A stretch of 64,000 bases of DNA from contig JAYFMW010000028.1 in the NCBI GenBank assembly GCA_042408215.1, positions 128,001 through 192,000 on the forward strand, written 5' to 3'. Shown in pieces: positions 1 to 64,000 of the stretch. Position numbers and translations under genes: made by a program. The stretch is from Microcoleus sp. GTDB lineage: Bacteria; Cyanobacteriota; Cyanobacteriia; Cyanobacteriales; Microcoleaceae. The notes under the pieces were generated by a model that saw only the letters and a program-made list of their open reading frames with translations, was not told the DNA's origin and did not search any database. Position 1 is the first letter of the stretch, and each line of letters begins with the position of its first letter.

Positions 1-1163
1 TTGGGAATTGACAGAAAAACTGCCGAGATGCCCCGATCAAAAAGTCAGGTTGGACTTCCCGCTCCTGGCACCAAAACAGTTCCTCACAGCTAGGGTAATT
101 TTCTGGCGACCGGTTAATCCGGATGAGTTTGCAGAAGATATTGCTGGATTGGAGTTAGAAACTCCTGCCCCAAACGATGCAAGACCTGCTCAATGGGTCA
201 AATCAGACAACTTGTGGGAGCATCGTTTCCGAGTTTTGGGTTTTCCAGATGGTAAACCTAATGGAGTTTGGGCTTCTGGCAGGTTATGCGGCAAATTAGC
301 TAATGGTTGGGTGCAGCTTGAAGGTGTAAAACAAGAGGGTTATAGATTAGAACCTGGTTTTAGTGGTGCGCCGATATGGGATGAGGAGCTACAGGGTGTA
401 GCAGGAATGGCAGTAGCAAATGAAACAAGACGGCCCGAAACCAGAGCTGCCTTTTTTATTCCCGCGAACGTACTAATTGAAGCTTGGCCTGAGTTGGGGG
501 AACAAGCCATTCCCCCTTGTTCTCCAATACCCGTAACACCAGAACAATTTTTACGCTCAAAAATTTACCAGAGTATTAAGCAGCCAGGGGCATTAATCTG
601 TGTGAAAACTTCCCAACAAACGGACATAATCTATTTAATAGCAAAGAAAATTATCTCTGAGGAAACTCCGAAAGACTATCAAGCAGTATCCGTGAACTTT
701 AAGTTGGCAAACAGAGATGTGTTCACCAGCCCGGAGAAGTTATTGCAGTGGTTCTGTAGGCAAGTTAGCTCGGAACTTAATCTACAAAATACAGTAGCTG
801 AGTTTTGGCAGGGAGGAATACCGGGCAATATCAAATGTACGAAATACTTTGAAAAATACCTGTTACCGGAAATCAAAACTACCCTGGTTGTAGTCTTGTA
901 TAACGTGGAGTTGATTCTTACACATCAAGCGATCGCAGACAACTTTTTTGGATTGCTGCGATCTTGGCATGAAAGCTACGCGAACGAGGATAGTTGGAAA
1001 AAACTGCGGTTTGTGATTGTCCATTCTCAAGATATCATAACCAATCCGCCGTTAAATGTAGCAGTCTTCATTGACTTTCCAGATCCAGCAGGGGGACAAT
1101 AATGTTTTACCTCTGCATGATTTGTATCAACTGTATTTATTTTCACATTTATTGGAGGGTTAA
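1..1163 (+). pseudogene. Trypsin-like serine peptidase fused to a degenerate AAA_35-like domain; 5'-partial, apparently frameshifted
   Basis: Trypsin catalytic-Ser motif LEPGFSGAPIWD and EDIAGLEL. AAA_35-like FFGLLRSWHE/WKKLRFVIVHS, but Walker A is eroded (KTSQQTDII). Frame 1 LGIDRKTAEMP joins ORF 8..1102 at the C-run near 31-34. An AAA_35-like tail DNNVLPLHDLYQLYLFSHLLEG* lies in another frame at 1095-1163. Confidence 0.65.
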
Positions 1164-3827
1164 TTGATGTACATAATTTCAGGAACTTTGCCCCTTAATT
1201 CCCCCACCTACGTCGAGCGAGAGGCAGATACAATGTTGTACGAAGCCTTGAGATCTGGGGAGTTTTGTTATGTTCTGAACTCGCGACAAACGGGTAAATC
1301 CAGTTTGAAGGTGAGAACAATGCAAAAGTTGAGAATAGAAGGATTTGTTTGTATTGATATTGACCTTAATCAGATCGGCGCGGATATCTCCATAGAAGAA
1401 TGGTATGTAGGGGTTATTGATTGTCTGCTTTACCAGAGAAATCTCGGTCATTTTAATTTGGACGAATGGTGGAATAATCATAACTTACTGTCGCCGATGC
1501 AGCGATTGAGCAAATTTATTGAGGAGAAATTGCTTGAAAGTGTCCCCAATGAAAATATTGTCATTTTTGTAGATGAAATCGACTCTGTTCTCAGTCCCAG
1601 GCTGAAGGGCAAGCTAGATGATTTTTTTGCTCTGATCCGAAGTTTTTATAACCAACGGGCTGATAAGCCAGCATTCAACCGTATAACTTTCGTGCTGTTA
1701 GGGGTAGCCACTCCCTCAGATTTGATCGCCGATCCAAGACGCACGCCGTTTAATATTGGTACGCCGATTGAGCTTAAAGGCTTTGATATCGATGAAGCTA
1801 GAAGACCTTTGGCTCAGGGATTAAATGGGAGAGTTAGCAATCCCCAAGCGGTTCTGCAAGAAGTCTTAGCTTGGACGGGTGGGCAACCTTTTCTTACCCA
1901 AAAACTTTGCCAACTTATAACAAATGGTATGGAGGAATCAGGGGTAGAACAGTTGGTGCAACAGCGAATCGTCCAAAACTGGGAATCCCAGGATAACCCC
2001 CCACATTTGACGACGATACGAGATCGCATTGTTCCCGGTCGCGAATCCATTGTTCACACTCTCTCCAGTCTGCAAAGTGTCGAGGGATTACTAAAGCTAT
2101 ATGAGCAAATTTTAGATAATGATGAAATCCCTGCTGATAACAGTTATGAACAACAAGAATTGCTGTTATCAGGGTTGGTCGTTAAACAGGATGGTCAGTT
2201 AAGAGTTTACAATCGAATTTATCAGCTTATTTTTAATCATCAATGGTTGAAAAAGCAGCTAAAATGGGTTACAAATCAGATATCAAATCATACACTAAAT
2301 CAGCGACCTTACCAAAATGAAATAACGGAATGGAACGCTAATAATCGACACCCATCCAAACTGTTGCGTGGAAAAAGATTAAATGAGGCAGTTGCATGGT
2401 ATAAAGGTAGAAACTTACCCTCAGAAGACCATGATTTTATTATAGAAAGCCAACAATTGAAAGATGAAAGTAACAAGCGTAACTCTCGCTTAATGATTAT
2501 GGGATTTTTCGTGGCTGGGGGTTTATATATGTGGCATATCGATCAGGTGGATCAGAAGTTATTTAGCGAAGGTGAGCGTACTCTCTTTAAGGGCATTGAA
2601 AATACCAATCGCGATCGAGGTATTGAAGCTTTCAAAGTTAATAAGTATGCCGATGCTATTGATTTTTTTGGCAAAGGTATACAAGCTAATCCTACAGATC
2701 CAGAAGTACAAATCTATGCTAATAATGCCAAAGCCTTGTTGAAAAATAAGGAACTAGGAAACAAAGAAAAGGATAAATTAGTCACTCTCGCCGTAGTTTT
2801 ACCTCTCGATCCTAAAGACGAAATCGCTGCGGAAATCTTGCGAGGAGTGGCACAAGCACAAACAAGTTTCAACGAAAACTCGAAGGATAGATTCTTAAAA
2901 ATTAAGATCGCTAAAGATGACGATACTCCCGATCGAGCTAACAAAGTTGCTCAGAAGCTAATCAAAGACCCAAATATTATAGGAGTGATTGGACACAATA
3001 CCAGTAAAGTTACAGCATCTGTGCTAACTACTTATCAAAAAGCTGGTATAGCCATCATCTCCCCCACTAGCACAAGCACTTCACTGAAGAGTAACGTTTT
3101 TTTCAGAACCGTGCCGAACGACGAAAAAACTGCTAAAAAATTAGCGCTTTATGCCATAGAAAACAAATACAACCAAGTTGGTATTGCCAATAACCCTAAT
3201 AGTCCATATAGCAGTAGCATAACGACAGCGTTTCAAAAATCTTTTGAAGACAAAAACCAAGGTCGATCGGTTGTCGGAGATCCGATTAATTTAGGCTATC
3301 CTGCACTGGATGCTTCTGGCGTAGTTTCAAAAATGTATGATAATCAAGTTAAGGCATTTGTATTGTTGCCAGACACAGAGACCATTTCTGTGGTTAATGA
3401 AATTGCCAGCGCCCAAAAAAGGCTAAGCCAGAATGGAGCTAAAAAGCTACCCCTACTGGGAGCTGATGCTTTGTACAATCCAAAGATTTTCGAGGCCGGA
3501 GATGCTGTTGAAGGTTTGGTTTTAGCTGTACCTTGGTTTGCAGAAGAACCAAATTCAAAAAATTTTGCTAAAGAAGCTGAGAAAAGATGGAAAGGGCGCG
3601 TTAGCTGGCGCACCGCGGCTAGTTATGATGCAACTCAAGCTTTTATTAAAGCTCTACCTGTGGATCAGAAACCCACTCGCACGAAGATATTGGAAACTCT
3701 CCAAGAGCGTAATTTTTCACAAAATGAATCTTCAGGAAATCCAATCCGCTTTTCTAACGGTGAACGCCAAGGTCAAGAACCAGTTCTTGTCAACGTAGTT
3801 AAAGGTAAATTTGAGCTGGTGAAATAG
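1164..3827 (+). CDS. AAA_35 ATPase-like domain + TM helix + TPR + branched-chain amino-acid-type periplasmic binding domain (receptor-like protein)
   Basis: YVEREAD, NSRQTGKSS (Walker A), IFVDEIDS (Walker B), WTGGQPFLTQKLC; hydrophobic LMIMGFFVAGGLYMW; PBP1 motifs GVIGHNTS, FFRTVPND, SWRTAASYDAT. Confidence 0.85.
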   Translation: MMYIISGTLPLNSPTYVEREADTMLYEALRSGEFCYVLNSRQTGKSSLKVRTMQKLRIEGFVCIDIDLNQIGADISIEEWYVGVIDCLLYQRNLGHFNLDEWWNNHNLLSPMQRLSKFIEEKLLESVPNENIVIFVDEIDSVLSPRLKGKLDDFFALIRSFYNQRADKPAFNRITFVLLGVATPSDLIADPRRTPFNIGTPIELKGFDIDEARRPLAQGLNGRVSNPQAVLQEVLAWTGGQPFLTQKLCQLITNGMEESGVEQLVQQRIVQNWESQDNPPHLTTIRDRIVPGRESIVHTLSSLQSVEGLLKLYEQILDNDEIPADNSYEQQELLLSGLVVKQDGQLRVYNRIYQLIFNHQWLKKQLKWVTNQISNHTLNQRPYQNEITEWNANNRHPSKLLRGKRLNEAVAWYKGRNLPSEDHDFIIESQQLKDESNKRNSRLMIMGFFVAGGLYMWHIDQVDQKLFSEGERTLFKGIENTNRDRGIEAFKVNKYADAIDFFGKGIQANPTDPEVQIYANNAKALLKNKELGNKEKDKLVTLAVVLPLDPKDEIAAEILRGVAQAQTSFNENSKDRFLKIKIAKDDDTPDRANKVAQKLIKDPNIIGVIGHNTSKVTASVLTTYQKAGIAIISPTSTSTSLKSNVFFRTVPNDEKTAKKLALYAIENKYNQVGIANNPNSPYSSSITTAFQKSFEDKNQGRSVVGDPINLGYPALDASGVVSKMYDNQVKAFVLLPDTETISVVNEIASAQKRLSQNGAKKLPLLGADALYNPKIFEAGDAVEGLVLAVPWFAEEPNSKNFAKEAEKRWKGRVSWRTAASYDATQAFIKALPVDQKPTRTKILETLQERNFSQNESSGNPIRFSNGERQGQEPVLVNVVKGKFELVK

Positions 3828-3879
3828 TAAAAAACTAAAGCAATTATCAAAAACTTGGAAGCAAATCCCTAGTATAGCC

Positions 3880-4016
3880 GTAGGGTGCGTCGCCATCAAA
3901 AATCCCAAAAAAGAGGGAAAATCTCGCAGCGACGCACCTTGCAAGAATTAGGCATAAGGTGCGTCGCCACCAAGAATCCCAAAAAAAAGCGAAAATCTCG
4001 CAGCGACGCACCCTAC
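3880..4016. repeat. Tandem pair of GTAG-type REP-like hairpins between convergent genes
   Basis: (GTAG)GGTGCGTCGC...GCGACGCACC(CTAC) occurs twice, with similar loops. Confidence 0.8.
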
Positions 4017-4037
4017 GATAATCAGCCCTCCCCTCCC

Positions 4038-6362
4038 TCAAACTGATTTTTCCTCGATGTAATTCTGAACATAAGACTGATAGGAATACCGGCTGCCTTT
4101 ATCGTTATTTGCCACCATTCCCAACAGCGGAATTCCGGCCATTTTCAAATCTTCAAAAGCCAACAATAGCGCCTCTCGTTCAGTTTGATTCAGCCCCACT
4201 ACCAAGATCAATCCATTAGTGTGAGCCGCCAACAAATTCGCATCTGCCAAACCCAAAAGCGGCGCAGTATCGTAAATAACTAAATCAAAATGACTTGACA
4301 AAGCTGCCATTAAATGCTGCATTTTTCGGGAAGAAAGCACCTTTGTTGGATCGGGAGGAACTGGCCCTGATGTTAACACAAATAGGTTTTCATCGCGGGG
4401 CGATCGCAAAATCAACTGTTCCACATCCAAATCATCCGCGATCGCATTGTGCAAACCTTGCCAATTCGGTAAACCCAGCATTTCGTGAACCTGCGGGCGT
4501 CGCAAATCCGCATCCACCAACAGCACCTGCTGGCCCATTGCAGCCGCCGCCCGCGCCAGATTTACCGCTACAGTAGACTTGCCGTCAGCTACTTGACAAG
4601 AAGTAATTACACAAGAATTGATCGGAGTATCAACGTTTAGTAAGCGAATATTAGCATTGAGCGATCGAAAAGCCTCTTGAAAAGCATCCGTCGGCATTTG
4701 CGAACTTCCCACATCCAGAGTAACCGTCTCCGCAGGAGTCAGCCTCAAAATTTTATCGCTAGCAGGAATTACCCCCAACAAAGGCAGCCGAATCGAATGT
4801 TTGACTTCCTCTGGAGTCTGGAAAACCTGATCGTTATTAAACCGTTGGGCCAACTGCGCCACCAGGGCACCAAAAACCAAACCAAGCAATCCACCCAAAG
4901 CCAAATTCAAAGGCATAATCGGAGCAACCGCCATCAACTCCCCATTGCGATAACGCGGAATTTCCGGCTTAGCAATCACCTCCCAAGCCACCTCTTTTTT
5001 ACCCACAGCCTCAAGCTGCAAAGCCTGTTGTTTAGCCAGCAAATTCTTCAGCGTATTATTAGTCAAATCCGCCTCCCGCTGCAAATCCGAATAGCGCCGC
5101 AAAATCACCGGAAATCCTTGAGAGTATTGATTCAACTGCTGAGCAGCTTGTTCCAAAACTTGATTTCTCACTCCCAAAACCTGAATGGAATTAGCAGTAC
5201 CTATAAACTGCTCAATCAACTTAATCCGAACCGGATCTTGAAAAGCCAGCACTTTTGAATTTACCTTAGCTAAATCTGTTCCCAGAACTTGTGTAGCTTC
5301 CTTTTTCAACAAAGGTATGAGATTCTTGCGCTGTTCCCGCAACAATTCCATTTGTGGAGTTTGATCTGTAAAAGTAGCTGAATTAATCGCAATTTGTCCT
5401 TCTAATTGCTGCAATTGAGTCAGCATTCCTTGATAACGAGGAGCTTGACTCAGAGACGAAGCCATCAGCGCTTGTTGCTGGTTAAGTCCTAGCTGATTTT
5501 GCAGATTAACATAGAGCAATCTCTGCTGATTTAGTTGCGTTTGAGCATCCAATCTTTGCGCTTGAATTTGACTAATTTGCTGCGCTAGTTGTTGGGTTTG
5601 AATTTGCGGATCGATGAAATTATACTGCTGCCGCAACTTTTGAATTTCTGTTTGAATAGCTTGTTGGCGCTTTTGCTGGTTCGGAATTTTCGATTTCACA
5701 AAATCCAGACTCTGGCTAATTTGAGTTCTGGTATCTTGCAGGCTGTAGTTGCGGTAGCCGATGGCAACTTTTTCCAAAACAAATTGAATCTTTTTTGGGT
5801 CACTATCCCGATAGCGAACTTCGAGAATTTTGGTATTTTTGAAGCGATTAATTGACAGCCTCGTTGGCTGAGTAAATGGCAAATTATCTGGTTTCTGGTT
5901 CAAAAGGTAGTTGTAATTTATTTCGGGATATTTAGCCCGCAACTGTTTAATAATTGGCGACATTACCTGGGGACTTTGCAAAACCTGAATTTGCGACTCG
6001 TAGTCAAAAACAGGATTTTCTGGCGTCGCTGGGGCTGGTTGCAGTTTCAGTTCACCGGAATATATTTTTGCTAAAGTATTTTGTGTTACCGGGGATTCTA
6101 CTAATAACTGAAAGCGCCCTTCGTACTCGCTTTTTTGATTGAGCGTCCAGCTAAAAACTCCTGTGGTGACAGCGGCTGCTACGCCGATCGCTAAGATCGA
6201 TCGACTGCGGCAAACTTCCCAAAAACTTAACTCTTCTGCCTCGGTTTTTTGGGGTTCTAAAAATTCATCATCTTGATAAAGCACGGAAGATATTTGTCGC
6301 TGTCCTGCTGCTTTTTGATTTTTCTTAAACAGTGATATCTGAGATTTTTTTACTGGTTTCAT
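4038..6362 (-). CDS. wzc: Polysaccharide co-polymerase / BY-kinase (Wzc/GumC family)
   Basis: N-terminal Wzz-like TM, coiled coil, second TM, EAFRSL, Walker A SCQVADGKST, VDADLRRP, Tyr-rich C-terminus. Confidence 0.9.
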   Translation of the reverse strand: MKPVKKSQISLFKKNQKAAGQRQISSVLYQDDEFLEPQKTEAEELSFWEVCRSRSILAIGVAAAVTTGVFSWTLNQKSEYEGRFQLLVESPVTQNTLAKIYSGELKLQPAPATPENPVFDYESQIQVLQSPQVMSPIIKQLRAKYPEINYNYLLNQKPDNLPFTQPTRLSINRFKNTKILEVRYRDSDPKKIQFVLEKVAIGYRNYSLQDTRTQISQSLDFVKSKIPNQQKRQQAIQTEIQKLRQQYNFIDPQIQTQQLAQQISQIQAQRLDAQTQLNQQRLLYVNLQNQLGLNQQQALMASSLSQAPRYQGMLTQLQQLEGQIAINSATFTDQTPQMELLREQRKNLIPLLKKEATQVLGTDLAKVNSKVLAFQDPVRIKLIEQFIGTANSIQVLGVRNQVLEQAAQQLNQYSQGFPVILRRYSDLQREADLTNNTLKNLLAKQQALQLEAVGKKEVAWEVIAKPEIPRYRNGELMAVAPIMPLNLALGGLLGLVFGALVAQLAQRFNNDQVFQTPEEVKHSIRLPLLGVIPASDKILRLTPAETVTLDVGSSQMPTDAFQEAFRSLNANIRLLNVDTPINSCVITSCQVADGKSTVAVNLARAAAAMGQQVLLVDADLRRPQVHEMLGLPNWQGLHNAIADDLDVEQLILRSPRDENLFVLTSGPVPPDPTKVLSSRKMQHLMAALSSHFDLVIYDTAPLLGLADANLLAAHTNGLILVVGLNQTEREALLLAFEDLKMAGIPLLGMVANNDKGSRYSYQSYVQNYIEEKSV

Positions 6363-6400
6363 TTTATCCTACAACTTCTCAATTTAAACGTCTGTACGGC

Positions 6401-6508
6401 AGTGCTAGTCTATTAGTTTCATCAACCCGGTTTCTGACTATATATCTCGTTACCAAACTTGAATTATTTGTAGAAACCGGGTTGATGAGACCTTAGTGCT
6501 AGTCTATT
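6401..6508. mobile_element. Short palindromic insertion (AGAAACCGGG family) flanked by a 14-bp direct repeat
   Basis: IR TCATCAACCCGGTTTCT / AGAAACCGGGTTGATGA; AGTGCTAGTCTATT at 6401-6414 and 6495-6508. Confidence 0.7.
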
Positions 6509-6512
6509 CAAC

Positions 6513-8120
6513 TCACCGAAAAATATTGAACAACCTGAATATTCCCAATAAAGGATTAAGAGGAGCGAGAGTGCCACCTACATTATCCGAGAACGTAGCG
6601 CGACCCGATCGCCTTACCATGATCACATCATTATTTTGCAATTTGGGATTAGTTTCATCATTAGCTGTTGCCGAAAAATTAATCTTGACAGTTAACTTAG
6701 AAACAGTGCCATTAGAATTGATGCGAATCAAATCTATCGAATCCATTTCTGCCCGCGCTTTATTAAAACCTCCCGCTGCTACCAGCGCTTGATTTAAAGA
6801 AGTATTTGGGGACAAGGCAATTGCTCCCGGTTTGACAACTTCTCCCACAATGCTGACCTTAATTGTATCCGGTGAAAAATTAGAATTAGCTACCTGTGCA
6901 CCTTGAGTTTCGTCGATATTTTCTGCTTTGGGAACAATCACCGTATCTCCCTGTTGCAGCGTTAAATCTTGAGATACATCTCCTGTCTGCAAAAGTTGCC
7001 ACAAATCGACATTAATAATTTGTTCCGTACCAGCCCGCGTCAGGCGACGAACTTGTATTTGTCTAATATCAGCTACCGGCGTAATGCCGCCAGCCATTTT
7101 AATTGCCCTAGTTACTGTTTGCTGCAAAACAGTTTCGCCACCAACAGTCTCGCTAGCAGCAAATAAACCAGAATTTGCACCCAATTCATTCTCTTGTACC
7201 TTACTTTGAACATCTTTTGCCAGAGTATAAGTACCGGGACGAGCTACTTCTCCCACCACCGCAATATTAATTGGCTGAGTGCTTTGTCCGGTAATATTGG
7301 CTACTGCTAAAGTAGGTGCTTCTTGGCGATTTAGGCTAGTTACAGTGGGAATAAATATAGTATCGCCGTCGCGCAAAGTCAGATCTGCCCGCAAGTCGCC
7401 AGCTTGCAATAATTCCCATAAATCAACGTTAATAATTTGTTCCTGTGCGTTGCGTTGGGGGCGGCGGATTTTGATTTGTCGCACGTCTGCTGACTGTGTA
7501 ATGCCGCCAGCCATTCGCAAAGCCCGCGATATCGTTGGCATTTGAGTTCCCATTTGCTCTGTTGTGCCTCCGGGGCCCGCCGCTGAGGATATTGTATAGG
7601 CTCCTGGTCGGTTGATTTCGCCCGCGATCGCAATTTGCAAAGGACGGGCGGCCAGCAGTTTCAGCGTAATCCAAGGACGTTTTAAGTATTTGCCATATCG
7701 CTCTTTAACACTGTTAGCAGCTTGTTCTAAAGTCATTCCGTACACCGAAACGCTGCCAATTAATGGCAAACTCAAGGAACCATCGGCTTGCACTTGGTGT
7801 TGACCGTTGGGGCCGCTGTATTCCGGGACGTTAAAAATGTCCATTTGAATGCGATCGCCCGCTCCCAAAGTGTAAACTTCCGATCGTACAGTTGTAGGTG
7901 CACTTGAAGGCGTATTTGCCGGAACAGCCGGAAATCCTGGAACTGCGGGTACGGGTACCGGTATGGGAACAGAAGAATCAGGAGGAAGAGGACCAGGAGG
8001 AGGAGGAGGCAAAAACTGGGCCGCCGCCGGAGATGAACCCACAGCCAGCACTGACACTGTTAAACAGTTGACAATTAAACCTTTGACAGTATTGAGTCCT
8101 GAATAGTTTTTCACCACCAT
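6513..8120 (-). CDS. wza: Polysaccharide export outer-membrane protein (Wza/OPX, SLBB repeats)
   Basis: Signal peptide, YTLGAGDRIQMDIFNVPEYS Poly_export motif, three SLBB units (GEINRPG, GEVARPG, GEVVKPG). Confidence 0.9.
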   Translation of the reverse strand: MVVKNYSGLNTVKGLIVNCLTVSVLAVGSSPAAAQFLPPPPPGPLPPDSSVPIPVPVPAVPGFPAVPANTPSSAPTTVRSEVYTLGAGDRIQMDIFNVPEYSGPNGQHQVQADGSLSLPLIGSVSVYGMTLEQAANSVKERYGKYLKRPWITLKLLAARPLQIAIAGEINRPGAYTISSAAGPGGTTEQMGTQMPTISRALRMAGGITQSADVRQIKIRRPQRNAQEQIINVDLWELLQAGDLRADLTLRDGDTIFIPTVTSLNRQEAPTLAVANITGQSTQPINIAVVGEVARPGTYTLAKDVQSKVQENELGANSGLFAASETVGGETVLQQTVTRAIKMAGGITPVADIRQIQVRRLTRAGTEQIINVDLWQLLQTGDVSQDLTLQQGDTVIVPKAENIDETQGAQVANSNFSPDTIKVSIVGEVVKPGAIALSPNTSLNQALVAAGGFNKARAEMDSIDLIRINSNGTVSKLTVKINFSATANDETNPKLQNNDVIMVRRSGRATFSDNVGGTLAPLNPLLGIFRLFNIFR

Positions 8121-8157
8121 CGCCTTTCGCCCCTATCCGCTTCCTACCCCATCACCA

Positions 8158-8688
8158 TCAAATGTAACCCAACTCTTCTAATTTACTCAGAATTTTTGTA
8201 ACACTTTCTGCCACACTTTCCCCATCTGTGTAACAAATAATCTCAGGATTGGGGGGTTCTTCATAGGGATCATCAATTCCTGTAAAGCCCTTAATTTCTC
8301 CGGCTCTTGCCTTAGCATACAGCCCTTTGACATCGCGCGCTTCACACACTTCTAGCGGCGCTTTGACATATACTTCAACAAAGTTAGGTTCCATTGCTCT
8401 AACTTCGTCGCGAATTGCTTGGTAGGGGCTAATAGCTGCCGTAATTGCCACAACCCCATTGCGGCTCAGCAGGTTCGCCACAAATCCAATCCGCAGAATG
8501 TTAGTATCTCGGTCTTCTTTGCTAAATCCCAAACCTTTTGACAAGTGGGTACGCACCACATCTCCATCCAAGATTTCGACTTTACAACCTCTGGCTTTCA
8601 ACTCTGGTTCAAGAGCTTTGCTGATTGTTGTCTTTCCCGAACCGCTCAGTCCGGTGAACCACAAAATAAAACCTTTTTCCATTTTCAA
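8158..8688 (-). CDS. cysC: Adenylyl-sulfate kinase
   Basis: [47 protein letters not shown]. Confidence 0.97.
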
Positions 8689-8805
8689 TTGCTTTGTGAG
8701 TAGTTTATGGTGGCACTTATGCGACGCATGACTTTACTGTCGCGGTTCCCCATTGTCCGATTTTTTTTGATTTGAATTGCGATCTTAACTCTAAAAATAA
8801 CTAAT

Positions 8806-8858
8806 TTTTTTTTTACCGCAGAGGCCGCAGAGGACGCAGAGGAAGAGGGAAGAGGAGA
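8806..8858. repeat. Dispersed ACCGCAGAG-(G/A)CGCAGAG short repeat
   Basis: Same motif as the unit of the 36.7-37.5 kb tandem array. Confidence 0.7.
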
Positions 8859-9028
8859 AATATTTGATCTCAAGGTAAGTAACTCGTTCCTCATTAAACG
8901 TAAAATGCGATCGATCGCTATTACATACCCGACTTCTTAAACAAATCAAGGATCTGGGTATTCGTTTTTTTTAAGTGTTTCTACTTATATTTTATGTGGC
9001 TTTTGTCGATCGCCATTCTCCAATCTCA

Positions 9029-9140
9029 CAGGACTTAGGCACTCCGACTCCTCGAAACCGGGTTTTTTTACGAAAAGACCCGTTACAGCCCGCAGATTCC
9101 CTAAAAAACCCGGTTGCTGGGCCCCCATTCGTAAATCCTA
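9029..9140. mobile_element. MITE-like element (AGGACTTA(C/G)GCA-type end, internal GAAACCGGG/CCCGGTT hairpin)
   Basis: Related copy at about 34398-34500; it inflates the 5' end of ORF 8975..10999. Confidence 0.6.
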
Positions 9141-9157
9141 TAAAATCTAAAATTCTC

Positions 9158-10999
9158 ATGTCTTCTGTCTTAACAGCCGATGTTTTAGTAGTTGGTGGCG
9201 GTACCGGTGGCACCTCTGCCGCCGTACAAGCGGCCCGCTGTGGTGCCAAAACTATTTTGGTGAGTGAATTTCCCTGGTTGGGCGGAATGCTTACTTCTGC
9301 TGGGGTTTCGGCTCCCGACGGGAACGAATTAGCAGCTTTTGGGACTGGTTTGTGGGGCGCTTTTCTCCGGGAACTTCAGCAGCGGCAGCCGGGAGGTTTG
9401 GATTGGGGCTGGGTCAGTTTTTTTACTTACGATCCCCGCATTGGTGCGGCAATTTTTGCTGATTGGGTTAAATGTTTACCGAATCTGCACTGGATTTCTG
9501 GACAAATACCTCAAGATGTGCTATGGGAAGCCGATCGCATTGTAGGCGTTCAATTCCCAGATTTTACGGTTTGGGCCAAAATCACTTTGGATGCCACTGA
9601 ACTGGGAGATTTATTGGCTTTGGGTGAGGTTTCTCACCGTTGGGGTTGGGAGTTTCAAGGGGAATTTGGAGAACCCAGTGCGCCGATCGCTCCTAATGAT
9701 CTTACACAAACATATCCGGTACAAGCTCCCACTTGGGTCGCAATTATGCAGGACTATGGGGAAGGTGCTGTAGCCCCGGAAATTCCCGCGCCGCCTCTTG
9801 ACAATCCCGATCGCTTTACCGGTGCTTGGGATAATTACACTCCCGAACAATTTCTTAATTACGGCCGACTTCCCGGTGGACTGCTCATGATTAATTGGCC
9901 GATTCGTGGTAATGATTATGGGGAAAAGGTCGATCGACTCATTGGCTCTGAAACATCAAGACAAGAATTCCTCCAAGAAAGTCTATGGCACAGCCATAGT
10001 TTCGCCCGCTTCATTCAAACCCAACTCGGCCGCCGCTACGGCTTAGCAGAGAACATTTTTCCCATCAAAAATCAACAAAATTCTACACTCCTAAATTCTG
10101 CCTTCGCCTTGCATCCCTACTACCGAGAAAGCCGCCGCTTGCAAGGAGTAAAAACAATCCGAGAACAAGATATTTTGCCCGTTACCGGCGGCAGAGTCGC
10201 GAAGTTGCCCATAAATGCTGAGGGAATTTGTGAAACAATTGCGATCGGCAATTACGCCAACGATCACCACTACCCCTGTGGCGACATCCCCTTACAGCCA
10301 AAATCTATCCGCTGGGGCGGTCGCTGGACCGGAACTCCTTTTACAATTCCTTACAGTGCGCTAATTCCTGCGAATACAGACGGTTTGCTAGTCTGCGAAA
10401 AAAATATCTCCGTTTCTCACATCGCTAACGGTGCCACTCGCTTACAGCCGACGGTAATGAATATCGGACAGGCGGCGGGGATGGCGGCGGCTTTGTGTGT
10501 CCAACGGGGATGTCAGCCGCGGGAGTTGCCAGTCAGAGTTTTGCAGGAGGCTTTGCTGCAAGATTTCGAGGCGAGTGTGGCAGTTATTCCTTTATTTAAT
10601 TTGACACCTAATCGATCGGATTGGCTTTACTGGCAACGCTATTATTGCGATCGACCTTCCTCCTATCCAGCCAGCGGTAATTGTCCTTTGTCGGTAGAGA
10701 AACCAAGCACTGACAGCAGAAATACTCAAAGCCCCTTTTCTGGCATTTTCCACCGCCGAGGCGAACAAGATTACGCCCTGACGCTGACTGATTCGGCATC
10801 CAATGCCCGACAAACTTGGCAACTCGTGACTTTAGAGCCTGAAACCGACCAGTTTTTACAGAGTTGCGAAACCGAAAAGCCTCTGACAGTATGGGGGAGG
10901 CTGAATTTGGCCGGTGCTTGGCTGCTGGTAGAAGCAGCAGAGTTAGGGGAATCTGGTTTTTTGCAGAAGTTCCTGAAATTTCACAGAAATTTATCCTGA
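9158..10999 (+). CDS. FAD-dependent oxidoreductase
   Basis: DVLVVGGGTGG Rossmann motif, LGGMLTSAG, YYRESRR, ISVSHIANGATRLQP. Start moved to ATG 9158 because upstream sequence is a repeat element. Confidence 0.88.
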   Translation: MSSVLTADVLVVGGGTGGTSAAVQAARCGAKTILVSEFPWLGGMLTSAGVSAPDGNELAAFGTGLWGAFLRELQQRQPGGLDWGWVSFFTYDPRIGAAIFADWVKCLPNLHWISGQIPQDVLWEADRIVGVQFPDFTVWAKITLDATELGDLLALGEVSHRWGWEFQGEFGEPSAPIAPNDLTQTYPVQAPTWVAIMQDYGEGAVAPEIPAPPLDNPDRFTGAWDNYTPEQFLNYGRLPGGLLMINWPIRGNDYGEKVDRLIGSETSRQEFLQESLWHSHSFARFIQTQLGRRYGLAENIFPIKNQQNSTLLNSAFALHPYYRESRRLQGVKTIREQDILPVTGGRVAKLPINAEGICETIAIGNYANDHHYPCGDIPLQPKSIRWGGRWTGTPFTIPYSALIPANTDGLLVCEKNISVSHIANGATRLQPTVMNIGQAAGMAAALCVQRGCQPRELPVRVLQEALLQDFEASVAVIPLFNLTPNRSDWLYWQRYYCDRPSSYPASGNCPLSVEKPSTDSRNTQSPFSGIFHRRGEQDYALTLTDSASNARQTWQLVTLEPETDQFLQSCETEKPLTVWGRLNLAGAWLLVEAAELGESGFLQKFLKFHRNLS

Positions 11000-11053
11000 T
11001 CGATCGGGGAGAGTCCGTATCAGTTAATAGACACTGACACGGATACTAACCCC

Positions 11054-11233
11054 ATGCAAACTTACACACCATTTGCTTTACTGAGTCTTTTGGGCGTTAC
11101 TTTGAGCGCTACTGTCGATGGAGCTTTTGAATCCCTCGTCGGACTGCTCGAAATTGCCACCGCTCCATACATTTTATCCGCCCAAACTGCACAAAGGGGC
11201 GATCGTTCTCCAGAAAGAGGCAGCGGACGCTGA
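11054..11233 (+). CDS. patX: PatX-like RGSGR signalling peptide precursor, copy 1 (59 aa, ends in ERGSGR)
   Basis: Translated by hand: MQTYTPFALLSLLGVTLSATVDGAFESLVGLLEIATAPYILSAQTAQRGDRSPERGSGR*. Hydrophobic N-terminus, RGSGR motif, upstream of hetR. Confidence 0.88.
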   Translation: MQTYTPFALLSLLGVTLSATVDGAFESLVGLLEIATAPYILSAQTAQRGDRSPERGSGR

Positions 11234-11861
11234 GAGTTCATTGAGCCTCATCTTTACACTCATCCGCTACAAGCATTTTAATGACATTGGACGAAAGCGA
11301 TTTCCGTTATTGAGTTAGTTTTGACCGCCCGTGTCGAGCGCTCAATCTGATTTTCTGGGATGCTAGTTTTTCAGGTTCCCAAGGCAACTGCACTTCTTGT
11401 TTACAGTCAATAGGATCTTCTTTTGTGTGAGTGATGATAGCAGATAAAACTTCAACCGCCATCGATCGAGAGATTGACTCTCGTCTTTGGCGGTTTTGTA
11501 TATTATTGCAACCTTCTGGGTAGTGCAATTAGGAAGTTTTTACTGAAACCAGAGATTTTCTGCCATTTCACATCGACTTCTGACTGCTCTCATAGATCGG
11601 CTGCTACCCATCTAAAGTGTCTGTTGCTTCTCGACGGGGGAGAGGGTGAGAAAGGGAGAGGGCAAGAGAATTTTACGCTTTTTATACAAGGATTTTAGGA
11701 GACTATTTAAATGCGCGATCGCTTAACTAAAGCCTGATTCCTGATTCTGATTCCTGATTCCTTCTTCCTGATTCTATAGTTTGATAATTTCAGGGAAATT
11801 CATCCTGATCGGCCTGGGTAAATTCCGTATCTCTAAATAGACACTGACACGGATACTACCC

Positions 11862-12083
11862 ATGAAAACCTACACAGCAATTGCTTTACTGAGCCTTTTG
11901 GGCATGACCTTAAGTGCCACTTCCAGTGCAGCCGTTGAACCTCCAGCCCAAGGGTTCGAAACAGCTACTGCTCAATATATGTTGTCAGCGCAAACTCAAC
12001 AAAGCCCCGAGCGTGCTCCTAAGAGAAGCAGCTCCCGCAAAAATTTCATCGAGTCTAATGTTTCCACTCATCCGCTACAATAA
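11862..12083 (+). CDS. PatX paralog, copy 2 (73 aa; motif altered to KRSSSR)
   Basis: Colinear with copy 1 (MKTYTAIALLSLLGMTLSAT...ETATAQYMLSAQT...APKRSSSR); upstream and downstream DNA also duplicated. Confidence 0.8.
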   Translation: MKTYTAIALLSLLGMTLSATSSAAVEPPAQGFETATAQYMLSAQTQQSPERAPKRSSSRKNFIESNVSTHPLQ

Positions 12084-12533
12084 TTTTCATGGTACTGTAC
12101 GAAACCGATTTCCCCAACTCACTTGGTTCGGGCCGTTAATCCGATCGCTCGCTCTGATGAAATAGAATTATCGTTTTTCCATTTCAACGACAATTGCACT
12201 TTTTGTTGACAGTGATTAGGAGATTCTTTTGTGTGTGAGTAATGATAGCATATAAACTTTTAACCGCCATCTACCTAGAGATAGACTCTAGGGTGGGGCG
12301 GTTTTGTATTGAGAACAATTCAAATACCAATTACTACCGGATTATTCAGCGAATTTACAATAATTCATATTCTGTACGGATACAGTAATTCAAAGATCAA
12401 TCAGCTCTGAGTGCTGACGGGGTGCGATCGCGCTGGATGCCAAGGCGTTGGCGTGACAGAAAGGGAAATTAACTGGGATGAACAGTGGGCTTGCTGGCAA
12501 GCTTTTTGACGACAGTCGGCTATGCTTGAATCT

Positions 12534-12550
12534 GAGGGGTATTCACCCTC
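12534..12550. promoter_or_regulatory. Candidate HetR-type operator upstream of hetR
   Basis: GAGGGGTATTCACCCTC, an imperfect palindrome resembling the hetP HetR site GAGGGGTCTAACCCCTC (recalled); TATGCT at 12521-12526. Confidence 0.4.
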
Positions 12551-12677
12551 ATTACACGCCGAGGTGAGTTACTGTATCGGAAGCCTCTCATCTGTTGTGC
12601 AAGCAGATGGTGCTTTCATGTCTCCTCACCTTGCTCCGAAACGGGTTTCTTCAACTCCTGCTTGACTTAACAACTGA

Positions 12678-13950
<1,273 letters not shown>

Positions 13951-13983
13951 CCTTCTTCCTTCTTCCTTCAACATCTGCTATAA

Positions 13984-14862
13984 CTAAGCTAAAAAAGCTC
14001 TCCAGACTAAGGCTAAGATGATGGCTGCGATCGCTCCGATGAGTGTATTGACAAAATTCACCACCTCGTTGGTGAGCCACTCAAACTTTGATTGGACGGT
14101 TGCGCCAATCACGCTCTCGATGTTGGTGGCAATAAAAGCTGCAATAACACAAAAAGCAATTCCTGTCAAGTCTATTAAACCCACAGCCCAAGCTAAAAGT
14201 GCGATCGCGATCGAAGCTGCAATACCTGCGAGAGTTCCTTCTAAACTCACAGCCCCTTCGGTACCCCTAGGTACGGGCTTCAAGGTAGTAATCAAAAACG
14301 TCCGCTTCCCGTAAGCTTTACCAATTTCGCTGGCGCTGGTGTCGGAAAGTTTGGTGCAAAAACTGGCCGCGTAGCCCAGCAATAACCAGGAAATAACCTC
14401 TTGTGGGACAGGCAAAATTAAATTTTGTGGAACAGGCATCTTGCCTGTTTGTTGTAAAATACTGGCTGTCTCTCCTAAAATCTTGCCTGTCTCTCCTAAA
14501 ATAGAGAATCCCAAAACTCCCAAAGCACAAAGAGTAGCGGTTAAAGCAGAACCCCAAACATTTTCCGGGCCTCGTGCGCCGGAACGCTTTTCGGCTATGC
14601 CTTCTGCTTCTTTTTGGGCTTTACCGATACGAGTAACTCCCGATCCGACGAGAAAGTAGAACATCACCACAGCATAGCCTTGCCATCCCAAACAGCCCCA
14701 GATGGTGACACCCAACAGCCAGCCGTGAAATTGCCCAGCCGGAGTGAGCAATTTTTTGGGGACAATAGTGGCGATCGCCAGTAAAATTGTATTCAGGGCG
14801 ATCGCCACCAACCAAGGATTAGACCAAGACAAATAATTAAAGAACAATTCAGAATTCTGCAT
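13984..14862 (-). CDS. DUF92 / TIGR00297 family membrane protein with in-frame repeat insertion
   Basis: GARGPENVWGS, KLSDTSASEIGKAYG, PRGTEGAVSLEGT, ESVIGAT. Confidence 0.9.
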   Translation of the reverse strand: MQNSELFFNYLSWSNPWLVAIALNTILLAIATIVPKKLLTPAGQFHGWLLGVTIWGCLGWQGYAVVMFYFLVGSGVTRIGKAQKEAEGIAEKRSGARGPENVWGSALTATLCALGVLGFSILGETGKILGETASILQQTGKMPVPQNLILPVPQEVISWLLLGYAASFCTKLSDTSASEIGKAYGKRTFLITTLKPVPRGTEGAVSLEGTLAGIAASIAIALLAWAVGLIDLTGIAFCVIAAFIATNIESVIGATVQSKFEWLTNEVVNFVNTLIGAIAAIILALVWRAFLA

Positions 14863-14873
14863 TGAGTACCTCT

Positions 14874-15305
14874 ATGAACAAAGTCTTATTTCATCTTGCC
14901 TTTCCCGTGAGCGATATTGCTCAAACAAAAGCCTTCTACGTGAACGGACTCGGCTGCGAATTGGGTCGCGAATCCCCAAATTCTGTAATTATGGGTTTGT
15001 GCGGTCATCAAATAGTCGCCCACGTCAGCCACGAACCTTTGACACCCCAGCGAGGCATCTATCCCCGGCATTTTGGATTAATTTTTACTTCAGAAGCTGA
15101 CTGGGAAGGGTTGTTAGAAAAGGCAAAACAAAATAACTTGAACTTCTATCAAGAACCAAGACGGCGGTTTGTCGGTTTGCCTACAGAGCACCGCACTTTT
15201 TTCTTGGAAGACCCCTCTCACAATATACTGGAATTTAAGTATTACTGTGAAGCTGAAGCAATTTTTGGGCTGAGCGAATATGCTGAAGTCGGCGATGCTG
15301 TTTGA
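14874..15305 (+). CDS. VOC/glyoxalase family protein
   Basis: FHLAFPV, GHQIVAH, RHFGL, FFLEDPSHNILEFK; ATG 14874 preferred. Confidence 0.88.
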   Translation: MNKVLFHLAFPVSDIAQTKAFYVNGLGCELGRESPNSVIMGLCGHQIVAHVSHEPLTPQRGIYPRHFGLIFTSEADWEGLLEKAKQNNLNFYQEPRRRFVGLPTEHRTFFLEDPSHNILEFKYYCEAEAIFGLSEYAEVGDAV

Positions 15306-15534
15306 TTGCTCAATACGGTTTACTTAAGGCTTGGGAGGGTTTAAGATATTAAAAACACGAGGCTTCATTTTTATTCCAGTACCTCTGTGTTTAACTTCTT
15401 TGGATTTAAATTTTGAAACAGGTTTTTTCACAACTCTTGGGTTATTTCTCTCAACTCTTTGTGGCAAAGTCGCATCAATAATCTCCAAATTCAACCAAGT
15501 TAAAAAAAGGTGTTAAATATAGGGGCAACCAATC

Positions 15535-15855
15535 CTAGCAAAAATTGATAACTAAATCATAATTCTGGTGAACTTGATAAGCATAGTGCCACATATTTGC
15601 TAAAACAGAATTTCCCGGCATAGTAATGGGATCTGTGCGCTGTTGTTCTTGACAAGGAACCTGAAACGCCCCGTCAATTTGATGAATTTTAAATAAATCC
15701 ATCCGCGAACCTGCCGGAGCGACAATTTCTAATTCATGTCCTCGCTGATGGAGAGCTTTAGCTAAATTCAATATAGTTAATTCCACTCCTCCTCCTAATC
15801 CGGTTCCCAGGGGACCAACGGAGGTAGAAACTAACAGTATTTTGTAGGCTGCCAT
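15535..15855 (-). pseudogene. Truncated glycosyltransferase family 4 (N-terminal fragment)
   Basis: KILLVSTSVGPLGTGLGGGVE, RGHELEIVAP, YDLVINF, then a stop at 106 aa; no C-terminal nucleotide-sugar domain. Confidence 0.75.
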
Positions 15856-16139
15856 GGTGATGTTCCCAGTTTAGGCGATCGCGCTGAAACTATTTTACTA
15901 GAAATACAGCTTTTTATCTGCTGTCTTCTACCAATTTAAAACGAGTCTTGACAAGAAACACTTATATTGATACACTTACAAAGTGAAAAATTACTAATCT
16001 CAAAAAAGAATGACTGATTTGGATTTACGCGATCGCATCTAATTTTAAGTTCAATCATTGCACCAGATTCCCATTGACAAATATTGAAAATTTTGCTAAC
16101 CTGACTCTCAAGTATTTTTAAGATATCCCAAGGAAAGTT

Positions 16140-16958
16140 ATGACTCAGGACAAACCAATATTGTACGATCGATCCATATTTGATGGCCTTAATTTTAACA
16201 CCAGTCTGACTGACAATGGTAAATATCCAGAATTTTGTCAACAAGCAATTCAGGATGATTCCCTATTCAATGACTTTCGCAGAAATGAAACCTACAACTT
16301 CGCCTTGGAGCATGATTCTCAAAAGCAAGGCTTAGAGTATTTAGAAGTAGCGAAAAACTTAAAACTCTTTGCGGATTACATTGAAGAATTAAAACAGAAT
16401 GACACAGTGGGAAATCCCATCAAATTCAATTACGACCAAATTGGCGAAATTTCTCCCACAACTATTCGCTATATAAAAGTCCTCAGCGATATTGAGCGCG
16501 AGTTTGGGACATTGAATAATTTAAATGTTTGTGAAATTGGCGTAGGCTATGGCGGACTTTGCCGCATCATTGACAGCTACTTTAGGTCGGTGAAATCCTA
16601 CTGTTTGGTAGATTTACAACCCGTATTGGGGCTGACTCAAAAATATCTGAATCATTTCCAAATTAATACCTCAATTTCTTGCAAGACAGCCGAGGATTTG
16701 TCAGTCCAAGATCGGTATGATTTGGTAATCAGTAACTACGCCTTTACAGAACTTAGACGGGAAGTACAGGATATCTACCTAGAAAAGATTATTTTGAATT
16801 CTCAGAAGGGATATATCACCTACAATCAAATCAATTTTCTAGATTTCAATGGCTATAGCGTTGATGAGCTAATTGAAATAATCCCGAATGGGAAGATTTT
16901 GTATGAAATCGAAATGACTAACCCAGGAGATTGTATATTGGTTTGGTCGCAGAATTAA
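16140..16958 (+). CDS. Putative sugar O-methyltransferase (SAM-dependent)
   Basis: VCEIGVGYGG motif I, YCLVDL, YDLVISNYAFTEL. Confidence 0.8.
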   Translation: MTQDKPILYDRSIFDGLNFNTSLTDNGKYPEFCQQAIQDDSLFNDFRRNETYNFALEHDSQKQGLEYLEVAKNLKLFADYIEELKQNDTVGNPIKFNYDQIGEISPTTIRYIKVLSDIEREFGTLNNLNVCEIGVGYGGLCRIIDSYFRSVKSYCLVDLQPVLGLTQKYLNHFQINTSISCKTAEDLSVQDRYDLVISNYAFTELRREVQDIYLEKIILNSQKGYITYNQINFLDFNGYSVDELIEIIPNGKILYEIEMTNPGDCILVWSQN

Positions 16959-16989
16959 TTAGTCAGAATTTTCGCTTGGCAGGCTTTAA

Positions 16990-18066
16990 ATGAACGTCTC
17001 CATTATTATCCCAGCTTACAACAGTGCAGAAACAATTGCGGAAACATTGACCTCTGTTCAGGCGCAAACTGTTTCCCATTGGGAAGCTATTATAGTCGAT
17101 GATGGTTCCAGCGATCGCACAACAGAAGTTGCCAACCAGTTTGTCACAGATCGTCGCATTCGACTATTAAGCCAATCTAATCAAGGAGTAAGTGTAGCTC
17201 GAAATGCCGGAATAGCCTTGGCAAAATTTGATTGGTTATTATTTTTAGATGCAGATGACTGGATATCGCCATTATATCTAGAAAAGATGGCGGCAGCACT
17301 TCAGAAAGATCCTAGTTTAGATGCCATTCACTGCGGAGGAATTCGGATCAATCCTGACGGTATTACCATCCTAGAACAGTACGCTCCCCCATTGACAGAT
17401 TTATTTCCGGTCTTTGCCACTGGCTGTTCCTTGATGATTCATGCCTGCGTAGTTCGCAAAACAATTGTTGAGTCTTTAGGCGGATTTGATCCTTCTTTTC
17501 GTACTTCTGAAGATTGGGATTTGTGGCAGCGAATTGCTCGAACAGGAGCTAGATTTGGAGCAGTTAAAGAAGTATTGGTATTTTACCGTCAGCGGCCTAA
17601 TTCCCTCTCCAGAGATATTAATCATATCTTTGCCGACACCCTGCGCGTTGTTAACCAAGGCCATGAATTTGATGCTCGCGTAGCTAATCCCCATCCTAAC
17701 TATGTTCAAGGATTGCCAAAAGATGGTCTGGCGAGCTTACGATTGAAATGTTCACCTTGGTTTGCCGGATTTTGTATTAGTTTGGGAGAAAATCCTTTGC
17801 CACTACTGCAATTGGTGGCGAGCGATCGCGATCCTAATCTATTTCCCAGACATATTGTTGATACTATCTTTAAATCTATCATCGTCGCCACTTGTCAGCC
17901 GCCGGAGATTTGGCAACAATTATGGCCTACTGCCGAACCAGCTATTAAAGAATTTTTAGCAGCCTTAGAAACCCAATCTCAAACTATCGGTTTGGCTCAT
18001 AGCACCTATACGCTTTTAGAGCGGATGATTGTGGAGCAAATGGAAATAACTAAAAACCCTTGTTGA
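16990..18066 (+). CDS. Glycosyltransferase family 2; C-terminal extension apparently disrupted
   Basis: VSIIIPAYN, VDDGSSD, ARNAG, FLDADD, SEDWDLW; protein-like continuation in another frame to about 18320. Confidence 0.85.
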   Translation: MNVSIIIPAYNSAETIAETLTSVQAQTVSHWEAIIVDDGSSDRTTEVANQFVTDRRIRLLSQSNQGVSVARNAGIALAKFDWLLFLDADDWISPLYLEKMAAALQKDPSLDAIHCGGIRINPDGITILEQYAPPLTDLFPVFATGCSLMIHACVVRKTIVESLGGFDPSFRTSEDWDLWQRIARTGARFGAVKEVLVFYRQRPNSLSRDINHIFADTLRVVNQGHEFDARVANPHPNYVQGLPKDGLASLRLKCSPWFAGFCISLGENPLPLLQLVASDRDPNLFPRHIVDTIFKSIIVATCQPPEIWQQLWPTAEPAIKEFLAALETQSQTIGLAHSTYTLLERMIVEQMEITKNPC

Positions 18067-18312
18067 TTGGCAATACCTACGCTCTTGTTTTAGAGGTGAC
18101 TGAGCCAATTCCAGATCTGGATTTAACTCAGCAAGCCGAACGTTTTTACTGTATTGTCAAAATGTAGGGAATGAAGTTAGGGAGTATCGAGTTACTGATT
18201 GGGCATGGACAAATTTGTAGTTGGGTAATTCAGGATGCGATCTCCGCTCGTTTTGCTGGGCAAATTATGCAGCGATTTTTACAGAATACCCCAACCCAAA
18301 AACAGGAAATTT

Positions 18313-20493
18313 TTAGATGGAACGGAATTTATTTTTAGTGGCAGCATTTTTTAATAATAACCCCAAAACTTGCAAGTCTCCAGGGGTTTCTCGGCGCTGC
18401 CATTGACTAGGAGTGCAGAACAAAGTTTCGACTAAGTACCGTTGCTGATTTAAACTGAGATTTTCAAACTTGATTTGCAGTTGGGGAAATTCATGCTCTG
18501 TGGCAAAGTCGATCATCTCTCCTGAGAATTCGATTTGATCGTCGGTAAATTCTATTAATACAGGTTTTGGTAGCGAAAGATGGGCAATTTGCTGATTGAG
18601 GGTGACTTTGATGCCAAATTCGGAAATTTCGGTAGTGGCTCCAGATAAGTCCGAAAAATCTGTTTTTAACAACTTAATTGCGACTGGTTTTGATAATTTA
18701 AACCATTCAACGCTGACTTTAGGAGCATCTAGCAAACTAGCTAAGATACAGCTAATTAACAGCAAGTTGTAGGCACTCCAAATTATTCCGATTCCCGCTA
18801 ATTGATTTTGATTTGCGGAAAATTGATAGATAGTGCCGCCAAAACTTATCAGGTTGATAATTAACAATCCAATTAGGGGTAAGGCTAAATCCAAATGAAA
18901 AACTGAAGCATTTCGAGATACACCTTTGGGAGTAACTTTAAATCCTTCTGAAAAGGGATTGAGTAGGACTTTGAACAAATTGACAGATAAAGGGATGCAA
19001 TGGATGGAGGTGTAAATATCTCCAATTAAAAATGATTTGGTTTTGCGATTCAGCCAAGTATAGACAGTGAAATAAACTAAGTAATAGGGCAAGAGGAAAT
19101 AGAGAATTTCTGGCAAACTTGCCTGGATGGGAACAATTCCTAAAGTATAGAGAAAGGGCGTTAATAACAAGCAAAGGCGGGGTAAATCGCCAATCCAACT
19201 CAATAAGCCTTCTTCTAAATGAGTGATTCTTTGGATGAACTTTAATCCGGGAATCGTGCAAGGATTTTCTTTGATAAAGAAGCCTTGCAGCGTGCCTCTA
19301 CTCCAGCGCAACCGCTGAGTCAGGTTGCCAGTCATGTTTTCGGTTCCCAAACCAGCGCTGAGTTTTTCGTTTAAATAAACTGATTTGTAGCCTTGGGCGG
19401 AAAGACTAATTCCGGTGAAATAATCTTCGCTCAAAGAAGTGGTGACAAAACCACCGATTTTTTCAATGGCAGCGCGATTTAAAACTAGGGAACTGCCAGA
19501 TAATCCGGTACAATCTACGCCATCTCGCAGTAATTGATAGTGACTGTAATAGTTTTCGGTGGCGTGGGGCAGAACGTCGCTTAATCCTAGGTTGTAGGCA
19601 ATCAAATCAGCATTGTAAAAATCTTGACTGGTTTGTAAAAAGCCGATTTGGGGGTCTTGGAAAAAGCCGACGGTGCGGGTTAAAAAGTTTTTGGTGGGAA
19701 TAAAATCCACATCGAAGACTACAATTAGAGCGCTGTCGGTTTGAGCGATCGCATGATTCAAATTTCCCGCTTTGGCATATTTGTTGTCTGGTCTGGTAAG
19801 ATACTCGCAACCGAGTTTCTGGGCTAAACTCTTGATTTCTTCCCGGCGGGTATCGTCCAAAACATAGATTTTCTTCTGGGGATATTCCAGGGCTTGACAA
19901 CCGATGACGGTGCGCTGAATAATATGGGCGGGTTCGTTGTAGGTGGGAATTAAAATATCTACGACCGGAGTAAATTTTCCTGATGTAACTGCGATCGCAT
20001 TTTTTTCCGCTTCTTCCCGACGATCTTTGAATTGTAAGAGCAAAAAGGCTTGAAAGCCAATCCGAAAGGTAAAATATAATTCTACGATCAGGAGTAATAA
20101 ACTAAAAAAGCCATTTAAAGAGGTATTTAGGTTTAAACTGGCAAGCGATCGCCAGAGCAGATAACGCCCCATCAAACCTAGTAAGATTAATACCACTACC
20201 AACCGCGACCAGGGTTTTTGTTCGGGGGAAATCTTGGCGATCAATAAAACAGCCAAAAATAGCACTGCGGTGGGCAACCACAAATAATTGTTGCTAACTG
20301 CTGGTACGTGCAACCAAGTTGGGGGATGCTGCTGCCAAAAAGCGAGATAATTAAAAAATTGAGTAATTTCCGAAATGCCTGCTGCCCAAAGAACAAAAAC
20401 GCTCAAAATCAGAAAAGCGATCGCCAATAACACCAATGTTCCGGTTGGTGGGCGATACTCTTGGTTAGAGGTTTGTAAATCTGTGTTATTCAT
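18313..20493 (-). CDS. Processive GT2, cellulose synthase catalytic subunit-like (BcsA/CesA) with PilZ-like C-terminus
   Basis: VDILIPTYNE, LDD, AKAGNLN, FDVD, SED, QRLRW, FKVTPKG, multiple TM helices. Confidence 0.88.
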   Translation of the reverse strand: MNNTDLQTSNQEYRPPTGTLVLLAIAFLILSVFVLWAAGISEITQFFNYLAFWQQHPPTWLHVPAVSNNYLWLPTAVLFLAVLLIAKISPEQKPWSRLVVVLILLGLMGRYLLWRSLASLNLNTSLNGFFSLLLLIVELYFTFRIGFQAFLLLQFKDRREEAEKNAIAVTSGKFTPVVDILIPTYNEPAHIIQRTVIGCQALEYPQKKIYVLDDTRREEIKSLAQKLGCEYLTRPDNKYAKAGNLNHAIAQTDSALIVVFDVDFIPTKNFLTRTVGFFQDPQIGFLQTSQDFYNADLIAYNLGLSDVLPHATENYYSHYQLLRDGVDCTGLSGSSLVLNRAAIEKIGGFVTTSLSEDYFTGISLSAQGYKSVYLNEKLSAGLGTENMTGNLTQRLRWSRGTLQGFFIKENPCTIPGLKFIQRITHLEEGLLSWIGDLPRLCLLLTPFLYTLGIVPIQASLPEILYFLLPYYLVYFTVYTWLNRKTKSFLIGDIYTSIHCIPLSVNLFKVLLNPFSEGFKVTPKGVSRNASVFHLDLALPLIGLLIINLISFGGTIYQFSANQNQLAGIGIIWSAYNLLLISCILASLLDAPKVSVEWFKLSKPVAIKLLKTDFSDLSGATTEISEFGIKVTLNQQIAHLSLPKPVLIEFTDDQIEFSGEMIDFATEHEFPQLQIKFENLSLNQQRYLVETLFCTPSQWQRRETPGDLQVLGLLLKNAATKNKFRSI

Positions 20494-20650
20494 AAAATTC
20501 GATAATGGGAGCTTATCTACACAACAGACTTTCGCAAGTCTAAGGGGCGGGCCAACTTCACCGATTTCTGATGTCCTTGAACAACACTTTCTGCTGTTAC
20601 AGAAACATTTGTACGAAACTTTCCTTGTTTCTTTAGATTCACTTTGCTAG

Positions 20651-20710
20651 CGATCGCCCACTTGTCGGGTTCGATCGCCCACTTGTCGGGTTCGATCGCC
20701 CACTTGTCGG
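20651..20710. repeat. Three-copy 21-bp tandem repeat with HIP1-like core
   Basis: CGATCGCCCACTTGTCGG(GTT) x3. Confidence 0.85.
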
Positions 20711-20764
20711 TATGATTGAATCAATGACTTGGCGATCGACCGTCCTCACTCTTTTAAGATACAA

Positions 20765-20820
20765 GGGGCGGGTTCGCCAACAATATTTGGTTAAGATGGA
20801 TTATCTCATAAACCCGCCCT
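20765..20820. repeat. REP-like hairpin GGGGCGGGTT...AAACCCGCCC
   Basis: Same family as the units of the 55.4-56.3 kb array; sits at the point where avd is cut. Confidence 0.75.
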
Positions 20821-20877
20821 CACCACGTACCATTCGATCAAATCATAGGTTTTTTGAATAATTCGCAGTTCTTCCAT
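20806..20877 (-). pseudogene. avd: 5' fragment of DGR accessory protein Avd
   Basis: MEELRIIQKTYDLIEWYV resembles the cyanobacterial Avd N-terminus (M.EL.IIQKTYDLI.WY); the frame runs into a REP and stops. Confidence 0.72.
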
Positions 20878-20926
20878 TCGATTATATTACCACGTTGAGA
20901 GTCGTTTTTTTATAAATAAAAATCGA

Positions 20927-20941
20927 GCCACCGAAGGTGGC
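20927..20941. other. GAA-loop hairpin downstream of DGR-type variable repeat
   Basis: GCCACC-GAA-GGTGGC. Confidence 0.7.
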
Positions 20942-20998
20942 AAAAAAGTGAAAAATTAAGAAGTGTAAAGAGCAAGAGGGTAAAAGTGTAAAGAGCTA

Positions 20999-21058
20999 TT
21001 AAGTCCACGCAGCCACACACACAACACGAAAACCGATGAAGAAGTAGACATAGTCCGG
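20999..21058 (-). pseudogene. 3' end (variable-repeat region) of a DGR target, FGE-sulfatase/CLec type
   Basis: PDYVYFFIGFRVVCVAAWT*; GFRVVC terminus; codons GAC TAT GTC TAC TTC TTC all end in pyrimidine. Confidence 0.72.
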
Positions 21059-21143
21059 AAGCATGGCAATATTCGCACAGACAGTTTGCTCTCTGATGAA
21101 CTTGATGTTGAATATTCTCAGGAATTTGACGACGAGCTGACAT
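21057..21143 (-). pseudogene. 5' fragment of an HNH endonuclease
   Basis: MSARRQIPENIQHQVHQRANCLCEYCHAS (RA..CEYC), fused out of frame to the DGR target remnant. Confidence 0.7.
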
Positions 21144-21750
21144 TTCTATGTTGAATAGGTGCTTTTAGTTCTTCAACTAATGCGTTGATGCTCAGAGAAT
21201 CAGTCACCATTTGGCGGTGCAGCCAAACCTTGAGCTTAACTTCTCGACCTACTGGCATTTGAGAGCTGTGCGAGGGTAAAATCATCACGTCAAAGGGCGT
21301 CCACATTGATGTAAAATTTATTCGTTTGAGCATGGCGACATCTCGATCTAAATCTTGCAGGAAACTGCTATCAGGACGCATATCGACGTATCCCGCTAAG
21401 GGCAGAGAATAGGCGGTGAGAGTGCCCCTGTGAGGCGAAGATATGGTGATGAAACGTTGTACCCGGTTAATTCCTCCGAGTCGCTGGACGTAGTAGCGGC
21501 TGACGAGCCCGCCCATGCTGTAGCCTACTATGTCGATCGACTGTGAGGGATGAAAGGTTTGGGAGATGTAATCTGCGAGTTGCTTCGCCAGTGAGTCGAG
21601 GCCGAGGCTACCATCATTGGGGGTGAGGTTGAGGCTGTGTACACACCATCCGAGTTGGGTGAGGTGAGCGGACATTTTGTTGAAAATGGTTTTCGTGTCC
21701 CAGATGCCGTGTATCAGTATGACTGGATTGCGATCGCTCGAACTGTTCAT
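21118..21750 (-). CDS. Alpha/beta hydrolase (triacylglycerol lipase-like)
   Basis: PVILIHG, GYSMGG nucleophile elbow, TISSPHRGT; ATG 21750 preferred. Confidence 0.9.
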   Translation of the reverse strand: MNSSSDRNPVILIHGIWDTKTIFNKMSAHLTQLGWCVHSLNLTPNDGSLGLDSLAKQLADYISQTFHPSQSIDIVGYSMGGLVSRYYVQRLGGINRVQRFITISSPHRGTLTAYSLPLAGYVDMRPDSSFLQDLDRDVAMLKRINFTSMWTPFDVMILPSHSSQMPVGREVKLKVWLHRQMVTDSLSINALVEELKAPIQHRNVSSSSNS

Positions 21751-22066
21751 TTGAAGAGAAAATTGCTTGTCAGTTACAGCATAAATCACTCCCCTAGGGA
21801 GTGTGACCCCTAGTGGGACAGCTAGCGAATCGGATCGAGATATCATGGGTGGAGTCGGAAATCTGTCATAAATTCTGAGATTATCGTAAATAAGTGCAAA
21901 GCTAAGACTACTGTTAATGAGTAAAAATTACTATAAGGTCAGTATTTGCGATCGAAAAATGTAAATTTTGATTAAGAAATATAGACAAAAGTTTCTTTAC
22001 CTCGTAGTCTGACTTTGTTGGTAAACTTGTACAAATTTCTCTAAAAGAACAAAAGGAGTCAATCTA

Positions 22067-22492
22067 ATGTTTGATTTTATCAAGAATTTCTTCGGCGGTA
22101 TTTTCGGCTTTTTTGCTAGATTGTTGGGCTTGAAAAAGTCTGAATATTTTCTAGATTTGGGCAACTCTGATGTCAAGGATTCACCTAAAGTTGAGCTGGC
22201 TGCTGCTAAAAAGCCTGAGCCCGTAGTCGCAGCACCAGCAGCAGCAAAAGCTGATGCTCCTAAGTCTGAATCGCCTACGAAAGCAAAGACGGAAACAGCC
22301 AAAAAGTCTAAGAAAGAACAGGAACCTGTGAAAGTAGCCGCAGCTACTAAGGGGAAAGCGTCGAGTTCAAGTGAACCGACTCTTACCTTTGCTCCTAATA
22401 ATTTAATGCCAACACCAAATGCCAGCCGTAGAACTCCTGGGCCCAGCATGAATAGTTTCCGGGAAATGGCTCGTCAGGTTAAAACCAAGTAG
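22067..22492 (+). CDS. Hypothetical Ala/Lys/Pro-rich protein
   Basis: AGGAG RBS; amphipathic N-terminus; C-terminal RRTPGPSMNSFREMARQV. Confidence 0.75.
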   Translation: MFDFIKNFFGGIFGFFARLLGLKKSEYFLDLGNSDVKDSPKVELAAAKKPEPVVAAPAAAKADAPKSESPTKAKTETAKKSKKEQEPVKVAAATKGKASSSSEPTLTFAPNNLMPTPNASRRTPGPSMNSFREMARQVKTK

Positions 22493-22580
22493 GAAATTGT
22501 TAAGCTCGTCCCCCGCACTTGAGTCGGGGGATGAACTTAATATAGCCTTTCTCAGGTAAATTAGGTGATCCCGATGCACA

Positions 22581-22727
22581 GGGCATAGGGCATAGGGCAT
22601 AGGGCATTGGTGGTTCCTTTTCCCGATCGCAATTGCGAATTGAATTGTCAGTACCTAATTCCTTGAAAACCGCTATAGTCAATAGTCAACAGTCAACAGT
22701 CAACAGTTAACAGTCAACTGTCAACTA
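22581..22727. repeat. STRR heptamers GGGCATA and AGTCAAC
   Basis: Direct inspection. Confidence 0.8.
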
Positions 22728-23877
22728 TATTACTTTGATTTCTGAGGAAGGCTAATCCGCTGTATAGCTGGAAAGCAGCGTCCCAAGGGGTTTCGGATTT
22801 GCGATCGACCTCTATATGAGCATCGATCTTGCTTAACATATGAGTATAATCGAGAACTGTCTCGGCAAAGGGAGTAAATTCCGACCAAACTGTAACGTTA
22901 AGCTGTTGGTCAAGTATTTCAAGTAAGTGATTCCAGTTAATTCTGGTGGTACTTTGAGGGATTTGTTGAGATTTTTGGGAACGCGATTTTGGGTTTTTGG
23001 GATTGGTTGAAGTGGGGATATCTGCTGAAGTTTTGGTCAAGTCAATACCTTGTTGAAATTGGTAACTTTGGTCGCAAATTCGCAGAATGCAGTGGCGGCT
23101 GGGAATGTGTAAATCGCAGATTTGAGCGTAATCTTGGGTGATTTCTTTGTGGCGAAATTGCTCTGTTCGTCGGTGGGGTGAGTAGTCCATGATTTCCATA
23201 AACATGGGTAATAAGCCTTCTACTCTTTGGCTGACTTCTGACCAGTTAAATTCGATCGCACCTAGCTGATTCAGTTGATTTTTGCAAACGACGGCGGGGG
23301 GAGACAGGGATTGGAAGTGTTGAACTCGGAAGATTTGGATTTTTTGAATGTCGGCTAGGGTTCCCCAGAATACGGGAATTCCGGCGTTGAGGAGTTCTTG
23401 GCCGTAGATTTGGACTTCGGCGATGGGGCCGGTTTTGTAGAGTCTCCAGCCGCGACTTTGAACTTGCATCCGCGTTGTGTAGGTGTCGGTTTTGAAGATT
23501 CTGCTGATGTTTTGTACGGCGGCGGGTTTGTCTGACTGGCTGACTGCTTCGAGGATCAGGAGTGCTGGTTCGAGGTTGCTGGGGTCGTTTTTGGCGGTTT
23601 CTATGGCTTGTTTGCGTCTGTTTTGTGCTGCGGTTTCGATGCGTTGAATCCCTTGGCGGGCTTGGGAGACTATTTTGGGGTTGGTGATGTCGCGGAGTAT
23701 TTGTTTGTAGGTTGTTTCGGCTTTTTCTGGGTGATTGGTGAGTTCGTAGTAGCGCGCCATGTAGTATTTCACCCAGGGATTTTCGGGTGATTCTGTTTGT
23801 AGTTGTTTGATGAGTTGGGCTGCTTCTTTGTATTCTTTGTCTTCTAGGGCGGCGGCTATTTCGGTGATGTCTGTCAT
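22714..23877 (-). CDS. TPR-containing hypothetical protein
   Basis: N-terminal TPR-like helices (PENPWVKYYMARYYE), 387-aa ORF. Confidence 0.75.
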   Translation of the reverse strand: MTDITEIAAALEDKEYKEAAQLIKQLQTESPENPWVKYYMARYYELTNHPEKAETTYKQILRDITNPKIVSQARQGIQRIETAAQNRRKQAIETAKNDPSNLEPALLILEAVSQSDKPAAVQNISRIFKTDTYTTRMQVQSRGWRLYKTGPIAEVQIYGQELLNAGIPVFWGTLADIQKIQIFRVQHFQSLSPPAVVCKNQLNQLGAIEFNWSEVSQRVEGLLPMFMEIMDYSPHRRTEQFRHKEITQDYAQICDLHIPSRHCILRICDQSYQFQQGIDLTKTSADIPTSTNPKNPKSRSQKSQQIPQSTTRINWNHLLEILDQQLNVTVWSEFTPFAETVLDYTHMLSKIDAHIEVDRKSETPWDAAFQLYSGLAFLRNQSNIVDS

Positions 23878-24091
23878 GGCGGTTGGGGGAATGGCGTTGT
23901 TTCTATCTTGGCTGATGTTTGGTTGGTTCCGCCACTGGTTAACAATTTTTGCTTTTATGTTAGTTGGGGATTTTGGGATTTTGGCAAAATTAAGAGTTGG
24001 GAGTTTTTAACCGCAGATGAACGGGGATGAACGCGGATATGTCAGTTAAAAATGATTATAATTAAGACACAAGTATAAAAAAGTTTTCGTT

Positions 24092-24709
24092 ATGGTGCAA
24101 ACAGCAGTTAAACTTACTTTTGATGATTTCCTAGAACAGTACCCTGACGGTTATGGCATCTACGAACTTGTAAACGGAGAAATTATCGAGGTGGACGCAA
24201 CAAGAGCTCATAAAAATGTAGCGCGCTATCTGGTCAAGTGTTTTGATGGGGAAAACGAACGTTTAGGACTTGATTACATTGTTGATAAGGATATCCGAAT
24301 TAGGACTGTGACGGCTGGGGGACAAGAACAAGGTAGAAATCCTGATGTTGGGGTGGTAAGTGGCTCTTTGTGGAATAGTAATGTATTAGCTTATGGTGCT
24401 TTAAGGGAACCAATTCAGTTAGCGGTTGAGGTGGTGTCAACAAATTGGGAAGATGATTATGTTGATAAGCTAGATGAGTATCAACGGCTAGGTATTTTTG
24501 AATATTGGATTGTGGATTATTTGGCGATCGCATCTAGATATTATCTGGGTAATCCGAAAGTTCCTACCGTTTTTGTTTACCGTTTAGTGGAAGGGAGTTA
24601 TCAGGTTCAATGTTTTAGAGGATGCGATCGCATTATTTCTCCAACTTTTCCCGAATTAGACGTGACTGTCGATCGGGTTATCAAAAGCAGTAAAATTCAA
24701 AAACTGTAA
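24092..24709 (+). CDS. Uma2 family PD-(D/E)xK endonuclease-like protein
   Basis: YELVNGEI, RNPDV, LAVEVVS, DKLDEYQRLGIFEYWIVD. Confidence 0.92.
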   Translation: MVQTAVKLTFDDFLEQYPDGYGIYELVNGEIIEVDATRAHKNVARYLVKCFDGENERLGLDYIVDKDIRIRTVTAGGQEQGRNPDVGVVSGSLWNSNVLAYGALREPIQLAVEVVSTNWEDDYVDKLDEYQRLGIFEYWIVDYLAIASRYYLGNPKVPTVFVYRLVEGSYQVQCFRGCDRIISPTFPELDVTVDRVIKSSKIQKL

Positions 24710-24727
24710 TATTTGCGATGATGTTTG

Positions 24728-25474
24728 TTACAACTGATTGGAGTTAACGCTTAATGTGTAAGTACCTTTGCTAGTGCGATCGCCTCCTTTAACAACTATT
24801 TTATAAGTGCCGTTACTAGGCAATTTTACGGTTAGTTTAGACTCTGGGGGACGCTGAAAGTAGTTTGTTTCTCCGGCAATCCTCTTACCGTTGGTGTCGA
24901 ACAATGTTATGTTGTGGTCTAATCCTCTGCTGCCGAGTTCTATCGTAATAGATTGACCTGCACGTCCTTGGAACGTATGTTCGCGGGATTCGCCTTCTTT
25001 TAAGGTTTCTCGCTGCTGGAGGAGGGAGAGAGAGGTGAGTTTTGGGCGATCGGGATTGCTTAAATCTAAGCCATAATTAGTCGCTGTTGCACCAGGACCA
25101 TTTCCTTCTCTGACTGCGACGATAAAGGCTGTTTTATTGTTAGGGTCTCTGACTATTTTATCAATAAATTGTCTTTGTATTTTTTCTGCATTTAAAGGTT
25201 TTGGCTGGGTAAAATTCGGTCGTGAAATACAGAAAAGAACTGCTCCATCTTGATAGCGACCTGCGTAAAATGAATATTTTTGACCGTTAGCTGTAAACTC
25301 ATTTTGATTGAATACAGTGAATTTGTCAAATTGTAGTTGCTGGTTTCGGCGGCAATCTTTATCGATATAGATTTCGTTGGCTGATGGCTGTCGCTGGGCG
25401 AAAACTGCTGGAATGCTTGCAGCAGCTAGGATTGCTGTTATGATGGTGATGATTGTGGGCGATCGCATTTTCAT
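24728..25474 (-). CDS. Secreted protein with C-terminal PPC (pre-peptidase C-terminal)-like domain
   Basis: Signal peptide ending AVFAQ; HTFQGRAGQSITIEL...LPSNGTYKIVV...GTYTLSV. Confidence 0.8.
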   Translation of the reverse strand: MKMRSPTIITIITAILAAASIPAVFAQRQPSANEIYIDKDCRRNQQLQFDKFTVFNQNEFTANGQKYSFYAGRYQDGAVLFCISRPNFTQPKPLNAEKIQRQFIDKIVRDPNNKTAFIVAVREGNGPGATATNYGLDLSNPDRPKLTSLSLLQQRETLKEGESREHTFQGRAGQSITIELGSRGLDHNITLFDTNGKRIAGETNYFQRPPESKLTVKLPSNGTYKIVVKGGDRTSKGTYTLSVNSNQL

Positions 25475-25481
25475 ATTTACC

Positions 25482-26063
25482 TCAATTTTTTTGTGGAATC
25501 GGTCTTCCTGAACGCAGAATGCGGCTAATTTGCTCGTTAGTCATAAAAGGAGCTTCTAAACAAGTAAGTGCTAAACATCCTCCTCCTCCTTTTTCATGAT
25601 ATCTAATTTCAGTATCTTTTCCATAACGTTGAAAAGATCCGTTACTAAGTGACCAGGAGAAAAAAATTGCTTTGCCAGATTTTAAATACTTATCTCCTAT
25701 ATCTGGGTTAATTTGTTGCTGTCCACCAACTTTCCGAGGTGGGTAGCTAGATAAACCTTGCTTGAGAATGTAAGCTCCAATAACGCTGGCTCCCGTATTG
25801 AAGTAAACATAGCCATTCCTAAACTCCGATGGTAGGTCGTAATCATTTTGAATATAACGTCCCCCACCTTGTTCTACAAATTCTCTCCAAGTTATAAGCT
25901 CAGACTTGGGTTGTTGAGCAACATTTTGTGGCCAGCTTCTCATCTGAGAATTACCCGTAGCCTGTCTCGACTGTGCAAATACTGATAAAGACCAAGCACA
26001 CAAAATTGTCAAACCTATTGTTAAACCCAAAAGCGATCGCACTTTCATAAACTTTATCCTCAT
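25482..26063 (-). CDS. Secreted hypothetical protein (paralog of 33520..34173)
   Basis: Signal peptide; AQQPKSELITWREFVE...CLEAPFMT shared with the paralog. Confidence 0.8.
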   Translation of the reverse strand: MRIKFMKVRSLLGLTIGLTILCAWSLSVFAQSRQATGNSQMRSWPQNVAQQPKSELITWREFVEQGGGRYIQNDYDLPSEFRNGYVYFNTGASVIGAYILKQGLSSYPPRKVGGQQQINPDIGDKYLKSGKAIFFSWSLSNGSFQRYGKDTEIRYHEKGGGGCLALTCLEAPFMTNEQISRILRSGRPIPQKN

Positions 26064-26066
26064 TTT

Positions 26067-26789
26067 TTATCTGACATTTTGAATCGGAGATTCGTTAGCC
26101 ATAGAAATAGCTAAATTAATCAATGCTGATTTATCGCGTTGTGATACAATATTGCGATCGCGATCGAATCCGCCTCTTAGACTTACCCGATAATTTAAAC
26201 CATCTTGCTTCCAAATCACGCTCAGAGAAGGTGGAGTTGAAGCTCCTCCAGAATTTTGAACGACGAAAAGACCGTCAATACCTTGCTTTAAAGTGATAGG
26301 TGTCCTTTCTAGGACTGCCATTTCTGAGCGGATCAAGTCTCTTTTATCTGATTCTGTCCAAGTTTCATAACCGCGCCTTCTAATTTCGTTAACTCTTTCA
26401 AGTTCTTTCAGAGTAAAAATGGGTTGGGAACGCAGATTATTGTCGTAGGTAGAATTTTGCGCTACCGTAATAATTCCAAATTGACAGGATCTACTCGTGC
26501 AGTTCGGTTGTGAATTTAGCCAGACAGCAAACTCTCCTGGGATGGTTGTAATGACTTGTGGGTAAAGTTGAATTTCGCTGATATTAACACTTGAAGGTAG
26601 GCGCATTACCCATCCTCTAGGAAGCTGAGTTTGAATCTCTCTAAGAATGGGTCTAAACATAGGTGCGGGTTCAGCATTTGCAGTTTGGGGTTTTGTCAGA
26701 CAGTAAGCTCCAAATACCGTACAAATGCCTAAACTAATTGTAATGGTGATTGGCGATCGCCCTTTCATAAGTAATCTCCTTATTTTCAT
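26067..26789 (-). CDS. Secreted hypothetical protein
   Basis: MKGRSP leader, hydrophobic core, ANA cleavage-like site. Confidence 0.75.
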   Translation of the reverse strand: MKIRRLLMKGRSPITITISLGICTVFGAYCLTKPQTANAEPAPMFRPILREIQTQLPRGWVMRLPSSVNISEIQLYPQVITTIPGEFAVWLNSQPNCTSRSCQFGIITVAQNSTYDNNLRSQPIFTLKELERVNEIRRRGYETWTESDKRDLIRSEMAVLERTPITLKQGIDGLFVVQNSGGASTPPSLSVIWKQDGLNYRVSLRGGFDRDRNIVSQRDKSALINLAISMANESPIQNVR

Positions 26790-26844
26790 TATTTCTCATC
26801 TACAAGCTTAGAATGCCAGCTTATTAACTATTGAAATGGCAATT

Positions 26845-29091
26845 TTAATTGCGAAGTTTATCAGCATCTTCTAAGGTAATAGTAGCTTTTTCGCCTGCGG
26901 CTGTAGCATAATAAAGGTCTGCCCCTCTTGCAAATGTGTTTAACTTACTGCCAGTTATTCTAGTAGCTTTTACAAATGTACCAAGCCCGGGTAGGATGAA
27001 TTTATCAAGGGCAATTTCTAGACCAATGTTACCGACATCTTTATATACATCTAGGAAAGCTCCTATAAATGGGTTTTTAGATGGATCGCTTTCCCCTGAG
27101 ACTGAAAACTCAATTAATTGTTTGAATACTTCAGCAGCTTTATTAGGATCGACCAAATCCATTGTGAACATAGCTTGACTATTAGGTTCACTCTTGAAGA
27201 AGTTGATAGTGGTTTTGGATGTCCGGGAAAAATATGCTTCTTCGGCAAATCTTTTGACAAATTGCTTCACTGTCTCGTCTTTAGCAAACCCTGGATCTCC
27301 TTGAGCGAGCAATACTAACTCAAGGGATAACATAGCAGCATTATACCTAAATGCTTCGTTACTTGACTTGGTTATTTTTAAATATCCCCCAGGCGGAATA
27401 ATGATGCTATTCTTATTCTTATCCGAAAACTCTTGCTCGTTTAAATTTTTTCTGGTATCTGTCAAAGAATATTGATTAAACAAGGAGACAGGAAACCTTG
27501 TAAACATATCAATACCGGAATCAATCAATCCTGTGGGAGGTTTATTACCCTCAATGATTTTAATCTTCACTAGCTGTTTCTTGGAATTATATATCTGGAC
27601 TAAAGCTTCAGCAGAACCTTGATTGAATACTTTCATTTCAACTTTGATGGAACGATCTGCTTGTCTCTCCCATGTGATGCTATTGAATATAAGTCGAGAA
27701 TCTGCTTCTTTGCTCCTACAAGAAGCCGGAGATTCTTGTCCTAAAAAATTTCTGGTTTTACCACTACACACAATATTATTATAAACTATTGTGTCATCGC
27801 CATTGATCTGGGTTTGTCTCTGTGGATTCTGTTGATTTGAAGCAGGCGATCGCCCTGTCTGCGTCTGTTGGCTTGGAGAGGGCGATCGCCTTGCCATCAC
27901 CTGTTGCCCCGTTCTACAATCTGGGTTTTCCTTTGTAGGAGATACGCCATTTCGTAGATGCGTGTATCTATAAGATTCACACACCACCACATTTTGATTG
28001 GGATTTGCAGCAGCAATGCGGAGGTCTAATAAATACGTGATAACTGGATAGTTCCAGCCATTTCCATACCTAACAGTGCCGTAAAAAAAACCATTTTTAC
28101 TAGAGTCTATTTTCAATTCACTAAGAGAGTTTACTGGAGTAGTAGGACTGCTTGAGCCTCTGTAGGGTTCAGCACCACTTAAAATTACTCTTTTTGAATT
28201 TACAAGATTTGGCTTAGATATTTCCAAGGGGCCGTCGCCAAAAACTGAAGTAATAAGAGTGACCCAATAAGTCTGATTCCCGATTTTAAAATCTGCTAAT
28301 GTAGCAACTCCCAGACCAGTAAATATCAGCTTTCTACCATCCCATAAAAAAATCCCATAATCTTCTCTTGAAATATATCTTTTTTTCTCGTCCGATATAG
28401 GTCTAAGGGGTTGTCGCATAGCTTCTTTGAATGGACTTTGCAACATTTGTTCGGGGGGAACGCGCAGTATTTTTTCACCTGTGCTCAGTTTTCCAATCTC
28501 AAAGCGGTTAAACTGGTTGATGTTCTGAGCTACTTGAGGCGATCGCCCTGTCTGTGTCTGTTGGCTTGCAGAGGGCGATCGCCCTGCTGTATTTTGTTGA
28601 TTTGGATCGGATATTCTATTGATAGATACTCTATAACCTCCAGTATTGTTATTGAAGGAATTAGCTACATCGTTATAGCAAAGAAATAGCCTTCCCGACT
28701 GACCCATAGATAGTTGATTATTTGAGCCTATAAAAAAATAATTTCCATTTGCACCAACTTTACCTACAAGCCCACCAATAAAACCTTGATATATAGCATT
28801 AGGGTCATCCTTTTTACCTATATTGACTCCATTCACAAACCTGTCGCCATCAGGATTAGTTAGGGGGGTACTATTTACAGGCGATCCTTCATAACCGTAA
28901 CTTCCTTGACCACTTGCTGAAAATTGTAAGGAATCTCCTCTAGATACATTGATTCCCGAATCAACGCAGAAATTTTTAGCTGGAACTGCGATCGTTGTTT
29001 GTGCCAAAACTGATTCAGAACCAGCACCAAAAATTACAAAACCTACCATCAAGCCAAAAAGCGAGATCTCTTTCATAAACTTAATCCTCAT
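26845..29091 (-). CDS. Secreted three-module protein; N-terminal LecA/PA-IL-like beta domain
   Basis: Signal peptide; VDSGINVSRGD...GGLVGKVG...GRLFLCYND...NNTGGYRVSI; two GRSP linkers. Confidence 0.75.
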   Translation of the reverse strand: MRIKFMKEISLFGLMVGFVIFGAGSESVLAQTTIAVPAKNFCVDSGINVSRGDSLQFSASGQGSYGYEGSPVNSTPLTNPDGDRFVNGVNIGKKDDPNAIYQGFIGGLVGKVGANGNYFFIGSNNQLSMGQSGRLFLCYNDVANSFNNNTGGYRVSINRISDPNQQNTAGRSPSASQQTQTGRSPQVAQNINQFNRFEIGKLSTGEKILRVPPEQMLQSPFKEAMRQPLRPISDEKKRYISREDYGIFLWDGRKLIFTGLGVATLADFKIGNQTYWVTLITSVFGDGPLEISKPNLVNSKRVILSGAEPYRGSSSPTTPVNSLSELKIDSSKNGFFYGTVRYGNGWNYPVITYLLDLRIAAANPNQNVVVCESYRYTHLRNGVSPTKENPDCRTGQQVMARRSPSPSQQTQTGRSPASNQQNPQRQTQINGDDTIVYNNIVCSGKTRNFLGQESPASCRSKEADSRLIFNSITWERQADRSIKVEMKVFNQGSAEALVQIYNSKKQLVKIKIIEGNKPPTGLIDSGIDMFTRFPVSLFNQYSLTDTRKNLNEQEFSDKNKNSIIIPPGGYLKITKSSNEAFRYNAAMLSLELVLLAQGDPGFAKDETVKQFVKRFAEEAYFSRTSKTTINFFKSEPNSQAMFTMDLVDPNKAAEVFKQLIEFSVSGESDPSKNPFIGAFLDVYKDVGNIGLEIALDKFILPGLGTFVKATRITGSKLNTFARGADLYYATAAGEKATITLEDADKLRN

Positions 29092-29122
29092 TTTTGTGTT
29101 GATTGTTTCAGCGTTATAAATA

Positions 29123-29776
29123 CTACCGTCTGTTTGGCAGAGAAGCCGTACAGCCAGCTTCCTTAAACTTTTGAATTATTTCCTGCTTTACCCGATCGGG
29201 TAAGTAGTTTATGTTGAACCCAGGAATATGTGTAACGCTTGGAGGTTTTAATGAACCTGTCAGACTATAACCATAAAGCCTTGCTTCGTCTTTTTGAACG
29301 TATGTGTCTCCTAAATAATCTCCTTTTTGAATAAATACATGATTGTTAGTGGTGCGGATTGTTCCATTAGATACGGAACCAACTGTAAATAATATACCGT
29401 GAGGCTCTGTTGTATTTCCGCTCCAACCACCGAGAACAGTATCGATGATACAAACACGACCCTTGGTATTTGAAGGATAAATAAATTTTCCTTCTTCTAA
29501 TGCTCTGTACGCACCCAGAAAAGGAACCACACCCGGATCTACTTTTGACCAAGCCAATCTAAAAGTTCTCAACTGGTTAATTTCTGGAGTATCTTTTCGG
29601 CTCGTTTTTTGGAAGGAATCAATCTGTTTCTCAAAATCCAGCCTCAACTTCTTAAGTTCGGCATCGGTCGGATATCGCTCTGAATTTGCCAATACTGATA
29701 ATGAACCAGTCGCAACTATTGCGAAACTCATGATTAAACTAATAAGCGATCGCCCTCTCATAAACTCTATCCTCAT
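29123..29776 (-). CDS. Secreted hypothetical protein (paralog of 29810..30487)
   Basis: RYPTDAE, VDPGVVPFLG, YPSNTKGRVCII, FKEAGC. Confidence 0.8.
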   Translation of the reverse strand: MRIEFMRGRSLISLIMSFAIVATGSLSVLANSERYPTDAELKKLRLDFEKQIDSFQKTSRKDTPEINQLRTFRLAWSKVDPGVVPFLGAYRALEEGKFIYPSNTKGRVCIIDTVLGGWSGNTTEPHGILFTVGSVSNGTIRTTNNHVFIQKGDYLGDTYVQKDEARLYGYSLTGSLKPPSVTHIPGFNINYLPDRVKQEIIQKFKEAGCTASLPNRR

Positions 29777-29809
29777 TTTGATTGTTGATTGTTTCAGACT
29801 TTATTTAAC

Positions 29810-30487
29810 TCAGCGTATAGAAGAAATACATCCAGCCGCCTTGAATTCTCTAACAATCTTAGAATTTTCCTGCGGGTCAGCTCTTGATACATCTAACTTT
29901 GTAGGGTCTTTAGGTAGTTCGGGATATGTATAAATATCAGAGCCTGGTTCTGCTCTTGCTACATTATTGCGATCGACAAAAGCAACCAACAAGAAAACAT
30001 TGCCACTTGGATTTTTCTGGTTAATTAGTACCCTACCAGCTAACTCTCCGGTAAGACGAATATGTTGCTTGTCAATGGAGCCTACGCTAAATTTGTAGAT
30101 CGGGCCGGGAGAAGCACGAATAACGCAAACGCGACCCCTGACATTTGATGGATAAACGCCTATGTCTCCATCATTATTTACCCACCAACCCAGAAAAGGT
30201 GCAACTGTCGGATCGACTCGCGATCGAGCTTTAACAAAGGATTCAAGTGCTTGTTTCTCGCTTGATGTACGCCGATCCCGTTCCCATCCACCGCAACATT
30301 CTCTTGAATAAGGCGACGAAGACGCTCGCTGTTGGAATTCTCTGATGAGTCGCACAATTTCAGCATCTGTCGGATATCGCTGAGACTGTGCAAAAACTGA
30401 TAATGAACCTGTCACCAATACTGCACAGCTTACTATTAAACTGACAAGCGAGCTCCCTTTCATAATCTTTCCTCTCTTTGTACGCAA
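29810..30487 (-). CDS. Secreted hypothetical protein (paralog of 29123..29776)
   Basis: RYPTDAE, VDPTVAPFLG, YPSNVRGRVCVI, FKAAGC. Confidence 0.8.
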   Translation of the reverse strand: MRTKRGKIMKGSSLVSLIVSCAVLVTGSLSVFAQSQRYPTDAEIVRLIREFQQRASSSPYSRECCGGWERDRRTSSEKQALESFVKARSRVDPTVAPFLGWWVNNDGDIGVYPSNVRGRVCVIRASPGPIYKFSVGSIDKQHIRLTGELAGRVLINQKNPSGNVFLLVAFVDRNNVARAEPGSDIYTYPELPKDPTKLDVSRADPQENSKIVREFKAAGCISSIR

Positions 30488-31216
30488 TTATCTCACAAAA
30501 GCAAATGATGAAACCACTATGTTCAACACTTTTTCTTCCACAGGACTAATATTTTCTCCATATTTAGAAGTATAAATAGTAACTATGTTTCGCTTGTCAG
30601 GTGTAAGGAAACTAGCTGACAAGGAAGTTTCTACGTTGTCTGCATCTATTTTTCCTGTCATAGTAGACTTAGTAGTGTAAACAAAAGCTTTTTGCTTAGC
30701 AATAGTAGTTTCTCTGATATTTTCTATTATCTTAATAAATACACCAATTTCAGGAATCAGACGGGTTTCAGATGTCGCTGCTTTTACTGTCACAAAAACA
30801 GGTAAAGTTTGATACCCGCAAGCAATAGGGTCATTTTTTTTGCAACATTCTAAGAATTTATCATCAGCAGGATTGTGTAAAGTTATAGTCAAAGTTTTAC
30901 CATCCTGCTCTTTTTCGATTCGATAGTTAGTAGGTATGTTGAACGAGAATTGAAAATTATTCTCTTTAATGTTTTTGGTTTCTTTGGCTGGAGCAATGCT
31001 GGAGCCTCTTTTACATGGATTTTGTCTAGCTATTTTCAACTCACCGGGTAATCCTGCTGCTAGTAAGCTTTTAGTTTTCGTTGCTAACCCCATGCTGTGC
31101 TTTGATTCGACCAAACAGCCAACTCCTAAAATCACCAATGTTGCAACTGCACCGAAAAATACTCTACCTTTTTTCATCATCTTTTTTGTCTCCTTTGTAG
31201 TTGATATTGAAAACAC
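30488..31216 (-). CDS. Secreted/lipoprotein-like hypothetical protein (possibly PsbP/Mog1-like fold)
   Basis: Hydrophobic N-terminus LVILGVGC; FSFNIPTNY; C-terminal IVVSSFAF. Confidence 0.65.
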   Translation of the reverse strand: MFSISTTKETKKMMKKGRVFFGAVATLVILGVGCLVESKHSMGLATKTKSLLAAGLPGELKIARQNPCKRGSSIAPAKETKNIKENNFQFSFNIPTNYRIEKEQDGKTLTITLHNPADDKFLECCKKNDPIACGYQTLPVFVTVKAATSETRLIPEIGVFIKIIENIRETTIAKQKAFVYTTKSTMTGKIDADNVETSLSASFLTPDKRNIVTIYTSKYGENISPVEEKVLNIVVSSFAFVR

Positions 31217-31231
31217 AAATTACTTGCCTGA

Positions 31232-31810
31232 TTACGAACAGCCTTCAACCTGATCGACTTCAGGAAGTTTACCAGAACGAAAGCGCTCTACACGATTTTT
31301 GCTAGTCTCAAAAATTATCTGGTATTTTTTATCAGCCACATCTTTAGGGACAAAAGTTAGATATTTTTGATTGGTAAGTGGAATACGCTGGTAAGGATGT
31401 CTAGTTACTTGAATTTGCCCCGGATATAGTGAAATAATTCTCTCTTCAGTATCTCCAATCTTTGCCCCTTTGATTGTTGTAATCTGCTTATTGCTAAAAA
31501 TATCAACTCTAGCAATGCGACCCTTTGTGACCATAAAGGCAATTCCTTTTGGTTCTCCTTTAGGTTGAACGTAGGAACATTGATACTCGTCCCAGCCGCC
31601 GCTCCCACTTATGATTAATTTAATCCCAGCAGATTGTGAGGCTTCATCAACTGTCATCCCGACTCTAATCGGACCAATACCATTCAGTGCTAGTTTCGAG
31701 TTATCTGTTAGTTGCACTTGAGCATTGACTGATGTTGCCCAAACTACAAAAATGACAATTGTGCCGATTAGTAAGGTAACAAACTTGGGTAAACTGTTTA
31801 ATTCTCGCAT
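31232..31810 (-). CDS. Secreted hypothetical protein (tandem paralog of 31877..32440)
   Basis: LALNGIGPIRVGMTVDEA, TTIKGAKIG, EGCS terminus. Confidence 0.82.
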   Translation of the reverse strand: MRELNSLPKFVTLLIGTIVIFVVWATSVNAQVQLTDNSKLALNGIGPIRVGMTVDEASQSAGIKLIISGSGGWDEYQCSYVQPKGEPKGIAFMVTKGRIARVDIFSNKQITTIKGAKIGDTEERIISLYPGQIQVTRHPYQRIPLTNQKYLTFVPKDVADKKYQIIFETSKNRVERFRSGKLPEVDQVEGCS

Positions 31811-31876
31811 CGATCGCTATTCCTCCTATATGTCCGCATTCAATACTTTTGTAATTCATTGACTTGACCGATCGTA

Positions 31877-32440
31877 TTAAGAACAGCCTTCTATATACTC
31901 TACTTGAGGAAGTTGCCCAGACCTGAAATATTTAACACGCCTCTCAATCCCTGTCTCAAAAATTAAACGATAGTTGCTGTCCGCCGCATCTCGCGGCACA
32001 AATGTCAAGTTATTTCCTCTACCGCCCAGCGGATTTTTGATGACTCTAATTTGTCCGGGATAGAGAGAAAATATCTGCTCTTCAGTATTTCCAATTTTAG
32101 CTCCTTTAATTGTAGTAACCCGTTCGTTGCTAATATCAATTCTGACAATGCGACCCTTTGTTACCATAAAGTTAATTCCTTTCGGCTCCCCTTGCGGCTT
32201 AAAATAGGAACAAAAATTTTCATCGAGGCCTGCATAGCCTTTCACTAACCTCACTCCAGCAGCTTGTGAGGCCTCATCAACTGTCATCCCAACTCGGATC
32301 GGACCAATACCATTAAGCGCTAGTTTCGAGTTCTCTGTCAGTTGCGCTTGAGCGTTGACTGATGTTACCCAAACCGCAAAAATGACAATTGTGCCGATTA
32401 GTAAGGTTACAAACTTAGTTGAACTGTTTAACTTTCGCAT
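31877..32440 (-). CDS. Secreted hypothetical protein (tandem paralog of 31232..31810)
   Basis: Near-identical N-terminal ~60 aa; diverged loops. Confidence 0.82.
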   Translation of the reverse strand: MRKLNSSTKFVTLLIGTIVIFAVWVTSVNAQAQLTENSKLALNGIGPIRVGMTVDEASQAAGVRLVKGYAGLDENFCSYFKPQGEPKGINFMVTKGRIVRIDISNERVTTIKGAKIGNTEEQIFSLYPGQIRVIKNPLGGRGNNLTFVPRDAADSNYRLIFETGIERRVKYFRSGQLPQVEYIEGCS

Positions 32441-32457
32441 CGATCGCTCTTGCTCCC

Positions 32458-32868
32458 TTACTTCTGTAAAAATTTCTCTAATTCTGCGGTACGTTGTTCG
32501 GTAACTCTAGTAAGACAAGAATTAAGCACATATCCATAATTGCTACCTCCTCCTCCTCTATCCGATCGAACTTCGTTTTGGCAAGTAGTATCGCGACGCG
32601 GAATCCAAGTGAGTTGTTCATCAATTAGTTTGTTTCTATCGCGCTGATTTAGTTTTGATATAACTTGTTTGTAGACCTCATTAAGCTTGGTATCTGCTTG
32701 TTTATAAAGAGCCCAAAAACAATTGTTTACTTCAGCTTGGGTTTGAGGTTGGTTGCAAGCAGCAGGTTTGCTTGCAGAGGCATCTCTGCCTTGAGCCAAA
32801 ACTACTGAACTGCTCGCACTCAAAAATATTAAACTTATGATTAACCTAAACAGTGATCGCTTTCTCAT
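32458..32868 (-). CDS. LprI-like lysozyme inhibitor family (DUF1311) secreted protein
   Basis: C...TQAEVNNC, ADTKLNEVYKQ, EQLTWIPRRDTTC, CLTRVTEQRTAELE. Confidence 0.85.
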   Translation of the reverse strand: MRKRSLFRLIISLIFLSASSSVVLAQGRDASASKPAACNQPQTQAEVNNCFWALYKQADTKLNEVYKQVISKLNQRDRNKLIDEQLTWIPRRDTTCQNEVRSDRGGGGSNYGYVLNSCLTRVTEQRTAELEKFLQK

Positions 32869-32905
32869 TATTTTTTCTCCTTAAATTAACAGAGAATATT
32901 CAGCC

Positions 32906-33406
32906 TTAGTAGTAACAAGGATGGACTAAACTAACTCCCTGTCTAATTTTTGACCACTCCGATGCTAGTCTCGTTTCCGATCGCTGTATTGCGCGGTAGC
33001 CTAAATCTGGATTACGAGTGTAAAAGATTGCATCTGCTACTTTGTTCAGCACTGAACTGAATACCACGATCTCCCTCGGATTTCTTCCCGGAGTGTCAAA
33101 CTCGGAAAGATGCCACCAATAACTCGGCCCACAACCTCGCTCGTAAACTAAATTACCATCGCGCAATACTTTTCTAATAGCAGCCCATTCGTTAATATAC
33201 TGCGTTTCGTTAGGGCGGATTTTGCGGCGGTTCAGTTGTGGGTGTAGCTTGTAGAAAATATTGTCAGTCCATTCATCGATCGCTTTTTCAGGCGCGTTGT
33301 TGGCTGCAATCATTACTGAAGCAGCGACAGGATAGCCGATATGTTGCGCGAGAACCTTCACAGACAACAAAGGAATGCCGATTAATCCCAATATCAAATA
33401 GTTCAT
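32906..33406 (-). CDS. Secreted hypothetical protein with internally duplicated helical motif
   Basis: DNIFYKLHPQLNRRKI...EWAAIR and DAIFYTRNPDLGYRAI...EWSKIR. Confidence 0.75.
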   Translation of the reverse strand: MNYLILGLIGIPLLSVKVLAQHIGYPVAASVMIAANNAPEKAIDEWTDNIFYKLHPQLNRRKIRPNETQYINEWAAIRKVLRDGNLVYERGCGPSYWWHLSEFDTPGRNPREIVVFSSVLNKVADAIFYTRNPDLGYRAIQRSETRLASEWSKIRQGVSLVHPCYY

Positions 33407-33519
33407 TGCATACCTCGATATTTCATCATTTTTACACTCTATTTTTTCAGATGTTTTGTTTGTGCGATCGCTCTCTAGCTACTTGTTTTGACATAGGCGA
33501 TTGTCTTTTGATCTTTGCT

Positions 33520-34173
33520 TCACTTTTTTTGAGGAATCCGTCTTTCGGAGCGCAAAATTCGGTTAATTTGCTGCTTCGTCATAAAAGGAGCTTCTAAACA
33601 ACTAAGTCTCAAGCAGAATTGACCTGTTTCTTTCACAAATCTAAGTTTTGTATCTTTTCCATAAGTTTGATAAGAACCGACACTACCTCCCCAGTTAAAC
33701 TTAATTGCTTTGCCAGATTTTACATAGCTATCTGCCATAGCATAATCAATTTCTCCTATTCCACTTTTGATTGGTGGGTAGCTAGATAAACCTTGTTTGA
33801 GGATATAAGCTGTAGTATTATCGGCTCCTGGATTGATGTAAACATAGCCATTTCTAAACTCGGCAGGTAGGTCGTAATCGCGGTTGACAAAACACCTTCC
33901 ACCCCGTTCTACAAATTCTCTCCAAGTGACAAGTTGAGATTTTGGTTGTTGAGCAAGATTTTGCGGCTCATCAATCACTTGAGAATTATCTGTGACAATA
34001 TTATCAATTAGAGATTGATTAGCCATTGCAGAAAGTTGAGGCTTGGTGAATTCTCCAAACCCTACAATTGTCAAGCTAAGCATCAAGCTAAATATCGATC
34101 GCCCTTTAATCATTTTTCCTCCCTGTTTGCTAAGATGTCCTATTTGCTGGATTGTCCCCATACACCATTCCAT
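33520..34173 (-). CDS. Secreted hypothetical protein (paralog of 25482..26063); likely start ATG 34113
   Basis: MIKGRS leader; AQQPKSQLVTWREFVE. Confidence 0.8.
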   Translation of the reverse strand: MEWCMGTIQQIGHLSKQGGKMIKGRSIFSLMLSLTIVGFGEFTKPQLSAMANQSLIDNIVTDNSQVIDEPQNLAQQPKSQLVTWREFVERGGRCFVNRDYDLPAEFRNGYVYINPGADNTTAYILKQGLSSYPPIKSGIGEIDYAMADSYVKSGKAIKFNWGGSVGSYQTYGKDTKLRFVKETGQFCLRLSCLEAPFMTKQQINRILRSERRIPQKK

Positions 34174-34397
34174 CCCTCCACCGCAAAAATCGCCACAGTC
34201 TTGAGCTTCTATTTATTTATCAGACTCAATCCCCAAGTTTTATGCAAAATACTCGTTTTTTGTAATAAAACTTTACATAAAGTTGCCCAACGTTGGCAGA
34301 GCCGAGTTTTGAGCTAAGCCCGATCGCCCAGATTTATGGGCGTAGACATTCTTGGCTGGGCACTCTTGGTACCGCCCCTACAAATTTGTATAAATGA

Positions 34398-34500
34398 CAG
34401 GAATTACGCACTCCGACAGAGAAACCGGGTTTTTTCCCGAATCTTCGAGTACGAACGCAGTATTTTCGTAAAAAAACCCGGTTTCTGAACCCCCGTGCGA
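34398..34500. mobile_element. MITE-like element with AGAAACCGGG/CCCGGTTTCT hairpin
   Basis: Related to 9029-9140. Confidence 0.6.
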
Positions 34501-34510
34501 TCGCCCTTTT

Positions 34511-34927
34511 TCATCTTTCCTTAAAATATTTCTCTAATTCGGCCGTGCGCTGTTTAGTCGATCGCTCCAAACACTCATTCAAAAAACCTTGATAACCCGT
34601 ACCGCCACGATTTCTATACACTTCAAACTCGCAGGTATTGTCTCGCACTTTAATCCATCCTAATTGTGATTCTGAAAGTAGGGCTTTCTCTTCCTTGCTC
34701 AACTTAGCAATCAGTTGTTTGTAAACATCATTCAGCCGCTTGTCTGCGAGTTCATACCTCAACCGAATACAGGCTCTAACTTCTACATCGCCTTGAGGCC
34801 GATCGCAATTAAGTTGTTGAGTGATCGCAGAGCGCCCAGATTGTGCAAAAACAGATGTTGTACCGAAAATTGCCAAAAGTGCGATCGACCAAAAGAGCGA
34901 TCGACCTTTCCTCAACTCTATTTTCAT
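34511..34927 (-). CDS. LprI-like lysozyme inhibitor family (DUF1311) secreted protein
   Basis: ADKRLNDVYKQL, SQLGWIKVRDNTC, CLERSTKQRTAELE. Confidence 0.87.
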   Translation of the reverse strand: MKIELRKGRSLFWSIALLAIFGTTSVFAQSGRSAITQQLNCDRPQGDVEVRACIRLRYELADKRLNDVYKQLIAKLSKEEKALLSESQLGWIKVRDNTCEFEVYRNRGGTGYQGFLNECLERSTKQRTAELEKYFKER

Positions 34928-35034
34928 GACTCGTCAACCCACTTATCTGATAAGTCCTCTTAACACGAGACAGAGTTGATTTGATTAATTTAAGTATTTT
35001 TTTATATTTACTGAATTATAACCCCTTTTTTTTA

Positions 35035-35382
35035 TCAGATTCCCAAAGTGTGCTTGAGTGCTGCATCTACTGCCACCATATCCGACCAAATACCAATTTT
35101 GCGATCGATTTCAACTTCTAGAAGCGTCACAAGATTGTCCGTCATAATTACCGAATCAGCTAACAATCCCGTTTGCTTCCCTTCCGGTGTTGCTAGGGCA
35201 ACAAAAACCCGGCTTGGGTGTCCCGATCGGGCTAAATTGCTCGTAATCATTGCCACAATTGTTTGCCCTAAACCAGTCCCCAGATTATTAGTTTGAACTA
35301 TCAAAGCAGGACGGCGTTTCGCAGTACGCAAGTCCGAGTTCGGAAACAAAGCCAGAACTACATCACCGCGATTATAAGGCAT
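35035..35382 (-). CDS. Type II toxin, PemK/MazF family
   Basis: MPYNRGDVVLALFP, KRRPALIV, VAMITS, DSVIMTD; start overlaps the upstream gene. Confidence 0.92.
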   Translation of the reverse strand: MPYNRGDVVLALFPNSDLRTAKRRPALIVQTNNLGTGLGQTIVAMITSNLARSGHPSRVFVALATPEGKQTGLLADSVIMTDNLVTLLEVEIDRKIGIWSDMVAVDAALKHTLGI

Positions 35383-35602
35383 CGTAAGCATCCATTTCCG
35401 GTAGTTCCCAATCAGGAGCAAATCTCCTCAGCCGAACCCGTAAATCTGCTGCTTGCTCCTGGTCAATACCGCGAGATTGCAAGTTTACTAACCCTGATTT
35501 TGGCATAAAAGTAACAATTACTTGCACTTCTTCCATGTCGGCAGGTGTTTCCAATAACTCAATTTTGCCATTTCGATATATACCCTCTACTGACTGTAAC
35601 AT
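35372..35602 (-). CDS. Putative antitoxin (AF2212/DUF104-like)
   Basis: SVEGIYRNGKIELLE; acidic tail DWELPEMDAYDAL; overlaps toxin start. Confidence 0.75.
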   Translation of the reverse strand: MLQSVEGIYRNGKIELLETPADMEEVQVIVTFMPKSGLVNLQSRGIDQEQAADLRVRLRRFAPDWELPEMDAYDAL

Positions 35603-35681
35603 TTTACTCCTCTGATAATTACCTATTTATATTTTAGCTACGATCGCCAAACCCAGCAAGTCTCCGTCTTTTTTGTGGGTA

Positions 35682-36662
35682 TCAGCACTTCTCAAAAGCC
35701 GCGCCCACCAACGATAAAGCCACAATCGGCGCAGTCACCGCTCTGAGAATTCTACTCCCCAAAGAAACAGGCTCAAACCCAAATTCGATCGCCCTTTTCA
35801 CCTCACCATCCGTCCATCCACCCTCCGGCCCAATAGCTATGACAATCGATAATTCTCCCCCAGGGGGCGGGCACGGGGGCACCGCCCCTACAAAGGCGGG
35901 AGCGAATTCTTGCTCCCCCCTTACCAAGGGGGGCTGGGGGGGAGCGAATTCTTTCTCCCCCCTTACCAAGGGGGGCTGGGGGGGAGCGAATTCTTGCTCC
36001 CCCCTTACCAAGGGGGGCTGGGGGGGAGCGAATTCTTGCTCCCCCCTTACCAAGGGGGGCTGGGGGGGAGCGAATTCTTTCTCCCCCCTTACCAAGGGGG
36101 GCTGGGGGGGATCTAAACCAATCAAACAATCCCACAAATGCCGATTATCCCCGCGAGCAACACAAATATATCGATATTTTTGACCGCAATCTTTCACCGC
36201 CAAATCAAACGAAATCGGCTCCAAAATCCTCGGCACAAATTGACGTTCCGACTGTTCCGCCGCCTCAGCAGCAATCCGCCTCCATCGATCGACCTTTTGA
36301 GCACTCGGTTTCAGCAAAGTGCGATCGCTCGTCACCGGCACAATACTTGCGACACCCAACTCCGTCGCCTGTCTCACAACCTCGTCAAACCCGTTGCCCT
36401 TGGGCAATGCAGCCATTAAAGTCACATCAACCGGGAGCTCCCTGTTGACCGCAATTTCCTCTGTTATTGACGCAATTAACCCTGTTTCCTGGGCTTCTAG
36501 GACTGCTAGCCACCAATGTCCTCTGCCGTCCATCGCAATAAATCGATCGCCCTGATTCAGTCGCAACACTCGATGTATATAATGCTGTTGTTCGGGGGTT
36601 AGGTTGATTGTGCGATCGCACATTTGAGCGGCATTAATTGCTAATCTTTGTAATTGAGCCAT
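35682..36662 (-). CDS. rsmE: 16S rRNA m3U1498 methyltransferase with in-frame repeat insertion
   Basis: HYIHRVLRL, VVRQATELGV, AAEAAEQSER, IAIGPEGG, SLGSRILRAVTA; start ATG 36662. Confidence 0.95.
   Translation of the reverse strand: MAQLQRLAINAAQMCDRTINLTPEQQHYIHRVLRLNQGDRFIAMDGRGHWWLAVLEAQETGLIASITEEIAVNRELPVDVTLMAALPKGNGFDEVVRQATELGVASIVPVTSDRTLLKPSAQKVDRWRRIAAEAAEQSERQFVPRILEPISFDLAVKDCGQKYRYICVARGDNRHLWDCLIGLDPPQPPLVRGEKEFAPPQPPLVRGEQEFAPPQPPLVRGEQEFAPPQPPLVRGEKEFAPPQPPLVRGEQEFAPAFVGAVPPCPPPGGELSIVIAIGPEGGWTDGEVKRAIEFGFEPVSLGSRILRAVTAPIVALSLVGAAFEKC
35861..36113. repeat. Five 42-bp palindromic units plus one REP, in frame inside rsmE
   Basis: PPQPPLVRGE(K/Q)EFA x5, then PAFVGAVPPCPPP; core CCCCCCTTACCAAGGGGGG. 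Confidence 0.92.
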
Positions 36663-36680
36663 TGAATTTTGGATTGTTCG

Positions 36681-37495
36681 TTTTCTATTGGATTTGTTTT
36701 TTTTACCGCAGAGGGCGCAGAGAGCGCTGAGGAAGAGGGGAAGAGAGGGGATGGGTCTCTCCTGGACGCTTTTCAATTTGATTCTGTTTCTATTGGATTT
36801 GTTTTTTTTTACCGCAGAGGGCGCAGAGAGCGCTGAGGAAGAGGGGAAGAGAGGGGATGGGTCTCTCCTGGACGCTTTTCAATTTGATTCTTTTTCTATT
36901 GGATTTGTTTTTTTTACCGCAGAGGGCGCAGAGAGCGCTGAGGAAGAGGGGAAGAGAGGGGATGGGTCTCTCCTGGACGCTTTTCAATTTGATTCTTTTT
37001 CTATTGGATTTGTTTTTTTTACCGCAGAGGGCGCAGAGAGCGCAGAGGAAGAGGGGAAGAGAGGGGATGGGTCTCTCCTGGACGCTTTTCAATTTGATTC
37101 TTTTTCTATTGGATTTGTTTTTTTTACCGCAGAGGGCGCAGAGAGCGCTGAGGAAGAGGGGAAGAGAGGGGATGGGTCTCTCCTGGACGCTTTTCAATTT
37201 GATTCTTTTTCTATTGGATTTGTTTTTTTTTACCGCAGAGGGCGCAGAGAGCGCTGAGGAAGAGGGGAAGAGAGGGGATGGGTCTCTCCTGGACGCTTTT
37301 CAATTTGATTCTGTTTCTATTGGATTTGTTTTTTTTTACCGCAGAGGGCGCAGAGAGCGCTGAGGAAGAGGGGAAGAGAGGGGATGGGTCTCTCCTGGAC
37401 GCTTTTCAATTTGATTCTTTTTCTATTGGATTTGTTTTTTTTTACCGCAGAGGCCGCAGAGAGCGCAGAGGAAGAGGGGAAGAGAGGGGATGGGT
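36681..37495. repeat. Tandem array, period 105-106 bp, 7 full copies + 1 partial
   Basis: ACCGCAGAG starts at 36705, 36811, 36916, 37021, 37126, 37232, 37338, 37444; variation mostly in poly-T length. Confidence 0.95.
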
Positions 37496-37626
37496 TTTTT
37501 GTTTGTAAGTTTAAAGGAAAAGCATTTACAACTGGAATTCTTTGATAAATCCCAGTTTTTTTCTGCAAATGCTCTGCCCTTATATTACTTTTGTCTGAGG
37601 TCTATTGCAGACAATCGAAAATCGGC

Positions 37627-39615
37627 TTATCCTTCCTCCTTAATCTTGTTCAAGTAATTTGAAATCACCTCTGTAGCTAGCTGGGTGATTGGCTTCCCCT
37701 GACGGGCTGCTTCTTCTTTGAGCTCGTTGTAGATTTCATCGCGGACGCTAATTCGGCGGCGGACTTTGCCCGCAGTGGGGGATTTCTCGCTCTCATCATC
37801 GTTACTAGACGTAACTTCTAATTCATTATTCTCTGTTGTCATCGAGTCGGTAGATTGGTAGTTGGTTACAAATTGACGGATAGATTCTAACCCGACGCGA
37901 TCGCAAAAATCGCCAAAACTCTCACTTGGTTGCCGTTTTTGCTTAAAATAAACAAAAATTGGCTCCAGAAAAGCTTCAAAATCATTGACGTGCAGCTTTT
38001 CCTCTATCGGTTTTGCCAGCCTCGTTTGAGCGGGAGAACCCCCTAGCCAAATCTGGTAAGATTCTGGCGAACTCCCGACAAACCCCAATTCTGCCATATA
38101 AGGGCGGGCGCATCCATTGGGACAACCCGTCATCCGTACTACAAAATGCTCGTCTTTTAAGCCAACTTTGGTCAACAGCGCCCGAATTCTTTCTAAAATG
38201 CTCGGAATCACTCGCTCTGACTCGGTAATCGCCAAGCCGCAAGTCGGCATTGCTGGACAAGCCATAGCATACCGGACTAAGGGGTCGATCGCTGTTTCGC
38301 CCTGAATCCCACACCGCGCCAGAATGCTCTGAATTTCTTGTTGGATTTTTGGTGAAATGTCGTAAATCAGTATGTTTTGGTGCGGTGTCACCAACATCGG
38401 CACGTTGTGTTTCTGCACGATTTCCCGCAAAGCCGTTTTTAGCTGGAACGAACCTTCATCCTTAACGCGGCCATTTTCTACAGAAATTCCCAAAAACAGC
38501 TTACCATCGCCTTGTTCGTGCCAACCCAAGAAATCGAAATACTTCCATTCTGGCAAGGGTTTAAACTGTTCTAGTGGCTTGCCAAAATATTCGGCTACTT
38601 TTTCCTGGAACCATTTTACACCTTTGTCGTTAATCAGGTATTTCAGTCGGGCGTGTCTTCTGTCTGTGCGATCGCCAAAATCTCTCTGAGTTGCTACAAT
38701 TGCCTTCACCAAATCATACACATCATCCTTGGCAACATAGCAAATCTCATCCGCAACCCGCGCAAAAGTCTCTTCTTTATTGTGAGTGCGCCCCAAACCA
38801 CCGCCAGCAAACACGTTAAAACCTTCCAACTCCCCAGCTTCATTGGTAAATACCACCAAGCTCAAATCCTGAGAGTACAAGTCAACGGAATTGTCTCCGG
38901 GCACTGTCACCGAACATTTGAACTTCCGCGGCATATAATGACTGCCGTAAATCGGTTCTTCCTTATCGTCATCAAAGATTGTGCCATTCCCGTTGGACTG
39001 TCTCGCAGCTTTCACAGCGGGGTCTTCTTCAGCACTCACAGCTTTTTCGCCATCTAACCAAATTTCGTAATAAGCCCCCGTTTGCGGTGTCAGCAAATCC
39101 GCGACATTGTTGGCGTATTGCAGCGCATACTGGTATTCTGGCCGATTTTTGTACGGTGCTGGCGGTGCCATGACGTTGCGATTTAAGTCGCCGCAAGCTC
39201 CCAAGGTTGACCCCATATTTTTAATAATTGAGGAAAACACTGCTTTAAGATTTTTCTTCAGCACGCCGTGAATTTGGAAGCCTTGGCGCGTCGTGACGCG
39301 GAGCGTGTGGTTGCCGTATTCTTCGGATAGCTTGTCTAACGTCAGGTATAGCTGCGGGGGTACGAAACCGCCGGGATTGCGGGTTCGCAGCATGAACTGA
39401 TAGTCTTTTTCTTGGCCTTTAACTCGATTGTCGCGGTTGTCTTGCTGGTAGGAGCCGTGAAATTTGAGAATCTGAATCCCTTCTTCGGTGAAGTGGGTTG
39501 TTTCTTGCAACAGTTCAGTCGCAACGGGTTCTCGCAAATAGTTGCTCCGTTCTTTGAGACCTTCTGATTTAGAGGGTTTGCGCGCCGCAGGCGCTGAAGT
39601 GGAAGATGTACTCAT
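37627..39615 (-). CDS. sir: Ferredoxin-dependent sulfite reductase with C-terminal extension
   Basis: [58 protein letters not shown]; start ATG 39615. Confidence 0.96.
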
Positions 39616-39897
39616 GGAAAGTATAGTATCCGTTATAATTAGATCAGGAGCGATCGAATATTTCTTGACCTGACAGTTGACAAATTTGCACTTGACAAAT
39701 TTCCTCAGAAATGCTGTGTCGGATTTGTTGACAACTCGGTTAACAACTAAGTTAATAACGGTAATCCGATAGGAATTCTGACGGTGTTTAATTGTAACAC
39801 GATCGCCCTTGGGCATTGCAGCTCTAAATAAGACTTTATAGTTCGATCGCTTAACTGCACAAAACTTGAGAAATAATTAACCTCAACATCTGAAACT

Positions 39898-40146
39898 ATG
39901 TCCCTGTATGACGAAGACACATTTGTAGTGTTAGAAACAAACCAGCCAGAGCAGTTTTTGACCGCCGCGGAACTGTTAGAAAAGCTGAAAGTAGTTTTAG
40001 CTTCTGGACAGGAAGATTTATCGCCGGATGTCCAAAAATTCTCTTCTGTGGAAGCTCAAGCCAAGTATTTAATTGATACTTATTGTGAATTAGATGTCGG
40101 CCCTGGCAAGTTTTTGCAGTGGTACGCAGTGCGTCTGGAAAAGTAA
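39898..40146 (+). CDS. crr7: Chlororespiratory reduction 7 (NDH-1 assembly factor) family
   Basis: FVVLETNQPEQFLT...ELDVGPGKFLQWYAVRLEK. Confidence 0.85.
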   Translation: MSLYDEDTFVVLETNQPEQFLTAAELLEKLKVVLASGQEDLSPDVQKFSSVEAQAKYLIDTYCELDVGPGKFLQWYAVRLEK

Positions 40147-40233
40147 TTTTAGAAATGGACAACAGTCAACAGTCAACAGTTAACTGTGAACAATTATTCA
40201 ATCTAAAATCCAAAATCTAAAATCTAAAATCGG

Positions 40234-40614
40234 TTAATCTTCCAACTGTTGCACCGATGACACTTCAACTGCGGTAACATCGATCGTACCGGGCGGCGTC
40301 AAGCGAATAAAATGACCTTGTTCTATTCTCAGAGGTTCACCGCAGTTGGAACACTGAAACTGAGTTTGATTTAAAGCGGTAAATTCATATTGACAGACTG
40401 GACAATTATCTTCGATTAAGTTGCGTTTCAGCCACCACTGGAGTCCGAAAAATGCCACCACAGGCGTCAGCAGCAAAAAACCTACTAAAATAAAAATCGA
40501 TTTAACTACCCAACCCAAACCAAGTGACGCAAACAGCCACGCAATGCCCAATAGTATCAGCCAATTGCTAATAGCGGGTAGCTTTAAAGAGATTTTGGGG
40601 GTGCCTTGGTTCAC
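40234..40614 (-). CDS. Membrane protein with Zn-ribbon
   Basis: Two TM helices; CPVC and CSNC; PGTIDV. Confidence 0.8.
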   Translation of the reverse strand: MNQGTPKISLKLPAISNWLILLGIAWLFASLGLGWVVKSIFILVGFLLLTPVVAFFGLQWWLKRNLIEDNCPVCQYEFTALNQTQFQCSNCGEPLRIEQGHFIRLTPPGTIDVTAVEVSSVQQLED

Positions 40615-40733
40615 GATCGTCTCCTTGGGTGTCTTTGCAGGTAGGCATAGTTATATCCTAACCAATAAATTCAGGGTGGTGTTCGAGTTAATTTTCCCAT
40701 TGTACATGGAGAAACCGCTGTCTACGCCATAAC

Positions 40734-41862
40734 TTAATCTGGGGGATAGATCTGAAACATCCCGATTAGAGATTGACAACTAAATGCTGCGATGGTTTGT
40801 TCCCTCAACCAGTGGCGATCGCACCTTCTATCCTCTCCCTTCAGCATTTCGATACAAGCAACCGCTACTGCGCCTTGGTCTCGGTGAGGAACTCGCCACC
40901 CCAGTTTACCATCTTGCAGCGGATCGGCTGAACCGTCCGCGTCTCCCGCGAGTACGGGTACTCCACAAGCAAGTGCTTCCAAGTAAACTATACCAAATCC
41001 TTCTTGGGAAGGCATCACGTAAGCATCAGCAAGTCGGTAATGTTCGGCTAAATTTTCTGTCGGTACAAAACCCGCAAATATTACTCTTTCAGCAACTCCC
41101 AAATCTGCTGCAAGTTTGGCTAATCTCGATCGATCGTCTCCGCGTCCAATAACTAAGTATTTCACATTTGGGAAAGTTTTTGCTATTTGCGGCAAAGCTT
41201 TAATTGTGACATCGACACCTTTGTAAATATCAGTCGATCGCAATCTTGCCACAGTCATCAATATTTTAGCACCAATCAGATTGTATTGTGCCAATAAATC
41301 CTCCGATTTCGGACCGATAGTAAATATATTCTCATCGACTATACAAGGCACTATGTGGAACTTTATCGGGATTTAGTTGGTTACTTTCGCAACTGCTATC
41401 GCGCGTGTATCTGCTAATAGTCCAAATACTATCAGCTTGGCTCATGGCTATTTGATATTTGGGCGGAAGTGTTTCCCAAACTTCTTTTCCGTAAGTTAAA
41501 ATTGTGTAGGGAATTCCTAAAGGTTGGCACAAAGTTTGAATCAGCGGTGCGAGGTTGATGTGACCGCAGAAAACTCGTTCTGGTCGTTTTTGGACTAAGT
41601 GAATTAGTATTTTAGCTGCAAAATTAAGACGGCCCAACCAAACGGGATCAGTTTTGAGGTAAGAAAATTTGAGTTTTTTTGACTCGAAGGGATTTTGGCA
41701 GTCTGGAGAATCTCGCAATAGGAAAACTTCTGCTGTTGGCGGAGAGTTTGTCCCTGCGGTTAGTGACAGATAAGCTTTCAGGATGTCTTTAACGTAAGAT
41801 TGAATCCCGCCTTCGCTGGAAAAGATTTCTAGGAAGCAGAATAGGTAATTTGGCGATCGCAT
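40734..41862 (-). pseudogene. Glycosyltransferase family 4 split by a single-base frameshift
   Basis: N half GGIQSY...YGKEVW; C half YKGVD, EGFGIVYLEALACGVPV; halves join as DK-FHIVPCIVD if one base at 41362-41364 is removed. Confidence 0.85.
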
Positions 41863-41925
41863 CTTCTATTATTGCTATTTGTGCACAATTTCTCCATGCA
41901 GAGACTCGCCCCGCCTACCCGATCC

Positions 41926-42252
41926 TACAGCGTATTCCAGGTTTATGAAGTGTAGTAGGGACACGGCACCAGGCCCTTCTTCCTGTCAACTTAAGACTGA
42001 AACCCTTGATAAATATCGCTTTTAGCTAAGTCTAGATCCCCCTCGCATCCCCCTTAAGAAGGGAGTAGGGTGTGAGTAGGGGTTGACTTTGACTGCTCTT
42101 GTCCCCCCCTTCTTAAGGGGGGCTAGGGGGGATCTAAGCTTAATAGTTAAACAGCAGTCTGTGACAAGGTTTGACGTTAAGTTGACACCAATAGGCACAG
42201 CCCTGTCCCTACGGGCTCTGGGGTGTACTTCATAAACGTGGAATCTGCTGTA
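41926..42252. mobile_element. Nested palindromic element: outer TIR, REP arms, inner TGTCAACTTAA MITE
   Basis: TACAGCGTATTCCAGGTTTATGAAGT / ACTTCATAAACGTGGAATCTGCTGTA; GTAGGGACA / TGTCCCTAC; TGTCAACTTAA / TTAAGTTGACA. Confidence 0.8.
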
Positions 42253-42298
42253 TATACAATCGCTGTCAGAGCCCCGACTTCTGAAGCTGCTGCCAGAC

Positions 42299-42358
42299 AA
42301 AAAAAACCCGGCCATCGCTGGCTGGGGTAGAAAATTATCAGGGTGCATCTACTAATAT
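42299..42358 (-). ncRNA. Candidate ~60-nt small RNA
   Basis: Extended -10 TGcTATACT (42364-42372), GC hairpin plus T-tract terminator (42299-42327), no gene reading into it. Confidence 0.45.
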
Positions 42359-42383
42359 CTGCAAGTATAGCACAACTTTGTGG

Positions 42384-42408
42384 GGTGTCACCCCTCATGG
42401 GTGACACC
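42384..42408. promoter_or_regulatory. Perfect 10-bp inverted repeat, possible operator
   Basis: GGTGTCACCC-CTCAT-GGGTGACACC. Confidence 0.5.
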
Positions 42409-42523
42409 ACCCATAAATTTTAATGAGAATAAGTTATAATTAAGCTGGTCAATGATTAATAAAACTTGTATGTTCGATAGTTTTGTTCCTGCTAATTTAA
42501 GATCTAAGATTTAGAATAAATCA

Positions 42524-43804
42524 GTGCTAGACCTCAAATTAATCCGAGAAAATCCCCAAGCCGTACAAGAAAGCCTCAACACTCGCGGAGGCAACTATGA
42601 AATCGAGCCGATTTTGCAACTAGACAGACAGCAACGAGAGTTGGAAGGGAAGCGATCGCAACTGCAAGCCCGCAGCAACGAAATTGCCAAACTCATCGGC
42701 CAAAAAAGAAAATCGGGTTTACCCCTCGAATCTCCCGAAGTTCAGGCATTGCAAGCAGAAGGCAATCAAGTCGGAACCGAGTCGAACGAATTACAAGCAC
42801 AAGAAAAAGACCTAAAAGCTCAAATAGAAGCCTTATTATTGCCCCTGCCTAACTTGCCCAGCTCGTCAAGCCCGATCGGCAAAAATGAAGACGAAAACAT
42901 CGAAATACGGCGCTGGGGAGACGAATACATTCCCCAAAATTCCGGTATTTTGCCCCACTGGGAAATCGGCGAAAAATTAGGAATTCTCAACTTTGAACGC
43001 GCTGTAAAAATTGCCCAACCCCGCTTTGTCAGCTTAATTGGAGCCGGTGCAGCCCTGGAAAGAGCGATTATTCAATTCATGCTCGATCGCCACACAAAAG
43101 CAGGTTATGTAGAAGTAATTCCCCCACTTTTAGTCAACACCGAATCTCTCACAGCCACAGGTCAATTGCCAAAATTTGCCGAAGAAAGTTTTAAATGCGA
43201 CCAAGACGATTTGTGGCTAATTCCTACGGCTGAAGTTCCGGTAGTCAATCTTTATCGAGGTGAAATATTGACAGCAGAACAGTTGCCAATTTATCACTGT
43301 TCTTACACTCCTTGTTTTCGGCGGGAAGCCGGCAGTTACGGCAAAGATACAAGGGGATTAATTCGATTGCACCAATTTAATAAAGTCGAATTGGTAAAAC
43401 TCGTGCATCCGAGTACCTCCGCAGCAGAGCACGAAAAGTTGGTGCAGGATGCCGAAGGAGTCTTGCAGGCGCTGAAATTGCCTTATCGGGCGATCGAACT
43501 GTGCACCGGCGACTTAGGTTTCGCGGCGGCAAAAACCTACGATTTAGAGGTGTGGCTACCTTCAGCAGGCAAATACCGCGAGATTTCGAGTTGTTCCAAC
43601 GTCTCAGATTTTCAGGCGCGGCGAGCTAATATTCGCTTTAAAGAAGCGGGTAAAAAAGGCACTCAATTCGTTCACGCGCTGAACGGTTCCGGTTTAGCTG
43701 TGGGCCGCACAATGGCCGCAATTTTGGAGAATTATCAGCAGCCAGACGGGACTTTAAAAGTGCCGGAAGCCTTACAACCATATTTGGGACGGGAAGTTTT
43801 ATAG
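42524..43804 (+). CDS. serS: Serine--tRNA ligase
   Basis: [60 protein letters not shown]. Confidence 0.98.
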
Positions 43805-43818
43805 GCTCGTTTGTAGAT

Positions 43819-43944
43819 GATATCAAGTCCCCTTGAATAGTTGTCCCAAGTGAGTGTAGCGAAGCATCTCGCCCGATACTTCGCTACAGGTTGCACTCAG
43901 CATGACAGAGCGGTTTTTATGTAAGTGATTAACCGGACATGATA
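43819..43944. mobile_element. MITE-like element with ATATCAAGTCC / GGACATGATAT ends
   Basis: Imperfect TIRs; internal GTAGCGAAG...CTTCGCTAC hairpin. Confidence 0.55.
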
Positions 43945-44056
43945 TGATTCAGCGATTGAAATCGCTACTACAAAAACGAAGTCCACTCAAGGGCGGACTA
44001 AGAAGTAATGCCATTACATCCGTTACATCCGTTACATCCGTTGCCGAACTTCCTTC

Positions 44057-45073
44057 TTACAATTTCAGCAATGCTTCTTTGATATTTAATGCTAAAAATC
44101 TATCCAATGGTAGATACATCCAGTAAATAGATAATTGACGATCGCTGTGAGTCTTATGAAACCCCAAAGCCAGGGCCTGTTTTTCGTAACCGGGGTGAAT
44201 CATCAGCGTGTACAAGTCGCAAAGATTGGGAAAATCTGTTTGCATTTCGACTAAAACTTTTTGTGCGTCTTCGAGGAAATCAATTCGGTATTCTGACAAA
44301 TACTGCGGCTCTATCATCCAACTGCGGATAAATACTGACTGGCAATTTAGATCTCCTGGTAGCGCCATATTGAAAGGATCGATATCGGAAATAGAACTTA
44401 AATGAAGGCTTTTGCTAGGCTCACTAAAAAAATTAACTTCCGATGAGGTAGCGGTGGGATAAAGTAAGTAAAACCCGACGGGATTGAGATTATCGCAGCG
44501 GCGCAAAACTCGCATTCCCTTTGAGTATTGACTAGCCAAAATCCGGAGGATTTTAGCAATTTTGTAGGTAACGGCGTTAGTGTTGCGGTTCATCCAGTTG
44601 TAATTGGTGGCTAATAAATTTGCCACGGTAATTGCGTCGCACCGAGGATTAAAATTATCTAATTGGAGTTGTACAGGCTTTTGAGGTTTGGCGGGATCTA
44701 AAATTTCCGGGATCGGTTGAATTTCAATTGCAGTAGTGTTACCGTCAAAGTGTTTTTTAATTAATCCCAGGGCTTCTAATTTATCTAACATCATTCCCGC
44801 CGCCCGATCGCTCCCTCGCTCGGAATCGCAGTAAAATAGTTCTCCGGCTTCCCGGTGGGTACACTGAACTTCTGTTTCTAGCAATTCCAGTTTCGCCAGT
44901 GGCGGTTTGATTCGGGGCTGGCTTTCCTGAAGCTGTTTCACCAATAAGTAAATCCACAGCCGTACAAAGCATTCAGCCCTAGTGCGAGTTACACCTACTC
45001 GTTTCATCAACAGCGAGACAGCCGTGCGTCGTTGAGATTGAGAATACCAAGCATTTAGTTGTGCAAAATCCAT
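44057..45073 (-). CDS. Hypothetical protein (possible winged-helix N-terminus, GNAT-like C-terminus)
   Basis: CTHREAGELFY...DRAAGMMLDKLEALGLIKK; PVGFYLLYP, VFIRSWMI, ALALGF. Confidence 0.7.
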   Translation of the reverse strand: MDFAQLNAWYSQSQRRTAVSLLMKRVGVTRTRAECFVRLWIYLLVKQLQESQPRIKPPLAKLELLETEVQCTHREAGELFYCDSERGSDRAAGMMLDKLEALGLIKKHFDGNTTAIEIQPIPEILDPAKPQKPVQLQLDNFNPRCDAITVANLLATNYNWMNRNTNAVTYKIAKILRILASQYSKGMRVLRRCDNLNPVGFYLLYPTATSSEVNFFSEPSKSLHLSSISDIDPFNMALPGDLNCQSVFIRSWMIEPQYLSEYRIDFLEDAQKVLVEMQTDFPNLCDLYTLMIHPGYEKQALALGFHKTHSDRQLSIYWMYLPLDRFLALNIKEALLKL

Positions 45074-45618
45074 TTTAGTCGGGAAGCAGTGAAGGAACTC
45101 TACTTACATATTGGCTCAATTTCCGAAAAAACTTCACCCTGATTCAGGTTACTTGCGCTCGCTTTTGCTCGCTTTTGCTCAACTTACGTGATTTCGACAA
45201 GCTTTGAAATATAGCTGTTACTCCTGGCAATTTCACTGCTTCCCAAAGCAAAATCAGTTCGATCGTTACCTGGATTTTCCAGCACATTACACGGAGAACT
45301 TTCCGAATTATCTTCCCTAGAAATAGTTTCAACTCAAGGAGTTTGCAGTGCCGGAGTTTCTGCTTTAAATTACGCCGCCTCTCAACTCGAACTCGGCAAA
45401 AAAAAACAGCCCGTAGCTTCCGATTTTACCTCGCGCCTATTAAAAAGTACCATTTTTGAAACAGAGACTTCAGTGCGATCGGGAAAAACCATGCCTTTCG
45501 ATACAGAATTCTTGCGTTGGATGCTATCAAATTGCAGCGGAGCATTTTTGCGACAAAATCATCCCAATTCCACAGGAATTAGTTGAAAAATATAGCTTTT
45601 CTCAGTAACATGAGGTGC

Positions 45619-45863
45619 TATAGGGCATAGGGCATAGGGCATAGGGCATACCTCACTTTCTTGAGAACCGCTATAGAATGATTGAACTCGTTGATCGCGC
45701 CAACATCCAGTTTGTATGTATTCAGGATTTCCAAATTAAAATAGCACCAAAAGCTGGCTGGATTCCGACTACTACGAATTACGAATTCCCAATGACCAAT
45801 GACCAATTACCAATGACCAATGACCAATTCCCAATGACCAATTCCCAATGACCAATTCCCAAT
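45619..45863. repeat. STRR heptamer tracts (GGGCATA; CCAATGA/CCAATTC)
   Basis: Direct inspection. Confidence 0.8.
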
Positions 45864-46000
45864 TAAGCTGCTGCTATCTGTGGGTATTCCGCTGAGGTCG
45901 GCAAATTCTGATGCACAACAATCCACTGGCCTGTAATCGGGTCGCGGTAAGTAATAAACGGATTAGATTTTAAGGGTTTACTGCAAGGTTTGACTACCAT
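45863..46000 (-). CDS. Small protein, 45 aa (not in ORF track)
   Basis: [45 protein letters not shown]; stop followed directly by an STRR tract. Confidence 0.6.
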
Positions 46001-46319
46001 GTCCACACACTCTCAATAACTTATCTTCAATAACTACTACAACACCATATCTTTAATAATCGCCTAATTCTTCTGAAATCAGCGTGATTTTTTACTCAAC
46101 TAAATGTGATATTTTCTGTTTTTTTATGTGACGCATAGCACTGGTAAATGGTGATTTTAAACTGCCTTTATAGTGAGCGGGATCACTATAAAGCAGCCAC
46201 TCAAAAATTCTACCTTCTGCCTTCTGCCTTCTACATTCTTGATTCCCACTATTTTAACTGTACATCTGATATTATTAAGTAAGGTAAAGACGTTTATCAG
46301 AGATCGCCCTCACAAACCT

Positions 46320-46973
46320 ATGGTGCTATTTGGATTTGGCAAAAAGTCGAGCCTGCCCTCTGCCCAAGACGCATTGCCGGGACGAGCAGAGTCTATGTCG
46401 GTACCGGCAAATCACTTTGTTAACCGCCACCCGCTCAAACCTCCTTTTCCAACCGGTATGGAGACTGCTATGTTTGGCTTGGGCTGTTTTTGGGGAGCAG
46501 AACGCAAATTTTGGCAGCAAAATGGAGTTTTTTCGACGGCAGTTGGTTACGCGGCTGGGATTACTCCAAATCCTACTTACAACGAGGTTTGCAGTGGGAT
46601 GACGGGACATAATGAAGTAGTTCTGGTTGTCTTCGATCCGAAGGTAATTAGTTACGAAACGCTCCTAAAAGTTTTTTGGGAAAGTCACAATCCGACTCAA
46701 GGAATGCGTCAGGGAAATGATTCTGGTACTCAGTATCGATCGGGAATTTACACCTATTCAGCTAGCCAAATGCAGCTAGCTGAAGCATCGCGGGACGCCT
46801 ACCAGCCAGCTCTGACAGCAGCAGGTTACGGCAAAATTACTACTGAGATTATTGAGGCTCCTGAGTTTTATTACGCAGAAAGCTATCATCAGCAGTATCT
46901 TGCTAAAAACCCTAACGGCTATTGCGGTTTGGGCGGTACAAAGGTTTGCTTGCCTGCAATGTCTCAAGCTTAA
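46320..46973 (+). CDS. msrA: Peptide-methionine (S)-S-oxide reductase
   Basis: [35 protein letters not shown]; start ATG 46320. Confidence 0.97.
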
Positions 46974-47108
46974 ATTTTTTAAGCTGAGATTTGGGAGGAT
47001 TTTTATCAACAGGCAAGATGCCTGTTCCACAATCTATAAAAATTATTGTGGGGCGGGTATTTTGCCAGCCACAGAAAGGCAAATAGGCTAGTTAAAGACA
47101 GGTAAAAA

Positions 47109-47414
47109 ATGCTGGCTGCTGTTGTAATTATCAATGTATTAATATCTCTGGTTTGCTTTTACATAGCTGGGAAATTGTGGCTTCTGCGGCGGACGATCGC
47201 ACTTTTTGAAGCGAGAATCACCGCAATGAATCGCTGTACCAGCTATGTCCTCGGCAAATCGCCCAATTTTTTTGCGAACAAGCAGCAACTTGCTCACCAG
47301 TTGCGGCGGGATTATCAACAACTAGAATTGCAACTGCAACAAGTTCAGCAACTGTTGGGATTGCTGGGTTTGGGACGGATGCTGTGGCTGCGGCGCGATC
47401 GCCCTTTGAGGTAA
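47109..47414 (+). CDS. Hypothetical membrane-anchored protein
   Basis: N-terminal TM helix, coiled-coil C-terminus. Confidence 0.65.
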   Translation: MLAAVVIINVLISLVCFYIAGKLWLLRRTIALFEARITAMNRCTSYVLGKSPNFFANKQQLAHQLRRDYQQLELQLQQVQQLLGLLGLGRMLWLRRDRPLR

Positions 47415-47568
47415 TAAGTTGTTGAGCATCAAAATTTCAGGTTTCGGGCGGGCTCTCCAGCCCACTCCATCAGAATTTGAAGCAATCAGAAAGCATATTT
47501 CTAGTTGTGGAAGTCGCTGCGATCGGGCAAACGCACCTAAAATTGGTTGAGGGAGAGAAACGATCACA

Positions 47569-47910
47569 ATGTCAACTAAACGTTCAGGATTATTTATTGG
47601 CGGCTTGTTGGTGGGTTCTGCCATCGGGGCCGTGACGGGCTTGCTGATGGCACCCAGAACCGGCAAGGAGACGCGGCGGATTTTGAAAAAATCGGCCGAT
47701 GCTTTGCCGGAGTTAGCCGAAGATTTATCGACTAGCGTCCAATTGCAAGCCGATCGACTTTCTGAATCTGCACTGCGAAATTGGGACGAAACTTTGATGA
47801 GATTGAAGGAGGCGATCGCAGCCGGCTTGGAAGCCACTCAGCGGGAACGCCAAACCCTGTCGGAAACTGAAGCCGAAGAGACTTCCCCGTCGCGCCCGGA
47901 TCTCCGCTAA
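47569..47910 (+). CDS. YtxH domain protein
   Basis: FIGGLLVGSAIGAVTGLLMAPRTGKETR. Confidence 0.9.
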   Translation: MSTKRSGLFIGGLLVGSAIGAVTGLLMAPRTGKETRRILKKSADALPELAEDLSTSVQLQADRLSESALRNWDETLMRLKEAIAAGLEATQRERQTLSETEAEETSPSRPDLR

Positions 47911-47994
47911 CTCAACAACTGTCACCCATCACTCATTGCTGTTCGGGATGGGCACTCCGATCCCATCCCACAATCATTTCATCGCACATTGACT

Positions 47995-48163
47995 TTGACA
48001 TACTCCTCTGGCTAAAGCCTAGAGGATTCTAGGGTCAAACAGCGATCGCAGGCGCAGCCCGTCTTACATCACCTAACCTAACGGTCGATGCCCCGACAAC
48101 GTATGATTTATACCATAGCTTCTTATGCCCTAAAGGGCAAGGCTTTAAACCCATTATTTTTTG
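47995..48163 (-). mobile_element. Non-autonomous IS200/IS605-family element (PATE) retaining both ends and the tnpB 3' tip
   Basis: Minus strand: TTAC|...AAAG-hairpin TGCCCTTTAGGGCA...GASTVRLGDVRRAAPAIAV*...GAAT-hairpin CCTCTAGGCTTTAGCCAGAGG...TCAA. Confidence 0.82.
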
Positions 48164-48217
48164 GTAAAATTAGATGCACAGCATTTAGAAATCCCAAACC
48201 CCAAATCCGAGATTCAA

Positions 48218-48748
48218 GTGAGCGATCCCCTATTTTGGCTAGGACTTTCGATTTTGCTAGTCGCAGTTAGCTTAACTGCTGTTTTAGTGACTCTGATACC
48301 TGCGGTGCAAGCATTGACGCGGGCGGCGCGCAGCGTGGAAAAGCTAGCTGACACCCTTTGTCGCGATTTTCCGCCCACTTTGGAGGCGATTCGGTTGACG
48401 GGGCTGGAAATTAGCGAATTAACGGATGATGTCAACTCCGGCGTGCAAAGTGCGGGGGATGTTGTTAAACAAGTCGATCGCAGCATTGGTAGTGCGAAAA
48501 AGCAAGCGCAAAACGTGCAAGTTACAACTCGTAGTGTGGTGACTGGGATTAAGGCTGCTTGGAAAACTTTAACTCGAAAACCGCCGATTTCTGGGAGGAG
48601 TCGATCGGGCGATCGATTGTCGCCTAGTCAAAGAAGTGGGATTTCGATCGGGGATTCCGATTACGCTTCGAGGAGTAATGGGGAATCGGGGCGGCAAAGG
48701 AATAGCGAGGGTTCTAGTTTGTCGGGGGATGCTGAGGATTTTGGGTGA
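48218..48748 (+). CDS. DUF948-like membrane-anchored coiled-coil protein
   Basis: DPLFWLGLSILLVAVSLTAVL, RAARSVEKLADTL, PPTLEAIRLTGLEI; GTG 48218 start. Confidence 0.8.
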   Translation: MSDPLFWLGLSILLVAVSLTAVLVTLIPAVQALTRAARSVEKLADTLCRDFPPTLEAIRLTGLEISELTDDVNSGVQSAGDVVKQVDRSIGSAKKQAQNVQVTTRSVVTGIKAAWKTLTRKPPISGRSRSGDRLSPSQRSGISIGDSDYASRSNGESGRQRNSEGSSLSGDAEDFG

Positions 48749-48842
48749 GGATTTTGATTGAGTGCGATCGAAAGATTCTTGATTCCACCAAATTCCTCGA
48801 ATAAGTAATTATACCAAATCCGGCTTCAATAACGATTGGGTC

Positions 48843-49101
48843 GAAGGGACACGGGGCCCCGTGCCCATTAGTGTCAACTTAACGTCAAACCCAGTTACTG
48901 CTGTTTGACCATTAAACTTAGATCCCCCCGTCTTCTTGCCCCCTACTCAACCCCTACTCCCCTTCTTAAGGGGGGGACAAGAGTCTTCTCAAAGTCCCCC
49001 TTCTTAAGGGGGATTTAGGGGGATCTGGACTCGAATAAAAGCGATATTCCTCATGGGTTTTAGGCTTAAGTTGACACCAATGGGAACTGCCTTGTCCATA
49101 C
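48843..49101. mobile_element. TGTCAACTTAA MITE copy within REP arms
   Basis: CCCATTAGTGTCAACTTAA / TTAAGTTGACACCAATGGG; internal CCCCCTTCTTAAGGGGG palindromes. Confidence 0.8.
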
Positions 49102-49127
49102 TGTATAAGCCTTCTTCCTTCTTCCTT

Positions 49128-50906
49128 CTACTTAGCACAGCCCTCCCACCAGCAAGGATTCTTATCCATAAAATCCATCAAAGCATTATACTTAGGCGAA
49201 CCCTTTTGATCCACATACTCCAAAGCCCCCCAACTTCCCCACTTAGTAGATACACCCACATCCACAAAGTGCATGAAGAGACTACCTCCAGCCTGTTTCC
49301 AACTATTCAGTAATTGCGTGTAGAGATCGTACATTTCTGGACGCCTATTTAATTCCATAAAAAACTTGGTCAGTTTTTCGTTATTCTCAACTCCCTCAAT
49401 ACCTACAATATGTTGACCACCCTCATAAACAAATAACTTGAGACCTTTTTTTTGAACAACATCTAAGTAATATCTAAAGTCATTCTCCACATCGGGCAAA
49501 CTATCTTTGAAACCACCCAGTAAGCCGCCCTCTTTCAATTGCTTAAAAGCCTTACCAAACCCGCCATCGGCATCATTCAACCAAGACTCTACTGTGCTGA
49601 CACTTTCTTTCCCGCCCAAGTTACCACTAAAATATCCCGCTACAGCTAGGGCATCAATGCCGTGTTGATAACAAGGTTTATTGCCCTCAGCTACCCAATA
49701 GGAACACTCTAAAGCATAAGTTTCTAAGTCTCTCCAGGCTCTTTGAGTTCCTAACACGCAGACAACTCGATGCTTTTGATCCCCAAAAACCCCTTTCCAG
49801 ATATCGCACATTTGAGCACTACGCATTCCGTGCCATTGCATAAAAGCGTCCCCTTTATCTCCCCATTTCGCTTTACCTTGTTTCAAAGCATAATGGGATT
49901 GGGGAAAAGACCAATTCCAAACTTCATTAGAATATTCTACATAAACTTTCAGCTTGGGCTCTAAACTATCTTTTACCATTTTAGCAAAGTTAGTCATATA
50001 TTCATCCGTAGCCTGATGCGGCATATTAAACCAGGGTTCTGCTTGGACTTTATTAGCTAAAGTCACCATAATTTCTAGGGGAACATTTCCTCTGTAAGCA
50101 TAGGATACACTCTCTGGTTTAGGTCGGTTTGACCAGGCTTTTTGTTCAGAACCATTTGTGCCCATCCAGTCCATAAAACGCAAAGATCTAAATTTCTTAA
50201 TCTTTTCGATAAACAGTGGATTAAAAATTTCACCGCTTTGATAAAGCTGTTGATCTTGGGAGCGAATTACTCTAATATTGCGGATATAGTTCCCTGTTTT
50301 CTGAGGATCGGTAGCAGTAATTGTGAGCATTATGCCTCCGCCTTGTGTGGCATCCACATTGATGATATCCCTTCCGGGTTTGGACGCAGCTTCATCTTTT
50401 TTGGCATCATATTTATATTCGATCGCACCTTCACCGTCATAAGTAACAATATATTGCCCGGAAGGATAGCGATTGGGGATTTCCCGAAGTAATAGGGTAC
50501 TTACCCTAGTATATTTAGGAGGTTCTTCGGGAGATGGGAGAGACTTTACCCACCCATTTTCATCAAGATTTAAAAGATTATATTCTTCTGTATCCCATTC
50601 ACCTTTACAGTTGGGTTGTCCGCTGACGCATTGAGCGATCCATTTTCTAGAAGATTTGAAAGCATCTAAAAAGGGTAATTGTGTTGAGTAGTCGGCAATA
50701 CCGCTCAGTCCAATTCCTAGAGAAGAGTGAGAATTTGATGTATTTTTTACTTCTGCACGCACAGCTACTTTGCGATCTGCTTGCGGAGTTGTTGGAGAAA
50801 TCTTAGTTGTTAAAGCCCAACATCCGGGAATGAAAATGACAAAGATTAATAAACCTAGGAGAAAGCCAATAAGTTGATTTTTCTGTAGCATTTTTAAGGG
50901 AGACAT
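49128..50906 (-). CDS. Secreted carbohydrate-active/cellulose-binding-type protein (putative glycoside hydrolase)
   Basis: Signal/TM segment; LRFMDWM, PWFNMPH, VYVEYSNEVWN, VYEGGQH, WGSWG. Confidence 0.7.
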   Translation of the reverse strand: MSPLKMLQKNQLIGFLLGLLIFVIFIPGCWALTTKISPTTPQADRKVAVRAEVKNTSNSHSSLGIGLSGIADYSTQLPFLDAFKSSRKWIAQCVSGQPNCKGEWDTEEYNLLNLDENGWVKSLPSPEEPPKYTRVSTLLLREIPNRYPSGQYIVTYDGEGAIEYKYDAKKDEAASKPGRDIINVDATQGGGIMLTITATDPQKTGNYIRNIRVIRSQDQQLYQSGEIFNPLFIEKIKKFRSLRFMDWMGTNGSEQKAWSNRPKPESVSYAYRGNVPLEIMVTLANKVQAEPWFNMPHQATDEYMTNFAKMVKDSLEPKLKVYVEYSNEVWNWSFPQSHYALKQGKAKWGDKGDAFMQWHGMRSAQMCDIWKGVFGDQKHRVVCVLGTQRAWRDLETYALECSYWVAEGNKPCYQHGIDALAVAGYFSGNLGGKESVSTVESWLNDADGGFGKAFKQLKEGGLLGGFKDSLPDVENDFRYYLDVVQKKGLKLFVYEGGQHIVGIEGVENNEKLTKFFMELNRRPEMYDLYTQLLNSWKQAGGSLFMHFVDVGVSTKWGSWGALEYVDQKGSPKYNALMDFMDKNPCWWEGCAK

Positions 50907-51651
50907 AGATTTGACTAATTTGATGGTTACAGGTAAAATCGGAAAAGGCGATCGCCCATTTAATCTTTTTTATCCAAGTCTTCTGTTTTTGCGGTTTCTG
51001 AATTTGATGGGAATTCTATGGGAATGTTAATATCAATTGATACTGTACTTTATTGAAAACCTATATTAACTATTTTTACTAATGCTTCTGTTTGTATTGT
51101 GATGGAAAGCAGATCGAGTTGAGTTTGTTGATGCGGTGTGACGCCGAGTAGGAATACTCAGAGTCATTAATGGGCGCGAGCGCTTCAACTAACCTCAAAA
51201 CTATTATCTGCCAAGGTTGGGCTGGCACAAGTAAAGTTTTGTAACAAAAAACTGGTTTTTTGCATAAAACTTGCAGACTGAACCCGATCGATAAATAGAG
51301 CTTTATTTGAGATGGGATAGCAAGCTCCTTTTGTTTCCCAAGTGCGATCGCCCCTCTCCCATCCCAAATCTCAAAGAGCGATCGCCCTTATTTTTCCTGC
51401 ATTGCGATCGCCCTTATTTTCCTGCATTGCGATCGCCCCCTAGTTGCCCCCAAGATTGGTATCTACCAAAGTCTGACCGCCCAAAAGTAAACTTTTGTAA
51501 CAAAAAACCAGTATTTTGCATAAAAATCGCAGATTCATACAGATAAAAACTATAGAGAGTTCTGAAGTTTAGACATCTTTGCGAATCAAAGCTAAAGACG
51601 CCCAAATAAAGCAACTATCAAGAACATCACACATAAGTAGGTTTATTCAAC

Positions 51652-53247
51652 ATGACAGTCAATATCTACGCCCCTTCATCGCAGGACGCTTTAGAGTCAG
51701 AAGAAGTTAAGCTAATAAACTTAATCAATCAATACCGCGCTGAAAACGGACTGCCGCCGATACCAAAATCCAAGGCACTTACTACCGTTGCTAATCGCCA
51801 TGTCCAAGATTTAGCAGAAAACGTTGGTACTCTCACTCATGGCTGGAGTGATGCTCCCTATGATAGTAGCAATTCCACGACTTGGCCGAATATGTGGAAA
51901 GCTCCCCAACGACTTAATACAGGCTATCTCGGCAATGGTTACGAGAACGCTTTCGGAGGTTCTAGTGGGTTTGTCGCCACAGCGGAAAATGCTTTTAATG
52001 GTTGGAAAGAGAGTTCGTTACACAATGCTGTCATCCTGAATCAAGGCAGTTCTTGGCAAAACCGACAGTGGAAGGCTTTAGGAGTCGGCATCTACAAAGG
52101 ATACGCGGTGATGTGGGTTGGCGAGGAAACTGATCCTACAGGCGAACCCTCAATCAGCAGTGCTGCTATACCAACACCGACACCAACACCGACACCAACA
52201 CCAACACTAACACCTCCAGCGCCACCAACACCTCCAGCGCCACCGCCGGTGACTCCCTTGCCTCAAGACCCTATCCCAACACCAACACCCACGCCAACAC
52301 CAACACCAACACCCACGCCAACACCAACACCAACACCAACACCTCCAGCGCCGGTAGCACCTGGAGCACCACCGCCGGCGACTCCCTTGCCTCAAGACCC
52401 TATCCCTACACCAATACCGGTGGTGCCAGTACCCCCAGTACCCCCAGTACCCCCGTCGGCTCCACCTATACCAGTACCAGGGGACACATCTATTCCTACT
52501 GGTGTCATTATCAATGACTCTAGCTTGCTGAACGTTTTTGATAGCCTCTCTAACTCAGCAGCAGCAGGCGTGGCTAATGGAAACTTTGTGAAATTAACCG
52601 CAGGCAATGATTTTGTTGATTTATTACTTCCGGGTTTGACCGCAACCCCAAGCGACGGTGTACTTGCCTTGGAAGGAAATGATACTATCCTCGGCTCATC
52701 TGGTAATGATGCCGTCAACGGAAACGTCGGTGCAGATAGTTTGAAAGGTGCTGGTGGTAACGACTTGCTGCGTGGTGGCAAAGATGAAGATCGGATTTTT
52801 GGAGACGATGGGAATGACATTCTCAACGGTGGCAGAGACAACGATACCCTTGAAGGTGGCTCAGGCAATGATTTTGTGCGAGGAGGCCGAGACAATGACC
52901 TTTTAATTGGCGGTGATGGCAACGATATTCTGGTAGGCGATATTGGTTCAGATACTCTCACAGGCGGTAGCGGATCGGATACGTTTATTCTGATCGCTAA
53001 TTCTGAAGCAGGAAAACGCGATCCTAATTTGGCCGATCGAATTACTGATTTTGCTCAAGGCGATAGAATTGCGATCGCAGGCAACATTTCCCAAAGCGAA
53101 CTCCGTTTTAATGCTGTCGGTATGAACACGTTGATCCTACTGGCAAACGGCGACATTTTAGGCAATGTTATAAATGTGTTACCAGCGACTGTTCAGAGTG
53201 CTACATTCATCGTTCCCACTACAGATTCAGCCCTGCGTTTGGGATAA
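51652..53247 (+). CDS. CAP (SCP) domain + Pro/Thr linker + RTX Ca-binding repeats; likely type I secretion substrate
   Basis: LINQYRAENGL, GYENA, WKESSLHNAVIL; (PT)n; GGxGxD nonapeptides; DRITDF. Confidence 0.88.
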   Translation: MTVNIYAPSSQDALESEEVKLINLINQYRAENGLPPIPKSKALTTVANRHVQDLAENVGTLTHGWSDAPYDSSNSTTWPNMWKAPQRLNTGYLGNGYENAFGGSSGFVATAENAFNGWKESSLHNAVILNQGSSWQNRQWKALGVGIYKGYAVMWVGEETDPTGEPSISSAAIPTPTPTPTPTPTLTPPAPPTPPAPPPVTPLPQDPIPTPTPTPTPTPTPTPTPTPTPTPPAPVAPGAPPPATPLPQDPIPTPIPVVPVPPVPPVPPSAPPIPVPGDTSIPTGVIINDSSLLNVFDSLSNSAAAGVANGNFVKLTAGNDFVDLLLPGLTATPSDGVLALEGNDTILGSSGNDAVNGNVGADSLKGAGGNDLLRGGKDEDRIFGDDGNDILNGGRDNDTLEGGSGNDFVRGGRDNDLLIGGDGNDILVGDIGSDTLTGGSGSDTFILIANSEAGKRDPNLADRITDFAQGDRIAIAGNISQSELRFNAVGMNTLILLANGDILGNVINVLPATVQSATFIVPTTDSALRLG

Positions 53248-53369
53248 AATATGCTTTGTGGGGCAGGCATCTTGCCTGCCATTTACTTGTGTAAAAGTGC
53301 GATCGCCCTTATTTTCCCTGCATTGCGATCGCCCTTATTTTCCCTGCATTGCGGCTGTAATGCTAAGTT

Positions 53370-54278
53370 TTATGCAGGTTTTCCCGTCCCACTATACTCG
53401 GAAGCAACAATCATCGACCCAATACCCGAATCGCTGAAGATCTCTTGCAGCAAAGCGTGCTCAAGACGACCATCAATAATATGAGCAGCCTTCACACCCT
53501 GAGCTAAACTCCGCACACAACAAGTAACCTTCGGAATCATCCCACCAGAAACAACCCCAGACTCAATTAACTGTCGAGCCTCTTGAATATCTAACTTCAC
53601 AATCAGACTATCTGGCTGGTGATAATCCTCCAAAATTCCAGCAGTATCAGTCATCAAAATCAACTTTTCCGCACCCAAACCAGCAGCAATCTCTCCAGCC
53701 ACCGTGTCAGCATTAATATTGTAAGATTGACCATTTTCATCCGCCGCCACACTCGACACCACGGGAATATATCCGCTGTTCACCAAAGACTCCAAAATCT
53801 TGATGTTGACGCTGCTGACTTCGCCAACAAACCCAATCCCCTCCCGGCCATCAGGACGAGCTTGAATCAGATTACCATCCTTGCCGCACAATCCCACCGC
53901 CTTGCCGCCAGCTTGGTTAATTAACGAAACAATTTCCTTATTTACCTTCCCCACCAAAACCATCTCCACAACTTCCATCGTCGCCGCATTAGTCACCCTC
54001 AAACCGTTCTTAAATTGCGGCTCAATTCCCAACTTTTCCAGCCAAATATTAATTTCCGGGCCGCCGCCGTGAACCACAACCGGACGCATCCCCACGCAGG
54101 ATAGCAGCACAATGTCTCGGATCACCTTTTCTTTGAGATTGCTCTCCTTCATCGCGGCACCGCCGTATTTGACGACAACAGTGCGACCGGCAAACTGTTG
54201 AATGTAAGGGAGGGCCTCCGAAAGCACCTGCACCCGATTGGTCTCTACGTTCCTGGGAAAATCGCTATGTTTGAGCAT
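53370..54278 (-). CDS. argB: Acetylglutamate kinase
   Basis: [42 protein letters not shown]; start ATG 54278. Confidence 0.97.
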
Positions 54279-54557
54279 ACAAGGACAAATGGCTAAAAAC
54301 TTAAGTGTAAAGTTTAATGTCTCAAGCAACTATCAACAAACGCAAAAAGAAGGAAGAAGTCATTAGTCAGCAGTCATTAGTCAGCAGTCAGTAGCCGGAT
54401 TAATGCCCCAGGCGATGGCGGCCCAATTCCCGATCGCCCCGAGCCTGAGTTTCAATAGGTTTTCTTAATAATCTAAGTTAAAACTTTGTATTATAACTTA
54501 TGACTTTCTTGCTAAAGTAAAGAAATGTATTGCTACTCTTGATTTACTTAAGGTTTT

Positions 54558-55382
54558 ATGTTAAAGGCTGTCACCGCGGAATCCGAAAACTCTCAGTACA
54601 AGCTACCTTCACAGGCTGACACGTCTCCCCAAATGACGGTATTTTGCGATTTAGACGGGCCGATCGTCGATGTGTCCGATCGCTACTACACCACCTATCA
54701 ACAGGGATTAGCCGACACTCAAGCAGCCTATGGAGCCCAGGGAATCAACCTCAACCTGCAAATACTCAGCAAACAGCAGTTTTGGCAAATGAAGCAAAAC
54801 CGCGTACCGGATACTGAAATAGCCAAAAGTTCCGGCTTATCGGGAGCAGAAATTCACGTTTTTCTCGGATGCGTGAGTCGGATTGTCAATCAGCCGGACT
54901 TGTTGCACTTAGATCGCATTCAGCCGGGAGTACAATGGGCGATCGCCCTGCTTCATTCCCGTGGCGTGCGACTGATCTTAGTCACCTTGCGACCCAGAAA
55001 TCAAGCCACTCAATTGTTGCAAAATTACGGTTTAGCCAGACTATTTACCTGCATTTGCGGAACTCAGATTCCCGATGCAGCTTATCACAATTATACAGCC
55101 TTAAAAACCGAATTGTTGGCTGAAGTTGTAGAAGAATTTGAGTCATCTCTGGGTTCTGCTTGGATGATCGGAGATACCGAAGCAGATATCCTCGCAGGAC
55201 AAGCATTAGGAATACCGACAATTGCTGTTACCTGTGGCATTCGCAGCCGCTATCAACTGCAAAAATACCAGCCCAATTTTATTTTCAGCGACCTAATTAT
55301 TGCCGTTCATCACTTATTAGGTTCTGCTACCTCCGGGGCGGGTTTTACCAACCATCCACGCCTTAAATCAACAATCTGCTAA
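54558..55382 (+). CDS. HAD family hydrolase
   Basis: FCDLDGP, LVTLR, WMIGDTEADI; last ~15 codons derive from a REP hairpin. Confidence 0.9.
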   Translation: MLKAVTAESENSQYKLPSQADTSPQMTVFCDLDGPIVDVSDRYYTTYQQGLADTQAAYGAQGINLNLQILSKQQFWQMKQNRVPDTEIAKSSGLSGAEIHVFLGCVSRIVNQPDLLHLDRIQPGVQWAIALLHSRGVRLILVTLRPRNQATQLLQNYGLARLFTCICGTQIPDAAYHNYTALKTELLAEVVEEFESSLGSAWMIGDTEADILAGQALGIPTIAVTCGIRSRYQLQKYQPNFIFSDLIIAVHHLLGSATSGAGFTNHPRLKSTIC

Positions 55383-55445
55383 ACCCGCCCCCGCCCAACC
55401 AAAAATCACAATGTACATTTTTTGTATTCGATCAAAGTCAAGTTT

Positions 55446-56277
55446 GATGTAGGCGATCGGTTGTGGTGGCGGGTTTATATATATTGTTGGCGGGTGTTAG
55501 ATTTTGTTGGTAAAACCCGCCCCTACAGACCTTCGCAGATGTAGGCGATCGGTTGTGTGGGGCGGGTTTATATAGATTGTTGGCTGGTGTTAGATTTTGT
55601 TGGTAAAACCCGCCCCTACAGACCTTCGCAGATGTAGGCGATCGGTTGTGTGGGGGCGGGTTTATATAGATTGTTGGCGAGCGTTAGATTTTGTTGGTAA
55701 AACCCGCCCCTACAGACCTTCGCAGATGTAGGCGATCGGTTGTGTGGGGCGGGTTTATATAGATTGTTGGCTGGTGTTAGATTTTGTTGGTAAAACCCGC
55801 CCCTACAGACCTTCGCAGATGTAGGCGATCGGTTGTGTGGGGGCGGGTTTATATAGATTGTTGGCGGGTGTTAGATTTTGTTGGTAAAACCCGCCCCTAC
55901 AGACCTTCGCAGATGTAGGCGATCGGTTGTGGGGGGCGGGTTTATATAGATTGTTGGCGGGTGTTAGATTTTGTTGGTAAAACCCGCCCCTACAGACCTT
56001 CGCAGATGTAGGCGATCGGTTGTGTGGGGCGGGTTTATATAGATTGTTGGCTGGTGTTAGATTTTGTTGGTAAAACCCGCCCCTACAGACCTTCGCAGAT
56101 GTAGGCGATCGGTTGTGTGGGGGCGGGTTTATATAGATTGTTGGCGAGCGTTAGATTTTGTTGGTAAAACCCGCCCCTACAGACCTTCGCAGATGTAGGC
56201 GATCGGTTGTGTGGGGCGGGTTTATATAGATTGTTGGCTGGTGTTAGATTTTGTTGGTAAAACCCGCCCCTACAGAC
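55446..56277. repeat. Tandem array of nine 92-94-bp REPIN-like hairpin units
   Basis: GATGTAGGCGATCGG starts at 55446, 55538, 55631, 55725, 55818, 55912, 56005, 56098, 56192; each unit has GGCGGGTTT...AAACCCGCCCCTAC. Confidence 0.95.
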
Positions 56278-56283
56278 TAATGA

Positions 56284-56850
56284 CTAAGATTTTTCTAAAT
56301 TCCTCGTCATTTCCCACAAGTGATTTAGGGGAAAATAAATCACCGGAGCCCAAAGACTACTGAGAATAGCAGAACACAAAGCCACTCGTTGACGATCGCT
56401 CCAAATTTCAACTAAAGCTCGATCGCCCATCGCCAAAAATTGAAGTCCCATCACCGTTTCCGCCAACACCGCCATCCCAAACACAATTAACGCGATCGGA
56501 ATCGGATCTCTCTCCACAAGATCAGCAGGAATCGACCAAGTTTTCAGCAAAACAACCGTGAGCACTGCTACAACAACTAGACTCACAGCGTGGGTGGGAT
56601 CAGGAGCCGTCATCGCATCTTGAAGAAACCCCAAAACCAGCCCCATGCTCGCAGCTCCCAAAACTGTACGTTTCCGCTTAATACTCCAAGCTACCACCCA
56701 AATTAACAGCCAGTTCGGGCTAATTCCCAGCAGTTCCATTCCCGGCATCCGAGTGGGTAATATCAGTATGCACAGAATCACAGAAGTAAATGTCACGGTG
56801 AAGTTGAGAAATTGACGCGATCGCCAAGACATCCGAGGTAAAGCCTTCAT
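56284..56850 (-). CDS. mreD: Rod shape-determining protein MreD
   Basis: Hydrophobic; PNWLLIWVVAWS, LSSLWAP; overlaps mreC stop. Confidence 0.9.
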   Translation of the reverse strand: MKALPRMSWRSRQFLNFTVTFTSVILCILILPTRMPGMELLGISPNWLLIWVVAWSIKRKRTVLGAASMGLVLGFLQDAMTAPDPTHAVSLVVVAVLTVVLLKTWSIPADLVERDPIPIALIVFGMAVLAETVMGLQFLAMGDRALVEIWSDRQRVALCSAILSSLWAPVIYFPLNHLWEMTRNLEKS

Positions 56851-57653
56851 TTTTTCCCTACTCCCCCTTGTGGTGCAGAAGTTTGAGCTTCAGAAGCCTT
56901 TTGGTCAGCTTGCTTATTGTGAGGGTAAACCACCGCCCACTCCAGAGAATTCATCGGTACAGAAAACTCAATCACAGCTTCAGGAGCCGGAGTTTTATTC
57001 ATATCCACCGAAACCACTTTTCCCACCGGCAAACCAGCAGGGAACAACTGACTGAAAGAAGAAGTGGAAACCACATCCCCAGGCTTGACATTGGGAACAT
57101 TATCAAAAAATTCCATCACAGCTTGGTTTTTCCCTTTCCCCCGCATAAAACCCATGTGCCTAGTGCGGGTAATTCCCACACCTAATTGACTCGTAGGGTC
57201 ACTGATTAAAAGCACCAAGCTAGTATTAGGAGTAACGCTAACAACCCGACCTACCAAACCGCCTGGGCCCATCACAGTAAAATCAGTTTTAATACCATCA
57301 TTACTGCCCCGACCCAAAGTTACTTGCTGCCACCAATGGTCGGCGCTGCGGCCAATAATAGGAGCTACAACCCCTTGAGTTTTCTTAGCAGAAACATAAC
57401 CTAAAAGCTCTTTTAGCTTCTGATTTTGAATCTCTAATTCTAATACCTGCGCTTGCAATTCCTGAGTCCGCGCCAAGATGAGCTGTTCTTGTCCAGAGCC
57501 GTTGGCGTGAAACGGGCGAGTCACCCAATTGTAGGCTTCAAACATTGCTGTACCTTGTGTTTGCCGAACTCCCCAAGCAGCAGTTACAGCTAAACCTAAA
57601 AGTGCAATTTGTAATCGCAGATCCCACCACCTGCGGAATGTGTTCTTTAGCAT
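56847..57653 (-). CDS. mreC: Rod shape-determining protein MreC
   Basis: Coiled coil, IIGRSADHWW, GGLVGRV, LFPAGLPVGKV. Confidence 0.93.
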   Translation of the reverse strand: MLKNTFRRWWDLRLQIALLGLAVTAAWGVRQTQGTAMFEAYNWVTRPFHANGSGQEQLILARTQELQAQVLELEIQNQKLKELLGYVSAKKTQGVVAPIIGRSADHWWQQVTLGRGSNDGIKTDFTVMGPGGLVGRVVSVTPNTSLVLLISDPTSQLGVGITRTRHMGFMRGKGKNQAVMEFFDNVPNVKPGDVVSTSSFSQLFPAGLPVGKVVSVDMNKTPAPEAVIEFSVPMNSLEWAVVYPHNKQADQKASEAQTSAPQGGVGKK

Positions 57654-57746
57654 AATTTCAGAAATCTAAAATTGTTTTATCAGGATTTCAGATTTGAGAT
57701 AGCAGCTCTAATCTAAAATCCCAAATCCCAAATTTGTTAACTACAT

Positions 57747-58781
57747 TTAGCGTGATTGTCCGCTGAAAACCCGTTCTAAATGTTTGTTTTCCAATACCCT
57801 ACCAGTTCCCAAAACCACGCAGCACAGAGGGTCTGCTGCAACGTGAGTGACAATTCCTGTTTCGTGACTGATCAGAGTATCTAAACCTTTCATCAGTGCT
57901 CCACCACCTGCCAGCATGATTCCCCTGTCAATAATATCTGCTGCTAATTCCGGGGGCGTGCGCTCCAAAGTACGCTTCACAGCTTCCACAATTACTGAAA
58001 GCGGTTCCGACATACTTTCACGAATTTCTGGGCCTTTAATAGTAACAGTTCGTGGCAGACCGGACAACAAGTGTAAGCCCCGCACTTCCATCATCACGTC
58101 GTCATCCTGTGGAGTTGGATATGCTGAACCGATCTGAATTTTAATTTCTTCAGCAGTGCGTTCGCCGATTACCAAATTATGAACTTTTTTCATATATTGG
58201 ACGATCGCCTCATTGAGTTCGTCGCCCGCCACCCGAACTGACTCGCTAATCACCGTACCTTGCAAACTCAAAACCGCAACTTCCGTCGTGCCCCCGCCGA
58301 TATCTATAATCATATTACCCGTCGCCTCGGCCACAGGCAGTCCAGCTCCGATCGCCGCCGCTATCGGTTCATCAATTAACCGAACTTCTCTAGCACCGGC
58401 CTGAGTTGCCGCCTCAATCACCGCCCGCCTTTCTACTCCAGTGACACCGCTGGGGATGCCAATAATGATCCGAGGCGACACTAGGGTTTTGCCATCGTGA
58501 ACCCTGCGGATAAAAGCCTTGAGCATGAGTTCCGCCATATCGAAGTCAGCGATGACCCCGTCGCGAAGTGGCCGCACCGCTATAATGTTCCCCGGCGTGC
58601 GGCCGAGCATTTTTTTAGCCTCTTCTCCAACAGCCAGCGGTATTTTTAGGTCTTGGTCGATCGCCACTACAGAAGGTTCTTGCAGAACAATACCTTTGCC
58701 GGATACATAAACGAGCGTGTTAGCAGTACCGAGGTCGATACCCATATCTCTAGATAAGGAAAATCGATTGAGAAGACCCAC
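57747..58781 (-). CDS. mreB: Actin-like MreB
   Basis: [37 protein letters not shown]. Confidence 0.98.
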
Positions 58782-58903
58782 TGATTTGTACCCCCCCCCA
58801 AAACTAAAATACTATTGTGTGCAATAATGTTGTTACAAAAGTGTAACCGAGGTGGATTCTATTACGTTTTTCATCCTGAGTCTAGTCAAAAAGTACATTC
58901 TTG

Positions 58904-58952
58904 CACTTCGACTCCGTGGTTCGACTACGCGGTTCCTGAGCGTAGTCGAAGG
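58904..58952. repeat. REP-like palindrome TTCGACT(A/C)CG...CGTAGTCGAA
   Basis: Direct inspection. Confidence 0.55.
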
Positions 58953-59134
58953 GCACCAACCACGAGCGTGACCGCTGCCGTGACAATCAATGTGTTCTGG
59001 TAAGTGGGTGTAAAATCAGGATGAAGCTGCTATCGGTGCCATTCCCACTGCCATTAAGGGCGCTGTTTGGATGCAAGAGCGCGGCTAGAAGACGTTAACT
59101 ACAGTATCGATCGACCACATTCCTAAAAAATTTT

Positions 59135-59494
59135 ATGAGTCTTAATGTTGTAACTTTAGTCGGCCGCGTCGGTGGCGACCCGGACGTGAAGTATTTTGAA
59201 TCGGGTAAAGTTAAGTGCAGGTTGACGCTGGCCGTGAGAAGGCGATCTCGCAATAGTGACGAACCAGACTGGTTTACCCTGGAACTCTGGGATAAAGTAG
59301 CCCAGATTGCTGCTGACTACGTTCGCAAAGGCGCTCAAATAGGGGTTACAGGCTCTTTGAAGTTCGATCGCTGGCAAGACCGCAATACCGGAGCAAATCG
59401 CTCGATGCCAGTAATTAAGGTAGACCAGTTAGACTTGCTAGGCTCGAAACGGGACAATGAGTCCAGTATGTCGGAAAATCACAGAGAATTCTAG
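59135..59494 (+). CDS. ssb: Single-stranded DNA-binding protein
   Basis: NVVTLVGRVGGDP, PDWFTLELW, YVRKGAQIGVTGSL. Confidence 0.95.
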   Translation: MSLNVVTLVGRVGGDPDVKYFESGKVKCRLTLAVRRRSRNSDEPDWFTLELWDKVAQIAADYVRKGAQIGVTGSLKFDRWQDRNTGANRSMPVIKVDQLDLLGSKRDNESSMSENHREF

Positions 59495-59541
59495 TATTTG
59501 GCGGATTGGGGAATTAAGATTGTAGAATTGGGCGGGAGCTG

Positions 59542-60063
59542 GTGACTTCAGAAAAGCTAGAAATTGTTCAAAATGAATACCTTGCTGGCAAAGTTGCTTT
59601 TGAGGGCGGCCAGTATGCAAAAGCTGTGCAGAGTTTAGAAACTGCTAGCGGTTTAGTCGAGCGCAATTCCCGTTTGGGCGGCGAAGTGCAGATCTGGCTG
59701 GTAACAGCTTATCAGGCGAGCGGCAATACAGAAGGGGCGATCGGGCTTTGCCGGCAACTCACCCGCCATCCCAGCCTAGAAACCCGCAAGCAAGCAAAAC
59801 GGCTGCTCTTCATTCTCGAAGCACCCAAGCTCAGCATCCCTCCCGAATGGATGGTGAAAATTCCCGATTTGGCAGCTTTAGATGAAAATGAATCTACCAA
59901 TTTTCAAGCCAGTCCCAACGCTGATATCAAGTATGCTAAACCCAAGCCAGTTGTACCGGAACCTGTGGACTTGAGCCTGGTTAATACAAAAGATAATAGA
60001 TTTATTTGGGTAGCGTTAATTGCGATCGTTTTGATTTTAGGAGGCTTATTTATTAGTTATTAA
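59542..60063 (+). CDS. TPR-like protein with C-terminal membrane anchor
   Basis: GGEVQIWLVTAY, ILEAPKL, terminal hydrophobic helix. Confidence 0.78.
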   Translation: MTSEKLEIVQNEYLAGKVAFEGGQYAKAVQSLETASGLVERNSRLGGEVQIWLVTAYQASGNTEGAIGLCRQLTRHPSLETRKQAKRLLFILEAPKLSIPPEWMVKIPDLAALDENESTNFQASPNADIKYAKPKPVVPEPVDLSLVNTKDNRFIWVALIAIVLILGGLFISY

Positions 60064-60167
60064 GAAGTTAACCAATGGCTTTTAGCGATCGAAGTATCAG
60101 CGCCAATCCAGCTACAGTAAGAGTTTCAGCTATCAAGAATGTCTGAAACGTCGATCGGGTTGCTATA

Positions 60168-60273
60168 ATATCAAATACGTTAGCATCGGAATTATTCATC
60201 TCTCTCTTCTCGAACTCTGCGTTCTCTGCGTTCTAGAAAGGTTAAATCATTCCGGGGCAACCAGATTTGATAT
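60168..60273. mobile_element. MITE-like element with ATATCAAAT / ATTTGATAT ends
   Basis: Imperfect ~28-bp TIR; internal CTCTGCGTTCTCTGCG repeat. Confidence 0.55.
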
Positions 60274-60338
60274 AACTCCTCGGCCCTAAAAAGAAGGATT
60301 TAGGTATTGACAAAGGCTGAAATTCTGTGATATTATTT

Positions 60339-60391
60339 TTATAATGGGAGTGGTGGCAAAAATATTATTTTCGTCACCACTCCCATTATAA
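60339..60391. other. Perfect 17-bp inverted repeat directly after a sigma70-like promoter
   Basis: TTATAATGGGAGTGGTG / CACCACTCCCATTATAA; TTGACA-N18-TATTAT just upstream. Confidence 0.65.
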
Positions 60392-60562
60392 GATTATACA
60401 TAATTAAATGCTGAAAGTCAAGCCTTTAACCTTAAAAAAAATGGCGATTTTTTTTTATTTCAGTCAGATAAAAATTTATAACTAGAGCAACCGCTTTGGC
60501 TGTGAGGCGGCTTGCTGGTTCAGTTAAAATAAAACAAAGACCAAACCTGAAAGGCGATTATC

Positions 60563-61867
60563 GTGAGCGATTCCACCATAGAACAGATATTGAAATTGGC
60601 AAGTCAGCGGGCTTCGGCCGCTGAAGTATACTACCTGTCAAGTCAAGACACGCCGATCGAATTTGAAAACAATCGCCTCAAATCCCTCCAAACCAAAGCC
60701 CTCCAAGGCGTAGCACTACGACTGATTTACAAGGGCAAAATCGGTTTTGCCAGTTCCACGGATTTAACGCGGGTAGAGGATTTAGTCGATGCAGCCATTC
60801 AAACTGCCGAAATAGGCGATCGGGCCGAATTTGAACTCGCCTCCAACTTCCACCTAAAAACCCCGGAAACCACCTACATTCCGCCCACAACAGCCGAATT
60901 AGTCGAAAACGGCAAAAACCTGATCGAGGAAGTTCACGCCTACAATCCCGATATAATCGTCGATGTGGGCTTCCACGTCCGCAGCGGCCGCGTGAAAATT
61001 GCCACCACACAAGATGTGTATGCCGAAAGAAGCAGCCAAATAGTCAGCGCGACTATTGCCGGCAATCTGGTACTAGGAGAAGATTTTATGCAAGCATACA
61101 GCTACGACGTCGCGCGCGATCGCCCCCTCGACACCAACAACATCCTCCAAACACTCCTGGAAAAATACCGCCTCGCCGAAAATTCAGCCACCATCACCAG
61201 CGGTACCTACCCAGTATTATTTACCCCCAATGCCGCCGCTAGCACCCTCGGCAGCCTATTTGATACCATCCTTTCAGGTCAAGCCGTCGTTCAAAAAGCT
61301 TCTCCCCTAGCCGACAAAATCGGCGAAACCTTATTTGACGAACGCTTTACCTTTTTTGAAGATCCGACTTTGGGCCCTTCTGCTTGTCCCTTTGACGACG
61401 AAGGTACTCCCACAACTCGCAAAGTCTTAATTGACAAAGGTACTGTCACCGGATTTTACTGGGATCGCAGATGGGCGGCTCGCTCCGGTGTAGAATCTAC
61501 AGGCAACGGTTTTCGCGGCGGACTGTCTCGCCCGAGCCCGGATTTGACTAACTTTTGCATTTCCCCAGGAAATACCCCTACTCAAGAATTGATTGCTAGC
61601 ATGGACGAAGGCTTAATAGTAGAACAGGTTTTAGGTGCCGGTCAGTCCAATCAATTAGCTGGCGAATTTTCGGTCAATTTGGCTTTAGGCTATAAAGTAG
61701 AAAAAGGTAAAATTGTCGGTCGCGTCAAGAATACAATGGTGGCCGGCAGTATTTTTGAAGCCTTTAAAAATTTGGTAGATTTGAGTAGCGAATCCGAATG
61801 GGTAGGTGGTGCGGCATATTTACCCAGTATGATGTTTCAACAGTTGGGTGTGGCATCAAGGCAATAA
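60563..61867 (+). CDS. TldD/PmbA family protein (PmbA/TldE-like)
   Basis: GVALRL...GFAS, PFDDEG, STGNGFR, GEFSV; no HExxH seen. Confidence 0.88.
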   Translation: MSDSTIEQILKLASQRASAAEVYYLSSQDTPIEFENNRLKSLQTKALQGVALRLIYKGKIGFASSTDLTRVEDLVDAAIQTAEIGDRAEFELASNFHLKTPETTYIPPTTAELVENGKNLIEEVHAYNPDIIVDVGFHVRSGRVKIATTQDVYAERSSQIVSATIAGNLVLGEDFMQAYSYDVARDRPLDTNNILQTLLEKYRLAENSATITSGTYPVLFTPNAAASTLGSLFDTILSGQAVVQKASPLADKIGETLFDERFTFFEDPTLGPSACPFDDEGTPTTRKVLIDKGTVTGFYWDRRWAARSGVESTGNGFRGGLSRPSPDLTNFCISPGNTPTQELIASMDEGLIVEQVLGAGQSNQLAGEFSVNLALGYKVEKGKIVGRVKNTMVAGSIFEAFKNLVDLSSESEWVGGAAYLPSMMFQQLGVASRQ

Positions 61868-61894
61868 GTTAAGTAGGGTTTTACTCGTTACCAG

Positions 61895-62129
61895 GCTCTG
61901 CCGATTGGTGACAACTTAACATTAAACGTAATACCGGTCTGCTGTTTGATGATTAGGCTCAGATCCCCCCTAACCCCCCTTAAGAAGGGGGGAACCGGAA
62001 ATGGCTCTTTCGTCACCCCCTACTCACACCCTACTCCCTTCTTAAGGGGGATGCGAGGGGGATCTAGACTCGGCTGTGAACGAGAGATACAAAGGTTTTC
62101 AGGCTTAAGTTGTCACGAATCGGCAGAGC
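61895..62129. mobile_element. Third MITE copy (TG(T/A)CAACTTAA family) within a different REP type
   Basis: GCTCTGCCGATTGGTGACAACTTAA / TTAAGTTGTCACGAATCGGCAGAGC; interior matches the 41984-42187 copy in reverse. Confidence 0.8.
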
Positions 62130-62171
62130 ATTGAAACCAGTTAACCAGTTAAAAAATACAATAAAAGTAAA

Positions 62172-63017
62172 ATGAAAGAGCAAAATATCAAGGATGGAAT
62201 TGGGAAAAAGAAAAAGCATTTTTTCTTTCTTTTACCTTTTGTTTTTTGCCTTTTAAATCTAGTGACTGGCTGCGTTCAGTACGATGTCGGGGTAAACTTT
62301 GACAGTCAAACTCGCGGCGAAATCTTACAGCATATTAAACTGGGGGACAAGTTAACTAGCTTCAGTAGCGAAACTGTTGGAGAATGGTTGAAAAGTGTAG
62401 AACGTCGGGTGCGGTTGCTAGATGGGAAGACTAAACGGCTGTCGGATCAGGAAGTTTTAGTGAGGATTCCTTTCAACAATGGCGCTGAGTTAGAAGCAAA
62501 GTTTAACCAATTTTACAACCCGATCGCACCAACAGACAAATCTAGGGTGGTAACTCCCCTAGAAACGGATTTGCCGAAGTTTGAATCTCACCTTAGCGTC
62601 AAGCAGAATAATTTGTTGCTGGTGCTGCGAAATCGGTTAACTTTGGAGTTGGATTTGCGATCGCTCTCTCTGCTTTCCTCTAACGGTAGTCTTCTGGTTA
62701 GTCCAGGGGGGCTTTTGGAGCTAGACTTTAGCTTAAACACGCCTTGGGGTGCTCAAAGTATTGAAACAGTCGCCGGTGCGATCGTTCCCGAAAGTTATCT
62801 AGAGGGAAAACAGTTAGTTTGGAAGCTGAAACCAGGGGAAATTAATTATTTGGAGGCTGTATTCTGGATTCCGAGTCCAGTAGGAATTGGTGCAGTTATT
62901 ATTGCCTTATTTGTGGCGGCTGGTATTTATTTGAAATATCAACTATTGCCAGCAATTGGGAGCGGCAAAAAAACGCAGAAAATCGCGCAAAGCTCAAGCA
63001 TTTTTCCTGGCATATAG
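62172..63017 (+). CDS. DUF3153-like lipoprotein with C-terminal TM
   Basis: LVTGC lipobox, IPFNNGAEL, LNTPWG, WKLKPGEINYLEAVFWIPSP. Confidence 0.8.
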   Translation: MKEQNIKDGIGKKKKHFFFLLPFVFCLLNLVTGCVQYDVGVNFDSQTRGEILQHIKLGDKLTSFSSETVGEWLKSVERRVRLLDGKTKRLSDQEVLVRIPFNNGAELEAKFNQFYNPIAPTDKSRVVTPLETDLPKFESHLSVKQNNLLLVLRNRLTLELDLRSLSLLSSNGSLLVSPGGLLELDFSLNTPWGAQSIETVAGAIVPESYLEGKQLVWKLKPGEINYLEAVFWIPSPVGIGAVIIALFVAAGIYLKYQLLPAIGSGKKTQKIAQSSSIFPGI

Positions 63018-63129
63018 CAATCCTTTGATCTAGGACCAGATTAGATCAAAGGGGGAGCATCTGTCAATAAAAAATTACCAAATGGCCAATAGTTTGCCTA
63101 GCATAAATTGAGAATTAGGAACCGAGAAA

Positions 63130-63507
63130 ATGCGAATACTAAACTTCTTCTTCATCTTTCTGATTTGCTTAGCTCTAGTTTTGTTCAGCATTGAGAATAC
63201 AGAGCCGACTACTATTCAAATTATCAAAGGCTTTCAAGTTAAAGCTCCCTTGTCAGTAGAACTAATTATAGCAACTGGATTCGGGGCAATTCTAGCGTGG
63301 CTTTTTAGTTTGTGGTCGAGAATGCAGCGAATGCTCGCCTCCCGCGCTGAGACTCGTCAAGTTCGCCAAAAAGAGCAGCGCATTCAAGCATTAGAACAAG
63401 ATCTCGAACGCTATAAAGCTGAAGTAGAAGCAAAACAACCTTTGTTAGAAAGTGCAGAATCGTCAAGTGTGGAAGATGTAAAGACTGCGGAGGCGATCGC
63501 CAATTAA
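63130..63507 (+). CDS. LapA (DUF1049) family membrane protein
   Basis: LVLFSIEN, APLSVELI, two TM helices plus coiled coil. Confidence 0.8.
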   Translation: MRILNFFFIFLICLALVLFSIENTEPTTIQIIKGFQVKAPLSVELIIATGFGAILAWLFSLWSRMQRMLASRAETRQVRQKEQRIQALEQDLERYKAEVEAKQPLLESAESSSVEDVKTAEAIAN

Positions 63508-63552
63508 ATAGGAGATCTAGATGAGAGAGATATTCTGTTTTTGGAAAAGGTA

Positions 63553-63621
63553 AATCTAGAATCTAGAATCTAGATTCTAGATTCTAAAAAATCTAAAATC
63601 TAAAATCTAAAATCTAAAATC
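63553..63621. repeat. STRR heptamers (AATCTAG/AAATCTA)
   Basis: Direct inspection; also at 40200-40230. Confidence 0.8.
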
Positions 63622-63623
63622 GA

Positions 63624-64000
63624 ATGACTGTTTCCAAAGACCAAGATGGTTTAGAAACGATTTCTGAGGGGATCGCAATTTTAATTGACCTAGCAGAACG
63701 GGGAGAAATCAATCCTTGGGACGTTAAGGTGATTGAAGTGTTCGATCGCTGCTTAAGCAAGCTTACTTCGGCTCGTGATGCCGATTCGAGTACGGATTTT
63801 GCCGATTTGTCCCACTCCGGTCAAGCATTTTTGTATGCTTCGATGCTGGTGTTGCTCAAAGCAGAAAGTATTGTCCTCTCAGAATCCCCGGCGCATCCCG
63901 ACTTACCAGATGAGGCCGCACTCGAAGATGGATCACACTCAGGAGGGCGACATTTACCGCAGCATTTGGAGCGGCAACTGCGCCGCCGTGGTGTAGCTCA
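63624..64000 (+). CDS. scpA: Segregation and condensation protein A, 3'-partial
   Basis: Translated by hand: LIDLAERGEINPWDVKVIEV...DLSHSGQAFLYASMLVLLKAE. Confidence 0.88.
   Translation, partial: MTVSKDQDGLETISEGIAILIDLAERGEINPWDVKVIEVFDRCLSKLTSARDADSSTDFADLSHSGQAFLYASMLVLLKAESIVLSESPAHPDLPDEAALEDGSHSGGRHLPQHLERQLRRRGVA

Follow-up and report, generated by a model that had tools for sequence, protein, structure and literature searches.

The window analysed here is a 64,000-nucleotide stretch of a Microcoleus genome, in which hetR is preceded by two tandem units of approximately 525 bp each (10975-11505 and 11786-12309), which carry the small open reading frames designated here patX copies A and B (Table 1). 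The units align with 73% identity (E 9.6e-82), and the tandem patX duplication reported in the initial annotation is therefore real. A genome search found no third copy of the unit, the two other matches being 22-23 nt in length with E about 1. The open reading frames confirm the ERGSGR of copy A and the KRSSSR of copy B at the same codon positions; besides the change of both Gly to Ser, Glu was also replaced by Lys in copy B. The hairpins described 3′ of each unit both fold, with 0 of 200 shuffles as good for either one. Rfam gave no match inside the units in a search of 10500-14200 (six weak matches, five of them in repeats 3′ of hetR), and no Pfam model matches either ORF. The distance from copy B to hetR is 679 bp. 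A FAD-dependent oxidoreductase gene is also found upstream of the first patX copy in most Microcoleus relatives. The genome has no nifH match above cut-off, in keeping with the non-heterocystous filament that had been proposed.

Table 1. Coordinates of genes and sequence elements in the hetR region of the window.
Feature	Position	Strand	Basis or remark
FAD-dependent oxidoreductase gene (context)	8975..10999	+	PF12831 3.3e-97
TCCTGA, putative DIF1/sigma-HetZ-like -35 element of copy A	10994..10999	+	one change from TCCGGA
Imperfect inverted repeat CCGTATCAG-N10-CTGACACGG	11015..11042	.	spans likely -10/start region
patX copy A, 59 aa, C-terminal ERGSGR	11054..11233	+	ORF; NF047413 27.3 bits
ERGSGR codons of copy A, HetR-inhibitor hexapeptide	11213..11230	+	invariant, 38/38 A copies
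Terminator-like hairpin, unit A	11454..11495	+	-24.3 kcal/mol, z -6.2
Spacer heptamer tandem repeat, CCTGATT x6	11733..11774	.	sequence
Copy B promoter region	11803..11852	+	TCCTGA kept; inverted-repeat left half altered
patX copy B, 73 aa, with conserved linker and putative Sec-type signal	11862..12083	+	NF047413 25.9 bits
KRSSSR codons of copy B, hypervariable core, last Arg kept	12021..12038	+	allele comparison
Terminator-like hairpin, unit B	12262..12303	+	-23.5 kcal/mol, z -4.1
hetR, 300 aa	12762..13664	+	NF009718 573 bits, cut-off 489

The closest known system is PatX (Asl2332) of Nostoc/Anabaena PCC 7120, together with the hetR-linked patX of other filaments (NF047413; PMC7761841, PMC12756182). 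The Microcoleus genes share with it a small precursor with a putative Sec-type N-terminus, a motif near the C-terminus, a DIF1-like promoter and a position adjoining hetR. Both copies match NF047413 just under its cut-off of 30 bits (E 4.5e-6 for A, 1.3e-5 for B), and the A copies of many relatives pass it. Copy B is 58% identical to A and 63-70% identical to the patX of single-copy relatives. The initial annotation was thus correct in calling both copies patX-derived and hetR-linked. They differ from PatX in forming a tandem pair with split roles, in the accelerated core of B, which lacks the motif in 34/38 copies, in the relaxed signal peptide of A, and in the presence of a third patX elsewhere in the genome.

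The hexamer TCCTGA is present in 38/38 A copies and in 38/39 patX copies from single-copy genomes (S copies). Either TCCTGA or TCCCGA, with one mismatch to TCCGGA, lies 17-18 bases 5′ of GTATC in all 38 A and all 38 B copies, and both copies thus combine hetR linkage with a DIF1-type promoter; G-32 of this element is described as replaceable (PMC13342950). The left half of the inverted repeat, GTATCA, occurs in 38/39 S, 38/38 A and 3/38 B copies, and it is possible that the repeat at copy A serves as an operator. A scan for sigma-70 promoters was uninformative (3 found, 6.1 expected).

The tandem pair is not private to this genome; it is carried by 38 of 79 Microcoleus genomes, and another 38 have just one linked patX copy. 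RGSGR is kept in 39/39 S copies and 38/38 A copies, and in only 4/38 B copies. Recombination has been demonstrated at the patX locus, and the cassette has moved horizontally. Independent duplications (G018; L344, L355) have the same outcome, with the first copy again canonical and the second altered.

Copy A is a small protein with an RG(S/T)GR motif, after which TGA follows directly at 11231; the former tail is still readable downstream. The motif forms the C-terminus in 9 of the 38 A copies, and in genome G014 the protein is reduced to 25 aa. The N-terminus is hydrophobic, with a polar or Pro residue within positions 6-19 in 23/37 A copies; the signal peptide is relaxed (ω 0.85 in the clade designated V), and the mid-region is more hydrophobic. 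PatS is a peptide of 13-17 aa with a C-terminal RGSGR and no export signal. The ending in exactly ERGSGR is shared with PatS of Anabaena PCC 7120 and is the only feature so shared, since copy A is a 59-aa PatX derivative with a hydrophobic N-terminus in a non-heterocystous genus. It is best viewed as a derivative of PatX that is converging on PatS, not as an orthologue of PatS.

The RG(S/T)GR motif is absent from copy B of this genome. The 38 B copies have 33 different hexamers, and RSSSR, put forward earlier as a possible altered ligand, occurs in one of them and is not conserved. Arg at the last motif position is found in the 34/38 B copies without gaps, and R1 in 28 of those 34. Both HetR-contacting Arg are mostly kept, which would fit a HetR ligand equally well and is a counterpoint to the recognition role discussed below, as is the retention of RG(S/T)GR in four B copies. 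The fast-changing stretch is some 13 residues long, with the retained Arg as its last residue. The rest of the precursor has been maintained: Lys or Arg is at position 2 in 31/37, the hydrophobic stretch is unbroken in 37/37, and the signal peptide is under purifying selection (p 4e-9 and 1e-3). None of the 38 B copies has a frameshift or stop, all eight indel alleles being in frame. Among 25 distinct core alleles there are no stops (4.9 expected) and four hydrophobic residues (31.8 expected), nearly all of the changes being to polar or basic residues. Copy B is a maintained gene.

In a test of 14 genome pairs, each genome used once, pN in the B core was 0.43, compared with 0.09 for B flank pS, hetR pS and 3′ non-coding DNA, and the core thus changes about five times faster than these neutral yardsticks. 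The A core had a pN of 0; pS in the B core was also high (12/30 sites). The hetR maximum values were left out on account of misaligned rows. Codon models gave ω of 25-34 for the core in clade V (15 B copies), 7-9 for the eight codons before it, near 1 for the linker and tail and 0.03-0.05 for the signal, and 4.4-5.1 for the core in the other 22 B copies, values that are inflated because recombination acts at this locus. In clade V a model with free ω (lnL -128.1) outperforms one with an accelerated neutral rate (lnL -132.6); for the 22 older copies a faster neutral rate (ω 0.78, rate x5.9) fits equally well. A tree-free bound gave 13 changes in the nine core bases and 0-3 in 17 windows outside the variable stretch. 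Seven of nine core bases changed in three genomes, with several codons altered at all three positions. Since the B core is variable, free of stops and faster than neutral, copy B is neither a conserved RSSSR gene nor a decaying one; of the neutral evolution with a variable motif that the initial annotation named as a refutation, the variability was found in relatives and the neutral rate was not.

HetR of this genome keeps the pocket residues R224, E254, D257, D271 and D279, and has Thr255 where Anabaena has Glu254. The peptide pocket is invariant in 72/72 genomes, and the altered-specificity peptide-HetR pair suggested earlier is unsupported because its residues do not vary. No pocket residue tracks the duplication (35 duplicated vs 37 single-copy genomes); E170 (14/35 vs 0/37) and H144/H276 (5/35 vs 0/37) follow clades. 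Co-variation with the B peptide, as looked for in a pherotype receptor, was not seen at the pocket in these 72 genomes, HetR being the one protein examined.

The two-peptide HetR control module of the initial annotation stands as far as the pair and its linkage to hetR are concerned; it overlooks a third patX, canonical and unlinked to hetR. In a 22-genome clade this unlinked gene varies at X and S3 (ω 12 and 23) and keeps RG-GR (ω 0.15). In sister genera, 12 of the 14 PatX found have a variable internal site and a fixed C-terminal RGSGR. To judge from their sequences, the unlinked gene and these two-site precursors show, like the tandem pair, a constant peptide alongside a variable one. Variant unlinked motifs occur in 16/35 duplicated and 8/37 single-copy genomes (Fisher p 0.045), a difference that is confounded by clade. 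The proposal that motif loss in the unlinked gene depends on the presence of A was rejected, given those eight single-copy genomes.

We consider it very probable that the copies have split roles: A fixes the hexapeptide, and B fixes the putative export signal, linker, frame and last Arg while its core diversifies. That diversifying selection acts on B as a recognition peptide that is exported and differs between strains, as would suit a signal of strain identity or of an arms race, with a candidate partner other than the HetR pocket, has in our view about an even chance of being correct. Duplication would have led to this division of labour. By analogy with Nostoc PatX, A and B would be transcribed separately from sigma-HetZ-type promoters, ERGSGR from A would bind the HetR hood so that HetR leaves the DNA, and B would leave through Sec, with periplasmic trimming yielding a short basic peptide whose last residue is the retained Arg. 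Copy A has a weak signal peptide and, in this lineage, a C-terminus already in its final form, and it may work from within the cytoplasm or via septa, as does PatS. The B peptide would no longer be a useful HetR inhibitor, frequency-dependent selection would diversify its core, and it would most likely be read in encounters of filaments with other filaments or with enemies. In a non-heterocystous strain the effects of PatX are reported to be largely HetR-independent, and the role of HetR/PatX in heterocyst-less filaments has been termed a mystery (PMC11298460). A more tentative extension, which we think rather doubtful, is that spare PatX copies in Microcoleaceae form a self/non-self code for kin and strangers in a shared sheath or mat. 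Every Microcoleus lineage would release a short basic peptide of its own (B, and the unlinked patX in one clade), to be read by a candidate polymorphic receptor; A would have turned independently into an inhibitor of HetR resembling PatS, and horizontal transfer would spread the cassette from species to species.

The retained arginines also suit a role at HetR itself, in which B and the variant unlinked patX would be weak ligands or competitive blockers; the arriving A cassette would raise the inhibitor dose, and each lineage would weaken its spare exported copies along its own path. We hold this to be possible, at well under even chances. In the HetR-peptide complex the peptide binds as a β-strand, with two Arg as its principal contacts (PMC4649674), the unlinked copy changes mainly at X and S3, its variants are more frequent in duplicated genomes with the clade confounding noted above, and the highest ω is found in recipients of cassette transfer. 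However, the changes at all three codon positions exceed what loss of binding needs, the eight residues preceding the hexamer are also accelerated, and the unlinked copy varies in single-copy genomes too; an invariant shared receptor should favour convergence, and about one allele per species is observed. The conserved putative export signal and last Arg and the basic core would also serve a decoy, in which exported B engages the peptidase that does the processing, an importer, or a sensor by which phages or competitors perceive RGSGR peptides, its core sparing the cell's own HetR and changing to stay ahead. PatP processes Nostoc PatX in the periplasm (PMC12756182). We think this unlikely, since a host-enzyme decoy predicts relaxed, not accelerated, change, and neither HetR nor the patX alignment, B included, had a relative in viral contigs, in a search able to detect close relatives only.

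Local hypermutation or patch recombination, with selection filtering out stops and hydrophobic residues, would account for the third-position changes in 28/75 B core codons, the fit of the rate-only model to the 22 older copies and the recombination at the locus. It is distinctly improbable given that the same codons in A have one synonymous change in 33 sites, that clade V prefers selection, and that 10/12 ungapped clade V cores lie 2-5 of 9 bases from the nearest core outside the clade. A diversity-generating retroelement was rejected, as no template repeat for the unit or the 90-nt core region exists anywhere in the genome; the best side match (42 nt, E 0.01) lies outside the B core. Neutral decay of a redundant copy, one of the fates proposed earlier for copy B, could explain the missing motif, the sufficiency of one linked copy in 38 genomes and the clade V linker and tail; the rate of the core, the constrained signal peptide, the intact frames and the coverage of B by RNA-library contigs of four studies, which cannot rank genes or show starts, make it very improbable.

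Rap-Phr, ComX and Agr pherotypes and the hypervariable-core RiPP precursors combine a conserved leader or export part with a variable core and exchange of cassettes. Copy B likewise has a conserved, putative export part, a hypervariable core and a horizontally exchanged cassette; unlike them, it adjoins no co-varying receptor or modifying enzyme, and the neighbouring HetR does not co-vary. HetL, a competitive protector of HetR (PMC7476756), offers a model for a B peptide that might fill the pocket without inhibition, although HetL is a pentapeptide-repeat protein and B a short, predicted-exported peptide.

The Microcoleus locus is a natural allelic series, in which the inhibitor and HetR are constant and a second peptide comes in about 30 variants, and closely related genomes that have or lack the cassette are available for comparison. 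Six-residue peptides are cheap, and binding and allele-specific responses are therefore testable straight away. That a developmental signal should be under strong positive selection points to a social or antagonistic role in a globally abundant builder of biocrusts and mats; if true, the self/non-self code would be a pherotype system derived from a heterocyst-patterning morphogen. Copy A illustrates a route from PatX to a PatS-like peptide. As hints only, in the RNA contig data the spacer is uncovered in X5 and X7, and a contig break falls over the B core (12004-12044) in X2.

The initial annotation had placed two patX units upstream of hetR, with ERGSGR in the first and KRSSSR in the second. 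Alignment confirmed both units in place (73% identity across ~525 bases, E 9.6e-82), and reading of the ORFs (A, the first copy; B, the hetR-proximal copy) confirmed the two hexamers at equivalent codons. Each unit comprises TCCTGA 17 bases 5' of GTATC, the ORF, a 3' stretch of ~200 bases and a hairpin that folds stably; a genome-wide sequence search found no third copy of the unit. The NCBIfam PatX model gives 27.3 bits for A and 25.9 bits for B, both slightly below its cut-off of 30. The gene order is FAD oxidoreductase, A, B, hetR. In the source genome the stop codon TGA of the oxidoreductase ORF (window 10997-10999) lies inside the TCCTGA element of A, so that the gene end and the A promoter overlap. 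Window 13645-13951, 3' of hetR, holds repeats, both tandem and inverted, of heptamer, 44-base and 90-base length; short repeats of this type are common in filamentous cyanobacteria. No nifH match above cut-off was found in the source genome.

Locations of patX ORFs and two-site precursors
Feature	Location	Strand	Description	Genomes
patX ORF A	11054-11233	+	59 aa, C-terminus ERGSGR then stop	
patX ORF B	11862-12083	+	73 aa, KRSSSR at codons matching ERGSGR of A	
third patX, unlinked	G000:C6:184653-184853, L242	+	66 aa, ends ERGSGR, 65 bits, above NF047413 cut-off	source genome
two-site PatX	L318-L325, L328-L331		five sister genera	G108, G109, G107, G112, G114, G113, G128, G130, G135, G134, G149, G151

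The unit was matched in 78 of 79 genus genomes; relatives that bear a name belong mostly to Microcoleus. When copies were classed across the 79 by fetching loci and reading ORFs, 38 genomes had the A+B pair (two with the pair split across two contigs), 38 had a single hetR-linked copy (S), and G030, G073 and G100 were left unassigned; one 67%-complete bin among the pair genomes also has a single copy. The motif RG(S/T)GR is present in 39/39 S, 38/38 A and 4/38 B, the last four having Tyr, not Arg, directly after it. The B copies carry 33 different hexamers in 38. Arg stands ungapped at the last motif position in 34/38 B, 28 of these 34 retaining R1.

In 14 genome pairs, no genome being reused, the three codons of the B core, the hypervariable part of the hexamer site, differ at 41/96 non-synonymous sites (0.43). 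The same pairs give 0.091 for synonymous sites of these ORFs, 0.087 for hetR synonymous sites, 0.089 for 3' non-coding sequence and 0/93 sites for the equivalent A codons; the Fisher p of ~1e-14 is overstated, since kin are non-independent. Omega was obtained from a custom codon model on trees built from the flanks, with the core of indel alleles masked. In clade V, a group of 15 B-carrying genomes whose type is also borne by L192 and L198 (recorded as M. vaginatus), omega was 25-34 in the core, 7-9 in the eight codons preceding the hexamer and 0.03-0.05 in the signal peptide, and in the other 22 B (G018, a separate duplication, left out) 4.4-5.1 in the core; recombination inflates such estimates. 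Selection beats a free-rate neutral model in the clade V core (lnL -128.1 vs -132.6), whereas in the other 22 B it is not preferred once the core rate is free, a faster neutral rate (omega 0.78, rate x5.9) fitting equally well. Among 12 ungapped clade V alleles, at least 13 changes fall in the nine core bases vs 0-3 in 17 windows outside the variable stretch, an excess with p 0.003 at the flank rate and 0.12 at a rate of 1.0. In the 25 distinct ungapped B alleles (mean 6.4/15 bases changed), 4.9 stops were expected and none occurs (p 0.006), hydrophobic residues number 4 where 31.8 were expected, and net charge goes up from +1 to +2.6. These tree-free checks agree with selection on the B core, which is not drifting.

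The reading of the core as a filtered hot spot is improbable; a retroelement template repeat was sought in the genome and none was found. Decay of B, one of the options first considered, is the least probable reading of all: the frame is open for 72-77 codons in every copy and is kept in all eight alleles with a core indel. The initial interpretation is supported in part: both copies derive from patX and are linked to hetR. RSSSR, whose conservation in relatives had been proposed as a check, was found once in 38 B copies, in the source genome only.

Nostoc PatX is described as expressed from a DIF1 promoter that sigma-HetZ recognises (PMC7377430, PMC13342950), and as exported by Sec and cut by PatP, the hexapeptide blocking HetR (PMC12756182). 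Published work also conjectures necridia placement as the ancestral role of PatX (PMC7761841) and describes mostly HetR-independent PatX effects in Leptolyngbya BL0902 (PMC11298460), which allows a second role. By analogy with Nostoc, A would be the source of a fixed HetR inhibitor, perhaps unexported, and B may leave the cytoplasm and be trimmed there to a short stretch of basic character with the kept Arg as its last residue. B could also serve as a HetR rheostat or antagonist, a possibility of well under even likelihood. The Anabaena HetR residues described as binding PatS6, R223, E253, D256, D270 and D278 (PMC4649674), map to Microcoleus R224, E254, D257, D271 and D279 and are identical in 72/72 full-length HetR, so HetR is not co-evolving with B. 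Thr255 is found in 72/72 Microcoleus HetR where Anabaena has E254, reported to hold the peptide N-terminus, E254A weakening binding from 12 to 91 nM (PMC4649674). A decoy function is unlikely. With middling confidence, B is taken as a recognition peptide read by a partner other than HetR, a reading preferred because of the acceleration over ~13 residues, the repeated change of the same codons, about one allele per species and the invariant HetR; that B is an identity code is entertained only tentatively. The recognition peptide is thus ranked ahead of the rheostat or antagonist, followed by the decoy, the filtered hot spot and decay.

A is the mirror image of B, its motif fixed and the remainder relaxed. 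Clade V yields omega 0.85 for its signal region, positions 6-19 are broken by a polar residue or Pro in 23/37 A and in no S or B, its mid-region is of greater hydrophobicity, and it terminates at the motif in 9/38. In G014 (L037) an internal in-frame deletion shrinks A to 25 aa ending ERGSGR, close in size to PatS. The left half of an inverted repeat in the promoter is kept in 3/38 B vs 38/39 S and 38/38 A, and the B promoter retains the -35-like element; loss of the left half suggests that A and B are regulated differently. As to transcription of copy 2, B is covered, with few mismatches, by assembled RNA-library contigs of four studies; those of X1 and X2 extend into the promoter or spacer and may be DNA-derived. 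In X5 and X7, one contig holds A and another holds B, each stopping near the hairpin and leaving the spacer uncovered, which hints weakly that A and B are transcribed separately.

That PatX adjoins hetR is already known. Elhai and Khudyakov 2018, reportedly the PatX-defining paper, may mention extra copies. No account of this tandem pair or of a diversifying PatX was found in the literature searched, and a 2026 M. vaginatus review does not mention hetR or patX (PMC13594678).

The 36 A rows and the 37 B rows of the 5' tree fall into a group apiece, away from S. The exceptions, the G018 pair and the copies of a further class, C, are separate duplications, in which the first copy is likewise canonical and the second altered, as in G018 (ERGSGR-stop, then ERGSRR) and, among 42 metagenome loci, L344 and L355. 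Class C (L178 in G094, L187 in G030, L344, L355) has a shortened tail and RGGGR/RGDGR; G094 has three tandem patX copies. In seven clade V genomes the A copy clusters with the A of G000, G005 and G008. This placement is rejected by rpoB (p-AU 8e-73) and hetR (2e-15), and the unit tree rejects placing those genomes with their single-copy kin (1e-27), all for groups picked post hoc once earlier trees had been seen; the cassette has therefore passed from one lineage to another. B alleles of clade V retain different pieces of the ancestral motif (QSGSGR vs ERKRNR), so the motif was whole in their ancestor and has since been altered more than once. Judged from sequence, the locus is probably a sub- and neo-functionalised patX pair, horizontally spread, with a positively selected peptide core.

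The third patX, lying between coaE and a convergent TldD/PmbA peptidase gene, is present in 75/79 genus genomes. Canonical in the source genome, it has a variant motif in 24/75 (e.g., RGEGR, RGDGR, RGQGR). In a 22-genome clade, chosen from the gene's own tree, the residue preceding the motif has omega 12, its Ser 23 and the RG-GR frame 0.15; in 25 of the 52 others the values are 0, 0.77 and 0. Among 20 hetR-upstream regions from sister genera (20/56 family genomes of other genera), 14 have a PatX ORF, 12 of these 14 being two-site precursors; all 12 end in a C-terminal RGSGR, and the internal site, which aligns with the Microcoleus motif, is non-canonical in 11. One fixed and one variable peptide thus recur, within one precursor or across two genes. 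No relative of patX or HetR was found in viral contigs by a search that reaches close relatives only. In other families of the order, G050 (L077) has a tandem pair with HRGSGR-stop, then DKGTGRR, G049 (L073) a lone copy with RGTSR, and G039 (L079) a precursor with three RASGR repeats.

Follow-up and report, generated by a model that had tools for sequence, protein, structure and literature searches.

The mat-forming cyanobacterium Microcoleus sp. carries an array of 13 co-oriented genes, all coding for putatively exported proteins, within the 64,000-nucleotide stretch of DNA that we analysed (the window). We consider it probable that this is a combinatorial array, shuffled without a recombinase by short-homology recombination together with horizontal transfer. 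It sits between rsmE and a TPR protein gene, which are neighbours throughout the order. The array genes, their flanks and the relevant copies of HIP1, an abundant cyanobacterial palindrome, are as follows, F numbers being family labels.

35682..36662, minus strand: rsmE, the conserved upstream anchor.
35035..35602, minus strand: mazF-like toxin gene (PF02452) and putative antitoxin, a variable flank.
34511..34927, minus strand: g1, LprI-family exported protein (PF07007, E 7e-21), in the same position in most relatives.
34497..34504, no strand: HIP1 immediately after the g1 stop codon, fused directly to the 24776 HIP1 in relative G014.
34114..34510, minus strand: 397-nt spacer, within which an inverted repeat of dispersed type occupies 34394-34510; a BLAST search of the genome gives about 250 hits to it.
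33520..34113, minus strand: g2, family F6, unnamed, with a weak likeness to the RseB/MucB C-terminal domain.
32906..33406, minus strand: g3, family F7, no named function, signal peptide unlike the rest.
32458..32868, minus strand: g4, second LprI-family protein (PF07007, E 2e-21).
31877..32440, minus strand: g5, family F2, YfeY/DUF1131/BLIP-like fold in a structure model.
31232..31810, minus strand: g6, tandem paralogue of g5.
30488..31180, minus strand: g7, family F8, no named function.
29810..30463, minus strand: g8, family F4, no named function, with an unrelated F14 gene in its place in G008 and G044.
29123..29776, minus strand: g9, family F4, probable start 29761, leader HIP1 at 29746.
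26845..29091, minus strand: g10, probable start 29076, three modules: PA-IL-like lectin (PF07828, E 5e-4, below cut-off), F17 and C-terminal domain A.
28537..28587, minus strand: g10 linker 1, where two HIP1 lie in the Arg-Ser frame (28575, 28539) and the middle-module swap has an exact breakpoint.
27844..27894, minus strand: g10 linker 2, again with two Arg-Ser-frame HIP1 (27882, 27846) and the other exact breakpoint of that swap.
26067..26789, minus strand: g11, family F5, probable start 26768, leader HIP1 at 26753, Mog1/PsbP/DcrB-like fold as a lead only.
25482..26063, minus strand: g12, family F6, probable start 26048, leader HIP1 at 26033.
24728..25474, minus strand: g13, F3N plus PPC domain (PF04151, E 2e-6), leader HIP1 at 25459, internal HIP1 at 24776.
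24092..24709, plus strand: Uma2-family gene (PF05685), a variable flank.
22714..23877, minus strand: TPR protein gene, the conserved downstream anchor.

The original prediction described 13 co-oriented minus-strand genes with signal-peptide-like N-termini, mostly very short gaps and four pairs of paralogues, and all of these points held up. An ORF check of the window found every one of the 13 ORFs. By heuristic criteria, all 13 proteins show a hydrophobic stretch at the N-terminus (mean hydropathy over 11 residues, 2.2-3.2) and none has a membrane segment after it. By inspection, Ala-Gln-type sites end the signal peptides; beyond residue 35, each protein has 2, 4 or 6 cysteines. With corrected starts, 10 of the 12 gaps are at most 66 nt long (range 3-66 nt), the two exceptions being 113 and 397 nt. 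Identity counts bear out all four paralogue pairs, namely g5/g6 (130/187 residues identical), g2/g12 (108/193), g1/g4 (61/136) and g8/g9 (75/217). A search of Rfam gave no matches within positions 22000-37000, and promoter and terminator scans put the array at or under the level of shuffled sequence (24 promoter-like sites, with 27 expected).

The content of the interval from the Uma2 gene to mazF and rsmE is not invariant among relatives. Across 23 genomes, the interval between rsmE and the TPR gene holds from 0 to 13 array genes; 20 of the 22 relatives have only 0-4 of them, and the remaining two have different sets of 10-11. Gene content, gene order, signal peptides and domain strings all vary, and similar arrays occur at further loci and in other families. 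Sequence divergence is uneven, in line with transfer: the core genes of G044 are 90-92% identical to ours, yet the ends of g10 are 98% identical, while those of G008 are 97% identical, yet g3 and g5-g7 are only 74-79% identical. ComEC and DprA are present. One array in G018 contains scrambled fragments.

It had also been proposed that unrelated domains carry related leaders. This is the case for nine of the 13 genes, which have an MK-x-RS leader, but not for g3, g5, g6 and g7. At the DNA level, the leader repeat is 96 nt long, with 5 copies that are 60-77% identical. The MRIKF and MRIEF extensions of some leaders are probably the ribosome-binding site, with translation starting at the second ATG. 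All of the predicted HIP1 positions were recovered: four copies match the octamer perfectly (25459, 26033, 26753, 29746), three differ from it by a single base (32853, 34095, 34897), and CGATCG adjoins the ATG at both 31811 and 32441. The leaders of g8 and g10 lack the word. Allowing up to one mismatch, HIP1 lies within the first 40 nt of 7/13 array genes, as compared to 25/324 other signal-peptide-like ORFs, an excess over chance (Fisher p 4e-5, a value that is overstated since the array leaders are related); among the other ORFs the count is 236/4206. When a profile of the leaders was run against their own genome, the nine leaders from which it was built were the only strong matches; an isolated F4 gene at C17:273626 and a site at C8:154980 matched weakly.

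To establish what is exchanged, we asked to which gene the spacers belong. The ownership test was run on spacers only; we left out junctions lacking an MK-x-RS-like leader or with spacers longer than 140 nt, which kept 76 junctions, 44 of them distinct. Families F25 (a spurious ORF) and F26 (an RTX protein) were removed ahead of the junction and frame counts. Over the 44 distinct adjacencies, spacer identity was 0.63 where the upstream family was the same, 0.46 where the downstream family was the same and 0.43 in the background, and the corresponding length matches were 0.52, 0.11 and 0.07 (p <0.0005 for upstream ownership; 0.23 and 0.35 for downstream). For example, F6 is followed by a 7-nt spacer ahead of 6 different families, and F8 by a 24-nt spacer ahead of 4 of 5 families. 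The spacer and ribosome-binding site thus move with the upstream gene. This means that a unit comprises the signal peptide and body of one gene together with the spacer behind it and the following gene's ribosome-binding site and start, and that crossovers lie in the leader, at the ATG-AAA...CGATCG block or deeper in the signal peptide. In an earlier test that included upstream coding bases, codon 3 agreed a little better with the downstream than with the upstream gene, and therefore many crossovers lie before HIP1; at least one breakpoint is upstream of a ribosome-binding site. The original idea of a common module of ribosome-binding site and signal peptide is thus correct as to a modular, shuffled locus with crossovers in the leader, but the ribosome-binding site belongs to the upstream gene. 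The DNA that 29091 and 29776 share on their upstream side comes from the genes that lie there, the paralogues g9 and g8.

A second layer of shuffling operates on domains, at Gly-Arg-Ser linkers. Multi-domain members have the Arg-Ser-frame word at most linkers, and g10-type proteins occur with more than 10 in-frame domain strings, their modules assorting among homologues. In the swap of the middle module of g10, HIP1 lies exactly at both ends. An 18-nt repeat containing HIP1 bounds an indel in F9, and the g13-internal HIP1 at 24776 serves as a joint in two relatives: F10 ends on it in G008, and the site at 34497..34504 is joined to it, HIP1 to HIP1, in G014. Other events used different microhomologies, i.e., the g2 indel (g2 is missing from G008, where a 9-nt repeat at its start codon bounds the absence), the loss of g4, a signal-peptide swap in g11 and an internal swap in g12. 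Mapping breakpoints relative to leader HIP1 therefore gave a mixed answer: crossovers do fall in the leader and several joints are exactly at HIP1, but of the 51 sharp breakpoints in the arrays, only 6 lie no more than 6 nt from a CGATCG in each of the two partners (4.6% by chance, p 0.03). Because the other 45/51 are not that close to the word in both partners, HIP1 is not established as the driver of these events. The best reading is that HIP1 often, though not always, marks the joint, and is favoured rather than obligatory.

In the mechanism that we propose, host recombination between short leader and linker repeats would delete, insert, fuse and swap units. The partners would be sequences on the same chromosome as well as DNA taken up from relatives, and with the common register most products would remain in frame, and so be translated and exported. 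HIP1 would be the invariant core of the repeat, and a preferred but optional joint.

A larger role for HIP1 was also considered, in which crossovers are directed to the methylated word, in a Chi-like or site-specific way, and the arrays have evolved its one-frame placement for in-frame exchange of genes and domains. We regard this as unlikely, but several observations speak for it. The silent bases of HIP1 are conserved in leaders, which also supports the mechanism that we favour, with silent-site identities of 0.78, 0.89 and 0.74 at the three HIP1 codons versus 0.36 in the rest of the leader. Ser5 is TCG in 38/44 leaders versus 14% of Ser codons genome-wide, and the Arg-Ser frame, likewise in favour of our own mechanism, is used by 60/71 HIP1 sites in the first 60 nt and by 63/158 in bodies (14% genome-wide), although these leader and linker counts are non-independent through common ancestry. 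An array in another family has the word at the identical place in 6/10 of its leaders, and those joints that share merely 9-11 nt all contain HIP1. Integration has been reported to rise up to 7-fold with homologous HIP1, and more than 100-fold if it is methylated (10.1101/2024.09.10.611283). Cytosine methyltransferases are present in our genome. However, besides the 45 breakpoints away from HIP1, g8, g10 and entire subfamilies without the word nonetheless move, and at the protein level Arg-Ser is suited to the n-region of a signal peptide as well as to a flexible linker. A point against the favoured mechanism, too, is that HIP1 is described as conserved genome-wide in any case (PMC5861425), so its conservation in leaders need not mean a role in the array.

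It is also possible that there is no system, and that the locus is a variable chromosomal hot spot produced by ordinary tandem duplication, deletion and gene conversion, with leaders and HIP1 as relics and HIP1 joints a result of abundance (the density is 0.69 per kb). The four paralogue pairs, the gain and loss of toxin-antitoxin and Uma2 genes within the same interval, and the small number of genes there in most relatives are all consistent with this explanation. Against it are the ownership of spacers by the upstream gene, the recurrence of this layout at several loci as well as in other families, the many in-frame domain strings of g10-type proteins, and the lower frequency of HIP1 joints outside arrays (2/104 control breakpoints; Fisher p 0.016 versus the array, with slightly different block rules). 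This explanation is already weakened, and we consider it improbable. That the array is an integron, or an integrase-less attC cluster with unusual sites, is hardly credible and largely refuted here: the genes are tightly packed, co-oriented and variable, with toxin-antitoxin modules close by, and a tyrosine recombinase adjoins one small array in G081, but crossovers fall within coding leaders, the genome has no IntI over the cut-off (TIGR02249: 3 weak matches, the best 29 bits versus 265, none on the array contig), all five of its tyrosine recombinases (PF00589) are on other contigs, and a simple-pattern scan, using no covariance model, found the attC core pair RYYYAAC...GTTRRRY in 0/12 spacers, most of which are too short, all in agreement with the earlier report of no integrase or attC sites.

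The short-homology array that we favour resembles several known systems. In the erp (OspE/F-related) genes of Borrelia burgdorferi, a single leader precedes bodies that have many separate origins, and both recombination and horizontal transfer are frequent, as described in PMC10016077. The likeness lies in a homologous leader on unrelated bodies, here for 9/13 genes. However, erp genes encode lipoproteins and are carried by cp32 prophages, at a single site and behind a conserved promoter, whereas our array is chromosomal, can extend to 15 genes in a row, takes each ribosome-binding site from the upstream gene, shuffles domains at linkers too and has HIP1 as the core of its repeat. Integron cassettes likewise form variable co-oriented arrays, whose units start and finish within the recombination site; in our case, IntI, attI and attC were not detected, the joint is a coding leader rather than a folded non-coding site, and events are imprecise. 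Deletions and joints at the octamer are known from Synechococcus, where site-specific and illegitimate recombination at HIP1 is cited in PMC4390886 and enhanced integration is reported in 10.1101/2024.09.10.611283. Those cases are laboratory constructs or single events, whereas in the array HIP1 recurs in one frame where the genes and domains of a natural, multi-gene repertoire meet. A literature search, with most subscription journals outside its reach, found no description of these arrays.

The function of HIP1 is presented as open for three decades in PMC13756078. The locus supplies natural events with octamer joints, conserved silent bases and a fixed reading frame. We also raise the doubtful view that HIP1 is a natural in-frame assembly joint in filamentous cyanobacteria, held in the Arg-Ser frame by leaders and domain linkers. 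With it, and with no dedicated recombinase, neighbours' DNA would be built by recombination into integron-like arrays and into multi-domain exported proteins, giving a community-shared repertoire of inhibitors and binders. If true, HIP1 would thereby have a concrete function under selection. The array is also a simple integrase-free cassette design, in which each gene bears the ribosome-binding site of the next, and it exposes about twenty mostly unnamed, putatively exported domains that exchange rapidly in mat-forming cyanobacteria.

The cargo includes LprI, BLIP-like, PsbP-like, lectin-like and PPC domains. Our tentative suggestion, drawn by analogy, is that it might be a variable, polyimmunity-like repertoire of envelope-protecting inhibitors or binders directed against foreign enzymes; adhesion or matrix binding, a rather doubtful role, is the main alternative. 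Polyimmunity loci and proteins are described as tandem unrelated small genes and multi-domain fusions that vary among strains (PMC3482391). The array shares these properties, and its cargo has LprI and folds seen in immunity proteins. However, immunity proteins are mostly cytoplasmic according to the same source, whereas all of this cargo is putatively exported, lectin-like and PPC modules are mixed in, and no Imm family was matched (0/13 genes in Pfam and NCBIfam, with LprI in 2/13). Fold matches to the immunity proteins Tsi3, TplEi and RhsI1 are mid-rank, with Z 5-6, within the range of common folds. Searching PDB sequences with the F2 and F5 profiles gave no significant match. The g5 model matches 2qzb (Z 11.3, rmsd 3.8, 128 aligned; Foldseek E 5e-5), and a model of P0080, a homologue of g11, has Mog1/PsbP/DcrB-like fold matches with Z 6-7. 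Atlas searches with g12 and g9 gave hypothetical proteins as the best matches (0.89). An Atlas match of 0.88 had suggested that g12 is a DarT/PARP protein; this lead gained no support from the two-domain model of a g12 homologue, whose listed matches are RseB/MucB, although absence from that list is not exclusion. Foldseek on that model gave 0 matches at E 0.001. With regard to a polymorphic toxin system, in which a variable C-terminal toxin domain has its immunity gene downstream, none of the three alternative C-terminal domains has a toxin match in Pfam, and lipase-like domains are found in 2/30 distant homologues.

The array of 13 minus-strand exported-protein genes noted earlier is real; it lies between two conserved anchors and is actively shuffled by recombination. 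The anchors and the array are placed as follows.

22714 to 23877: TPR gene, conserved anchor
24728 to 34927, minus strand: array genes g13 to g1, numbered from the high-coordinate end (g1 at 34511 to 34927)
35682 to 36662: rsmE, conserved anchor

A hydropathy heuristic supports the predicted signal-peptide-like starts in 13/13 genes and detects no membrane segment beyond that start in any of the 13. Nowhere else in the genome do more than three co-oriented signal-peptide-like ORFs follow one another. The positions originally given for HIP1, the abundant cyanobacterial octamer palindrome with core CGATCG, are correct. Because exact HIP1 occurs 5097 times in the genome (0.69 per kb), single sites carry little weight. 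The proposed enrichment does hold, however: allowing at most one mismatch, 7/13 array genes have HIP1 within their first 40 nt, versus 25/324 other signal-peptide-like ORFs called in this analysis (Fisher p 4e-5). The shared leader, in contrast, was only partly upheld, as nine genes carry it and g3, g5, g6 and g7 lack it. A profile built from the nine leaders found no further strong copies in the same genome.

In many genomes, both within the genus and across the order, rsmE lies close to the TPR gene. We fetched 20 regions beside the TPR gene, of which 15 reach rsmE, and seven added later gave 22 for comparison. Gene content of the interval varies among these 22 regions, as the original prediction had anticipated. 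In 20 of them the interval holds 0-4 exported-protein genes; relatives G008 and G044 hold 11 and 10, with different contents. The same gene families form arrays of up to 15 ORFs at other loci in five genomes (G081, G018, G046, G006 and G068), and sorting 185 ORFs from 38 array loci in 30 genomes gave 30 clusters, including two that are non-array genes. Family F6 (g2 and g12) is present in 11/301 genomes of the order, with ten candidates scored per genome. Outside the genus, nine F6 regions range from a 10-gene array that shares the leader (G177), through five with 2-3 array genes and two with a single one, to one that lacks array genes altogether. Since named homologues of g12 belong to Microcoleus, Kamptonema and Oscillatoriaceae, the host is in all likelihood a filamentous cyanobacterium of the Microcoleus type.

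Several side observations concern these loci. At its TPR end the interval has small toxin-antitoxin-like genes alternating with Uma2 genes (L033, L046, L051, L052, L066, L068, L069); the mazF pair is missing from some relatives, and mazEF and uma2 are 95-98% identical, versus 90-92% for core genes. An LprI-F5 two-gene mini-array adjoins a Ser/Thr kinase gene in G081 and G001 (L054:2765-8170, L070:7265-10443), and that of G081 also adjoins a tyrosine recombinase and a CoiA-like gene. A few kb away from a 14-gene array is an ORF that by inspection looks like a reverse transcriptase and probably represents a group II intron (L062:1761-3482, G006:C45). Scrambled pieces of several array genes with microhomology joints (L058:2324-4027, G018:C9) are either illegitimate-recombination debris or misassembly. 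In the array's own genome, an isolated F4 gene whose leader has degenerated is followed by another small exported-protein gene (G000:C17:272592-273626); a duplicated membrane-protein gene flanks them, with one copy on each side.

Exchange of array material appears to be horizontal, judging from sequence identities. Core genes of G044 are 90-92% identical to the window, and its g10 is 98% identical at both ends; core genes of G008 are 97% identical, and its best matches to g3 and g5-g7 reach 74-79%. The genome encodes ComEC and DprA, and we infer that the host takes up DNA. Most of the stretch is covered piecemeal by contigs from four public runs, and 34-48% of the placed sequence continues into unlike sequence. 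In one 5.8-kb contig, the g10 middle is replaced from 27890, adjoining a linker HIP1; the same contig joins the g2 leader to g10, with weak support of 27 nt.

Some exchanges coincide with HIP1. Between the window and G044 the middle module of g10 is swapped with both ends exactly on HIP1, and in G044 the F9 gene forms an indel bounded by the two copies of a HIP1-containing 18-nt repeat. In G014, HIP1 at 34497 is fused directly to HIP1 at 24776, where F10, which replaces g13 in G008, also ends. Between different families, identity at the silent bases of the three leader HIP1 codons is 0.78, 0.89 and 0.74, versus 0.36 at other four-fold sites, although the pairs are not independent. When breakpoints were mapped as originally suggested, the relation to HIP1 held for a minority: at 6/51 clustered sharp breakpoints, both partners carry CGATCG no more than 6 nt away (chance 4.6%, p 0.03), and at the rest they do not. 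Outside arrays the count was 2/104 (Fisher p 0.016 versus arrays), with slightly different block rules and imprecise BLAST ends. By eye, about 16/51 breakpoints are near a start codon, and for the g2 indel the joint is a 9-nt start-codon repeat. No HIP1 was found at the joints of the g4 loss, the g11 signal-peptide swap or the internal g12 swap. HIP1 is conserved genome-wide in all frames (PMC5861425), integration in Synechococcus PCC 7002 increases when HIP1 sites are homologous (10.1101/2024.09.10.611283), and earlier evidence for recombination at HIP1 has been summarised (PMC4390886). We regard HIP1 as the preferred core of a short repeat; that it has a causal role in recombination is possible, but rather unlikely. 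A dispersed inverted repeat at 34394-34510, with about 250 genome matches, adjoins HIP1 at 34497; relatives have small indels precisely at this site, which recalls repeats that insert into HIP1.

We asked which neighbour owns each spacer, using 76 leader-bearing junctions that reduce to 44 distinct family adjacencies. Spacer identity is 0.63 for the same upstream family, 0.46 for the same downstream family and 0.43 for background, and lengths agree within 3 nt in 52%, 11% and 7% of pairs, respectively (permutation p < 0.0005 upstream, 0.23-0.35 downstream). The spacer behind F6 genes is 7 nt before six different families, and that behind F8 is 24 nt before 4/5 families. In G177, two F4 paralogues have an identical following spacer and different genes thereafter. 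Since the spacer tracks the upstream family and the leader tracks the downstream gene from about codon 8 onward, the unit of exchange is a gene body plus the next gene's ribosome-binding site and start, as expected if crossovers fall within the first codons. The upstream DNA reported to be shared by two unrelated genes is indeed present, but is explained as spacer trailing the paralogues g8 and g9.

A second layer of exchange involves domains. In g10, two 51-nt repeats with two HIP1 each link three modules: a lectin-like domain, F17 and a C-terminal domain. Such modules are strung in more than 10 orders among relatives and database homologues, and F17, LprI, F4 and F22 also occur as stand-alone genes. 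Most linkers contain Gly-Arg-Ser; those of F20, F27 and F28 do not. CGATCG is in the Arg-Ser frame at 60/71 distinct sites near gene starts and 63/158 in gene bodies, versus 14% in long ORFs genome-wide. With this frame in common, recombination between any two such words should stay in frame. In a g10 homologue (P0148, residues 158-184) the first linker is read in shifted frames yet remains open, which suggests compensating slips within the repeat. The 1295-residue protein P0105, which by inspection we take to have caspase-like, NTPase and WD40-like regions, ends in an F6 domain, which takes this module into signalling proteins as well.

As to cargo, Pfam places g1 and g4 in the LprI family (lysozyme inhibitor) and finds a PPC domain in g13; g10 has a weak PA-IL-like lectin match, and the nine other genes have no Pfam match above the cut-off. 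The predicted fold of g5 resembles YfeY and BLIP (Z 11.3, rmsd 3.8, 128 aligned). In the natural F5-F6 fusion P0080, modelled F5 matches Mog1/PsbP/DcrB-like folds and F6 the RseB/MucB C-terminal domain, all at Z <=7 and thus leads only. Array families have conserved scaffolds with variable patches. Proteins with YfeY/BLIP-, Mog1/PsbP/DcrB- or RseB/MucB-type folds mostly bind other proteins. For this reason the cargo would fit, by analogy, a variable inhibitor repertoire akin to polyimmunity loci, while lectin-like modules point equally to adhesion. The likeness to polyimmunity loci (PMC3482391) would lie in a variable repertoire of putative inhibitors; the array differs in its lectin-like modules, and no Imm family match was found among its cargo.

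The array resembles an integron array in appearance. The reported absence of integrase and attC was borne out: no integron integrase scores above the cut-off in the genome, and no attC pattern occurs in any of the 12 spacers. Rfam gave no matches across 22000-37000, and the five tyrosine recombinases of the genome are all on other contigs. These searches point to no dedicated recombinase. In its working, the array is like the Borrelia erp genes (PMC10016077), with one leader, unrelated bodies and recombination. It belongs to neither group; it is a form of shared-leader shuffling that stands apart by its upstream-owned ribosome-binding site, linker layer and in-frame HIP1. Our literature search found no description of these cyanobacterial arrays.

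Tandem repeats lie near the array. At 35803-36183, 42-nt tandem repeats encoding five copies of a 14-residue unit are inserted in frame into rsmE; in relatives this insertion is reduced or missing, and it also turns up at other places in the genome. Between rsmE and a sulfite-reductase-like gene, a long region of ~126-nt units (36688-37568) yields repetitive ORFs on both strands.
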